64,000 bases of DNA from Nemertoderma westbladi (Eukaryota > Animalia > Xenacoelomorpha), in the NCBI GenBank assembly GCA_032718475.1, contig JAUCBJ010006791.1:11939-75938 (forward strand). Reading direction: 5' to 3'. A model generated the notes under the pieces. The model was not told the DNA's origin. It saw only the letters and a list, made by a program, of their open reading frames with translations, and did no database searches. The position numbers and the translations under genes are program-made. This document shows positions 1-64,000 of the stretch, in pieces; position 1 is the stretch's first letter, and each line of letters begins with the position of its first letter.

Positions 1-240
1 TGTAGGATAACACTGATCTGTTCCAAATTCGTCAATAGGTTCCAGGACCTAAATCAGAGTGAACAAATCGCTTACATAGAACGCAAACGGGATCAGATTA
101 GTGTGGATTACCACAGAATTAATGCAGCTTTATCAGCTCTGCTAGCACCGTTAAGGGGCTTTCGTTCCACACCCAATCTATTGGACCCAGTAGTAGATCC
201 ACCTCTTTCCCATAATAGTAAGAGATCCCATAATACTCGG

Positions 241-2673
241 ATGTCTGATGAATCACTTCCGATTGAAACGCTTCAGCTCATGTTCGATGCTGAGGAGACG
301 GTAAGAAAGGCCGAGGAAGAGGAACTTGAGGCTGAGGAGGCTAGAACGTTTAAGTCTGCTAGGTTAGAAAAAATGAGAAAGCAACTAGACATAACTAAGA
401 GAAGAGCCATAGCAAAGGCTAGGTTAGAAAAGTGTACTAGTGAATCTGAAAGTGAAATAGAGATAACCAGGAAGAAGACAACTCCTAGTAAGTCTAGAAA
501 TAGTGTTTATCGACGTCCTATCACACATGTAGATAAACCACCTGTTACAAGAGTAGAACAACAGCAAACTACCAGCCATACCGAATCTACACCTAAGCTG
601 AATTTAAAGACTATGGTAACTAGCTGTAATTTATTTCATGTTACTAGTTCTAACACTGTCACCAACACCTATTCATCCAGCGTTAATCCTACTGTTACAG
701 TTCATGCTCCCTCTTTTTTTATATCGGAAATATCTAATAACCGATCAGTAACGAGTAATGATCAAGTGTCCTATAGAATTGCAACATCATTATCTTCTAT
801 AGACACTACTTGTGTCAGAAGTAAGACTGGGCATATTAGTAGCGTTGTGACTTTCAAAGATACTACTTCAAGACCCACTATGTGTCCACTTGTAACACAG
901 CCACACTTCTCACCTACCTCCACTACATCTATGTATATCCCATTATTCACAACTAATGCTACCCAATATCATAATGTAAGTAGTGCAGGATATACAAAAA
1001 CACACTACGAGTTCGACCCTCACGCATCAGTTTTTCAGCCAAGGGCCAACTCCACTGCATACCACACCATCAGTAATTATGATACACATAATAATTATAC
1101 ACTCTCCGATGAAATGGAGACGTTGCGATCAGAGATAGCTCAATTAAAGGACAGCATGGGCATATTAGCTAACTCTAGGAACCAACCCTACAAGGCAACT
1201 ACTCTTCCCATGAGAGATTTATGCCAAGGAGGACCGGAAACGCAGGTTTCCACACAGTTGATGGGTGGTACCTTTAAGGAACAAGCAGCCAAATTAATGG
1301 GTGAAGACTTGACAGGGGACCTTGAGTTTCGACCAACTTCGATTCTCAAAAGACCAGAGACTGTTGGAAACACCCCCTTACCTACTGTAGTAGAGGAGAC
1401 AACACTTGAAACCAACCGAAGTTTTGCCAGAGTCATGACTAGAATGGATGCCAAAGGCTCCATTGGTGATACTGCACGCAAATTCAATGGGGACCCCCTA
1501 CGATGGATTCCCTTTAAGCAAACAGTAAAGTCTAATCTGTATAACTCAAATTTACCAGAGGATGAATTGCTCCAACTCCTTATCAGGAGCCTCGAAGGAC
1601 CACCAAAAGAACTTGCAGAAAGTTACCTTGGAGTCAATGAACCATTTTCGCGCGCTTGGGTGGGACTCTGCCAGCGTTGGGGACGAGAATCTTCTATTGC
1701 CGCCAGTATGGTTCACCAACTTATGAAGACAGGGGCTGTGAATAACGGTGACTCGTTTGTAAGGTTCGCAGACAAGATTAGAACTGTATATCTCCAACTT
1801 GAGACCCTAGACCAGACTTGTCACTTAGACCATCCCATTGTAATTGGACAACTACAAGCACTATTACCGGGACCTGTAGGGACAAGATGGGACAAACAAA
1901 GAGTGCGTCAAGAGTTAAGGACTAACTCCCTTCCTAACATTAAAAAATTCCTGGAATTTCTTGATGAAGAATGCCAGATCACGCTGAGTGGACAGAGGCG
2001 AGAGCGTGAGTGTTTGCTCAGTTGTAAAACCAAAAGCACCCTACACCCATCAGTGACTCCATTGCAGCGTGCGAAAGTCAGGCAGACTCAATCCGATGCC
2101 GTAGATTTTGAGGAGGACTTTAAAGTCAATGACCAGTACGCGGAAGTTAACCACATTCGTGGAGCAACTAAGGTAGCTCCCCAAAAACGATCTGACCAGC
2201 CAGCGGTGACCAAGCCTGGTAATTCTAAGGTTAAAGATGGTCAGAAAGAAACTTTGCAATTAGTGTTGGAGGCCCTCACAACACTAAACACTGATGGGAC
2301 TACGGACAATAAACTCACCACCGGGTGTCACAAGTGTCACTCTACTGAACATAGGATTTCCAACTGTCCTACCTTTAGGAACCTTACTGTGATTGACAGA
2401 CGGGCATATGCAGCTACAAATAGGCTTTGTTACAACTGTTTAAGTGCAAATCATATGCGCAAAATGTGCCGTTCTGAGGGAAGGTGCAAGGTGTGTAAGA
2501 AATCCCATCACACTATTTTGCACTCTGAAACTGCACGAGCACAGGTTCATCACACAACATTGACAGCTGAGGAAACATCGACCAACAACTTACTACCAAA
2601 CAGCACATACGCTTCAGATGAGTATGAAGAGATTGACCAGGTAGATATTCTTCCTGACTCACAGGCTTTCTGA
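241..2673 (+). CDS. gag: BEL/Pao Gag (first ATG at 241; the ORF track starts at an upstream GTG)
   Basis: KFNGDPLRWIPF capsid-region motif; knuckles CHKCHSTEH..C, CYNCLSANH..C, CKVCKKSHH..H; ends at TGA 2671-2673. Confidence 0.9.
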   Translation: MSDESLPIETLQLMFDAEETVRKAEEEELEAEEARTFKSARLEKMRKQLDITKRRAIAKARLEKCTSESESEIEITRKKTTPSKSRNSVYRRPITHVDKPPVTRVEQQQTTSHTESTPKLNLKTMVTSCNLFHVTSSNTVTNTYSSSVNPTVTVHAPSFFISEISNNRSVTSNDQVSYRIATSLSSIDTTCVRSKTGHISSVVTFKDTTSRPTMCPLVTQPHFSPTSTTSMYIPLFTTNATQYHNVSSAGYTKTHYEFDPHASVFQPRANSTAYHTISNYDTHNNYTLSDEMETLRSEIAQLKDSMGILANSRNQPYKATTLPMRDLCQGGPETQVSTQLMGGTFKEQAAKLMGEDLTGDLEFRPTSILKRPETVGNTPLPTVVEETTLETNRSFARVMTRMDAKGSIGDTARKFNGDPLRWIPFKQTVKSNLYNSNLPEDELLQLLIRSLEGPPKELAESYLGVNEPFSRAWVGLCQRWGRESSIAASMVHQLMKTGAVNNGDSFVRFADKIRTVYLQLETLDQTCHLDHPIVIGQLQALLPGPVGTRWDKQRVRQELRTNSLPNIKKFLEFLDEECQITLSGQRRERECLLSCKTKSTLHPSVTPLQRAKVRQTQSDAVDFEEDFKVNDQYAEVNHIRGATKVAPQKRSDQPAVTKPGNSKVKDGQKETLQLVLEALTTLNTDGTTDNKLTTGCHKCHSTEHRISNCPTFRNLTVIDRRAYAATNRLCYNCLSANHMRKMCRSEGRCKVCKKSHHTILHSETARAQVHHTTLTAEETSTNNLLPNSTYASDEYEEIDQVDILPDSQAF

Positions 2674-2724
2674 CTAGTCAGCACCAGACGCACGAATTCC
2701 GAGAGAACCCCAAACTCGGAATTC
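2671..2724 (+). promoter_or_regulatory. Candidate stop-codon readthrough cassette (UGA-CUAG plus downstream hairpin)
   Basis: TGA CTAG at 2671-2677; GAATTCCGAG (2694-2703) is the exact reverse complement of CTCGGAATTC (2715-2724), with an 11-nt loop. Confidence 0.65.
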
Positions 2725-5700
2725 CAAGTTATACAAGTAAAGCTTGTAGGTGACAAGGGTGAATTGAATGTGAATGCACTAATTGACTCAGGTAGTTCTG
2801 CAACATTTGTGGACAAGGACCTAGCAGATAGACTTTTTATTGAGAAAAAACCAACAGACTTAAACATGTCAGGTGTAATGAAATCCTGGACGTCCCGGAT
2901 ACACACAACCAAGTCTTATGGTTCTATACAGTCATTGAGTTCATCCTACTGCGCTAAACACGTGAAGTTCATTAGTATAACTGACTTTACAGGTGGACAA
3001 CCATTACCGTACAATTGGATTACTGATCCATTTCTTACAAAACAGTCGATACCGCAATACACTACACAAATACCGGGTATTTCTGTACTTATTGGACAAA
3101 ATGTTCCCGAGGCATTTCATGTTCTAGAACGAGTACCAGAATTTCCTTTACCACTCCATCCGTATGCAGTGCACACCAAGCTCGGTTGGTACTGTACTCG
3201 CCCTTCACAACAGACTTTAAAAGAGAGACAAATTCAGATTGAAGATTGTGACTATGATCAAGATCATATGACTTTCAGAACAACACTGAAATGTACTGAC
3301 CAGAATGATTATGAGACCATTAGAATGTGTACTACTCTAGATAGACATACTGAGAATATCCATAAGCTAATAGACAATTTGAAATGTGATCCGCGCAATT
3401 CTACGGAAGTTAGAGATCTACTTTACCAAAAGTTAGATCAGGATCTCAAGCTAACCCTTGCAACATTACGGTGGTTAGATATTGACCATGCTGAAACTAA
3501 TGCCAATGACTTATCTCTATCTGCAGAGGAACAACGGGCGATAGACATACAGACATCGACTGTACAACATCTCACTGATGGACACTACAGGATTGGATTA
3601 CTTTGGCGGGATGACAATCCTTCATTGATCAACAATAGACCACTAGCAGATAAACGGGCAGCACTGCTGTCTAGGAAACTACTAAATAACTCTACATTAC
3701 GTGAACAATACGAGACTCAGATGAATAAATATTTAGACTGTGGTTTCGCGGAATTAGTTCCTGAAGACAAACTGAATATAGCTGGGGATTTAGAATATTA
3801 TATGCCCCATCATGGTGTACCAAAGCCCAACAAACCCGAAGAAATCCGTGTTGTGTTTGACTGTGCCGCAATGTGGATGGGACACTCCTTAAACAGCTAC
3901 CTTTTACCCGGACCAAACCTGTTACAATCGTTGGTGGGAATACTATTGAGATTCCGACAGTTTGATGTAGCTGTTGTGTCTGACATTGAAGGGATGTTTT
4001 TACAGGTTAAAACGCTGCTCAGTGACAGACAAAGTCTGAGGTTTCTGTGGTGGCCCAATGGCGAATATAATCTCCCAGCACAGATATACTGGATGAACAT
4101 ACAAGCGTTTGGTATTATCTGCAGTCCATCAAATGCTTGTTCAGTTTTGAGACAGACTGCAACTGACCATGATCACCTATATGATGCAATTGTCACTAAG
4201 ACCATAAAGAACGATATATATATGGATGACTGTTTATTTTCTGTAATGAACGAAGCTATTGCCATAAAGCTTGCACATGATGTCTCAGACTGCCTTGCAA
4301 AGGGAGGTTTTAAACTGCGCAAGTTTAAAAGTAACTCTAAGAAAGTGCTACAATCCTTTGATATGGATACTAGAGACAACAGCACCATCGACTTAGATAC
4401 TGACCCACTGCCCATTACTAAAACACTGGGACTACGCTGGAATCCCCAACATGACTATTTGTTTTTTAAAGTTACTCCCAAGAATGATGATAGGCGGACA
4501 AAACGGATATGCCTAAGCATTTTAAGCTCGGTCTATGACCCATTAAATTTCATTAGCCCAGTTATATTCCAAGCAAGGGTATTGATGAAAGACATGTGGA
4601 CTGCCGATGTGGATTGGGATGACGAGATTCCAGATCATATTAGGGACAAGTGGGTACTATGGGAAGAACAATTACCAGACATAGAGAGAATTCAAATACC
4701 ACGTACATATTTTCCCTCATTACATCTAGATGAACAGCTAGAACTACATACATTCTGTGACGCTAGTAATTTAGGTATGGGAACTGTATCATACTTAAGA
4801 AGACCCTTAACTAACTCCGAGGCGCTGTATGAAGTATCTTACATATTTAGTAAATGCAAGACTCTTCCACTTTCTTCATATTTAACTGTACCGAGAGCAG
4901 AATTGCAGGCTGCTGTAATGGCAGTAGATACAGCGAGATTAGTAAAAACACAATTATCACTGGCAATTAAGGAATACTATTGGACCGATGCAGCATTAGT
5001 GCTAGAATACCTCACTAATTCACATACAGCCTTTAAAGTATTTGTAGCTAATCGAAAGTCCAAGATACTTAGTTATTCCAAAGTAGACCAATGGCATTAC
5101 TGTCCTGGAGATGTAAACCCGGCCGACATCGCCTCAAGAGGTGCTAGTCCCTCAGAATTACTTAATACACCATGTTGGCACAACGGCCCTGACTTCTTAA
5201 AAACACACAGTAGCTGTTGGAATTTACAGAAAGTCCCAAAGGTAAACAAAACGGACTTAGAGGTCACTGTGACTAAAGCGACTAAGTCTAAACTACTAAG
5301 TAACATCAAACATGATGTAACAGCTAGTCAGATTCAAACCGAACCCCCATTTTTAACAACTGACACTAGCACATTAACACCTAATATAAATAATGGGGTA
5401 TCTCCTATCATATACAGAGCCAGACAGTACTACTCGTCTTGGAAACGATATGTATCTGCTATTAATATGCTAAAAACATATTATTATATATTGATAGGAA
5501 GGAATTGCACCCACGGGATGTATTCACAAACTGAAACTCAGTTACTCAGACTTACTCAAGTTCTAGAAAATCCAGACAGATATAATTCATTTGTGACAAA
5601 TCCTGCTAAGTGTGACAGCGATAAGTTTTCTACTTTCATGAAAAACGGACTCTTGCGAGTTGGAGGAAAGATAGAACATGCACCTGTTAGCATAGACCAG

Positions 5701-6915
5701 AAACACCCTATAATAATTACAGATTATAACACCCAGAAACAGTTAATTCTAGACACCCATATTGATCTTATGCATGCTGGTCGAGAGCACATGCTATCTG
5801 CCCTTAAACAGAAATATTATCTGGTTCATCCACGTAGAGCCTTAACCGACGTAGTTAGGGAATGTATACCATGTCGCAAGCGGTTAGCACAACCTTTGAA
5901 ACAACTTGAAGGACAGCTCCCACTTGAGAGATTGGACTATTTCGAACCCCCTTTTTCATACACGGGGGTTGATTTATTTGGGCCTATAGTAGTTAAGCGT
6001 GCCCGCAGCACAATTAAGAGATGGACAATCATATTTACATGCCTTACAATTAGAGCAGTACATTTAGACTTGGTCACTGACTTATCTATGAATGCATTTC
6101 TGCTAGCCCTTAGACGCTTTATAGCCAGACGTGGTTCTATTAAGGTAATACGCAGTGACAACGGCACGAATTTTGTTGCCGCAAGTAAAGAGATATCAAA
6201 AACAATTGAGGACTGGAATACACATGATGTAGAAAAGTTGTTGACTCCAGTTTCCCTCGTTTGGAAGTTCAACACACCTCTAAGCCCATGGTATGGCGGT
6301 TCATGGGAAAGATTAATAAGGAACGTTAAGTCTGCACTTTTTCACGCTATTCCCTCCAACGTTTACTTAACTGATGACACGTTAAGGACATTCTTGGCGG
6401 AAGTGGAATGCGTAATAAACAGCCGCCCCCTAACAAGACTCTCAGCAGACCCTAAGTCTACCGACACTTTAACTCCTGCACACTTTCTATTTCAGCGACC
6501 AGCTGTTATATTGCCAATATCGGATGTAGACCCACGAGACTACATAACTAACAAAACCTGGAAACTCATGCAGTACTTAACATCTGTCTTCCGAGATTAC
6601 TGGGTTAAGCAATATCTTCCTTCCATTGCACTCCGTACAAAATGGTTTTCACAGCACCGTAACCTACAGACGGGAGACTTAGTTTTATTGGTAGATGAAG
6701 CTAGTTCTCGTAAAACTTGGTTGACTGCCCTTGTACTAAAAACATTTCCAGGTAAAGACGGATTAGTTAGAACTGTGCAGATAAAAACTAGTAGCGGGCA
6801 GATTCTCTTGCGACCCATACAACGACTGTGTCTTTTAGAAATGGATCGGGAATCTTCCCACGATTACGGTCAAATCCCAGGTGATGTTAACTTCGTTCAT
6901 AACTTTAAATTATAG
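2674..6915 (+). CDS. pol: BEL/Pao Pol (PR-RT-RH-IN), in frame with gag directly after the stop
   Basis: Frame is open from 2674 (LVSTRRTNSERTPNSEFQVIQVKLVGDKGELNVNALIDSGS) to TAG 6913-6915; no ATG lies between the stop and the protease DSG; catalytic motifs intact. Confidence 0.92.
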   Translation, partial: LVSTRRTNSERTPNSEFQVIQVKLVGDKGELNVNALIDSGSSATFVDKDLADRLFIEKKPTDLNMSGVMKSWTSRIHTTKSYGSIQSLSSSYCAKHVKFISITDFTGGQPLPYNWITDPFLTKQSIPQYTTQIPGISVLIGQNVPEAFHVLERVPEFPLPLHPYAVHTKLGWYCTRPSQQTLKERQIQIEDCDYDQDHMTFRTTLKCTDQNDYETIRMCTTLDRHTENIHKLIDNLKCDPRNSTEVRDLLYQKLDQDLKLTLATLRWLDIDHAETNANDLSLSAEEQRAIDIQTSTVQHLTDGHYRIGLLWRDDNPSLINNRPLADKRAALLSRKLLNNSTLREQYETQMNKYLDCGFAELVPEDKLNIAGDLEYYMPHHGVPKPNKPEEIRVVFDCAAMWMGHSLNSYLLPGPNLLQSLVGILLRFRQFDVAVVSDIEGMFLQVKTLLSDRQSLRFLWWPNGEYNLPAQIYWMNIQAFGIICSPSNACSVLRQTATDHDHLYDAIVTKTIKNDIYMDDCLFSVMNEAIAIKLAHDVSDCLAKGGFKLRKFKSNSKKVLQSFDMDTRDNSTIDLDTDPLPITKTLGLRWNPQHDYLFFKVTPKNDDRRTKRICLSILSSVYDPLNFISPVIFQARVLMKDMWTADVDWDDEIPDHIRDKWVLWEEQLPDIERIQIPRTYFPSLHLDEQLELHTFCDASNLGMGTVSYLRRPLTNSEALYEVSYIFSKCKTLPLSSYLTVPRAELQAAVMAVDTARLVKTQLSLAIKEYYWTDAALVLEYLTNSHTAFKVFVANRKSKILSYSKVDQWHYCPGDVNPADIASRGASPSELLNTPCWHNGPDFLKTHSSCWNLQKVPKVNKTDLEVTVTKATKSKLLSNIKHDVTASQIQTEPPFLTTDTSTLTPNINNGVSPIIYRARQYYSSWKRYVSAINMLKTYYYILIGRNCTHGMYSQTETQLLRLTQVLENPDRYNSFVTNPAKCDSDKFSTFMKNGLLRVGGKIEHAPVSIDQKHPIIITDYNTQKQLILDTHIDLMHAGREHMLSALKQKYYLVHPRRALTDVVRECIPCRKRLAQPLKQLEGQLPLERLDYFEPPFSYTGVDLFGPIVVKRARSTIKRWTIIFTCLTIRAVHLDLVTDLSMNAFLLALRRFIARRGSIKVIRSDNGTNFVAASKEISKTIEDWNTHDVEKLLTPVSLVWKFNTPLSPWYGGSWERLIRNVKSALFHAIPSNVYLTDDTLRTFLAEVECVINSRPLTRLSADPKSTDTLTPAHFLFQRPAVILPISDVDPRDYITNKTWKLMQYLTSVFRDYWVKQYLPSIALRTKWFSQHRNLQTGDLVLLVDEASSRKTWLTALVLKTFPGKDGLVRTVQIKTSSGQILLRPIQRLCLLEMDRESSHDYGQIPGDVNFVHNFKL

Positions 6916-8091
6916 TTACAGCAAAAACATTTCCATTTGCTGTAACTATGACTATAGAGACGAAAGACGACATAAATACAACAATATTGTATTATATAGA
7001 ACAGTAAAATACATTTATCAATTGTAATAAGTATTACATAGTGACCGGATGATTTAGCAGTTCGTATATAATACATTAGATAGTACTGTATACTGTATAT
7101 ATACATAAGAGTACATATGGTATAAATAATTGAAATTATTGAAAGCAATTAAAATAATCAAAATCAACACTTTCATAGTGCTACTAATATAAATCCTTTC
7201 ATATTTATATTTATAAAAATTTTATGCGCTGTATAAAAACGACATTATTTGCAACAAATCGGTTGGAAGAGAGATAACGCATAATTTAGTATTGAAAATT
7301 ATTATAAGTTCTTCCCCTCAGAAAGAAAAAGAAAATGAAAACCCAAATTGTACTAATAAATATTAACAATTTGGATATTATTCTAATCTTTGCGATAATC
7401 TGACTACCGTAAAAAGTACTTGAGTGAGTAGAGTACTACTTGGTTAACGGTAGTAGGCAATAGAAGGAGAAGGCTATTGGGCTTCATCAATCTATGTTTG
7501 GAACTCGAAATCACAAGGGTTTCATCACAAGTGATAACCGAAAGACGCTCTTCCGGCTATCGGCTGGCTGGCCTATAGCACCATTGCAATTGCAAACCGA
7601 TACACGGTACCGTATCGGTACATCGCTTTCCGTTTTAACGACTAACCCTACAACTAATCTGAATCCTGTAATTCATGTTATTAAACTCAATGCGATATGC
7701 CTCGCCTTACCTGTCGGGCGTAAAGAACTGCGTCGATAACATGGAGCCGGAGCGAATAACCTACGTCCAGATAGTAAATGGAAACAAAAGTCGATTGAAA
7801 ATTAATTGCTGGTCGACGCATTCAAATATGTAATCGTTCGTAATTATGTAATTGGCGTTGATCTAATACGGTCGTTGAAGAGTTGAGAAATGTATCTCCT
7901 TGAGCGTAATCGATCCTGAGGTGGGATGATATCGTCATCAATGAGACTTTCATCCGAAAAATGGAGTTTTTATTGTTATCAATTACCGGTATATATTTTT
8001 TATTGAGACTTACTTACTGCGCCCTGATTTGATTCTCTATGTTTAAGTTTAAAGAATTATTATTGTTAATTATTTAAACTAGACGGGAGTT

Positions 8092-9039
8092 TGTTGGCGC
8101 CGCTGCGCGTGGCAATAATCATCCCGACCTTTTCTTTATTGTGCTATATTCATATTTATTTGTAAACGAAGAATTATATTTCTGTTCAGTTGAGTTTTAT
8201 GCTTATTTAATATGTGATTCGATTTATCGAGAGATTGTAACTATACTAATAGGTTTATTGAATTATTGTAAGTTGATTATTGGTGGTGTGAGTTAATTAA
8301 GTTGTGCATTGTATTGTAATCTCAATCTAGAAGTATGTTAGGTGGCATATCTGTCCGCATAATGGAAAGCCAATAAATGCCGTGGCTATACTGTATTATT
8401 GACCTAACAATTATCGCCAACTATATAGATTAATTAGTAGTTTTTTAAATACAATAGTCATCTCGACAGCTGGGCTCATTATTCTGAAATACAGCGGGAG
8501 AGACTTTTGTATTCTTACGGCTAGAATAGGGCAATCCTATATATTGAATATTGAATATTAGTAATTAGTAATTAGTATATATATCGTTTACGGTCTAAAT
8601 TTGAATATAATATTATAAATTATATAAATAATAACGACCTGAGGAACTCTGAATAAATTTCCTTCCAAGTAAAAACTGTCATCTTTCGACTATCTCCTTC
8701 CTTCTAAAGCCGTCTACATTACGTAGGCTGCCGGGACCCTTGTAGACTCTGTCTCTTCTCTGTACTAGAGGGAGCAGGTTATTGCAGGAATTCTCTCTGA
8801 GGGAGAGATTGATTGTTAGCAATTTTGAGAATAGGAATGCGTTATTCGCCAGTACGAAACCTAAGTCTTGATATTAGTACAAGCACCTTTTCAATTTCTC
8901 AAACTCCCCATCGATTTGTTGCCATACTGACTGTATATTAGAGCCACTGCATAAACCCTGGCGGTAATAGTTTATTGTCCAGGTCAGCCGATAGGATTAT
9001 TGTTAGTAGCACTGCGACTACATTAATCGCGCAGCAACA
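8092..9039 (+). repeat. Putative 3' LTR of BEL #1 (948 bp)
   Basis: Preceded by purine tract AGACGGGAG; begins TGTTG and ends CAACA (inverted termini); contains AATAAA; satellite starts abruptly at 9040. No partner LTR in the window to confirm. Confidence 0.65.
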
Positions 9040-12000
9040 GTTGGAGTAGTATAAGTAATAGGTAGTCGCGTGTATTGGGTGCGAAATGTTGGAGTAGTAT
9101 AAGTAATAGACAGTCGCGTGTATTGGGTGCGAAATGTTGGAGTAGTATAAGTAATAGGCAGTCGCGTGTATTTGGTGCGAAATGTTGGAGTAGTATAAGT
9201 AATAGGTAGTCGCGTGTATTGGGTGCGAAATGTTGGAGTAGTATAAGTAATAGGCAGTCGCGTGTATTTGGTGCGAAATGTTGGAGTAGTATAAGTAATA
9301 GGTAGTCGCGTGTATTGGGTGCGAAATGTTGGAGTAGTTTAAGTAATAGGTAGTCGCGTGTATTGGGTGCGAAATGTTGGAGTAGTATAAGTAATAGGCA
9401 GTCGCGTGTATTGGGTGCGAAATGTTGGAGTAGTATAAGTAATAGGTAGTCGCGTGTATTTGGTGCGAAATGTTGGAGTAGTATAAGTAATAGGCAGTCG
9501 CGTGTATTTGGTGCGAAATGGTGGAGTAGTATAAGTAATAGGTAGTCGCGTGTATTTGGTGCGAAATGTTGGGAGTAGTATAAGTAATAGGTAGTCGCGT
9601 GTATTTGGTGCGAAATGTTGGAGTAGTATAAGTAATAGGTAGTCGCGTGTATTTGGTGCGAAATGTTGGAGTAGTATAAGTAATAGGCAGTCGCGTGTAT
9701 TGGGTGCGAAATGTTGGAGTAGTTTAAGTAATAGGTAGTCGCGTGTATTTGGTGCGAAATGTTGGAGTAGTATAAGTAATAGGTAGTCGCGTGTATTGGG
9801 TGCGAAATGTTGGAGTAGTTTAAGTAATAGGTAGTCGCGTGTATTTGGTGCGAAATGTTGGAGTAGTATAAGTAATAGGTAGTCGCGTGTATTGGGTGCG
9901 AAATGTTGGAGTAGTTTAAGTAATAGGTAGTCGCGTGTATTTGGTGCGAAATGTTGGAGTAGTATAAGTAATAGGTAGTCGCGTGTATTGGGTGCGAAAT
10001 GTTGGAGTAGTATAAGTAATAGGCAGTCGCGTGTATTGGGTGAGAAATGTTGGAGTAGTATAAGTAATAGGCAGTCGCGTGTATTTGGTGCGAAATGTTG
10101 GAGTAGTATAAGTAATAGGTAGTCGCGTGTATTGGGTGCGAAATGTTGGAGTAGTATAAGTAATAGGCAGTCGCGTGTATTGGGTGAGAAATGTTGGAGT
10201 AGTATAAGTAATAGGCAGTCGCGTGTATTGGGTGAGAAATGTTGGAGTAGTATAAGTAATAGGCAGTCGCGTGTATTGGGTGAGAAATGTTGGAGTAGTA
10301 TAAGTAATAGGCAGTCGCGTGTATTGGGTGAGAAATGTTGGAGTAGTATAAGTAATAGGCAGTCGCGTGTATTGGGTGAGAAATGTTGGAGTAGTATAAG
10401 TAATAGGCAGTCGCGTGTATTTGGTGCGAAATGTTGGAGTAGTATAAGTAATAGGTAGTCGCGTGTATTGGGTGCGAAATGTTGGAGTAGTTTAAGTAAT
10501 AGGTAGTCGCGTGTATTTGGTGCGAAATGTTGGAGTAGTATAAGTAATAGGTAGTCGCGTGTATTGGGTGCGAAATGTTGGAGTAGTTTAAGTAATAGGT
10601 AGTCGCGTGTATTTGGTGCGAAATGTTGGAGTAGTATAAGTAATAGGCAGTCGCGTGTATTGGGTGAGAAATGTTGGAGTAGTATAAGTAATAGGCAGTC
10701 GCGTGTATTTGGTGCGAAATGTTGGAGTAGTATAAGTAATAGGTAGTCGCGTGTATTGGGTGCGAAATGTTGGAGTAGTTTAAGTAATAGGTAGTCGCGT
10801 GTATTTGGTGCGAAATGTTGGAGTAGTATAAGTAATAGGTAGTCGCGTGTATTGGGTGCGAAATGTTGGAGTAGTTTAAGTAATAGGTAGTCGCGTGTAT
10901 TTGGTGCGAAATGTTGGAGTAGTATAAGTAATAGGCAGTCGCGTGTATTTGGTGCGAAATGTTGGAGTAGTATAAGTAATAGGTAGTCGCGTGTATTGGG
11001 TGCGAAATGTTGGAGTAGTATAAGTAATAGGCAGTCGCGTGTATTGGGTGAGAAATGTTGGAGTAGTATAAGTAATAGGCAGTCGCGTGTATTTGGTGCG
11101 AAATGTTGGAGTAGTATAAGTAATAGGTAGTCGCGTGTATTGGGTGCGAAATGTTGGAGTAGTTTAAGTAATAGGTAGTCGCGTGTATTTGGTGCGAAAT
11201 GTTGGAGTAGTATAAGTAATAGGTAGTCGCGTGTATTGGGTGCGAAATGTTGGAGTAGTATAAGTAATAGGCAGTCGCGTGTATTGGGTGAGAAATGTTG
11301 GAGTAGTATAAGTAATAGGCAGTCGCGTGTATTTGGTGCGAAATGTTGGAGTAGTATAAGTAATAGGTAGTCGCGTGTATTGGGTGCGAAATGTTGGAGT
11401 AGTTTAAGTAATAGGTAGTCGCGTGTATTTGGTGCGAAATCTTGGAGTAGTATAAGTAATAGGTAGTCGCGTGTATTGGGTGCGAAATGTTGGAGTAGTT
11501 TAAGTAATAGGTAGTCGCGTGTATTTGGTGAGAAATGTTGGAGTAGTATAAGTAATAGGCAGTCGCGTGTATTGGGTGAGAAATGTTGGAGTAGTATAAG
11601 TAATAGGTAGTCGCGTGTATTTGGTGCGAAATGTTGGAGTAGTATAAGTAATAGGCAGTCGCGTGTATTGGGTGAGAAATGTTGGAGTAGTATAAGTAAT
11701 AGGTAGTCGCGTGTATTTGGTGCGAAATGTTGGAGTAGTATAAGTAATAGGTAGTCGCGTGTATTTGGTGCGAAATGTTGGAGTAGTATAAGTAATAGGT
11801 AGTCGCGTGTATTGGGTGCGAAATGTTGGAGTAGTATAAGTAATAGGCAGTCGCGTGTATTTGGTGCGAAATGTTGGAGTAGTATAAGTAATAGGTAGTC
11901 GCGTGTATTTGGTGCGAAATGTTGGAGTAGTATAAGTAATAGGTAGTCGCGTGTATTTGGTGCGAAATGTTGGAGTAGTATAAGTAATAGGTAGTCGCGT

Positions 12001-13255
12001 GTATTGGGTGCGAAATGTTGGAGTAGTTTAAGTAATAGGTAGTCGCGTGTATTTGGTGCGAAATGTTGGAGTAGTATAAGTAATAGGTAGTCGCGTGTAT
12101 TGGGTGCGAAATGTTGGAGTAGTATAAGTAATAGGCAGTCGCGTGTATTTGGTGCGAAATGTTGGAGTAGTATAAGTAATAGGTAGTCGCGTGTATTTGG
12201 TGCGAAATGTTGGAGTAGTATAAGTAATAGGCAGTCGCGTGACTATTTGGTGCGAAATGTTGGAGTAGTATAAGTAATAGGCAGTCGCGTGTATTTGGTG
12301 CGAAATGTTGGAGTAGTATAAGTAATAGGTAGTCGCGTGTATTGGGTGCGAAATGTTGGAGTAGTATAAGTAATAGGCAGTCGCGTGACTATTTGGTGCG
12401 AAATGTTGGAGTAGTATAAGTAATAGGCAGTCGCGTGTATTTGGTGCGAAATGTTGGAGTAGTATAAGTAATAGGTAGTCGCGTGTATTGGGTGCGAAAT
12501 GTTGGAGTAGTATAAGTAATAGGCAGTCGCGTGTATTTGGTGCGAAATGTTGGAGTAGTATAAGTAATAGGCAGTCGCGTGACTATTTGGTGCGAAATGT
12601 TGGAGTAGTATAAGTAATAGGTAGTCGCGTGTATTTGGTGCGAAATGTTGGAGTAGTATAAGTAATAGGCAGTCGCGTGACTATTTGGTGCGAAATGTTG
12701 GAGTAGTATAAGTAATAGGTAGTCGCGTGTATTTGGTGCGAAATGTTGGAGTAGTATAAGTAATAGGTAGTCGCGTGTATTTGGTGCGAAATGTTGGAGT
12801 AGTATAAGTAATAGGTAGTCGCGTGTATTTGGTGCGAAATGTTGGAGTAGTATAAGTAATAGGCAGTCGCGTGTATTTGGTGCGAAATGTTGGAGTAGTA
12901 TAAGTAATAGGCAGTCGCGTGACTATTTGGTGCGAAATGTTGGAGTAGTATAAGTAATAGGTAGTCGCGTGTATTTGGTGCGAAATGTTGGAGTAGTATA
13001 AGTAATAGGTAGTCGCGTGTATTTGGTGCGAAATGTTGGAGTAGTATAAGTAATAGGTAGTCGCGTGTATTTGGTGCGAAATGTTGGAGTAGTATAAGTA
13101 ATAGGCAGTCGCGTGTATTTGGTGCGAAATGTTGGAGTAGTATAAGTAATAGGCAGTCGCGTGACTATTTGGTGCGAAATGTTGGAGTAGTATAAGTAAT
13201 AGGTAGTCGCGTGTATTTGGTGCGAAATGTTGGAGTAGTATAAGTAATAGGCAGT
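9040..13255. repeat. 48-bp satellite, about 88 copies
   Basis: Unit GTTGGAGTAGTATAAGTAATAGGYAGTCGCGTGTATTKGGTGMGAAAT repeated head to tail with few variants. Confidence 0.99.
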
Positions 13256-14488
13256 TGTTCGCGCTTTCAGACCTTTGGCAGTTTAACCCACCAAATTAAG
13301 ATGTCTTCTAGATATTAAATCTGTTTTTAGTCTATGACAAGTATTTGATTCACTACACTAGTCGAAACCAATCTGTGCGCGATCATTCACCCGCTGGATA
13401 TTCCCGGGAGATTGGGTTCGACGGTTTAATTTTATTGCTATGTAAGCCTAATGTATTATTCGACTGACAGTATTATATAATCTCTGACAATATTATTCAC
13501 CTTCGGGAATATTAACAGTTCCTTTAGGACGTGGCGCTTTATCTATATAAACAGAGTTATGACTTAAACTACTCACAACGATATGGCTTAATTATAATTC
13601 ACATATATGGCGCATTCTTTAGGAATTGCTTCTTTAACAGACTCACTCATACACAATGCTGCACAATACTGCACACTAATCTGCCAATCTTCACTGATTT
13701 TAGTCACATATAAAAGGAACACAGGCTGACTCATGTAGGGTCTATCAAATAACATTAGATTCACTTCAAACCACTTTAACATAAGTCACAATCGTTATTG
13801 GTAACCTTTCTCTCTTACCTTCGGTATATCAAGAATATTGGGTTTCGGGGTGATTTATCGTTATTCCAAATATAATAATTCATCAACCATATTATGAAGA
13901 ACTGACGGTAAATAGCAGTATAAAATAACTACTGAACACTGATTGTTATGAGTTTGCAATGTTTCAGCAGTCAGGATGTATGATAAGTTATCAGTAGTCA
14001 TTAGATGCGTTAAAGGATATATGCCCTTTATAATTAAACCTACTAGTGTACGACTAAAAAGCAGTACAGCACAAAATACTTCCAAGCCGTTCTTTCTTTG
14101 GCTCAAGACTGAATGTAAACACTGCACATAGGCATTGCGTCATTTCTCGGAAATTTTCTGTACAAGGAGCCACAAAAACGCTCTCATTGGCTGACTGAAC
14201 TGAGAGACGCCGTAGAACAAAGGAAATCAACACGTATGAATGTCAGCTGTTAACCGTAGTCATAGTAACTACTGTTCAAGAGTAGCTATCACCCTTTTGC
14301 GTCACGAATTGCCATAGAATCATAAAATATGCCTTTCACAGTACACATACAGAGGAAATAGGTCTTAGATCCTCTAAAAACACAGATACAGCAATAATAC
14401 GGTCTCTTACACTTATTAAATCAACTACGGAGTATTTTAATGTAAAAGATAATAAAAATAACGGGGCAATTCAGCAAAGGCTTTTACA
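13256..14488 (-). repeat. 3' LTR of BEL #2
   Basis: Near-identical to 25041-26279 (scattered substitutions and small indels); sense-strand AATAAA at 13431-13436. Confidence 0.95.
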
Positions 14489-15388
14489 CCGCTCCCAGAA
14501 AATGGGATTTTCAGTCTATAAAATATAAAAATCACAGTTTCTAAAACACAAAGATACTCTAAACAGTTAGTCTTTCTTGCGCGGACGGCGTTTACGCAGT
14601 TTCTTGAGGCTAGCAAGAGTCCTTTTCTCTTTGGGGGGAGCCACTTTACTAGGAGGGCCATAACTCCTGGGTGAAGGGTGCAATATGATTGCATTAAAAG
14701 GTTTGGGTTTACGGTCGGTGTCTCGTCCATTTCGATATGCTTCTCCTCGAGCTGATTTTCCTCCGCTTGTCATGGGATACGTTCGTCCAAAACTCTCGCA
14801 GAGAATAGGGTTTTCTAAGCTTGATATCTTCTTTGAGATTCGAGGTTTCCCAATCGAACTGAGATAAGGCCAATTCGTTTATCGATTGGACTTACTGTTA
14901 TAACTTACGTTTATCTGAACAAACGCAGGTTTCCTTTTTGATCTTTATAGAATAGCGTTTAACTCGTTTCGTACAACGCTCTCCTTCACCTTGATGAAGG
15001 GTTGTATCGCGTTAAACGGGACGACCATACGGTTGGATAGTGATATTAGGTGTCTGCGTCATAATCCAGCTAGGTAAGATGGGCGGCTAGCTAGAAATCA
15101 CTGTCGGAGTGTTACCGATTAATTGTTAGGGTAGCACTAGATCTTGAACAGTGAATACCGTCCGCGAGGATCCGCGACACCACCAGGATCGCAGGTCTGA
15201 GGTCCAACTAAGAAATGAGGAGGTTTGACCGAGTATTCCGGGACTCTGATCGTAGGTTTACTCTAGGATCGTTAGAGCCGAGTGAGCATAGGTGATACGT
15301 CAAACAAGTTTCGCTCGAAACTCCAGTAAATATAACGAACACAACTGTGTTTAACACAACGTTTCCGTGGATGTTTATGTCTTTCCGT

Positions 15389-16084
15389 TTATTGGCTGGG
15401 TCTAGGGCATTTACCGTAATAATACCCAAAAACGTACGTCTTGTAGGGGAAACGCGAGTGATCTTTCTCCAGCTTACAATATTCCTCCATCCGTTCGAAG
15501 CTGTTCGGTACAACAGGTAGCGGTCGATCGGCGATAAGATACATCATAGGGGAATCGAGCCGTTTGAGTTCTACCATGCGGTCATGATGTATACCTTGAG
15601 GATATCGAGTTTCTAGATTTTGTTGACTGGCAATATTGAGATATGTTTCTATCAGGAATTCCAGATAATCGTTGAAGTCGCTGCGTTTATCCGGCTCCTC
15701 AACGTCTTCTCTTTCGAGTCTGTTTCGAATAGAATTCTCGTGTTCCATTCTTGGTTTATCGTTCCGCCTCTGCTGGGTAGGATATTTCAATCGTACCATT
15801 TCCCTTTTGGTGTCGACATTGTCCGTATCGTGTAAATCGATAGGATGACCAGTAGTTAAGAAGCCCATATACGTACCATTACGCTGCGTATATCGAGCAG
15901 TGAATTTTCTATAGTCCAACTCACGCGTGAGCTGCTCTTGGGACATTGGCGGTTCGATATAACGACCATCGTCCTCCGCAGCAGTTGGACTAACGTCGCC
16001 GCGTATTAAGCTATCAACAAACGCTTGTAAAAGTAGAGTATATCGCTCCCCGATACCAAGACCATCTTCTATCAACTCCGTCAT
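15389..16084 (-). CDS. Accessory orphan ORF (231 aa from MTELIEDG) in the env position of BEL #2
   Basis: Uninterrupted 696-bp frame, same strand as gag, hydrophilic, no obvious signal or transmembrane segment; acceptor-like tatatagCAG 2 nt before the ATG. Confidence 0.55.
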   Translation of the reverse strand: MTELIEDGLGIGERYTLLLQAFVDSLIRGDVSPTAAEDDGRYIEPPMSQEQLTRELDYRKFTARYTQRNGTYMGFLTTGHPIDLHDTDNVDTKREMVRLKYPTQQRRNDKPRMEHENSIRNRLEREDVEEPDKRSDFNDYLEFLIETYLNIASQQNLETRYPQGIHHDRMVELKRLDSPMMYLIADRPLPVVPNSFERMEEYCKLEKDHSRFPYKTYVFGYYYGKCPRPSQ

Positions 16085-16910
16085 ATCTGCTATATATGAG
16101 TTTATCCATATTATAATGAGTCCACATTTAGGCGAGCGGGCGTCGCTGCCTACCCCAATCAACCCCCGGACAGTACGAGATCCTCAGCGCCGATGTGTCG
16201 TCGCCGCTGTACTTTCGCCAACGACGTAGCCGCACAACGACAACGACAACCGGCACAAGTCACTCAACTGTCCGTCCCAAAGGCTTAGATGTACTTCAGG
16301 TTTTCCTTGGAGAGTTAGGTTACTTTACGATTGCGACTGGCTACTGTAAACACACCTTAGTAGTAACATTCGCCTATAAGCTCACAAGTACCACACACAC
16401 AACTTGTCACAAATTACACACACTCGGGTCACTTGTCCGTTAGTCAATGCCTTCCAGAATGTCACTGTATTATTATGTATCCTTGGATACTAGTAGTGCG
16501 CTATTTATTCCCTATGCTATTCAATGGGACAAGCTTTCTATTGTTCGTTTAACTCAATTCTAATTCTAGCGTGGTTGTTGCTATGGTGACATTATGCAAA
16601 GCTAGCGGTAGAATTAGAGTAATTCCAATGCATACAGATCTGGGATGTTATTTAATAGTATTCTTTAATAGTCAATGTTCTGTTTTATACATGACTTTAT
16701 GAATTTTATCGGCTATTGACTATGTTTGGGAGACTTTCGCACACTCATACGCATAATAAGATAAATCTCCGCTCCCTTGATCTATTAATTAATGGAATTT
16801 TGGGAATGTTATAAATTGCGTAAAAATGGCAATTTATTAAATTCATTAAAAGGCATGAATTTAAATTTATTCCCTGAAATTTTATTATTTGATAATTAAA
16901 TTGACATATT

Positions 16911-17219
16911 TTGATTCTAGAACATGTCTGGGGACACAAGATCCTTAATTCTATGACAATTGTCTTTTTAAGAATATCGGTAAATGCTACGATATCTTAA
17001 TTGACTAGAATTGTTGAAGGATCTGAATTTTACAGATTTTGATTTATTAGATTTGTAAATATTAAATAATTAATATTTGAGATGGGCACCGATTTATTCC
17101 AGAACTTGTCTGGGGACGTTAACCACTGATTCTAGAATTTGTCTTTCAAGTATATCGGTGGGTGCCGCGATATCTTAATCGACTAGAATTACAGATGGTC
17201 AAAGGGTTTAACAGATTTA
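16911..17219. repeat. Diverged ~180-bp tandem duplication in the BEL #2 3' region
   Basis: agaac.tgtctggggac...tatcggt...cgatatcttaat.gactagaatt...acagattt occurs near 16920 and again near 17101. Confidence 0.75.
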
Positions 17220-17735
17220 TTTTGCGTTATACGCTACTGTTAAAGGGACATCACGCTACTATATGTATTATTTAATATACGGTATGAGAGCAATATCGCA
17301 CGAAGCAATGTCAGTGTGAAGAGGCAAGTCGTTTCCAAGGTCTACCCAGAGCTTGGTTTAGCCGAGACACGAGGATCTGAACTTTGCATTCCTAATACTC
17401 TGCCTACCAATAATACTTAAATATAGTAGTGGCTTTATTGTACTTTAATAAGTACGGACATTTCATCTTACTGTAGTTACGTATTTATAATATAATACGG
17501 ACAGTAAGGAAAGAGAAAAATAATTATTTCTTCGCCGTCTCACTAAATATAATATAAGTAATTACGTACGTAATAAACACGAATATATTGCACTATTCTA
17601 CAAAATAATCGCTAAATAATATTCTACTAAATTAAATAAAACGATTATAATAAAATTACATAGTAATACATACATAAATATAAAAATAATAAAATAATAT
17701 AAAATAATAGAGTCACACACCCACTCCATATGTTG

Positions 17736-20700
17736 TTACGTTATGGAGTCCCTAGATGTTTGAAGGATTAGGGAGGTGGTCGTGGGAAGAGAATCTTGCC
17801 TTCCACAGTTTCCGGAGAGTCCTCCATTCCCTTCCGATAAACACAAACGACCGACTGGGTGATTGAGTCGCTGCATCCTGAATACAATTCCAGGTTTCCT
17901 CTTCGTCCTGGAATAGTGACGATAGAAACATCGCTCAAAGTATATGACGGCGTCACAAAGCCGATTCCAGGAGCTATAGTGGTCCGTCGCTCTCTGCAGG
18001 AGAGGTGAGAGTCCCTGCGAGACGTCTGATGTTCCAGAGCTCCAATCGCTCTCTCTGATCTTCATGAAGGATCCACTCGCGGTGGGGAGGCCCAGATCCA
18101 CGGCGTCGTCCCTGGCAACATGTAATACCGACAGATCTATCCCGGGTTCAAATAACTCCGATCCACCCGTCCGGGTTTCAGGTTCGACTTTCTCCGCTCC
18201 CTTGGCTGGTCTAATCTCAGTCGGAGTAAGATGGGGAGGCCATTCATTCTCCTTACTCAGGAAGTCGGGTTCACCTAACCGGTCTATAGTATCTGTCAGT
18301 TCTTGAGGAGTTGCTCCTCTGGAAGCGATGTCCGTTGGATTAAACTTCTTGGGGCAATATCTCCATTGATCTACATTGGAGCTAAGATTGTCATTATCTG
18401 AGGAGTGTGGTGTTCCCTCAGTTGGGTCGTCTCCCTCACTAGTATCATCTTCCCATTCACTCACCTGGCAGACGCGATCTTGAAGCAGTCTTTCCCTGAG
18501 CGTTCTACGGGAAGGTCCAGTAAGGTACCAACCTACTCTAGTTCTTACCGCATAGGTCTGTAGTGGCTGCGGTTGAGCAGGCCGTTTCTCTAATGTCTCC
18601 AGCGCCTCATGCGCGTTTTGGCCGATGAGTATTTGCACTCCAGGATAATCAGTCTGGAATCGAGGTATGTTAAGATGTTGGATGCTCTCATCCTCGTCCC
18701 AATTATAAAGGTCTGCTTGAGTAGTAGCGAAGTTCTTTATAGCCACCATTTTCACTGACCTGATGCTATGTTCTCCTAGTTCGTCCTGGGGGGTGGACAA
18801 CTCACCTATATAATAGTCGGCAGCTACAGTAGAATTCCAAACCTGCATGATCCCTGACATGTTGAGCTTAGTTTGGAACTTGGGTTGTCCAGCAAATATA
18901 TCTTCGGCTAGCTCTTTATCGATGAATGTTCCTGTGCTGCCGGAGTCCAGGAGGGCGTTCACTACATAACTCCGTTTAGGTCCGTGCACCCTTACCTGCA
19001 CCACAGGAAACTCTCGGATTCCTATATTGGAAGTTGGCGCTTTCCAAGATGGTTGTTGATCGGAAGTAGTTAAGGTAAGGTCGCTGTCTGTGTCTTTCTC
19101 ATGTACGAGTGCTCGATACACTGCGGTGGTGTTTATTAGGTAACAGGATTCGTTTTGGTCGGAGAACTCGTCCGTATAGAATCCTTCCATCTCAGATTGA
19201 TCAGTGTCGTTCACATCACTGAATTGGACATGTAGTTCGGACTCACTTACCTGACTCGGGCTGTTTCGTTCGAATTCCGTGTGCAACAAGATATGATGAT
19301 TTGCGCCGCACTTTGCACACCTTGCGTCGGAGTTACAGGTTCGCCGTTGGTGTCCTCGTCTGAGGCAATTATAACACAACCGCTTATCCCACATGACTTC
19401 ACGTCTATCCTCGAGTGATTTCCTCAGGAATTTATCACACGCATTTAAACGGTGGGGCCCGTCGCACAGCACACATTTCGGCTTGATGTTACTTACTTTA
19501 ACCTGTGCTATGTGGTGCACACTTGTTCTTTCCTCGGGCTTTCTCACCTGAATTCTTTTAGGAGACGTAGGAAGGGTTTTTTGTACCGGTTCCCTTCTGT
19601 CATTGGGTCGAGACTCGGATTTACTTACCTGATCTTTAGGCATTTTATTGACATAATAAGATCTGTCAGTGTCTTTCCCGCTGTCCTCTCCTTGAGAAGT
19701 TTGGCTTTCACCGTCGTCGGTATAACATACTGGTGTTACCCTTCTCCTAGAAACGGGTTTCTCACTTACCTTGTTTTCCAATGTCTTCTCTCTGGACTGC
19801 CTTAGGAGCTGTAATTTCACTTCTCTATCTAAGAATGACATGAGATCAGTCATGGTAGGGTCTCGTCGTTGTTGTTCCATCATATATAACACTTTCTTAT
19901 CCCAGCGTGTACCTACTCCACCCTTGGGCAAAGTAGATGCTAAGGCTCCTACAACCATAGAATTCTGGTATTCATGAGACTTACCTAACCAATCTAGTTG
20001 TCTACAGATCTCCTGAATCTCATCGGAAAACTCTATAATCCCGCTGCTAAGAAACTTTCGGGGCGCCATTAATTTCGCATATAAATACCTAGCTATGTTA
20101 GTCCTATTACCATACCTGATGTTTAGTGTATCCCAAACTTGTCTTAATCCATCTGGATGTCCAATAAATTTTAACGCCATTGACTTGGGAGATCCTTCCA
20201 AGCACTCGATGAGGAATCTAAGTTTCTCTCCATTAGATAGTACAGAGTTCTGTATGTTATCTTTGTAATATTCATTAAAAGGTAACCATTTCATCTCATC
20301 TCCATTGAACTTGACGATCTCTCCCACCTTCACCGCTTGCCGGGCTTCGGTTCTAGCCATTTGACGCGTAAAACTTTCTTGGGCCATCGTGTTATTTAAT
20401 ATCGAGTTATCGGTATATAAATTTCTCGGATTATGATCAGTTCTATAGGGAATATCATTATCAACAGGTCTATAATTACCCTTAATAGGGTTCACTATAG
20501 GAGTTTCTACTTCGCTAGCAGTATAAATGCGTGTAGGCTCCACACCTTGCGCATGAGATACTTCAGACCTAACGGGTTGACACATTGTTACAGAGGGTGG
20601 TGGTATACCCTTTTGGGTATTTACTAATTTATCGCGTTCAAGCGCGATACTTTGCTGCACTTCTTGCAACTCTAGCCTACTTTCCCTTACTGTGCCCTTG

Positions 20701-22745
20701 AATTGCTGGACAGTCTCCTGCATCTGCCCGAGCAGGATATCCATCCCCCGCCGTCTCTCGTCCACCCATTCGACCGCCGAAGCGGGAGTCGCCAACGTTG
20801 TAGCGGGCGGACGAGGGACAACGGGCGACAAATTGTGAATATTTCGCTCGGGGTCCAGGACCTGAACTGTCTCCTGGGCAGTTCTGCGGGGCACAGGTAG
20901 CTTAGTGCTATGCAGAGGGAATTTAGAGGTAGCTTCAGGGAGCACAGGTGTGTCTATCACCGAAGGGGTGATTTCAAGAACAGGCCTAATTATTTCAGGC
21001 TCATCTACTATAGTAGGGAGTCTTTCTATTTTAATTATTTGGTCTGTGGGCTCTGTACTACCTAAGTTGGTGTTATTTAGTTGCCTTCTAACAGCTGGAG
21101 GCAAATCAGGCAATTTCTGACGGTGGAATGTTCTTTTACGTCTGCTTAGACGAGATCTATTTCCTTTGCCTTCAGTATCGGTGGTATCGCCTTCCTCCGA
21201 TGATGTATATCCCTGTCTTTTGGGAGTAGATCGATCCATCATCCGCATATTGCTAGCCGTTAACTGTTTATTTATGCAGTCTTGATTCTCCTGAATGTTT
21301 TCCAATTCTAACTGGGTGGTTTCTTCAGTCGCTCTCCGTTCTGCTTCTGCCACTGCCTCTGCCGCCTTTCTTTCAGCTGCTGCTTCTGCCAAGGTCGCCT
21401 TTGCTTCTGCCGCTGCCTCTGCCGCCCTTGCCTCTGCCGCTGCCTCTGCCGCCCTTGCCTCTGCCGCTGCCTCTGCCGCCTTTGCCTCTGCCGCTGCCGC
21501 TTTTGCCCCTGCTGCTGCCTCTGCCGCTGCCACTTTTCTTTCTGCTTCTGCAGCTACCACTGCTGCTTTCTTTCTGTCTTCTATGCGTTTTTTCTTTACT
21601 TGTTCTTCCCTTTCTCTAGCGATGCGGAGTTGTTCATCGAATTTAGCTTGGTTCGCCGCTAACCTATCCACATCAATCGCATCTAACACAAGTTTGGCTC
21701 CTTCGCTATTAGGGCTAAGTCCCTCTAGCCTTCTCCTCAACTCTTCATCTCCCACAAAACGCTGATAGTCTGACAGATAGATATCAATGGCATCCTTCTT
21801 ATGCGGTTTCTCTGCCGTCGCTTCACTTTCCACTTGGGAAAAAGTAGCGTCTGTTGATTCTCCATGGGTTGAGCGCTCCTCCAACTGAGCCTTCCACTGA
21901 GCTGCTCCTTGAACCTGGCGACTCACCCGTTGAAACCAAGTCTTTACGGCAACTTGCAACGACGTGTCTTGTCTTCTTTTAGAAGCCTCCTCAAAGGCGG
22001 ATAAGATTAGCCTAATTCGTAGAACTCTTTCTCTAACTTGATAAAGCAGCGATCCCTGCTCTTGAGGTCCTTGAGGTTGTTTAAACAGTTGTCTTTCTAC
22101 TCGCTCCATAGAGCTGAAGAATCCCTGGGCGTATCCGGCTGCGGACCTCTTCCATACAGCTGGATCGATGGTTTCCTTGGCTACTCCCATCCGGTGTATG
22201 TCTTCCCAGGCAGCTTCTGATAAATCAAACGGGAGTCCGGGTCCGGGGAAGTTCCATTGCGACTCGACAATAGACTTCAGTTCTTCACTAGTGTATCCCG
22301 CGTAACTATCTCTAGTTGACCGTTGACTTCTCGCCCAATCGATCTGGTGTTCTTCCACCGCGATCAATAACCCAGCGAGCACGGCTGCAGGAAGGATGAG
22401 AAGGGGATCCGTATAAACCGCATCCGTCATCTCTGCTCCGCTCTCGGGTGTCAGCTCTACAGTATCCTCACTACTGGAGCTGCTGGGCCGCTGAGGAATA
22501 AGTTCTTGACTAGTGGGTTGTTGCTGTTCCGCTGCCTTTTGGTCCCGCTTGACCTGAGCTCGAGTGCCTATGATAGACCTACGATGTTGGACTAGCCTAG
22601 GTTCTGTTATTACTACTGGAGGGATGACCTTCCTCACAGTGGGAGGTGAACTGGATTTACGACCAGACGGTTGTACGTCTCTATCTGAGTCGCAGATAGT
22701 TACATCTAATAAACTGTCTGACAGGTTCTGCTTAGTATCAGACAT
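17736..22745 (-). CDS. gag: Gag-protease polyprotein fused in frame to the RNase H tail/connection region; RT and integrase absent
   Basis: KFNGDEMKWLPF, three knuckles, LLDSGSTGTF, then a jump to VDQWRYCP..NPTDIASRG and SPLLQRA..YSSW, which match the post-RNase H region of element #1; no YxDD, no DDE. Confidence 0.92.
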   Translation of the reverse strand: MSDTKQNLSDSLLDVTICDSDRDVQPSGRKSSSPPTVRKVIPPVVITEPRLVQHRRSIIGTRAQVKRDQKAAEQQQPTSQELIPQRPSSSSSEDTVELTPESGAEMTDAVYTDPLLILPAAVLAGLLIAVEEHQIDWARSQRSTRDSYAGYTSEELKSIVESQWNFPGPGLPFDLSEAAWEDIHRMGVAKETIDPAVWKRSAAGYAQGFFSSMERVERQLFKQPQGPQEQGSLLYQVRERVLRIRLILSAFEEASKRRQDTSLQVAVKTWFQRVSRQVQGAAQWKAQLEERSTHGESTDATFSQVESEATAEKPHKKDAIDIYLSDYQRFVGDEELRRRLEGLSPNSEGAKLVLDAIDVDRLAANQAKFDEQLRIAREREEQVKKKRIEDRKKAAVVAAEAERKVAAAEAAAGAKAAAAEAKAAEAAAEARAAEAAAEARAAEAAAEAKATLAEAAAERKAAEAVAEAERRATEETTQLELENIQENQDCINKQLTASNMRMMDRSTPKRQGYTSSEEGDTTDTEGKGNRSRLSRRKRTFHRQKLPDLPPAVRRQLNNTNLGSTEPTDQIIKIERLPTIVDEPEIIRPVLEITPSVIDTPVLPEATSKFPLHSTKLPVPRRTAQETVQVLDPERNIHNLSPVVPRPPATTLATPASAVEWVDERRRGMDILLGQMQETVQQFKGTVRESRLELQEVQQSIALERDKLVNTQKGIPPPSVTMCQPVRSEVSHAQGVEPTRIYTASEVETPIVNPIKGNYRPVDNDIPYRTDHNPRNLYTDNSILNNTMAQESFTRQMARTEARQAVKVGEIVKFNGDEMKWLPFNEYYKDNIQNSVLSNGEKLRFLIECLEGSPKSMALKFIGHPDGLRQVWDTLNIRYGNRTNIARYLYAKLMAPRKFLSSGIIEFSDEIQEICRQLDWLGKSHEYQNSMVVGALASTLPKGGVGTRWDKKVLYMMEQQRRDPTMTDLMSFLDREVKLQLLRQSREKTLENKVSEKPVSRRRVTPVCYTDDGESQTSQGEDSGKDTDRSYYVNKMPKDQVSKSESRPNDRREPVQKTLPTSPKRIQVRKPEERTSVHHIAQVKVSNIKPKCVLCDGPHRLNACDKFLRKSLEDRREVMWDKRLCYNCLRRGHQRRTCNSDARCAKCGANHHILLHTEFERNSPSQVSESELHVQFSDVNDTDQSEMEGFYTDEFSDQNESCYLINTTAVYRALVHEKDTDSDLTLTTSDQQPSWKAPTSNIGIREFPVVQVRVHGPKRSYVVNALLDSGSTGTFIDKELAEDIFAGQPKFQTKLNMSGIMQVWNSTVAADYYIGELSTPQDELGEHSIRSVKMVAIKNFATTQADLYNWDEDESIQHLNIPRFQTDYPGVQILIGQNAHEALETLEKRPAQPQPLQTYAVRTRVGWYLTGPSRRTLRERLLQDRVCQVSEWEDDTSEGDDPTEGTPHSSDNDNLSSNVDQWRYCPKKFNPTDIASRGATPQELTDTIDRLGEPDFLSKENEWPPHLTPTEIRPAKGAEKVEPETRTGGSELFEPGIDLSVLHVARDDAVDLGLPTASGSFMKIRESDWSSGTSDVSQGLSPLLQRATDHYSSWNRLCDAVIYFERCFYRHYSRTKRKPGIVFRMQRLNHPVGRLCLSEGNGGLSGNCGRQDSLPTTTSLILQTSRDSIT

Positions 22746-22829
22746 GACTAGGTATGTACAGTTGAATGCCTACTGCTATATTACAGTCTAAGCAAGTCTA
22801 GTAACTCAGTATGAACTGCTAGCCTAGTA

Positions 22830-23245
22830 ATTAATTACCGGTACTGCTACTCAGTGTAGCGTGATATATAATATATTAGAATACCGGTATGCTTATAGTA
22901 TATATAACTATTATTACAGACTAGGTTTATCACAGAATACCGGTATAATTTTAGCGCAAATATATATATATATATAATAGGCCTATCGGAATACCGGTAT
23001 ACAGCTTACAGTTTGTAGTATATATAATTCTGGACTAGAATTAATTACAAGTACCGGTATAATTTCAGCCTAAATTTATAGAAATAAAGATAGTAGGCCT
23101 ATCGTAAATACCGGTATGCAGTTTACACTTATAGTGTATATATATAAGTATAATTACAAACTAGAATTAATTACAAGTACCGGTATAATTTCAGCCGAAA
23201 TTTATAGAAATAAAGATAATAGGCCTATCGTAAATACCGGTATAT
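22830..23245. repeat. Array of TACCGGTA palindrome-containing repeats upstream of gag
   Basis: About 8 TACCGGTA copies in alternating units; ctagaattaattacaagtaccggtataatttcagcc...aggcctatcgtaaataccggtat is repeated almost exactly at ~23035 and ~23161. Confidence 0.85.
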
Positions 23246-24199
23246 CAATTATTTTAAATAATTGAATTTCTGAATTTTAGGGTTACTTGGTTACTTTACT
23301 TACTTTATTACCGTTATTTGAGCAGTAATCCAACTGATATTGAGACCTAATGGTTGTATGGTAGGCCTACGATTTATAAATCGTTAGATTTGATTTATAA
23401 TATATATACCCGTTTTAGTGGGTTTTGTCAATGTTTGAAATAAATGTTATTATTTCTGGGGGTAATCACTACACAAAGCGGTGCGCTTTCAATGAAGTGT
23501 TACTTATGAGACACTAAAACAAATAATACTAATTTACCTAAGTTACTTAATACTACAAATTACGTACAATTCGGGTTGAGATTACAATCTCTAAATAAAC
23601 ACAAAAATTTACAAAAACACAAAATACGAATTTTTAGGGTAATTTTACAAGAAGTCTACAAACCAGCCTAACAAAGGGTTAGAAAACTGGTTATTACAAC
23701 GGACAGGGTACTACGGTATTTGAAATAATAAGTAGTAGTAAATACACTGCGTTGTCTAGATAGGAAAATACCACCGCCTGACGACCTATAGCCGTATCGC
23801 TATAGGTTCTACGTTATGTATCACGGAGTGTTCCTACCTAGAAGTTAATAGAGCTAATCGAATGTGCCTATCAACCACTTTACAACACAGATATAATGTC
23901 TACAATAATTACTTCCGGAAAGCACTGTACACTAAACCCTAAATTAGGTACGAGTACTTGTACAACAAATAATCAGTAGTTAAATATACTTGAACAGCTA
24001 AAAGAACCACGGCATCTGCTGGAGTGACCGATGCACAAAATCACCAGTCTTTACCTACGCCGAGCAGCCCGTGTAGTACCGGGGTTAATTTAACTATAGC
24101 GGTATGTATAACAAACACAATTACTGTAGGAACAAACTTAGGGAATGAATGTTGCGGATAATCGCATAAACTCTGAATAATAAATATTACGCTACGCGT

Positions 24200-24750
24200 A
24201 CAAACTACTCAAACAAAATACAGACCGAACACTGACAGACTACTATCAAGCCTAAACAAACTACGGTATATGCAGACTCCGAAATGATTAGGGAGTATGC
24301 GCTCTAACCCAGTAGTGCGACTTATTCTTTAGTTGGGGGATTACCTTACAGCGTTCGCTGCCCCTACTGCCTAATCGTACTTAATCGGACAGATGATCTA
24401 CACACGCGGCAATCCGTTCAGACCTAATAACAGCCAGACAACTATCCAGCCTACAAATTATCTAAATAAAATTATACGCTACCCGTACAGACTTACACAA
24501 ACAAAGTACAGACTAAACGATGGCAGACCACTCTCAAGCCTAAATAAACCACAGGACATGCAGACTCCGAAATGATTAGGGAGTATGCGCTCTAACCCAG
24601 TAGTGCGACTTATTCTTTAGTTGGGGGATTACCTTACAGCGTTCGCTGCCCCTACTGCCTAATCGTACTTAATCGGACAAGTGCTCTACACACACTGCAA
24701 TTCGTTCGGACCTAACAGCAATCAGACAACAGCTCAGCCTACAAATTGTC
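24200..24750 (-). repeat. 288-bp tandem duplication in the BEL #2 leader with an identical 122-bp structured core
   Basis: 24270-24391 equals 24558-24679 exactly; the rest of each unit is clearly diverged. Confidence 0.9.
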
Positions 24751-25040
24751 TGTCCAATCTGATCAGGTTTACACGCCTTCTGTTCAATACTGGCCTACAA
24801 ACAAATAAAACTTGACAGAAATAAGTAAACCATATAAAGGAATAAGGGGTGATCAATCCCTAATCCCTTAAACAGCCTACCGGTATACAACAATCAAATC
24901 GAATAATACTAGTGTACTTATACGGCAGTACCGGTTAGACAGTTAGGCCTACTGACCTACAGGTGTACCGTTCAGGTTTACCGGTTGACCGGTACTTTCA
25001 ACTTTATTGCTTACTGCAACAAAGAAGCTATATCCTTTAA

Positions 25041-26279
25041 TGTTCGCGCTTTCAGACCTTTGGCAGTTTAACCCACCAAATTAAGATGTCTTCTAGATAT
25101 TAAATCGCTTTTTAGTCTATGACAAGTATTTGATTCACTACACTAGTCGAAACCAATCCGTGCGCGACCATTCACCCGCTGGATATTCCCGGGAGATTGG
25201 GTTCGACGGTTTAATTTTGTTGCTATGTAAGCCTAATGTATTATTCGACTGACAGTATTATATAATCTCTGACAATATTATTCACCTTCGGTAATATTAA
25301 CAGTTCCTTTAGGACGTGGCGCTTTATCTATATAAACAGAGTTATGACTTAAACTACTCACAACGATATGGCTTAATTATAATTCACATATATGGCGCAT
25401 TCTTTAGGAATGCTTCTTTAACAGACTCACTCATACACAATGCTGCACAATACTGCACACTAATCTGCCGATCTTCACTGATTTTAGTCACATATAAAAG
25501 GAACACAGACTGACTCATGTAGGGTCTATCAAATAACATTAGATTCACTTCAAACCACTTTAACATAAGTCACAATCGTTTATCTGTAACCTTTCTCTCT
25601 TACCTTCGGTATATCAAGAATATTGGGTTTCGGGGTTATTTCTCGTTATTCCAAATATAATAATTCATCAACCATATTATGAAGAACTGACGGTAAATAG
25701 CAGTATAAAACAACAATGAAAACACTGATTGTTATGAGTTTGCAATGTTTCAGCAGTCAGTATGTATGATCAGTTAGCAGTGATTCCATGAGTCAGGTAG
25801 TTAAAGGATATATGCCCTTTATAATTAAACCTACTAGTGTAAGACTAAAAAACAGTAAAGCACATAATACTTCCAAGCCGTTCTTTCTTTGGCTCAGGAC
25901 TGAATGTAAACACTGCACATAGGCATTGCGTCATTTCTCGGAAATTTTCTGTACAAGGAGCCACAAAAACGCTCTAATTGGCTGACTGAACTGAGAGACG
26001 CCGTAGAACAAAGGAAATCAACACGTATGAATGTCAGCTGTTAACCGTAGTCATAGTAACTACTGTTCAAGAGTAGCTATCACCCCTTTGCGTCACGAAT
26101 TGCCATAGAATCATAAAATATGCCTTTCACAGTACACATACGGAGGAAATAGGTCTTAGATCCTCTAAAAACACCGATACAGCAATAATACGGTCTCTTA
26201 CACTTATTAAATCAACTACAGAGTATTTTAATGTAAAAGATAATAAAAATAACGGGGCAATTCAGCAAAGGCTTTTACA
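25041..26279 (-). repeat. 5' LTR of BEL #2
   Basis: Copy of 13256-14488; sense-strand CCAAT (~25977-25981) and TATAAA (25818-25823). Confidence 0.95.
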
Positions 26280-26280
26280 C

Positions 26281-29200
26281 ATACCTAATGGTTATAAACT
26301 ACAACACATGCCAAGAACACATACGATTGGAGGTGGTGTGGGATGTGTATACAATACCACGGTGAATTTGAACTGGTAGCCGGGACGAGTCAGTGAAGTA
26401 TAAATCATTCGAATATATTGAACTAACTATGTTATACATGGGGATATTATTCAGGTTCGTTATAATCTACCGTACCTGCCTCTCAAAGGAAAATGGACTA
26501 AATATTAATATTTTTAATGGAGAATTCTGTGACATGATGCAGCGACTAGTTGTGTCCACTGGACGATTGATTATACTGGGTGATTTTAACTTCCATGTTG
26601 ACGATAAATGTGATAGAGATGCTACGGCGTTTTTGGATCTGATTGGCTGTTTTGGATTAGAACAGTTAATAAATGAACCGACTCACTCGAGAGGTCACAC
26701 ACTGGACTTAGTATTGACGCTCACGGACGACGATATGAAAGTTAAAGACATATTTGTGAGTGATATTGGCTTGTCGGACCATTACCTTGTAAAGTTTAAT
26801 ATCGACTTGGTGAAGCCCAAATGTCCGATAGCCAATATTTCATATAGGAAAACAAAGTCTATTAACATAATGAACTTAATTGGTGATATCGAAAACACAG
26901 CCCTTATCAAAAATCCCAGCGATGACATCGAGGAATTGGTGAAACAATATACGGAGACCCTATCAAATGTACTTAACAAGCATGCCCCACTAGTACACAG
27001 TACCAAGGTTAAACGACCCTCAGCACAATGGTACAATGATACAATTTACATTGGAGAAAAAGAAAAGGCGACAACTTGAACGTCGATTCAGGAAATCCAA
27101 ACTGAAAGTTGATCAACTTGCGTACTGGGAGCAGTGTCAGGTAGTGTCAAATGCACTCAACCACGCAAAGCAACAATACTATAAGGGAATAATAGTGTCG
27201 AATAAGGGAGATCAAAAGACACTATTCACTGTTCTCAATAAATTCTTATATCAAGAACGGAGGGCCAATCTCCCGAATTACGACAACGAGGAAGAGCTGG
27301 CTAACAGATTTGCAACATATTTCGACCAGAAGATATGCATAATTCGTGATGAATTGATGATGAATGTAAATTCTCAGACAAGGGGGTTAACATGTACAGA
27401 TACTATAACCGGCGCGGCTCATATCGGTGTCGGAGCTGCTGGAGCGGTTCACCCCAGTGTCGGAGCGGCTGGGGCGGTTCACCCCGGTGTCGGAGCTGCT
27501 GGAGCGGTTCACCCCGGTGTCGGAGCGGTTCACCCCAGTGTCGGAGCTGCTGGAGCGGTTCACCCCGGTGTCGGAGCTGCCGGAGCAGTTCACCCCGGTG
27601 TCGGAGCGGTTTACCCGGGTGTCGGAGCTGCTGGAGCAGTTCACCCCGGTGTCGGAGCGGTTTACCCGGGTGTCGGAGCTGCTGGAGTGGTTCAACCCGG
27701 TGTCGGAGCGGCTGGGGCGGTTCACCCCGGTGTCGGAGCTGCTGGAGCGGTTCACCCCGGTGTCGGAGCGGTTCACCCCAGTGTCGGAGCTGCTGGAGCG
27801 GTTCACCCCGGTGTCGGAGCGGCTGGGGCGGTTCACCCCGGTGTCGGAGCTGCTGGAGCGGTTCACCCCGGTGTCGGATGCGGTTCACCCCAGTGTCGGA
27901 GCTGCTGGAGCGGTTCACCCCGGTGTCGGAGCTGCCGGAGCAGTTCACCCCGGTGTCGGAGCGGTTTACCCGGGTGTCGGAGCTGCTGGAGCAGTTCACC
28001 CCGGTGTCGGAGCGGTTTACCCGGGTGTCGGAGCTGCTGGAGTGGTTCAACCCGGTGTCGGAGCGGCTGGGGCGGTTCACCCCGGTGTCGGAGCTGCTGG
28101 AGCGGTTCACCCCGGTGTCGGAGCGGTTCACCCCAGTGTCGGAGCTGCTGGAGCGGTTCACCCCGGTGTCGGAGCTGCCTGAGCAGTTCACCCCGGTGTC
28201 GGAGCGGTTTACCCGGGTGTCGGAACTGCTGGAGCGGTTCACCCCGGTGTCGGAGCTGCTGGAGCGGTTCACTCCGGTATCGGAACTGCTGGAGCGGTTC
28301 ACCCCAGTGTCGGAGCTGTCGGAGCGGTTCACCCCGGTGTCGGAGCTGTCGGAGCGGTTCACCCCAGTGTTGGAGCGGCTGGAGCGGTTCACCCCGGTGT
28401 CAGAGCGGCTGGAGTGGTTCACCCCGGTGTCGGAGCTGCTGGAGCGGTTCACCCCGGTATCGGAGCTGCTGGAGCGGTTCACCCCAGCGTCGGAGCTGCT
28501 GGAGCGGTTCACCCCGGTGTCGGAGCTGCTGGAGCGGTTCACCCCGATGTCGGAGCTGTCGGAGCGGTTCACCCCGGAGTCGGAGCTGTCGGAGTGGTTA
28601 ACCCTGGTATCAGAGCAGCCCGAGTGGTTCAACCCGGTGTCGGAGCGGCTGGAGCGGTTCACCCTGGTGTCGGAGCGGTTTACCCGGGTATCGGAACTGC
28701 TGGAGCGGTTCACCCCGGTGTCGGAGCGGCTGGAGCGGTTCACCCCGGTGTCGGAGCTGCTGGAGCGGTTCACCCCAATGTCGGAGCTGTCGGAGCGGTT
28801 CACCCCGGAGTCGGAGCTGTCGGAGTGGTTAACCCTGGTATCGGAGCAGCCCGAGTGGTTCAACCCGGTGTTGGAGCTGCTGGAGCAGTTCACCCCGGTG
28901 TCGGAGCTGCTGGAGCGGTTCACCCCGGTGTCAGAGCTGCCGGAGCGGTTCACCCCGGTGTCGGAGATGCTGGAGCGGTTCACCCCGGTGTTGGAGCTGC
29001 TGGAGCAGTTCACCCCTGTGTCGGAGCTGCTGGAGCGGTTCATCCTGGCGTCGCAGGGAGAAGACTCAGCAAATTCGATGAGATAACGGCGGAGGAGGCA
29101 GACAAATTAATACGCGATTCAAGGACAACATCAAGTCCGCGGGATCCGCTACCTACATGGTTGCTGGAAACTTTCAATCGCACCGCTACTTCTTGTTATA

Positions 29201-30646
29201 ACGCTAATTATAAATATTTCGTTGTCCGCTGCAAAGATGCCAGGGTGTCTGAAAGAGGCTGTCCTCACACCTGTCCTAAAGAAGGCTAGGTTAAACATGG
29301 AATTCCTCAAGAATTTTCGACCAGTATCCAATTTGCTATTCATATCAAAACTAGTAGAGAAAGTAGTGGGAAGTCAATTAATGCGTCACATGAACTTACA
29401 CAATTTGGATGAAGATATGCAAAGCGCTTACAAGAAATATCACGGTACTGAAACTGCATTATTAAATGTCATGGACGACATACTCACTGGCATCGATGGA
29501 GGATCAGTGTGTCTGCTCGTTGCTTTGGATCTTAGTGCGGCGTTCGACACTGTCGAACACAGCAAACTGCTCGATATTCTGGATCGTGAAATAGGGATTG
29601 ATGGTTTGGCTCTAGAATGGTTCCGCTCATACCTATCGGAACGTTCGCAGCAGGTGCGCATTGGGGAATCGTATTCGAATAGTTTTGCACTCAAATACGG
29701 ATTACCGCAGGGCTCTGTCCTTGGGCCACTACTATTCCGAATATACACCCGGTCTCTATCATTTGTCATTAAGCGGTATGGGTTGTATTACCATTTCTAT
29801 GCTGATGATACGCAATTGTACATTGTTTTTAAACGAGATGAGTTGACAAATGCCGTCGATATCTTGGAAAATTGCCTTAGAGATATACAACAGTGGATGC
29901 GTGAGTATTTCCTAAAGCTAAATACCGATAAAACAGAAATTATTCTACTCCAATCAAGGTTCGGTCCGCAAGTTGATGCACCTGTTATTACAGTTGGTAA
30001 CGATACTGTGGGATGGAGCACATCAGCACGAAACATTGGCCTTATAATAGACTCTCATTTAACACTCGTGAAACAAGTGGGGGTGATTGTTAGAGAATCA
30101 TTTTTCCACCTTCGGCGCCTATCAAAGATAAAACGTTACATGAGTAAAGAATGTCTACAGATTTTAATACACACGTTTATTTTAAGCAAAATTGACAATA
30201 ACAACTCACTGTATTATGGACTACCAGGTACGGTGTTGAAGAGACTACAATATGTACAAAACTCGGCCGCTAGATTAGTTGCAGGGGTTAAGAAACGAGA
30301 CCACATAACGCCAACCTTACGTGCACTTCACTGGTTACCTGTATGTCGCCGAATAGAATACAAAATTGCGTTGATAACGTATAAATGTCTACACGGTATG
30401 GCGCCTGATTATTTGACGAAACGGCTGACCCCATACGCTCCTACTAGAAACTTACGGTCCAGTGAGCTAGAGTTGCTCCAACCCTCGCGCTATAGACTTA
30501 CCCACTATGGCAAGAGGTCATTCTCCGTCGCTGCTCCCACCATATGGAACTCACTGCCTGTGGAACTCCGACAAACCGTTACAATCGGAGCATTTAAGAA
30601 AAAGTTAAAAACGCATTATTTTAAATTGGAATATAACAATGATTAA
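26281..30646 (+). pseudogene. L2 ORF2 (APE-linker-RT) broken by four apparent +1 frameshifts and one stop
   Basis: Frame changes near 26370, 27046, 27879 and 29167; GGA>TGA at 28180-28182. Confidence 0.85.
27421..29050 (+). repeat. 30-bp (and 21-bp) GC-rich minisatellite inside L2 ORF2, encoding (VGAAGAVHPG)n
   Basis: Unit GGTGTCGGAGCTGCTGGAGCGGTTCACCCC; in frame with LINE sequence on both sides. Confidence 0.97.
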
Positions 30647-31112
30647 TTTTTTATAAGCAATGCATTTTTTTTTTTAAACTCAATATTCAATTTACTTTCA
30701 GTTTTATCACATACGTCGAATTTGTTTTAAATAACTCCGCCAGCGTTCTTTTTCAATCACCCTTCGCATTCATTAGTTTCAACTCGGCCTGCCCTTATGT
30801 TTGTTCTTAACCCAGATCTTGTCCGTTTTTTAATTAACGCATATTTTTTTTAATTCATTGATTGCTTTAAGTTGAAGCGCCTAGAATATATAGCCCATAG
30901 AATTACAGCATCTTGAATAGTATCGCCAATAACATTTTAACTTCAATTGATCGTTTTTAATCATGTTTTTAAGTTACAACCCATGTTTTTAGCTAACTGT
31001 TTAACGTAATTTAGTATTTAGTATATTTGGTCAGTATATTGTGGTTGTATTGTGCAGTTCTGTTGTACCAAGCACCTTGATCTACTGCACTTTTGTAAAG
31101 GCGCTATATAAA

Positions 31113-31141
<29 letters not shown>

Positions 31142-31143
<2 letters not shown>

Positions 31144-34100
31144 GATGGAGTCAGTTCACCATCATTTTTTGGTGGCGAACAGATTGAGGTCCATGATGGA
31201 GTCAGTTCACCACCATTTTTTGGTGGCGAACAGATTGAGGTCCATGATGGAGTCAGTTCACCACCATTTTTTGGTGGCGAACAGATTGAGGTCCATGATG
31301 GAGTCAGTTCACCACCATTTTTTGGTGGCAAACAGATTGAGGTCCATGATGGAGTCAGTTCACCATCATTTTTTGGTGGCGAACAGATTGAGGTCCATGA
31401 TGGAGTGTTGTTCGCCACCATTTTTTGGTGGCGAACAGATTGAGGTCCATGATGGAGTCAGTTCACCACCATTTTTTGGTGGCGAACGGATTGAGGTCCA
31501 TGATGGTTTGTTGTTCACCACCATTTTTTGGTGGCGAACAGATTGAGGTCCATGATGGAGTGTTGTTCACCACCATTTTTTGGTGGCGAACAGATTGAGG
31601 TCCATGATGGAGTGTTGTTCACCAACATTTTTTGGTGGCGAACAGATTGAGGTCCATGATGGAGTCAGTTCACCACCATTTTTCGGTGGCGAACAGATTG
31701 AGGTCCATGATGGAGTCAGTTCACCACCATTTTTTGGTGCGAACAGATTAGGAGGTCCATGATGGAGTCAGTTCACCACCATTTTTTGGTGGCGAACAGA
31801 TTGAGGTCCATGATGGAGTCAGTTCACCACCATTTTTTGGTGGCGAACAGATTGAGGTCCATGATGGAGTCAGTTCACCACCATTTTTTGGTGGCGAACG
31901 GATTGAGGTCCATGATGGAGTCAGTTCACCAGCATTTTTTGGTGGCGAACAGATTGAGGTCCATGATGGAGTCAGTTCACCACCATTTTTTGGTGGCGAA
32001 CAGATAAGGTCCATGATGGAGTCAGTTCACCACCATTTTTTGGTGGCGAACAGATTGAGGTCCATGATGGAGTGTTGTTCACCACCATTTTTTGGTGGCG
32101 AACAGATTGAGGTCCATGATGGAGTCAGTTCACCACCATTTTTTGGTGGCGAACAGATTGAGGTCCATGATGGAGTCAGTTCACCACCATTTTTTGGTGG
32201 CGAACAGATTGAGGTCCATGATGGAGTCAGTTCACCACCATTTGTTGGTGGCGAACAGATTGAGGTCCATGATGGAGTTTTGTTCACCACCATTTTTTGG
32301 TGGCGAACAGATTGAGGTCCATGATGGAGTCAGTTCACCACCATTTTTTGGTGGCGAACAGATTGAGGTCCATGATGGAGTCAGTTCACCACCATTTTTT
32401 GGTGGCGAACAGATTGAGGTCCATGATGGAGTCAGTTCACCACCATTTTTTGGTGGCGAACAGATTGAGGTCCATGATGGAGTCAGTTCACCACCATTTT
32501 TTGGTGGCGAACAGATTGAGGTCCATGATGGAGTCAGTTCACCACCATTTTTTGGTGGCGAACAGATTGAGGTCCATGATGGAGTCAGTTCACCACCATT
32601 TTTTGGTGGCGAACAGATTGAGGTCCATGATGGAGTCAGTTCACCACGATTTTTTGGTGGCGAACAGATTGAGGTCCATGATGGAGTCAGTTCACCACCA
32701 TTTTTTGGTGGCGAACAGATTGAGGTCCATGATGGAGTCAGTTCACCACCATTTTTTGGTGGCGAACAGATTGAGGTCCATGGTGGAGTCAGTTCACCAC
32801 CATTTTTTGGTGGCGAACGGATTGAGGTCCATGATGGAGTCAGTTCACCACCATTTTTTGGTGGCGAACAGATAAGGTCCATGATGGAGTCAGTTCACCA
32901 CCATTTTTTGGTGGCGAACAGATTGAGGTCCATGATGGAGTCAGTTCACCACCATTTTTTGGTGGCGAACAGATTGAGGTCCATGGTGGAGTCAGTTCAC
33001 CACCATTTTTTGGTGGCGAACGGATTGAGGTCCATGATGGAGTCAGTTCACCACCATTTTTTGGTGGCGAACAGATTGAGGTCCATGATGGAGTCAGTTC
33101 ACCACCATTTTTTGGTGGCGAACAGATTGAGGTCCATGATGGAGTCAGTTCACCACCATTTTTTGGTGGCGAACAGATTGAGGTCCATGATGGAGTCAGT
33201 TCACCACCATTTTTTGGTGGCAAACAGATTGAGGTCCATGATGGAGTCAGTTCACCATCATTTTTTGGTGGCGAACAGATTGAGGTCCATGATGGAGTGT
33301 TGTTCGCCACCATTTTTTGGTGGCGAACAGATTGAGGTCCATGATGGAGTCAGTTCACCACCATTTTTTGGTGGCGAACGGATTGAGGTCCATGATGGTT
33401 TGTTGTTCACCACCATTTTTTGGTGGCGAACAGATTGAGGTCCATGATGGAGTGTTGTTCACCACCATTTTTTGGTGGCGAACAGATTGAGGTCCATGAT
33501 GGAGTCAGTTCACCACCATTTTTTGGTGGCGAACAGATTGAGGTCCATGATGGAGTCAGTTCACCACCATTTTTTGGTGGCGAACAGATTGAGGTCCATG
33601 ATGGAGTCAGTTCACCACCATTTTTTGGTGGCGAACAGATTGAGGTCCATGATGGAGTCAGTTCACCACCATTTTTTGGTGGCGAACAGATTGAGGTCCA
33701 TGATGGAGTCAGTTCACCACCATTTTTTGGTGGCGAACAGATTGAGGTCCATGATGGAGTCAGTTCACCACCATTTTTTGGTGGCGAACAGATTGAGGTC
33801 CATGATGGAGTCAGTTCACCACCATTTTTTGGTGGCGAACAGATTGAGGTCCATGATGGAGTCAGTTCACCACCATTTTTTGGTGGCGAACAGATAAGGT
33901 CCATGATGGAGTCAGTTCACCACCATTTTTTGGTGGCGAACAGATTGAGGTCCATGATGGAGTCAGTTCACCACCATTTTTTGGTGGCGAACAGATTGAG
34001 GTCCATGATGGAGTTAGTTCACCACCATTTTTTGGTGGCGAACAGATTGAGGTCCATGATGGAGTCAGTTCACCACCATTTTTTGGTGGCGAACAGATTG

Positions 34101-37100
34101 AGGTCCATGATGGAGTCAGTTCACCACCATTTTTTGGTGGCGAACAGATTGAGGTCCATGATGGAGTCAGTTCACCACCATTTTTTGGTGGCGAACAGAT
34201 TGAGGTCCATGATGGAGTCAGTTCACCATCATTTTTTGGTGGCGAACAGATTGAGGTCCATGATGGTGTCAGTTCACCATCATTTTTTGGTGGCGAACAG
34301 ATTGAGGTCCATGATGGAGTCAGTTCACCGCCATTTTTTGGTGGCGAACAGATTGAGGTCCACGATGGAGTGTTGTTCACCACCATTTTTTTGTGGCGAA
34401 CAGATAGAGGTCCATGATGGAGTCATTTCACCACCATTTTTTGGTGGCGAACAGATTGAGGTCCATGATGGAGTCAGTTCACCACCATTTTTTGGTGGCG
34501 AACAGATTGAGGTCCATGATGGAGTCAGTTCACCACCATTTTTTGGTGGCGAACAGATAAGGTCCATGATGGAGTCAGTTCACCACCATTTTTTGGTGGC
34601 GAACAGATTGAGGTCCATGATGGAGTCAGTTCACCACCATTTTTTGGTGGCGAACAGATTGAGGTCCATGATGGAGTCAGTTCACCACCATTTTTTGGTG
34701 GCGAACAGATTGAGGTCCATGATGGAGTCAGTTCACCACCATTTTTTGGTGGCGAACAGATTGAGGTCCATGATGGAGTTAGTTCACCACCATTTTTTGG
34801 TGGCGAACAGATTGAGGTCCATGATGGAGTCAGTTCACCACCATTTTTTGGTGGCGAACAGATTGAGGTCCATGATGGAGTCAGTTCACCACCATTTTTT
34901 GGTGGCGAACAGATTGAGGTCCATGATGGAGTCAGTTCACCACCATTTTTTGGTGGCGAACAGATTGAGGTCCATGATGGAGTCAGTTCACCATCATTTT
35001 TTGGTGGCGAACAGATTGAGGTCCATGATGGTGTCAGTTCACCATCATTTTTTGGTGGCGAACAGATTGAGGTCCATGATGGAGTCAGTTCACCACCATT
35101 TTTTGGTGGCGAACAGATTGAGGTCCACGATGGAGTGTTGTTCACCACCATTTTTTGGTGGCGAACAGATAGAGGTCCATGATGGAGTCAGTTCACCACC
35201 ATTTTTTGGTGGCGAACAGATTGAGGTCCATGATGGAGTCAGTTCACCACCATTTTTTGGTGGCGAACAGATTGAGGTCCATGATGGAGTCAGTTCACCA
35301 CCATTTTTTGGTGGCGAACAGATAGAGGTCCATGATGGAGTCATGTTCACCACCATTTTTTGGTGGCGAACAGATTGAGGTCCATGATGGAGTCAGTTCA
35401 CCACCATTTTTTGGTGGCGAACAGATTGAGGTCCATGATGGAGTCAGTTCACCACCATTTTTTGGTGGCGAACAGATTGAGGTCCATGATGGAGTCAGTT
35501 CACCACCATTTTTTGGTGGCGAACAGATTGAGGTCCATGATGGAGTCAGTTCACCATCATTTTTTGGTGGCGAACAGATTGAGGTCCATGATGGAGTCAG
35601 TTCACCACCATTTTTTGGTGGCGAACAGATTGAGGTCCATGATGGAGTCAGTTCACCACCATTTTTTGGTGGCGAACAGATTGAGGTCCATGATGGAGTG
35701 TTGTTCACCACCATTTTTTGGTGGCGAACAGATTGAGGTCCATGATGGAGTCAGTTCACCATCATTTTTTGGTGGCGAACAGATTGAGGTCCATGATGGA
35801 GTCAGTTCACCACCATTTTTTGGTGGCGAACAGATTGAGGTCCATGATGGAGTGTTGTTCACCACCATTTTTTGGTGGCGAACAGATTGAGGTCCATGAT
35901 GGAGTCAGTTCACCATCATTTTTTGGTGGCGAACAGATTGAGGTCCATGATGGAGTCAGTTCACCACCATTTTTTGGTGGCGAACAGATTGAGGTCCATG
36001 ATGGAGTCAGTTCACCACCATTTTTTGGTGGCGAACAGATTGAGGTCCATGATGGAGTGTTGTTCACCACCATTTTTTGGTGGCGAACAGATTGAGGTCC
36101 ATGATGGAGTCAGTTCACCACCATTTTTTGGTGGCGAACAGATTGAGGTCCATGATGGAGTCAGTTCACCACCATTTTTTGGTGGCGAACAGATTGAGGT
36201 CCATGATGGAGTCAGTTCACCACCATTTTTTGGTGGCGAACAGATTGAGGTCCATGATGGAGTGTTGTTCACCACCATTTTTTGGTGGCGAACAGATTGA
36301 GGTCCATGATGGAGTCAGTTCACCACCATTTTTTGGTGGCGAACAGATTGAGGTCCATGATGGAGTCAGTTCACCACCATTTTTTGGTGGCGAACAGATT
36401 GAGGTCCATGATGGAGTCAGTTCACCACCATTTTTTGGTGGCGAACAGATTGAGGTCCATGATGGAGTCAGTTCACCACCATTTTTTGGTGGCGAACAGA
36501 TTGAGGTCTATGATGGAGTGTTGTTCACCACCATTTTTTGGTGGCGAACAGATTGAGGTCCATGATGGAGTCAGTTCACCACCATTTTTTGGTGGCGAAC
36601 AGATTGAGGTCCATGATGGAGTCAGTTCACCACCATTTTTTGGTGGCGAACAGATTGAGGTCCATGATGGAGTCAGTTCACCACCATTTTTTGGTGGCGA
36701 ACAGATTGAGGTCCATGATGGAGTCAGTTCACCACCATTTTTTGGTGGCGAACAGATTGAGGTCCATGATGGAGTCAGTTCACCACCATTTTTTGGTGGC
36801 GAACAGATTGAGGTCCATGATGGAGTGTTGTTCACCACCATTTTTTGGTGGCGAACAGATTGAGGTCCATGATGGAGTGTTGTTCACCACCATTTTTTGG
36901 TGGCGAACAGATTGAGGTCCATGATGGAGTCAGTTCACCACCATTTTTTGGTGGCAAACAGATTGAGGTCCATGATGGAGTCAGTGCACCACCATTTTTT
37001 GGTGGCGAACAGATTGAGGTCCATGATGGAGTGTTGTTCACCACCATTTTTTGGTGGCGAACAGATTGAGGTCCATGATGGAGTCAGTTGACCACCATTT

Positions 37101-38877
37101 TTTGGTGGCGAACAGATTGAGGTCCATGATGGATTCAGTTCACCATCATTTTTTGGTGGCGAACAGATTGAGGTCCATGATGGAGTCAGTTCACCACCAT
37201 TTTTTGGTGGCGAACAGATTGAGGTCCATGATGGAGTCAGTTCACCACCATTTTTTGGTGGCGAACAGATTGAGGTCCATGATGGAGTCAGTTCACCACC
37301 ATTTTTTAGTGGCAAACAGATTGAGGTCCATGATGGAGTCAGTTCACCAGCATTTTTTGGTGGCGAACAGATTGAGGTCCATGATGGAGTCAGTTCACCA
37401 CCATTTTTTGGTGGCGAACAGATTGAGGTCCATGATGGAGTCAGTTCACCACCATTTTTTGGTGGCGAACAGATTGAGGTCCATGATGGAGTCAGTTCAC
37501 CATCATTTTTTGGTGGCGAACAGATTGAGGTCCATGATGGAGTGTTGTTCACCACCATTTTTTGGTGGCGAACAGATTGAGGTCCATGATGGAGTCAGTT
37601 CACCACCATTTTTTGGTGGCGAACAGATTGAGGTCCATGATGGAGTGTTGTTCACCACCATTTTTTGGTGGCGAACAGATTGAGGTCCATGATGGAGTGT
37701 TGTTCACCACCATTTTTTGGTGGCGAACAGATTGAGGTCCATGATGGAGTGTTGTTCACCACCATTTTTTGGTGGCGAACAGATTGAGGTCCATGATGGA
37801 GTCAGTTCACCACCATTTTTTGGTGGCGAACAGATTGGGGTCCATGATGGAGTGTTGTTCACCACCATTTTTTGGTGGCGAACAGATTGAGGTTCATGAT
37901 GCAGTCAGTTCACCACCATTTTTTGGTGGCGAACAGATTGAGGTCCATGATGGAGTCAGTTCACCACCATTTTTTGGTGCGAACAGATTGAGGTCCATGA
38001 TGGAGTCAGTTCACCACCATTTTTTGGTGGCGAACAGATTGAGGTCCATGATGGAGTCAGTTCACCACCATTTTTTGGTGGCGAACGGATTGAGGTCCAT
38101 GATGGAGTCAGTTCACCAGCATTTTTTGATGGCGAACAGATTGAGGTCGATGATGGAGTCAGTTCACCACCATTTTTTGGTGGCGAACAGATAAGGTCCA
38201 TGATGGAGTCAGTTCACCACCATGTTTTGGTGGCGAACAGATTGAGGTCCATGATGGAGTCAGTTCACCACCATTTTTTGGTGGCGAACAGATTGAGGTC
38301 CATGATGGAGTGTTGTTCACCACCATTTTTTGGTGGCGAACAGATTGAGGTCCATGATGGAGTCAGTTCACCACCATTTTTTGGTGGCGAACAGATTGAG
38401 GTCCATGATGGAGTCAGTTCACCACCATTTTTTGGTGGCGAACGGATTGAGGTCCATGATGGAGTCAGTTCACCACCATTTTTTGGTGGCGAACAGATAA
38501 GGTCCATGATGGAGTCAGTTCACCACCACTTTTTGGTGGCGAACAGGTTGAGGTCCATGATGGAGTCAGTTCACCACCATTTTTTGGTGGCGAAAAGATA
38601 AGGTCCATGATGGAGTCAGTTCACCACCATTTTTTGGTGGCGAACAGATTGAGGTCCATGATGGAGTCAGTTCACCACCATTTTTTGGTGTCGAACAGAT
38701 TGAGGTCCATGATGGAGTCAGTTCACCACCATTTTTTGGTGGCGAACAGATTGAGGTCCATGATGGAGTTAGTTCACCACCATTTTTTGGTGGCGAACAG
38801 ATTGAGGTCCATGATGGAGTCAGTTCACCACCATTTTTTGGTGGCGAACAGATTGAGGTCCATGATGGAGTCAGTTC
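31142..38877. repeat. 51-bp hairpin-containing satellite, about 150 copies
   Basis: Unit ATGATGGAGTCAGTTCACCACCATTTTTTGGTGGCGAACAGATTGAGGTCC with 49- and 52-bp variants. Confidence 0.99.
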
Positions 38878-38879
38878 TA

Positions 38880-39000
38880 GTAGCTGCGGTTGTGGTCATC
38901 GCCTCGCAGGCCTGCCCCATTGCCACTGGAGCATAGGTGGGCCTGGGCAAACTGGAGTCTGCGGCATATCCCACCCAATACACAGATGAGTCACATTACA
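38880..39000 (+). mobile_element. Possible Tc1-type transposase remnant
   Basis: Fragmentary translation RRPAPLPLEHRWAWANWSLRH...YTDES resembles the Tc1 RRP..PL..HR..WA..W..FTDES region; heavily decayed. Confidence 0.3.
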
Positions 39001-40472
39001 TCATGCCAGCGCACCTGGCAACCAGTGACCCCATGAGGTATTGTATAAGGATGTCTGTTTCCTTATACTACATGGAATATGTGCGATACAAACTAGTGGA
39101 TTAAACAACATCATCCTTGTTGTCGCATATATTGTTGTAATGCTGTTTATTTGCATGAACTCTTTGGTCAAGGATTGAGGTCACTGAGTGGTTGTCCTGG
39201 ATGGAAGAGGTGGTGTGAAATTTATTGTTTGGTAATTCTACGACCTGATCTTGTTACCATCGTGTTTGGTGTATTTGTCAAGGCAACTAAGGGTTTTGTA
39301 TTATTAACAATTTTCCCAGTTGATGTAGATACGAATGTTGAAGTCAGTGTGGGTTTCACATTATCTTGATCTTCATTATTAATAGCAGCAGAATGATATG
39401 GGTAATTATCAATCTCAAGTGGCACAAGTAGGTGTGCTGATCGGGTTGTCGTTTTCCCATGGATCTTAAGATCAACAGCGTGATCTTTACCATCTCACCC
39501 TGTTAGTAAACGAGTAACATGGGCCAGAGGCCATTTACCTCGAGGAAGCCATCCACAGCCTTTTGGAGCAGATTCTCGAACAAATACAATTGCCCCCACA
39601 CTTGGCATACTACCATGTGAACTGGTTGATCTCCATGTACTAAGAGAATTCAAGTAATCTCGAGACCATAACTTCCAGCATAACTGACTTGCTTTATTAC
39701 GCTTCAATAGTGTTTGGCAAATGTTATCTGCATTAATTGCAATGATATCTAGTTCATTATCGGCTGGTGGTGGTGTGCCATAGAGGAAATGACTGGGTGT
39801 AATTACTGACAGATCATTGAAATCATTCGAAGATGCAGTAAGTGGACGTTCATTGCTGATTCAGTCTCAGCCAAGAAAGCTTCTAACTCTCTGACACCAT
39901 GACAAACTGTCTGTATACAGTTCTTTATAATGCGGTTTAACCGCTCCCAAAACCCACCCCAGTAGGGTGATCGAGCTGGAATGAAATTCCAATTGATAAT
40001 GTGCGATGGAAATTTCATTGTCGATACCTTCAAAAAGGTCTTTGCATTGTCTGATCTGAAATGGACTTCTCAAAAAAGTGGAATTCTGCGAGCCAGGAAT
40101 TTTCAGAAAGACAAATGAGTAGTAGTTGCTTGGAGATCATCTACGAGTTCCAGGTGGACAGCTCATATACTTGCACAGGTAAATAGTAGAATATAAGCTT
40201 TAGTCTTCTCTTCAATATATATAGGTCCAAGATGGTCAACTCCAGTAGTATGGAATGGAACAACAGGTGTGGTCTGGAATGGTTGAAGTGCAGACTATGG
40301 TGGGTTATAAGGTGTGGCTCAGTAACGTTTACATTTTGGGCCACTATAAACTAGCTTATGTACCATAGATCTACCTTTAGGTATCCAATATTTTGTGCGA
40401 ACCTGTGATAATGTTGCTTCAACACCTTGATCCTGAAGAACTGAATGTATATGAAATACAATATGGAAGAAG

Positions 40473-40955
40473 CTACTACTACTACTAGGATCGGCATGCT
40501 GCATTGCAGCTGCATTTGTAAGAATGCTGTGCCGGCTTGTCGACAAAATTGCGCCGCCACAACTCCTTATCACCCATGACATTTGCTAGATCATCCGCAT
40601 CTTCAAGGCCAGTGTCCTTTAAGATGCGTCTCAAGAAAGTCATGGGCTGTCCACCATGCTTATTCATATCCACTCCATGAGGCTGCCAAAGTACAAGATT
40701 ATGCACTGGCTGGTCCTCACGGCGAAAGCAATGTCCTGCAAAGCGGAGGCGATTTTGTTCTAGTGTCAAGCTTGGGGGAACCAATGAGACACCTCCAATG
40801 TTATATAGTGTCTGGTTGGAGATGTGTGCATTGTACTTGACACAATGAACCCGGCCTAGCATTCCTGTGAATGTGCCATCCAGAGATTTGGTGTCCTCAG
40901 CAGTTAGAGCCCAGCATGGACTCCCATAGAGGAGTACTAGAACTACTGCTGCTCT
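40473..40955 (-). mobile_element. RTE LINE 3' fragment
   Basis: LLYGSPCW..RLRFAGHCFRR; (TAG)n tail; nearly identical to 49270-49733. Confidence 0.9.
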
Positions 40956-42259
40956 GTTCAACCCAGATTAAATAGTTTAGAGCAAATTTGAGTTCTACAG
41001 TCCATAGAAAACCTGATACCCTAGTAGTGAGTATATGTTGGGAATTTGTGATAAATCTAAATACCCAAGAGGTTGACACGAACTAAATGAACAAAATTAG
41101 AGAATCGAGTAATATCAAAAGGTGATTCAAATAAAGGATCAGGATTTCCAATAGTAAGTAACTGGGGTGGAGCTGTCGGTGGTTGAGGCCAATATATTTG
41201 AGGTTCACGGAGAAATGGTGGACCATGATGGTACAGATTGCTGTTTGCTAACGCTGACAAGCGAGCTCCCTGTGAAGAATTAGGTGTATCAGAATATATA
41301 TCCATTGATCAGGTAACGTATATAATGTAATAATTATGATCAACAAAAATTATGTCACTATCAGTATCCCAACTTACACCTAGAACTTTGGTTGGGTTTT
41401 GTGCCTAATATTTGGGCAAAGACATTCACTTGTCCAGTCCAAGCATTAAAAGACATTGGTTGGTCTGAAAAACTACTGCTCAGGTCAAATAATACACATT
41501 GCGATTGTTGGGTATGTATATATTCCCCAAATGACCCAGTGGTCAATGTTATGGAATCACAAACGGGTAAATCCAGTGAGGTCGCTGTTTCGCAGCGAAT
41601 ATATGATCGTTTGGACCCATTGTCCAACCAAGTATAATAAATATATCCAAATTCCAGAATTTCCACCTGGTACTGTAATAAATGCTTTTGCAATTTCCAC
41701 AAATACTTTACAAGAACCTATATTTGTGGCAGAGTTCGTGGGTTCAATGTCAATATTGGACAATGCTGGAGTAGATGGATATGAATGTTGAGAAGGCTGA
41801 AAGGATCTTGGACCCCTTGAATTTAGATGAATTGGGGGCTGATTAAAAGGCAATATACTTGTATTACTGGTACGGTTTGGTTGATTAGGTATATTATTGG
41901 TATGGTTACTACTACCACCAGCTGCATACTTTGGAGTATGAGTAGGTCCATTGCAAAGGGAATTACGGTTAGTGTTTGATTTTGGGGAGAAACATAACAT
42001 AGAATGGTGACGTTTGTCACAGTAATGACACAGCTGAGTAGATTGACATTCTTCATTCAGATTGACTCTGGTGAGGTCCCAAACAATTTCTACAAAAGTT
42101 AGAAGAAAACATAAGCTGGGAACGTTATTGTGGTGTTTTATTGATAAAGGACCTGCAATTCTTAACTCCATGTGGCTTTCCTCTACAGGTAGGGCAAGCA
42201 ATCTATAACAGCTCGATAACAGGTAAAGATGACGTAGTAAAATTCTGGGAGACATATTT

Positions 42260-43351
42260 TGTACCAGAGCTATAATAGTTAGGTTTTATGGAATTATGGT
42301 TTACTATTACCATTACACTATGGAACCAACTGCCTGCCGAACTTAGAAACGTCAGCGAGATCGAACTGTTTAAAACTAAATTAAAAACCCATCTTTTTAG
42401 ATCTGCCTACCATTAAATATCACCTACTTTTTAAATTTTATTACAGTATGATCATTTGTAATTACTTTATTAATTTTATCGTACATTTTAACTATACTAG
42501 ACACCATTTAACATTGACTCTATATTTTATATCATATATGTTCCGAACTGAACTTGATGTATTTTATTAATATGTAATATGTGCTTGTCATTTCATAATT
42601 TTATTTTACACCTTATGTTTTTTGAGTTTGGTACACCTTATGATACAACTGTATGTCTGTCCTGTATATGGTTTATCAATTTCTATTTTTATTTATGAAC
42701 CATTCGCTCTATATTTTTAAGCCCTAAGTAATACCTTTTAATATGCATATTTTTTAATTATTATTTATTATTATTATCTTTAATCCACGCCATTAAGGCA
42801 CATAGTAAAAATAAATACATAATTAAATTGGACAATAGAAATACACAGGTAGATGAGTCTAAATAAGATGGGGTACATGAAAAGCATAAGTAAGATTATT
42901 AACTATTAGCACAGCACAACTATATTACAGTAATTAGTGTTATTTTACGTAATTTAAGTTCAACATTTCACGAATACGCGAAACGCCATGTTGCCGACAG
43001 ATAACAGACACACCCCGTAGGATGCTATTGTCAATGTTGTCAACCCTGTTGAACAAACTCGTAATCGATTTATAACGTAAGTGAATGAATAAAGGTATAA
43101 TCAGTAGATCAAATGTCAGAGAAATACTAGTGGATTCTCCATCAGTATTCTACGTATAATTTTACTTACTTTGTATAACTTAACTATAGTTATATATTAC
43201 TACTTGTACTAAATTTACTTACTTATTAATATGTTCCGTTTTTACGCACCACACATTGTATCTATACCGGTTTGTCTCGAGCTCTTGCAAATCTCAGCGC
43301 CTTAGAGTACGCCACAATTGTAATTTTGGCGCTTTACAAATATATTTATTA
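42260..43351 (+). mobile_element. L2 LINE 3' fragment (tail resumes at 46114)
   Basis: LWNQLPAELRN..LFKTKLKTHLF; 3' end CAGCGCC..GGCGCTTTACAAAT followed by (TAT)n. Confidence 0.75.
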
Positions 43352-46113
43352 TAGTCCAGTAGACGCTCAATAGAGCTCAAGGGAGGACCGTGAACTTGGG
43401 TCATCACGCAATTTTATTTTCTCAATGTCTTCCCTGATAATAATAATGTAAATATTCACCGGGTGCCAGTTGGGATACCTTGGGGAATTTTTTTTACAGC
43501 ATAAAATACAAGTGCAAATTATTCAACCTATTCCAAAAATTGCATTAAATTATAAACGTTTGTTACTGGAGTAATTAAATTAAGTGTTCTAGAACAGAGA
43601 TAAACAACTACGTATATCTGTATATGTTTAGATCTGAATATACTGTAATTGCAGTATAATTAGCTATGATATGAAAGCTTTGATTACCCATATTTTGCAA
43701 ATCTTTTAACGGTATGTAGGCCTACGCCTTTGCTCGTTTGTTTTATTTATTGTTCACCACCGTTTCGTTAACCGCTTCGTTTATATATTGCCTACCGCCT
43801 CGTAATTTAACTTGGTTTACACACACACTTTATTGGTGATTAGTCTTATTTATTGAAATTGATATAGCTAGTATTTTTTATAGCAGCACACAGCGGCACA
43901 TTTATTCATAAAACCAAAAAATAATATTACGTTACTTGTTTTGTATTTTACATATCTAGTGTTTTTTATGGTTGTTAGCAGTTTTAGTTGAATTGAAAAT
44001 GAATTTAGCTAAATTGAAAATATTAATTCTAAAATATTCCAGAATAAGCAAAAAGTAAAAACATAAGAAAGGGGAAGTCACTTGGTGGATTGAAGGGGAA
44101 AACTCTGTCCCAAGAACAGTCGACCATTTGGGTGTTATCCCACCACATAGGCAATATGTTTGCCTTGGGTGTGGATAACATGTTTGATTCTGGGTCAGTG
44201 GAGGATGATGAAAATCTTGAAGGTGATTTAAGGCCGCGTTCACACTACCGAGTCAAAGTCAAAGTCAAAAGACAAAATGTAAATCACAAAACATGAAATT
44301 AAATTTTTTCTAGAATCCCCTTATGTATTATATTAGGCCTATATAATGTATTATTATTTATGATTGCTAGCTAACTATATTTATTTTATTTGTCTTTTAT
44401 TACTTTGACTCGGTAAGTGTGAACGCGGCCTTAGACCACATAAAGAGGAAGGCACTACAGCACTAAGCGGCGGCATCTTGATGCCGGTGATAGAATCAGT
44501 ATACTTCGAACATTAAAAAACATTATACTAATGAGTTGATCAATATTGTGAATGGTCGTATAGCTCCACCAGAAGTCAATGTCGATAATGCCGTAAAGTT
44601 GGAGTTGGAGTCGGCAAGGGCATTCAAATCAACTCTCCCAAATGGTTTCTACCAGATAATAAATAACACGCTCAGTTTTAACTATGGATTTGAAACCCAC
44701 ACGTGGCAAACATGGTTATGCAAGACCTAAGATATGGAGAGATTATACGCAAGACTTTTGATTGTCTCACAGAAACGCAATATTGATTTGTTAGAATTGT
44801 TTAGCTATGAACTATGCGGCCATTACCTCCATCACTATTCAATGAGTATGGTGAATTACGTTCTGGAAAGAAAACTGATTTGGTTTCTCTGGCAGTAAAT
44901 GGGGCCAACCCACTCCCCCCTGTTGATTTGGAACTAGTTGATGGAAATGCTTCGCTATACCATACCGGTATTAATTGGTCTAACAAGTTATCTGTAGCCG
45001 CTTTTTGTGATGCCTACTGCAGCAAATATACAGATACAGTATAGCTGAACACCATCATGAAACGTATAATATTTGATCGTTACTTTCCAGGTAGCATTAA
45101 ATCTTTAGAAAGGGAAAAGCGTAATAAATCCAACAGTTATCAACAATATGAACTATCACTAGAAACAATTCTACCTTCCAGAGACACTATTATGAAGTCT
45201 GTGAACAATAAACAAATGTGTAATTATACAACACATAAATCATTACACCTTGTAATAAGAAACCACCACCATGTAACACCACCTAATAATATATTCGAAC
45301 ATGAAGAAGCTGATGTTACTATTATTAGTTACATGTTAAAGTTAACTGATTATGACAACATCAGACATATACAAATAACAACAGAAGATACAGACATTTT
45401 CGTACTAGCAGTATTCTTCTTCTTCTTCTGGCTATATCAACCAACTGTTCAACTCTCCATACGTCGATTTAATGGAAAAATCATAAATATCAACAGCACT
45501 GATATCCAACTCGGAAATCAGTGTGCTTGTCTCCTTTCTTTACACGCTTTATCTGTTGGGATACAGTATCATATCCATATGGGAAGGGAAAAAAGAACGC
45601 AATCAAATTGATGTGTACGTTGCACGAATCCCCGCAGATTTTCAGTGATCCAAATGTTACAGAAGAAGAATGGCTACAAATAGGCCTCTCGTTCATTATA
45701 CACCTCTATGGTGGTGGCATATCGGATACTCTGAATGAACTTCGACATAGGCTATTCACTACAAAGAAGCAACACCCTAAAGTATTCAACCTTCCCCCCA
45801 CACAGAGTGCCGCTGTACAACATGTAAAACGGGCTCGTTTGCAAGTTCTTTTGTGGAGAGCTGCTGATGATCCTGCACTTCCACTGTTGGCTGTTAACAA
45901 GTTTGGTGTGATGGCGATCAATGACAAACTGATAACGGATCCTGGCGTCTCATTGCTATGGAAACTTAGGTTAAGGGCTTTATAAAAAGTTCCCCAAAGG
46001 TGCCGAAGTGGCACCCGATGGATTTTGATTACTCTAAGGTCCGACTAAAGTTTAAGCAAATAAAAATGCGTGATGACCCAAAGTCACGGTGGACCCCTCT
46101 GTCTACCTGACTA
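43352..46113 (+). mobile_element. Academ (AcademX-like) DNA transposon, internally deleted and decayed
   Basis: TAG...CTA termini with imperfect TIRs (TAGTC..GTAGAC..ACCGTGA..TTGGGTCATCACGCA), TTA on both flanks; XPG/PIN-like motifs VDGN, FDRY, HEEAD, DTD, DTVS..GKGK, LPPT..HVKRA in broken frames 44090-45985. Confidence 0.75.
44232..44430. mobile_element. PIF/Harbinger-type MITE (199 bp)
   Basis: ~28-bp TIRs GGCCGCGTTCACACT(T)ACCGAGTCAAAGT; flanks TAA/TTA; removing it plus 3 bp restores the host frame (DLRPHKEE). Confidence 0.8.
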
Positions 46114-47239
46114 TTATTATTATTAAAGGTCAAACCAGTCGATTACATGGGATCGGTTCCATTCTAATACAACTTCAGGTGGAAGATTTTGTAACAAGAA
46201 TGGGGCCAATAACAAGGAGGTAAGATCGTTTGGCTTAGGGGATATGACAACATCAGATGCATTTGATGGTTGGAGTTAACAGGCCAGTGACTGGATTTCC
46301 CTGAGAGCACCTTGGAATAAGTCTACAGTTTTCCTAAATAAACTTACATTTCCATCAGTTATTATGGGTAGGTTACAAATACGGGATGAATAAAGACCTA
46401 TTAATAAGTGAGGATCCCATATCTGCGTTTCAATAAATCAACAGCAGTTTTGTAATTTTGGGCAATGGCAGATAGGCCTAATAGTGCATCTTTGGCATCA
46501 CCAACCAAGGAATAGCGAAGATATACAAATTGTTTAATATCTGGTAAACTACTTTCATTAAACTGGTCCCAGTAGGGTCGCCATTCCATAAAATCACCAT
46601 TAAATTTCGGAAACTTGTATTTTTGGCAGCCTAGATATACTAGGGGGTTCTTTAGAATCAGATGATACTGAGTGAATACTGCTATTGTGATCATGAAATC
46701 GGTCTAATCGTGTCAAAATACGATTAGATTTAAAAATTAAATCCTCCATTTCATGGTGATATGAACGGTCATCAGCTACACCACCATCTAACAACTTGGA
46801 ATCAATTTCATCAGTTTTCGACCCTGTATTTCTAAACATGAAATTTTGTAAGCTAGATCATCAGAATCTGCATTCTCACCAAGGTTACGTATAGCACGGA
46901 GATCATTCATTAACTGGGTGGCAGGTAGATGCAGTAGTACGAAATGCCTTTAGTTCATCTATTGAATGGGTATCTAGGCCTAATAAAACGGTTCGGCATC
47001 AGCAATTAAGCCTAGCTGCCTAGTTTGTGATTAGATTGTTAACAAAATGTAGAATCTTACAGTTTTACCTTGGTATCCTGTCTGAATCCTTCATAGTTCT
47101 GTTGTTTGCCGGTTCAAAGTGTATGCAAAGCTAAGTCCAAAATCAATAAGAGGCAATGATCAACAAAAAATAGATGTCACCAATATATCATCAACATCCT
47201 GATCTATACCTATAAAAATCAAATTCTGTCTGTCTCTCT

Positions 47240-47660
47240 CTCACAGCGATATCAAATGACGCCACCCTCTGATTGGTCCAGATAAAGCGTGCCACGAGGT
47301 CTGTTCAAACTCCCCCAACATCTGCGCAAACTCCCTCAACAGTTGCCCCCTGACGGTCAAGGTGTCCAGTGGCGAGTGTCACCTCCCGCTTGACTGAGGA
47401 TAGACCAATGACAGCTGCGATTAGACCACCAAAGACCTCCCTCACCTGACTTACAGCTGCGGGTGTGGGAGGTTGTAAACTCTTTCCCACACACAGCCCT
47501 TACACTCAGCTGGGAGGCTTGTTGGTGTCAGGCCATAGCGCAGTGGCAGACTCTCTCAGAACATCTCCGGGTCTAGGTCGGTGTTGTCATAAAGGTGTTT
47601 ATTGATCGAGCAGATTGCATGGGAAGATGAAGGATTGACAACCCGAACCATGTCGGACAC
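47240..47660 (-). mobile_element. Remnant of a restriction-like-endonuclease (CRE-like) non-LTR retrotransposon
   Basis: Translation LRYGLTPTSLPAECKGLCGKEFTTSH..CKSG matches the zinc-finger region of such elements. Confidence 0.5.
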
Positions 47661-48248
47661 CCAAGATTATAGATGGTGAATGCTGCTGCGAATCCTTGAT
47701 CAGGATACAATTTAACAAGAGTGTTTCTTAATAATGGAATATTTCCTTAGATACTTTGTTCCAATTCGTTTAAAAATATATAAGTAAAATTTGAATAATT
47801 GCCATTATTCAAACTAAATATTATTCTCATAATCTATATAATATATTTCAATATAACATTTAACAGCTAAAATATACACATCTAACAGCTAATATATAAC
47901 TCAAGTTATACAATTATTATTTGATACTTATTTAAAATTATTTAATATTTATTCATATATTATATTATTTATATTTATATTTATTTATATTTATATGTAT
48001 TTATATTTATGTTTATATGTTGATTTAAAATTACTTCGAATTTATTCATATTTGTATATTATATATATGTATATATATTTATATTATATTTATCTTGATG
48101 TTTATTATGTTAATTTAAATCATTTTATATTATATGTATTATATTTCTTTAACATATTTATTTTTAACTATTTACTATATATATTTGATATATTATTTAT
48201 TTATAATTTTTCAAGTCATTGATGTTTTCACTCTTGAATTTTACATTT

Positions 48249-51200
48249 TCAAGATTTACATCTGAATATTTCGATTAATTGTTTACGAAATAACTTTGAG
48301 CTCAAAATGTAAAGATAAAAATTGATGCCCTCATTTGCTCCAAATGCACACTCTGCCCCAACACGCATCAATCGCTGGCTAGCAAAATGATCTGGATCCT
48401 CCATATCCAAATATAATGAAAAATATAATAATGTACCAGTAAGAGTGCAAAATATACAGAAAATAACTGATACAAGTGGCAGAAGTACTGTTGTCTTATC
48501 TTCACTCTTTTCAGATTTATTTCCCTTTAAAGCTTTCAAATATTTTGCACGCTGCTGAAGCTTATATATAATGATACCATTGAGAATAAAGATAGTGACA
48601 CATGGTGTGATAAGGAACGTTGTAACTGTGAGTGAATAGAAATATACGTCAAAACTTGACAATGGAAACCATTGTTCAATGCCACAAGCATCGCCAACTT
48701 TAGTGAATATGATTGCATTTCCAATACAAGCACAATACACAAGAAATATGATGAGCACACTGACCCTCTTAGCTCTCTTTATGGTACAAAATTCCTGAGC
48801 CTTCAGTGGAAACGTACAATAAATGAATCTAGAAATAATAAAATAAAATTTATAGTATAGATAAGATGCATAACTAAAACTATAACAGGATAAAATCACC
48901 TATTTATATAATCCTATTCAATCACCTAATGTTGTTATAATATAACAAATATGTGCTGTTTCATTTTTATAATAATATAATGTATATATATAATATATAA
49001 TATAATATAATAGTTGTATAATATATAATATTATGTATTATATTGTAACTTATTAACAATAATAGTAAAACGTTGAAGTATTTTGGTGTATTTAACGGCT
49101 ACTTTCTCCAAATGTATCAAAGAAAAGCTCAAAAATGATTTATATATCTTTATAATATTTAATTCAATAATTAATAGGCTATCTTAATGAAGAGCAACAT
49201 ATGGATATTATTACAACAAAATAAAAATCCGATTTACGAAATTCAGAGCAATTCTGAAGTTCTACTACTATGATCGGCATGCTGCATTGCAGCTGCATTT
49301 TTAAGAATGCTGTGCCGGCTTATCGACAAAATTGCACCGCCACAACTCCCTATCACCCATGACATTTGCTAGATCATCCGCATCTTCAAGTCCAGTGTCC
49401 TTTAAGAAGCTTCTCAAGAAAGTCATGGGCTGTCCACCATGCTTATTCACTCCATGAGGCTGCCAAAGTACAAGATTATGCACTGGCTGGTCCTCACGGC
49501 GAAAGCAATGTCCTGCAAAGCGGAGGTGATTTTGTTCTAGTGTCAAGCTTGGGGGAACCAATGAGACACCTCCAATGTTATATAGTGTCTGGTTGGAGAT
49601 GTGTGCATTGTACTTGACACAATGAACCCGGCGTAGCATTCATGTGAAAGTGCCATCCAGAGATTTGGTGTCCTCAGCAGTTAGAGCCCAGCATGGACTC
49701 CCATAGAGGAGTACTGGAACTACTGCTGCTCTAAATAATCGGACCTTAAGTTTCCGATTAATTCTCGATAACTTCCAAATCCTGGAAAGCCTATTCAAGG
49801 CTGCCCATGCCTTTCCCTTACGTATTCGAAGGTCCTCATCTGACTTCCGGATCCATGATCCCAGGTAACAGAAGTCATCCACATGCTCAAGCATACCATC
49901 TTTTGAGCTTATGCTCATCCGATCAGATACTTGCTGAGGACTTTCAAAGTTAACTGTCAAAATGTTGGTCTTTCTGGAGTTAATAAAAAGACCAACACTA
50001 GAAGCAGCATGTTCTAATGAGCTGAGGTGCCGTTGGGCTGCCTCTAGTGATTCTGAGAGTACTCCTAAGTCATCAGCAAAGTCTAGATCAGTTAGGCACT
50101 TGGCAGGATTTCCTCGACTTCTGGAGCCAGTAGTATCACCACATCATCATTATGATGATCTAAAGACATGCGTAGAACATAGTCAACAACAATTATGAAC
50201 AAGAATGGTGCAAGTGTGTCTCCCTGGAGGACGCCCCATAACATTTCAAATGGTTCTGTGTCACCGTCAACAGTAGACACAAATGTTGTCGAACCATCGT
50301 ATACTGATCTGATTGCTGCAATAATTTCATCAGGAATCCCATATAATGAAAGTATGCTGAACATACGTGAGCGAGAGACTGAATCAAAGGCCTTGAAGAA
50401 GTCAACAAAGATAACAGCCAGATGCCTGTCTTTCTTTTTTGATAACTCTTCAATTATCCTTCTAAGTGCCAAAATGGGCTCCATGGTCCCACGACCTTTA
50501 CGGAACCCATTCTGATTTCCACGGAGCAGTCTCTCAATGGGATCCCTGATGCGATTTAATAGAATTCTATTGTATAGCTTTGCAGCAATCGACATCAATG
50601 AGATTCCCCGAAAAGAACCATAGAGTGTTAGGTTGCCCTTCTTGGGAACTGGCACCAACTGATTTGTTTTCATTTCTTGTGGGACTCTTGTTGTTCGGTA
50701 CATGTCTACTATGATGGGATAGATGAGCTTTAAACACTCAGGTATTTTAAAGACCTCAGGGGGAACACCATCTACTCCACTGGCACGATTGGTCTTAATG
50801 CTCTTTGCAGCAGCCTTCACTTCTGCAAAGTAGATATCACCAATGGGAATATCTGGGAGTACAGACTCAAGACACTTTTACTTCTATAAAGTTATCAGGA
50901 AATACCCTGTCATTATTGAGGAGCTTTTCAAAGTGGGCCTTCCAACCATTGAGGTGATCGGCTGGTGATTCAGCCTTAACCTTGGTGGTTGGTTGGCTTT
51001 TTCGACCAGCAAGCAAGTTGATCGATCGTCACAACTTGCTGTAAAGCTGGTAATTTCCTTAATGAATAAAGGTAAGTCTGATGATGTATCCTCTCTCACC
51101 AACGAACAACTCCTGGAACTAGACCCTGATCCAATATGTCTAGAAAATAGAAAATTCATCCATAAACGAAGTTCCCTCGTCTTTGGGAACTCTATTGTAC

Positions 51201-52459
51201 CCCTCAGCAGCTAACTAGTAATACTTGGCTATAGACTTCACCCTACAGTCACATTCCTGTAAAATGATTCTCTTCAAAAAAATTAAGATGCTCTCACAAA
51301 TGTTTCAAAAAGGGATAAAAACTGATTAGCCCATAATTTTGTACAGCTTACAATTGAACATAGGATGAAAATATCGCGAGTAAAATTTTGTGAGTTTGAA
51401 AAATATCGCGAGTAAAAATATTGTGAGTAATAATAATATATTGTGAGTAAAACTCGTTATAATATTTAGAATAAAACACATGTTAGTGCCATAATTCTTA
51501 AATAAACAGTTATGATATTGTAATAAATGAGGGGCAAAGAGAGGGGAACCCATGTTTGCTTCTGGTGTAGCGCATTTCACCTTCACTGATAACTATATTC
51601 ATTACTTAACTCCTTTATATTGTATTGTATTTATTTATTGAATTACCTACCTGTCAATAGTTACAGCAACTAAAATCCATGAAGATGCCATAGATGACCC
51701 CCAGTTGTGGACCATGCTAATTTTGCAGGTCAATATAGAAAAAGCTTCAGTTACAATTCCCAACAAAGGCAATGGCATTGATATAACTGCATCCCATATA
51801 AGACTAACAGTATCAGTAACTGCCAGAATCTAACAAAAATAAATAAATTTATTAAGATATTTGCTATTGACCATGCCTGTTCACCTCCAATGGTGTTCTT
51901 CCACAGTCCACCGTAAACCCTATAATATAATTAATTCCCTTAATTCGATTAGAAAGTAATATAGTACTTGCATCATCAATACGATTATAATTAAAAAAAT
52001 AATGAAAGGCACAATTTTAGGCCATATTTACTTTCATAATTTTTCAACACGATTATAAACAGACACAATTGCGAAATTATAATTATTGAGAAATCGAGGA
52101 GATAATTGGTTACCTTGGCTGTATTGTATACGTATATACAGAGCAAACTAGATGTTATCTCGCTCATCTGACAAATCACAGCCAATGTTATCAATTACAA
52201 TGTTATCTAGATTGATGGTATCAAATTCTAAATAAAACATTTAATATTGTTAAAAGTTATTTGATCTTACCTGTAGATACATAGTTGTGCTCGTTTGGGG
52301 TTTGAATCTTCTCATTACCATGAAAGTAAGTACATTGCTGATCGTTCCAACAACAGCCAGAGAAAGAAGACCAATTGTCGCAATTTGAGTTGCCAACTTA
52401 TATTGCCAGTTCTGCTCAACTCTTTCATAGAATGTCAATAGTGAAGTATTAGTCTCCAT
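48249..52459 (-). CDS. Rhodopsin-class 7TM GPCR, peptide-receptor-like, 315 aa; coding exons 52459-52271, 51829-51651, 48828-48249
   Basis: GT-AG junctions in phase (189+179+580=948 nt); ACCATGG start; TM1 GTISN, TM2 LAVTD, TM3 CK..SSWILVAVTIDRF..FPL, TM5 P..I.ILN, TM7 INFYLY..SSKLFR. Confidence 0.92.
49262..51290 (-). mobile_element. RTE-clade LINE, 5'-truncated and mutated, in GPCR intron 2
   Basis: WKAHFEKLLN linker, ASGVDG, FRGISL, QNGFR, FVDFFKAFDSV, GVLQGDTLAPFLF, FADD, YLGS, RFAGH; (TAG)n tail at 49262-49271. Confidence 0.92.
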
Positions 52460-53967
52460 GGTTTCCTTTTTCTGAAAACAATAAATTGTTTATACTTTGT
52501 ATATGTTACAATCAAAATGAGGAAACATTAATTTACCATTGTATTTATTTAAAAAATGACTTGTTATTTCGAAAAAAAATCAAGATGGGAGTTATTTCGA
52601 AAAACATGAAGAAGAGATTAGTTCTAAAGTTGAAAGTAATTTGGCCAATTAAATGTAATTCCATAAATGTTTCTTGTTTGTGTGATAATTAAAGTTGTGA
52701 TATCTGCAATATGTGGCCAGGCGATAATCCATCTACAGCAGAAAATTCACATAATGAGAACTCAAATTACTACAACAGAGATAGAGAGTTAAGAGGTGGA
52801 TATACTAAACGAAGCCACTCCAGCAATCATGATTGCAAAAAGGACAGAGTTATCCATGATGACAATAGAGAAAAAGAGTCAAAAGGAATAGATGGCAGAA
52901 ATCAGAATTCCAATAGATACAAAGAAACAAGATATGGCAGTAGTCAGGAATCCAATAGAGACAGGGAGTCAAGATACACAAATGGCAGTAATCGAGCTTA
53001 CAATGGAAACAGAGAGCCAAGAGATACATATAGAATCAGCAATAACGATTAAAAAGGAGACTGGGTTGAATGAGACAGACATACTAAGCAAGACCACCAC
53101 AGCTATCAGACATATGGTAGTGGTACGGGCAGCCACTCGAGCCAGTACGGCAATAGATATAGAGTCAAGAGACAGATATATAAAAAACGGTACCAATGCA
53201 GCAACCGGAAATACATCAGAGACAGAGAGTCAAGAGCAAGGTATACCAAACAAGACTACCGAAGCAATAGAGTTAGTGAGTCAATATATGACTACAATAA
53301 AAAAGACTATTTCAGCAATCAATATGTAGATAGACATTGTTTTACCAAGGATAAGAACAGTAACGACGGTCAAAACTATTCCGGTCTCACAACTGTAAGG
53401 AAACCAACTAAACCTGTAATCAATAATCACAACGGTTATATCATTGACACATATTACATTACTCCTACACTATAGGGTGGTCTTAATATCCAATAGATAC
53501 GCTCTTGTCCCCAATGTACTTTCCCGCCGACTATTGGCTTAACCTGATTAATTCTCACCTCGCCACTCCCTGTTGGCGTTGTCCCTTCGTGCTAGCCTTA
53601 CTAGCTTGTTTGTCCCTCTAAGGTGGTTTGACCTCTCACCTTTCTCTGTGGCTTACGGCGTGTGTCGCCCCAGTTGGTTATAAGGTGAGATTATTATTGG
53701 TAATCTCACATCGCCAACTATATTGGTAAAATGCCACTAATCCCATTTTCGGTGGGTAATGCACGGAATTGAATCAGCTTACAATGGTACAACATGTATC
53801 TGAGTCTGTGCTCTCAGATATCCCAATTGGTGACATCTCCTTTGCTGAAACTGAAATCAAGATTGCAGCTAGGAGCATGTTGTGTTATGCAATAGCAACT
53901 GCAATATTAATATGAATTTATTATGTTTTATCGCTATTAAATTATGTAAACTACTGATGATTATGAC

Positions 53968-54276
53968 AAAAGTAAAAGTAAAGTAAATTTTCTTCGGCCA
54001 CTAGGCCAGGGATTACGCACAAAGTGCGTATTTCCAGTGTTTATAGTGCTTATTTCCAGTGCTTATTTCCAGTGCGGTCCCCCCAGAACTTTACTCCCCA
54101 AAGGAAACTCCAGTACTCATTTAGCTACCACTTAAGGATGCAAGGCAGAGATGCGCCCTGGCTGGTCCCTTTAAAGCATTCGTGCCGAAACGAAAACTGC
54201 CCTGGCCCATGTGAGGATCGAACCCACGACCTACGGGAGATGTGAATTCAATGCGACCACTGCTCCAAGGTGGAAC
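53968..54276 (-). mobile_element. tRNA-derived SINE, copy 1 (Deu/Nin-like central domain)
   Basis: A box TGGAGCAGTGG, B box GGTTCGATCC, GCCTTGCATCCTT..TAAATGAGTAC core, (TTTAC)n tail; homologous copy at 57441-57710. Confidence 0.8.
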
Positions 54277-55019
54277 CCAAGGACCGGTTATTGCCAAGTT
54301 GTTTCCTTATTATGTAATTTGTAAATTTATCGGGTTGTGCATTTCTCGATATATAAGTAAAGGACCGGTCCTATTCCGGATTCTCTATGCGAATGACAAT
54401 AAAAAAAAAGTATAATAATGGATTTACCATAGGGAAACAAACATCAGCATATATAGCCAGCAGCATATAATACAGCAAATGAGATTGCCTCTAAGTATTG
54501 CAGAAATCTTACTATTCCTTTTCGTCGTGCTATATTATATTGTGATAGAATCAATATTTTTAATTTTGAGTTTTTAAAACACTTCACTGGTGGTGTGGTT
54601 GTATAAGATGCTGTTGGATTTCACTACTTTATCACGGAGTTTCGTAGGTACTGATATAAAAAAAACCTCCATATGTAATGTAATTACTACGATTTAAAAA
54701 GGTAGGTGGTAACGGACAATTTTTAGCACCAATGCAACAAGCAGATGTATATGGTATTACTTGTATTGCATTCAGGTTAGCAACTTATTACCGGTATGTA
54801 AGAAATATATAATTGTTGTTAACATTACTAGTAGCCGGGATACATTATATTCAAGTGCAAATAATATTGAAAATGTTACAGGAAGGCTCCCAATTGTAGC
54901 GACAGATATAAATTTAGACATAAATGGCACTATGTGATTTACAAATTTTAACTCTGAACTGTAGGGGTCTCCAATGTGCCAAAAAACGTGAATCAATTTT
55001 TAGTAGGATTAAAAAACAT

Positions 55020-55440
55020 GGGCAAAAACGCCGAGAACACCATAATTCTCTTATAAGAAACCCATGGTGGGCCTTTTCAAAAGAATAAATGGATGAAAGA
55101 ATGGAATGGTCCTGCGTATTTTAGTGAGAGTAGTACAAATAGCGCTGGGGTAGCCATCTTATTCAACTTTGCATTTGCGAATGTAAAAAAATATTTAATT
55201 TATCCTAACGGAAAACAACCAAAGATTGCAACTCCTATTATGATGAAGGAATACGAAAAAGGCTGTTTAAAATTCACCGATGTGGAATGTTTTATGAATG
55301 CACTAAAAATAACATGGGTAAATACAATTTATCGGTGATAAATCAAACATTAACACGATATTATTTTTTTATTCTTTTATAACTGTGGTTAATGTATATA
55401 TATAAATGTATTGTATAAATATATATGGAGGAAAAAAAAT
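55020..55440 (+). mobile_element. L1/Tx1-like LINE remnant with a large internal deletion
   Basis: ETH..KEWNGPAYFS..NSAGVAILF (endonuclease N-terminus) joined to GKQPKI..YEKGCL..ALKITW (post-RT region); A-rich end. Confidence 0.6.
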
Positions 55441-56939
55441 TCCAAAGCTTTACTACCGTAGTTGCAATGTTTGTGGTGATTGACATATTTGCTAGACTTT
55501 TTAAATTTCTTCTATTTGTAATCAAAATGACTCTGTGATGATTTAGTTTAATTTCTTTTCACTGGATAAATAGGTATAAATTATATAGAAGTCATTATGG
55601 TTATAAAAAAAAGGTATTGTAATTTATCATCGGTTTTTGTTTATAACTCGTTAGATTCCAATGTTGGAATTATTATATTGAAAGAACATCGTGGGTAATG
55701 CGGGGGAAGGGTATAAAAGATATAGAGAAAGGCAGACTCCCGCAAAACTTTTGTTTGCGGGAGTCTTCCAAATGTAGGAACTTAATTTCACGAATAATTA
55801 TTATTCATTACAAAATTATAACAGTAAATTGACTTACAATGAACTCCACCAGGTGTGTGCGATAAAATGTCGATTTAAATACAATAGTATTCCGTTTGAT
55901 TTGTTTAAAATGAACTGTGAAGAAAATTGATCTTATCTTATCAGATGATGGTTTTCGAAATATATATATTTTATTAAATTACATCAATAAATTTTATGAT
56001 TTTTTGGGCTGAAACAAATCCTACAATCTTTACTTCCTTGTATTTATTACAGTAATAATATAAAGGCGTGAACCTGCGTGCGTCCATAGGAAAGTGTTTT
56101 ATTCCAATACCCAAAGTGATAAAATGTTGAAGATTTTCCAATTCATAAGTAAAGAATCCCAAGTTTATAAATTAACAATAATGCTATTGAATTATCAACA
56201 ATAGTTTATAACGTTATATACACTGGGTGGGGTTGATATAATGGTGTTGAATATTCTCACTTATACAACCGCACCTACTTATAATTCCTTGGAGCGCATT
56301 ATTAATTATGGTTATTAAGCCTATAAATCGAAGCTATTTATATATTGGGCGGGTCTTTTTGTATGCATGCACTTACTTGTGCATGCATGCTTGATTGGTG
56401 GTTTATTTTTATGATAGTTATAATTAAACCGTATTTGGGAAATTCCACCATTACACCACCCAATACCACACTTCATCGAATTTAAAAAGTCATCTAATCA
56501 GCATAATTTTGGTATCAAAATGACGTAAAGAATGGGATTTTTAATAAAAGTGGCGGATTTTTAATATTTTTGAAGGTTTTTTGTTATTCAATTTGAGGAA
56601 AATTTTTTGACGTTTTTTTAAATTTGTAGAAATTAATCCATGTCATTTTGAACATTGTCAGAAACAAATTGTCGGAATAAGACAGGTAATTACACCAACC
56701 GAAAATTCAACAATTATCAGAAGCTATTGATGATAACAATCTGCATATTGACAGCGTAGCAGTATGTTTACAATAATTTTAAAAATTTTGGATTTGGATT
56801 CCCGTAATGAAAAGTACTTAAAGTTATAATTTGGAGTACACCCCACCCTGCATGCTTGCAATTATTTTCCTTTGGGTTTACAACCAATCAAATGTTGTAC
56901 GACCTATTATGGCGCACAGTGACAGCCTGTGGGGTTCGT

Positions 56940-57215
56940 CTTCGAGCCACTGGGTTTGTGTAGAGGTGATGGGAAGCCCGTCGATGGCGCGTCACCCTCT
57001 TCCCATGGAGCCGCGGACGGATATTGAGTTGGGATGCAACCGTCATCGATCCCCTTGCCCCACATCAGCTCGCCCAGGCAGTGACGGACTGCCGTGTAGT
57101 TGAGGAGGCGGAGAACTTAAAGATCAGGAAGCAAGAGGAACTGATTGACCGAGTCTATCTCTTCTACCCGGTGGTCTTTGAGACCTTATCTACTTATCAA
57201 CACCGTCTTGTCTGA
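56940..57215 (+). mobile_element. Restriction-like endonuclease remnant of a CRE-like retrotransposon
   Basis: TLFPWSRGRILSWDATVIDPLA..AENLKIRK..YLFYPVVFETL. Confidence 0.65.
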
Positions 57216-57440
57216 CAAGTGTCCATCGACAGTACATTCGAACGTAATCACCTAGATCATCCCACTGTACGACATTCCACATTACAACCATTTAGTTCCA
57301 TCTGTTAATAACTCCCCTTTCTGGTGCTGAAAGGGCCAAACGGCATATTTCTGACCTAGACGGTATAGTATGATACCCGAGAAGTCGCCAAGATTTTCAT
57401 GAAACGAGTGAGCGAATGATGGATTGTGATACAAAAACTA

Positions 57441-57710
57441 AAGAATTCTTCGGCCTTTAGGCCAGTGATTAAGCTTAAATTCTCAATAATTATTTTCAGT
57501 GCGGCCCACCCAGAACTTATACTCCCCAAAGGAGACTTATACTCATTTAGAAACAATTTATGGAAGGCAGAGATGCGCCCTGACTAATCCCTTTAAAGGA
57601 CACATACTGAAACGAAATCTACCCTAGCCCCCATGATGGGATCGAACCCACGACCTAAAGAGAGATGTAAATTCATTGCAAGGGATTTAACCACTATGCC
57701 ACGGTGGAAT
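57441..57710 (-). mobile_element. tRNA-derived SINE, copy 2
   Basis: A box TGGCATAGTGG, B box GGTTCGATCCC; colinear with 53968-54276. Confidence 0.8.
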
Positions 57711-58283
57711 ATCTTATATTACAGTCATAGTTGTAATCGATTTTTCGCGCCTCCATAGGCAAACATACAAAAAACACTCCGTCATGATTCTGATTTAATA
57801 ATGCAATAATCACTACACAACTATTCCCTTTTCCCCCTTTCCCTCTGTAATATTTCACCCCCGTCCATATCCAATATTACAGCCTATTTCCATCCAAGGC
57901 ATCTTTAATCGCCTTCACCCACATTTGGAACCAATATTGCAGGCTATTCCCCTACAAACTACTGCCATCCAATAAAGGAGGTCCCTATACAACCTCCCTC
58001 CTTTCTCTCATTGGCCCCTCACCCCTCAGTGCGCCAACATTCATCCACCTTATTAATCTCACCCGGTTATTAACAAAGGAATAATTGATAACCAGAAAAT
58101 TATATTGCCATTTAACAGTAATCGGTTATTGGTCAGTTTAACAACCATATATTAATTATATTTTACATGGGTTGAATGTAAATAAATCACTGCACAAAAA
58201 AGACAAACTATATTTAGGTGATAATTAAGGGTCAACTTCATATTGACCCCACACCGGGTGTAAAAGGGCCACATTCGGATATT

Positions 58284-58872
58284 GATTGGATTTCTTTCTT
58301 CCCAGGCCAGCCTTAGTGGGTTGATGGTAGTTGGGAATGTAAGTCGTTACCACCAAGGACTGAGTTTTGGCTGACTAGCCTTAAAGTGAGCTCTGTTCCA
58401 AGGCATTGGACTTCTTTCTTCCCAGGCTGGCCTTAGTGGGTTTGTGGTAGTTGGGAACGTAAGACGTTACCGCCAAGGACTGAGTTTTGGCTGACTAGAG
58501 ACTTAAAGTGAGCTCTGCTCCAAGGTATTGGACTTCTTTCTTCCCAGGCCGGCCTTGTGGGTTCGTTGTAGTTTGGAAGGTAAGATGTTACGTTACCGCC
58601 AAGGACTGAGTTTTGGCTGACTAGCCTTAAAGTGAGTGAGCTCTGCTCCAAGGTATTGGACTTCTTTCTTCCCAGGCCAACCTTAACAGATTCGCGGTAG
58701 TTGGGAAGCTAAAGTCGTTACTGCCAAGGACTGAGTTTTGACTGACTAGCCTTAAAGTGAGCTCTGCTCCAAGGTATTGGACTTCTTTCTTACCAGGCCG
58801 GCCTTAACGGATTCGCGGTAGTTGGGAAGGTAAGTCGTTACTGCCGAGGACTGAGCTCTGGCTAAGTAGCCC
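58284..58872. repeat. ~122-bp tandem repeat, about 5 copies
   Basis: TTGGACTTCTTTCTTCCCAGGC...CCAAGGACTGAGTTTTGGCTGACTAGCCTTAAAGTGAGCTCTG recurs at ~58286, 58406, 58527, 58656 and 58777. Confidence 0.92.
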
Positions 58873-59974
58873 CAGAGCGCTCGCGCACTCTTACTTCTAA
58901 GTTCTGGCTACTTAGTTCGTCTCAGGACCGACTATTTAGTTTTGGGGGCAAAGTTGCGGTGTCCCTGTAGGCTTTTCAACTCTGTCCAGTTACGGTGGTG
59001 CTTGAGCACTCTGTCCACTGGCTATATGGTTCATCCCAGGCTAGCCAGGATCAATGGTATAGTTTTGAGGGCAAAGTAACAGCTAACCATTTGCGTCCAA
59101 TCGGTCCCACCCCTGTTTGGACTCAGATGGTAACTATCGCCAAGTTCCAATAGCGTGAAGCTGCACCAAGTTTATTACGACTTTTTTCATAACCTGCGAT
59201 TTTCTACGATTTCTCTTAACCTTTGATTGTATTTTCACAGAGTATTTTTAGCAAAACAAAACGACTAACTGTATTTTTCTGTATATTTTGGACTACATTT
59301 TGATTATTTTGAGGCTATACTTTGGATCCTAACGGACCCAAAGCACCCCTAACCCGGATTCTCTTTTTCCTCATCCCAGAGGTTTTTCTATGGTGTTACA
59401 GTACACTATTTTTATATGCCAGAAGGGAGCAATATACCATCTTGGAAAAAACGGAAATTACACATTTTTTGCACCTTTGAAGGATTGTGGATGTTCGTAA
59501 ATAACAAATCATTGAAGGACCGTGTACTAGTGGGAAATATTTTTATGACGTAACCAAAACAATAAGGTGAAAGAAAGCACTTTTTGAACCTTTAGAGATA
59601 CAAAGCCGTTTTAGGAGCTTATCATGCCAAGAGGCACGAGAAATCTATTACAATAGTAGTGATCGTAAATCATAAATAAATGTGAATACTGTTCAAAATT
59701 TATTTTCTGATATAAAAAACTTTATATGAACGTGGTATTTATGTTGTTAAAGAACTAGAAATTGGTCATTTTAACAAATTGGCCACATAAACTGCTGGTG
59801 ACGTGCTTGATTAATCCATCCGCCAACATAGATAAGTGTTAATCATTATTGAAAAGTTTTTCATTAAATATGCTAATTAATTTCGAAAATTGCATTGAAG
59901 CTGCACATTGTGATACTATGCCAGCTTAACAAAAACATTTTGTCACCACCATATGCAACCTACAATTGGCAAGC

Positions 59975-60315
59975 GCAATGCAGCATGCATTAAGAATGCT
60001 ATGCCGGCTTATCAACAAATTTGCACTGCCACAACTCCCTACCCCCATGACTTTCGCGAGATTATCCGCATCCTTAATGCCAGCGTCCTTTGAGAGGCGT
60101 CTCACAAAAGTCATGGGTTGTCCACCATGCTTATTTTCCCCATGGGGAGCTGCCAAAGCACAAGATTGTGCACAGGGTGGTCGTCACGGCGAAAACAATG
60201 TCCTGCAAAGCGGAGGCGGCTTTGTTCTAGTGTCAAGCTTGGTGGAACCAACGAGACACCCCCAATGTTATATAGTGTCTGCTTGGAGATGTGTCCATTA
60301 TTAATACTTGACACA
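59975..60315 (-). mobile_element. RTE LINE 3' fragment (more diverged copy of the same family)
   Basis: HISKQTLYNIGGVSLVPPSLTLEQSRLRFAGHCFRR. Confidence 0.88.
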
Positions 60316-60795
60316 GTGATTTATAAAACAAATTTATAGTGAAAGTAGTAAATAAAGGTCAAGCAAATAATATATTAACGATTTTAATCACTAAAAGTTA
60401 CTTTACACATTAGTATTCATCATAATCGGGTTACTGAGGTATATTAATTAAGTCATTAAATCATTATAGTTCATTCAACATCTCGCACCAGAAGACCTTC
60501 ATCCCATATAATAGTAATTCCCCTCGATTGTTAACTTCCCGGTATTAATTAGTCATTAAATAAATTCAGTAACATATTTTTTATTATAGTTTTAATATCA
60601 TAGTAGTCTGTCTTCGTCCCAATAGAATCTCTCGCCTTTTCGTCCTAGACAGCTCGACATACCACCAACCTCCGGTCTGCTCATCAGCCTACTATGTGTC
60701 GTTAGAATCACCGTGATCTCCGCCGACATGGCTTGGAATAGGACACGCAAATGGACACCCTCAACTACTAAAGTGATATAAGGGTTAATAAACAA

Positions 60796-61053
60796 ATGTT
60801 CATGTGGAATATTTGGGGAAGAAAACGGCGAGTAATTATTGGAATTCTTATAGGCCTATTATTGGTCGCAGGGATATCTGGAGTAATAACTTGGGTAATT
60901 TGGAAGGAACTTCAACCCGATATTGTAAACGCTATTCCTATAAACTCAACTATTACTAGTTTTTCTACAATATCAACATCTACCACCGAACAGCCCATCA
61001 CCACCGCAACCGTACAATACCACCAATGTTCCTATAGATGTAACAGAAGTTGA
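60796..61053 (+). CDS. Possible small single-pass membrane protein or truncated gene
   Basis: Basic RKRR, ~23-aa hydrophobic stretch, then a Thr/Ser-rich stalk; AAACAAATG start context; short and without other support. Confidence 0.3.
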   Translation: MFMWNIWGRKRRVIIGILIGLLLVAGISGVITWVIWKELQPDIVNAIPINSTITSFSTISTSTTEQPITTATVQYHQCSYRCNRS

Positions 61054-62927
61054 AAACGCCACTGAATGGAATAGTCCAGTCAAAATAGGCGAGAAAAAGG
61101 CTCAACCTCGGACAAATTGCAACAGAATTAAATTTAATATTTTCTAGACCCAAATTTTAAGCTTATCAACATATCCAAAATCGGCCCAAATCGGGTTGTT
61201 GGAACTTGGATATAAAGACCATTTCACAATGGCAACAGAAATTCATACATAAATCACCCCTTTCCTATAATCCTACGGAATTCTAACCTTGACCTACCCC
61301 ACCTAAATCACTATCGGAGAATCCGATGGGGCACTTTTTGAAACCCGGTTACCATGACAACTGTGAGAAATACATCGTCAAACTTAATTGTACAGTGAAT
61401 TTATGACATTTTGCGTGTTCCCAATGTTGCTAAATTATGAAACTTGGTAATATTGTCCTTAAGCAAAAATGTTTTTTTCTAGATTCGGCATTGAAGTGGA
61501 AAAGCAATTGTCCTGTAACCTAGGTAATAAGAAAATAATATCACATATAATGTTTCTTCAGTTTAAATATGGTTACTATCATTTTAAAAAGAAACCAATT
61601 CAGGATCAAGTACCTCACATGTTGCTATGTTCAGACCATAATTTGCCAGCCAATCATGGCATTTCTTGTTGCCATGGCATCCGAAAATATTATTCAATAT
61701 GTGAAAATTCCATCGGAAACATTTTATATCTATTTCAGATGCATATCAATATGTTACATAGTCAACATTCATAATCACTAGCGAAGTCATTATTCTGTTG
61801 TTACCAAAGCAACAGGCATATCTTAGTTTTTATGTAGTTTTAGTAACGTATTTGGTATTTTATTGACATTGGAAGTTAATCATATTAAAGATTATTGAAA
61901 AAAAATTGTGTGGAGTCTGCTACAGTTATTTATTTAACGAAGTCTTGAATTTTGACCATAGCAACGGGAGTTTTGATCCTAATTCGGGAGTGACTTGTTA
62001 GAATTACTCCAAATTCAGTTTAATGTACATTTCAGTATTTTGTACCTTGAGCTGCTGTAGAAAATTACAAAATTATATTCGAATAATGTACTTAGCAACG
62101 AAAGTTTTCCTTAGCAACTGGGGTCTTTTAGTACCAAAATCGCGTTTTTAAAGTGACAACATGTTTTTTAATGAGCTGTGAAATTTAAATAACAGTAGCA
62201 AGTTCTCCTTGGCAACGTTGAATTTTATATAGCTAAAGCGAGTAGCCTTAGCAACGGGTAGTTTCACAAGGTAGCAACGACTTTTCAAATAATTACCCAG
62301 TTTTCTATATCAATGTTGAATAGTCAAAATTGAATGAAGTGGTGGGTGGAAGGGATCAACTGTATATTTGTATATCAACTGTATAAACCACAAAAACAAT
62401 GGGTAACCTATAGATTCACTTACCATTTGGTTTCATTGTTCTGCGGTCAGATGTCTGTTTTGGGAGAGTGGTAACAGAGTTTGGTGCGATTATAGAAGGT
62501 CATTGGTGCAATATAGATAGGCTTTGTCTAATCCTTTGTCCAGCTGATGAGGTGTGATGGTTTTTTGTTTATGTTGTTGTTTGTTTGTATCGCTTATTGT
62601 GGCAGTTCAAGTTTATAAAACACTGGTTCGGTAATTTTCTACAATCCAAAATGTCTATAATCAAAAACTAAGTAACATATATCAATAATTCTTATACACT
62701 CCTAATACTAATACTCATCATAATACTAATATACTTCACCAATATTAAGGCACTAACTCAAAAATGTATATAACCAGCTGTTTGCCTTAACCAACCAATA
62801 TACATTACATATTACACAATGTAGTCCTTCAATTAACGTACAGTATACTATGGGGATTGTCACACTCCCCGACAAAACATGCAAATAGTCTTTCAATTAA
62901 CGTACAGTATACTATGGGATTGTCACA

Positions 62928-63955
62928 CTCCCCGACAAAATATGCAATTACGACAACTTATACCATTCCACCAATAACTGCAATATAGTTACAATAATGA
63001 CAAAACATAAATGTGACAATGCTGTACAATACAAATCTGTATCAATAATTATATGCAAAAATATCTCACTTATAGTTACACAGTCACAGTTACTTATTTG
63101 ATGCACGACACCAACCCTACAGTTAGGTCTAGTTGTCAATTTCTAATGGGATAAGTCCTTGTACAGGTCGAGTGATAATTATACTGCTGATTTTTTTGCC
63201 TATTTTTGCAATTTTTACTTTTACAGATCTGATACTATTATCACGACCATGTAAGAGCTCTACTATAATCCCTAGCTTCCATAATTGGCGCGGTTTCTTG
63301 ATCTTAGAAGTAGTTTCATCCAGTAACACCACCTCACCAACCCTCGGCTGACGTGTCTGATATCGGCGAATAGAGTAATGCTGTCTAAGAGTTGTCAGAT
63401 ACTCGCGAGCCCAAATGTTCCAGAATTTATCTATCAATTGGTCTTTGTATTTGGTGCGTCGGGTCACATTCTCAGCATTCAATTCGTCATTAATATTATT
63501 ACTGCTGATATTATCTGTTTCAGGTCTTTCAGTGAGTCGCTTTCCGATTAATAAATGTGACGGAGTTAGAGGTTCCAAAATCTCGTCTGAATACACGTAA
63601 GTTAGTGGGCGACTGTTAATTACACTCTCAACTTTTATCAATAAGGTATGTAACTCGTCGCTATTCAATAATGCGTTTCCTATCGACTTCCTCAATGCTC
63701 TCTTCACACTTTGCACTAGTCGTTCCCAGTACCCTCCCCACCAAGGGGCATGTTCACATATAAAGTTCCATTTGATATTTAAATTTGCTATATGGGTTTG
63801 TGTTTTCTTGGCTGTGAAATTACTTCCATTATCTGAAGTTATTGTTGCTGGATATCCCCTGCGACCAAAGAATCTATCTAAACCACGGATAGTAAACTCC
63901 GCATCTATACTTTCTTGTAATTCAAAATGTACCGCTCTAGACGAATTACATGTAA
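62928..63955 (-). mobile_element. BEL/Pao element #4, integrase 3' half and 3' UTR; 3' LTR starts at 62927 and runs leftward (far end uncertain)
   Basis: TCNSSRAVHFEL, SDNGSNF, APWWGGYWERL, VESVINSRPLT, LTPSHLLIG, WKLGIIVELLHGRD; PPT GTCGGGGAG (62936-62928) followed by TGTGACA. Confidence 0.9.
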
Positions 63956-64000
63956 TGTGACAATCCCATAGTATACTGTACGTTAATTGAAAGACTATTT
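63956..64000 (+). repeat. Start of a BEL #4-family LTR in inverted orientation
   Basis: Exact reverse complement of 62883-62927, beginning at the terminal TG. Confidence 0.88.

Follow-up and report, generated by a model that had tools for sequence, protein, structure and literature searches.

Predicted self-priming in an animal BEL/Pao retrotransposon lineage, with primer sequences split by predicted LTR introns in most relatives

The window analyzed here, the whole stretch of 64,000 nucleotides of Nemertoderma westbladi DNA (contig JAUCBJ010006791.1, positions 11,939 to 75,938), contains two oppositely oriented BEL/Pao elements, with a 48-bp satellite (9040-13251; 87.5 copies, 96% matches) between their 3' LTRs. 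The features of the two elements are listed below by position in the window.

1..9039, plus strand: element 1, a related BEL/Pao element with gag, pol and 3' LTR (about 6886-9039); its 5' end lies outside the window
13256..14488, minus strand: 3' LTR of element 2; the core recurs at 14021-14010
14489..14500, minus strand: purine-rich tract before the 3' LTR of element 2
17736..22769, minus strand: gag with DUF1759 and CCHC knuckles, then protease, joined to a post-RNase H fragment
25019..25028, minus strand: partner of the second helix
25029..25040, minus strand: post-LTR site, the predicted primer-binding site; no TGG
25041..26279, minus strand: 5' LTR of element 2, 1239 bp, TG...CA ends
25210..25221, minus strand: poly(A)-signal region of the 5' LTR, ATTAAA
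25327..25603, minus strand: candidate LTR intron, with donor GAAG/GTAAGA at 25603; acceptor uncertain, 25327 being one candidate
25716..25800, minus strand: hypervariable segment, from the 3' end of the core
25801..25812, minus strand: 12-nt core, the predicted self-primer, complementary to the post-LTR site
25814..25822, minus strand: arm of the second helix, 5' of the core; TATAAA (25823-25818) overlaps it

Read on the minus strand, the LTR of element 2 runs TGTAAAAG...GAACA, and its two copies (26279-25041 and 14488-13256) are 96.6% identical. The ORF at 22769-17736 encodes gag, which matches PF03564 (E 1e-12), and a protease 42% identical to that of element 1, and then jumps to the post-RNase H fragment. 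Neither reverse transcriptase (RT) nor RNase H nor integrase (Pao PF05380, DUF5641) was found in element 2, an absence that the earlier note on this DNA had missed; the element would therefore need a helper. Given the missing pol domains, element 2 is only a defective derivative of the BEL/Pao lineage. It retains the DUF1759 gag, CCHC knuckles, protease, TG...CA LTRs and purine tract of that lineage, and membership in Ty3/gypsy (Tf1/sushi) fails because its Pfam matches are of BEL/Pao type. As the earlier note had also overlooked, no target-site duplication was found at element 2, and its flanks differ, with a LINE on one side and the 48-bp satellite on the other; the two LTRs may thus stem from different copies. 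In the 3' LTR, as in most of the contig depth, the poly(A) signal reads AATAAA. Single contigs from public runs reach a depth in the thousands at this LTR, and the family is therefore multi-copy. The 3.2-kb part of the element at 14489-17736 is without integrase and holds a 264-amino-acid ORF (15389-16183) with no Pfam match. An Ala/Glu-rich tandem repeat is present in gag, and the 2.3-kb leader contains duplications, including one of 288 bp (21396-21531, 22864-23244 and 24188-24747 for these repeats). An internally repeated motif occupies 25620-25170 of the LTR, its copies terminating at a GT donor-like site (25603, 25285, 25175), and may explain part of the long R-U5 of element 2.

Element 1 has a full pol in PR-RT-RH-IN order. 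Its gag and pol share one frame, with a single TGA between them (2671-2673) that is possibly a readthrough site or a mutation. A quick gag-protease tree of 28 rows places element 1 as the sister of element 2 (SH-aLRT 100), both on long branches: the RT of element 1 is at most 42% identical to that of any of 89 loci, and element 2 shows about 22-28% identity to its relatives in gag-protease. Named protein relatives come from corals, echinoderms, fish, abalone and a priapulid. The check on the 5' end of element 1 that the earlier note had suggested gave no usable sequence: five contigs came from one of four runs, and the only long continuation has a depth of 28, versus 400-680 on the LTR, and is flank-like. 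Elsewhere in the window, the LINE (26280-30646) has endonuclease-like sequence and an RT (29111-30646), is interrupted by a 30-bp repeat array (27425-29042), and is followed by a 51-bp satellite (31142-38877). Additional BEL/Pao integrase remnants lie on the minus strand at 39393-40465 and 63129-63998, and fragments of a 7TM receptor (48249-48899) and of an RT (50092-50877) were also seen.

The sequence directly after the 5' LTR of element 2, at offset 0, is TTAAAGGATATA (25040-25029). The earlier note had described it as a site without TGG that has an exact 12-nt complement inside the LTR, and both were found just where it had placed them. The complement, TATATCCTTTAA, occurs on the minus strand of the whole window only at 25812-25801 and 14021-14010, and in only 2 of 3000 approximately dinucleotide-preserving shuffles of the LTR did a complement of at least 12 nt arise at offsets 0-5. 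The complementarity between the post-LTR site and the LTR core is confirmed as real; the identity of the 12-mer between LTRs that are 96.6% identical is by itself weak evidence. When the two ends are folded together, a second helix of 9 bp forms (25822-25814 with 25028-25019), with one bulge per strand and two G-U pairs. The extension proposed earlier, with its bulge and G-U pairs, is thus present but slightly longer than the roughly 7 nt claimed. The TATAAA reported 5 nt upstream of the core is there, at 25823-25818, with most of the hexamer inside the second helix; no TATA-like motif was found about 30 nt upstream of the core in this LTR. The sharp divergence of the LTRs just 3' of the 12-mer also held: 12 of the 41 differences between the pair fall within 39 nt (25799-25761), starting 2 nt past the core, and contigs of other runs carry other sequence in place of about 25716-25800. 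Among the matches listed for contigs and public runs, no variants were seen in the core or the post-LTR site of this family. Rfam gave no matches on 24800-26300 at E up to 5, ARAGORN predicted no tRNAs over the whole window, and the 56 pattern matches in viral contigs included no relative, and the LTR/site junction had no match there.

The pairing was examined across related families, comprising 15 loci plus 78 drawn from the best 80 of at least 535 confirmed loci; the relatives that carry a prokaryotic assembly label probably represent host DNA. Independently of pairing, the point where two LTR copies diverge set the LTR end at 13 loci. In 12 of these 13 (11 clusters at 80% RT identity), a site 0-5 nt past the LTR has a perfect complement of 10-15 nt in the element's own LTR, while in a control of 178 cross-family pairs the complement never exceeded 9 nt. 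Shuffles equaled the observed value in 0-2 of 200 trials for the 12 loci and for the window element. Ten of the 12 complements exist only across a GT-AG junction and two are contiguous. The thirteenth locus, L081, did not pass the acceptor filter (6 nt); relaxing that filter gives 11 nt. A further 66 loci were scanned at all ACA ends, with 14 loci that had too little upstream sequence left out; 25 of the 66 score at least 11 (2 of them false), versus 102 of 4258 cross-cluster pairs. The 13-nt scan matches of L084 and L088 were rejected because they lay at the wrong LTR end, and L084 has 10 nt at its true end. Over both locus sets, 35 of 60 clusters reach 10 nt and 25 do not, many of the latter missing part of the LTR. 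The complement scan gave no convincing self-complement in the LTRs of L008, L012, L042 and L082; L008 and L012 are deep-branching loci and have no TGG site either. Rescans relaxed to any GT and any AG were left out of these counts, and among them L057 (13 nt) looks genuine. These relatives are the strongest evidence for self-priming, the window copy being defective and somewhat atypical.

Thirty-five positive rows were picked by hand, 26 with spliced and 9 with contiguous cores, the window element belonging to the latter. In every row, the window element included, the partner starts 0-5 nt past the LTR end and no TGG lies within 8 nt of that end. Of the 35 cores, 20 measure 11 nt and 27 end in AC, that of the window element being 12 nt long and ending in AA. 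The distance from core to LTR end is 760 nt in the window element versus 30-247 nt in its relatives, and LTR introns in the spliced rows measure 66-478 nt. A TATAAA 5 nt before the core is peculiar to the window element (0 of 34 other rows have one at such spacing), and the curated rows share no TATA position upstream of their cores. The second helix, located beyond an A/C-rich bulge, recurs in these families: over 34 rows it is more stable with an element's own partner than with those of others (-7.5 versus -5.6 kcal/mol; 0 of 10000 permutations). Tf1-like pairing of the region 3' of the core with the end of U5 was rejected, 6023 of 10000 permutations doing as well. Covariation among relatives, suggested earlier as a check, was found, with the pairing kept in different letters and in relatives without TGG. 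L004 and L005, which share 90% RT identity, differ at two core positions that have changed on both sides, and two-sided changes also distinguish L065 from L067 and L019 from L069.

One contig bears what reads as a trace of LTR splicing. On it, L053 has a 5' LTR that carries an acceptor and a 3' LTR in which the core is contiguous; the match between the two LTRs begins at the first base past the acceptor. In the sister locus L039 (73% RT identity), agreement with the L053 3' LTR extends to the final base ahead of the L039 donor. The L053 contig could join two family members; intron-bearing and exactly intron-less LTR forms both exist. The contiguous cores of L037, L038, L041 and L051 fall in one clade of a FastTree RT tree (89 of 93 loci). 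No intron-bearing sister of the window family was present among the relatives compared, and the window element is best read as an intron-less form. In a separate observation, the 3' LTR of L014 (4289-4678, 9900-10283 for its LTRs) lacks the opening bases of the core's exon-2 part, and its 5' LTR end departs from CA in comparison with its sister L025.

Folding of the leaders gave a core-pairing probability of at least 0.78 in 12 of 16 spliced leaders, and 2 of 7 contiguous leaders reached 0.9. The unspliced window leader gave 0.0 with the 5' LTR and 0.65 with the 3'-LTR variant. When trial GT-AG introns were removed from the window leader, 27 of 45 removals, those taking out about 25430-25353, raised the probability to 0.89-0.97, because this stretch holds a competing partner. 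In a public run that may be RNA, the LTR showed no GT-AG joint, a result that carries no weight. The modeled folds are a weak hint that the window family may keep a splicing gate, in which removal of a downstream LTR intron would remove the competing pairing.

Because a 12-nt stretch inside the LTR complements the post-LTR site, we consider it likely, by analogy with Tf1, that the family of element 2 primes reverse transcription with its own RNA. The earlier suggestion of tRNA-independent self-priming in a BEL lineage is upheld in part, the comparative test being what favors it. By the same analogy, a Pol II start would lie about 10 nt or more upstream of the core; the leader would fold back through the 11-12-bp core and the short second helix. 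RNase H acting in trans, from an intact element, would cut just 3' of the core, and the new 3'-OH would prime minus-strand DNA through U5 and R. Plus-strand synthesis would copy the primer back into the site, and the two would stay complementary. In most relatives the core would be built by host splicing of the 5' LTR. With strong-stop DNA predicted to end at the cut, each copy would take its intron from the unspliced 3' LTR, and sequence changes would cluster just 3' of the core, matching the LTRs of element 2; rare splicing of the 3' LTR would yield intron-less LTRs such as those in the window. The conserved second helix 5' of the core argues that the primer would not simply be the first 11 nt, and suggests that the RNA of element 2 extends 5' of the core. 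More broadly, and with somewhat less assurance, we favor the view that a wide animal BEL/Pao radiation primes with RNA spliced by the host spliceosome from two exons inside the 5' LTR, which would make replication splicing-gated; intron-less members, the window element among them, would have arisen by reverse transcription of a spliced 3' LTR, and the window family may keep the gate.

The TATAAA next to the core invites other readings. It might be a variant poly(A) signal, with the transcript of the window family ending at about 14010 and its 3' end pairing with the post-LTR site as primer. The hexamer stops 17 nt short of the core's 3' end, a usual spacing from signal to cleavage, the window core alone ends in AA, and a transcript boundary there would also explain the divergence from 25799. 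However, element 2 has an AATAAA/ATTAAA about 180 nt away from its LTR end, a poly(A) signal is found downstream of the core in 16 of 26 relatives, and, over the last 40 nt plus the core, 0 of 34 have one on its 5' side and 2 have it inside the core; moreover, intron-split cores could not use the 3' copy without loss of the intron in each cycle. Priming by the RNA 3' end therefore seems quite unlikely to us. The hexamer is also a perfect TATA box, the more conspicuous since nothing similar precedes the core at about 30 nt, and it might direct a start near 25793, downstream of the core. Another primer would then be used, and the pairing would either have a structural role (in packaging, dimerisation or control of translation) or be a relic. 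The failure of the unspliced window leader to fold the core fits such a role, but the partner consistently occupies the position required of a primer, no alternative primer site stands out, the hexamer shares sequence with a helix that is a lineage-wide feature, and TCAGT motifs, initiator-like by their consensus, occur upstream of the core at 25994, 25989 and 25903. We regard this reading as unlikely. A TATA-box start and a poly(A) end would both also predict a boundary near 25800.

The core seems to resemble half of an anticodon stem-loop for a UUU anticodon, and a host tRNA fragment, possibly mitochondrial, might prime in the manner of copia-type half tRNAs, with the LTR match secondary. 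Half-tRNA priming does exist in copia lineages (PMC6317226), but a fixed set of tRNAs would not produce dozens of unrelated post-LTR sequences, each matched by its own LTR, and this explanation is very improbable. Chance is harder still to credit. The 12-mer is AT-rich, in an AT-rich LTR, and was picked by the earlier reader out of a large window, and no covarying close relative of the window family was obtained, so that this family might be unrelated to the pattern in the relatives; against this stand the rarity of such matches in the shuffles, the offset of 0 from the LTR end, and a length class and two-helix layout that are the same as in the relatives. We give it almost no weight.

The self-priming preferred here has its closest known counterparts in Tf1, Tf2 and Tj1 (Tf1/sushi, Ty3/gypsy), which likewise have no tRNA site and in which an LTR segment of about 11 nt, aimed into U5, complements a site beside the 5' LTR (PMC7175516, PMC4600332, PMC5341516). 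In Tf1 the RNA's initial 11 bases pair with the site, and RNase H releases them (PMC7175516), and cDNA ends carry DNA copies of primer-site sequence (PMC11042837). The label "Tf1-like" applied to element 2 by the earlier note fits in geometry and in the length of about 11 nt. It does not fit in the second helix 5' of the core, which makes the BEL/Pao core probably not the first 11 nt, or in the LTR intron that splits the core in most relatives. Other differences are that BEL/Pao is another superfamily, that a spacer of 0-5 nt precedes its site, and that 3'-side pairing with U5, as in Tf1, was not detected in the BEL/Pao rows, where the self-primer is predicted from sequence. Among plant elements, Tcn1 (gypsy) and TAR/Houba/Osr-1 (copia) have also been assigned predicted self-primers, on the basis of an LTR complement of at least 10 nt to a site 0-5 nt past the LTR, an arrangement that element 2 shares; those complements are contiguous, and the accessible text mentions no splice-built primer (PMC6317226).

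Element 2 shares with the Belpaoviridae (Semotivirus) of the ICTV the TG...CA LTRs, purine tract and DUF1759 gag, and element 1 the PR-RT-RH-IN order (PMC8742986). The ICTV family is described as tRNA-primed, through an 18-nt site for tRNA-Arg or tRNA-Gly that is absent from element 2 and the 35 curated rows, and its replication as "poorly understood" (PMC8742986). A literature search, with most subscription papers and Repbase/GyDB outside its scope, found no report of self-priming or of a splice-built primer in BEL/Pao. The words "primer" and "tRNA" are absent from the accessible text of the Sailor description (PMC6238403), and "tRNA" or primer terms have no match in that of PMC554778 and PMC3118150.

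If self-priming is true of these elements, BEL/Pao would be the third LTR superfamily, beside gypsy and copia, with predicted or shown self-priming, and annotation tools that demand a tRNA site would miss such elements. Fragments from the 3' ends of tRNAs inhibit tRNA-primed elements, and self-primed BEL/Pao elements would be independent both of this inhibition and of tRNA supply. Were the primer built by splicing, retrotransposition would be coupled directly to host splicing and the introns in the LTRs would be accounted for, and each family gives an exact predicted splice junction and primer end.
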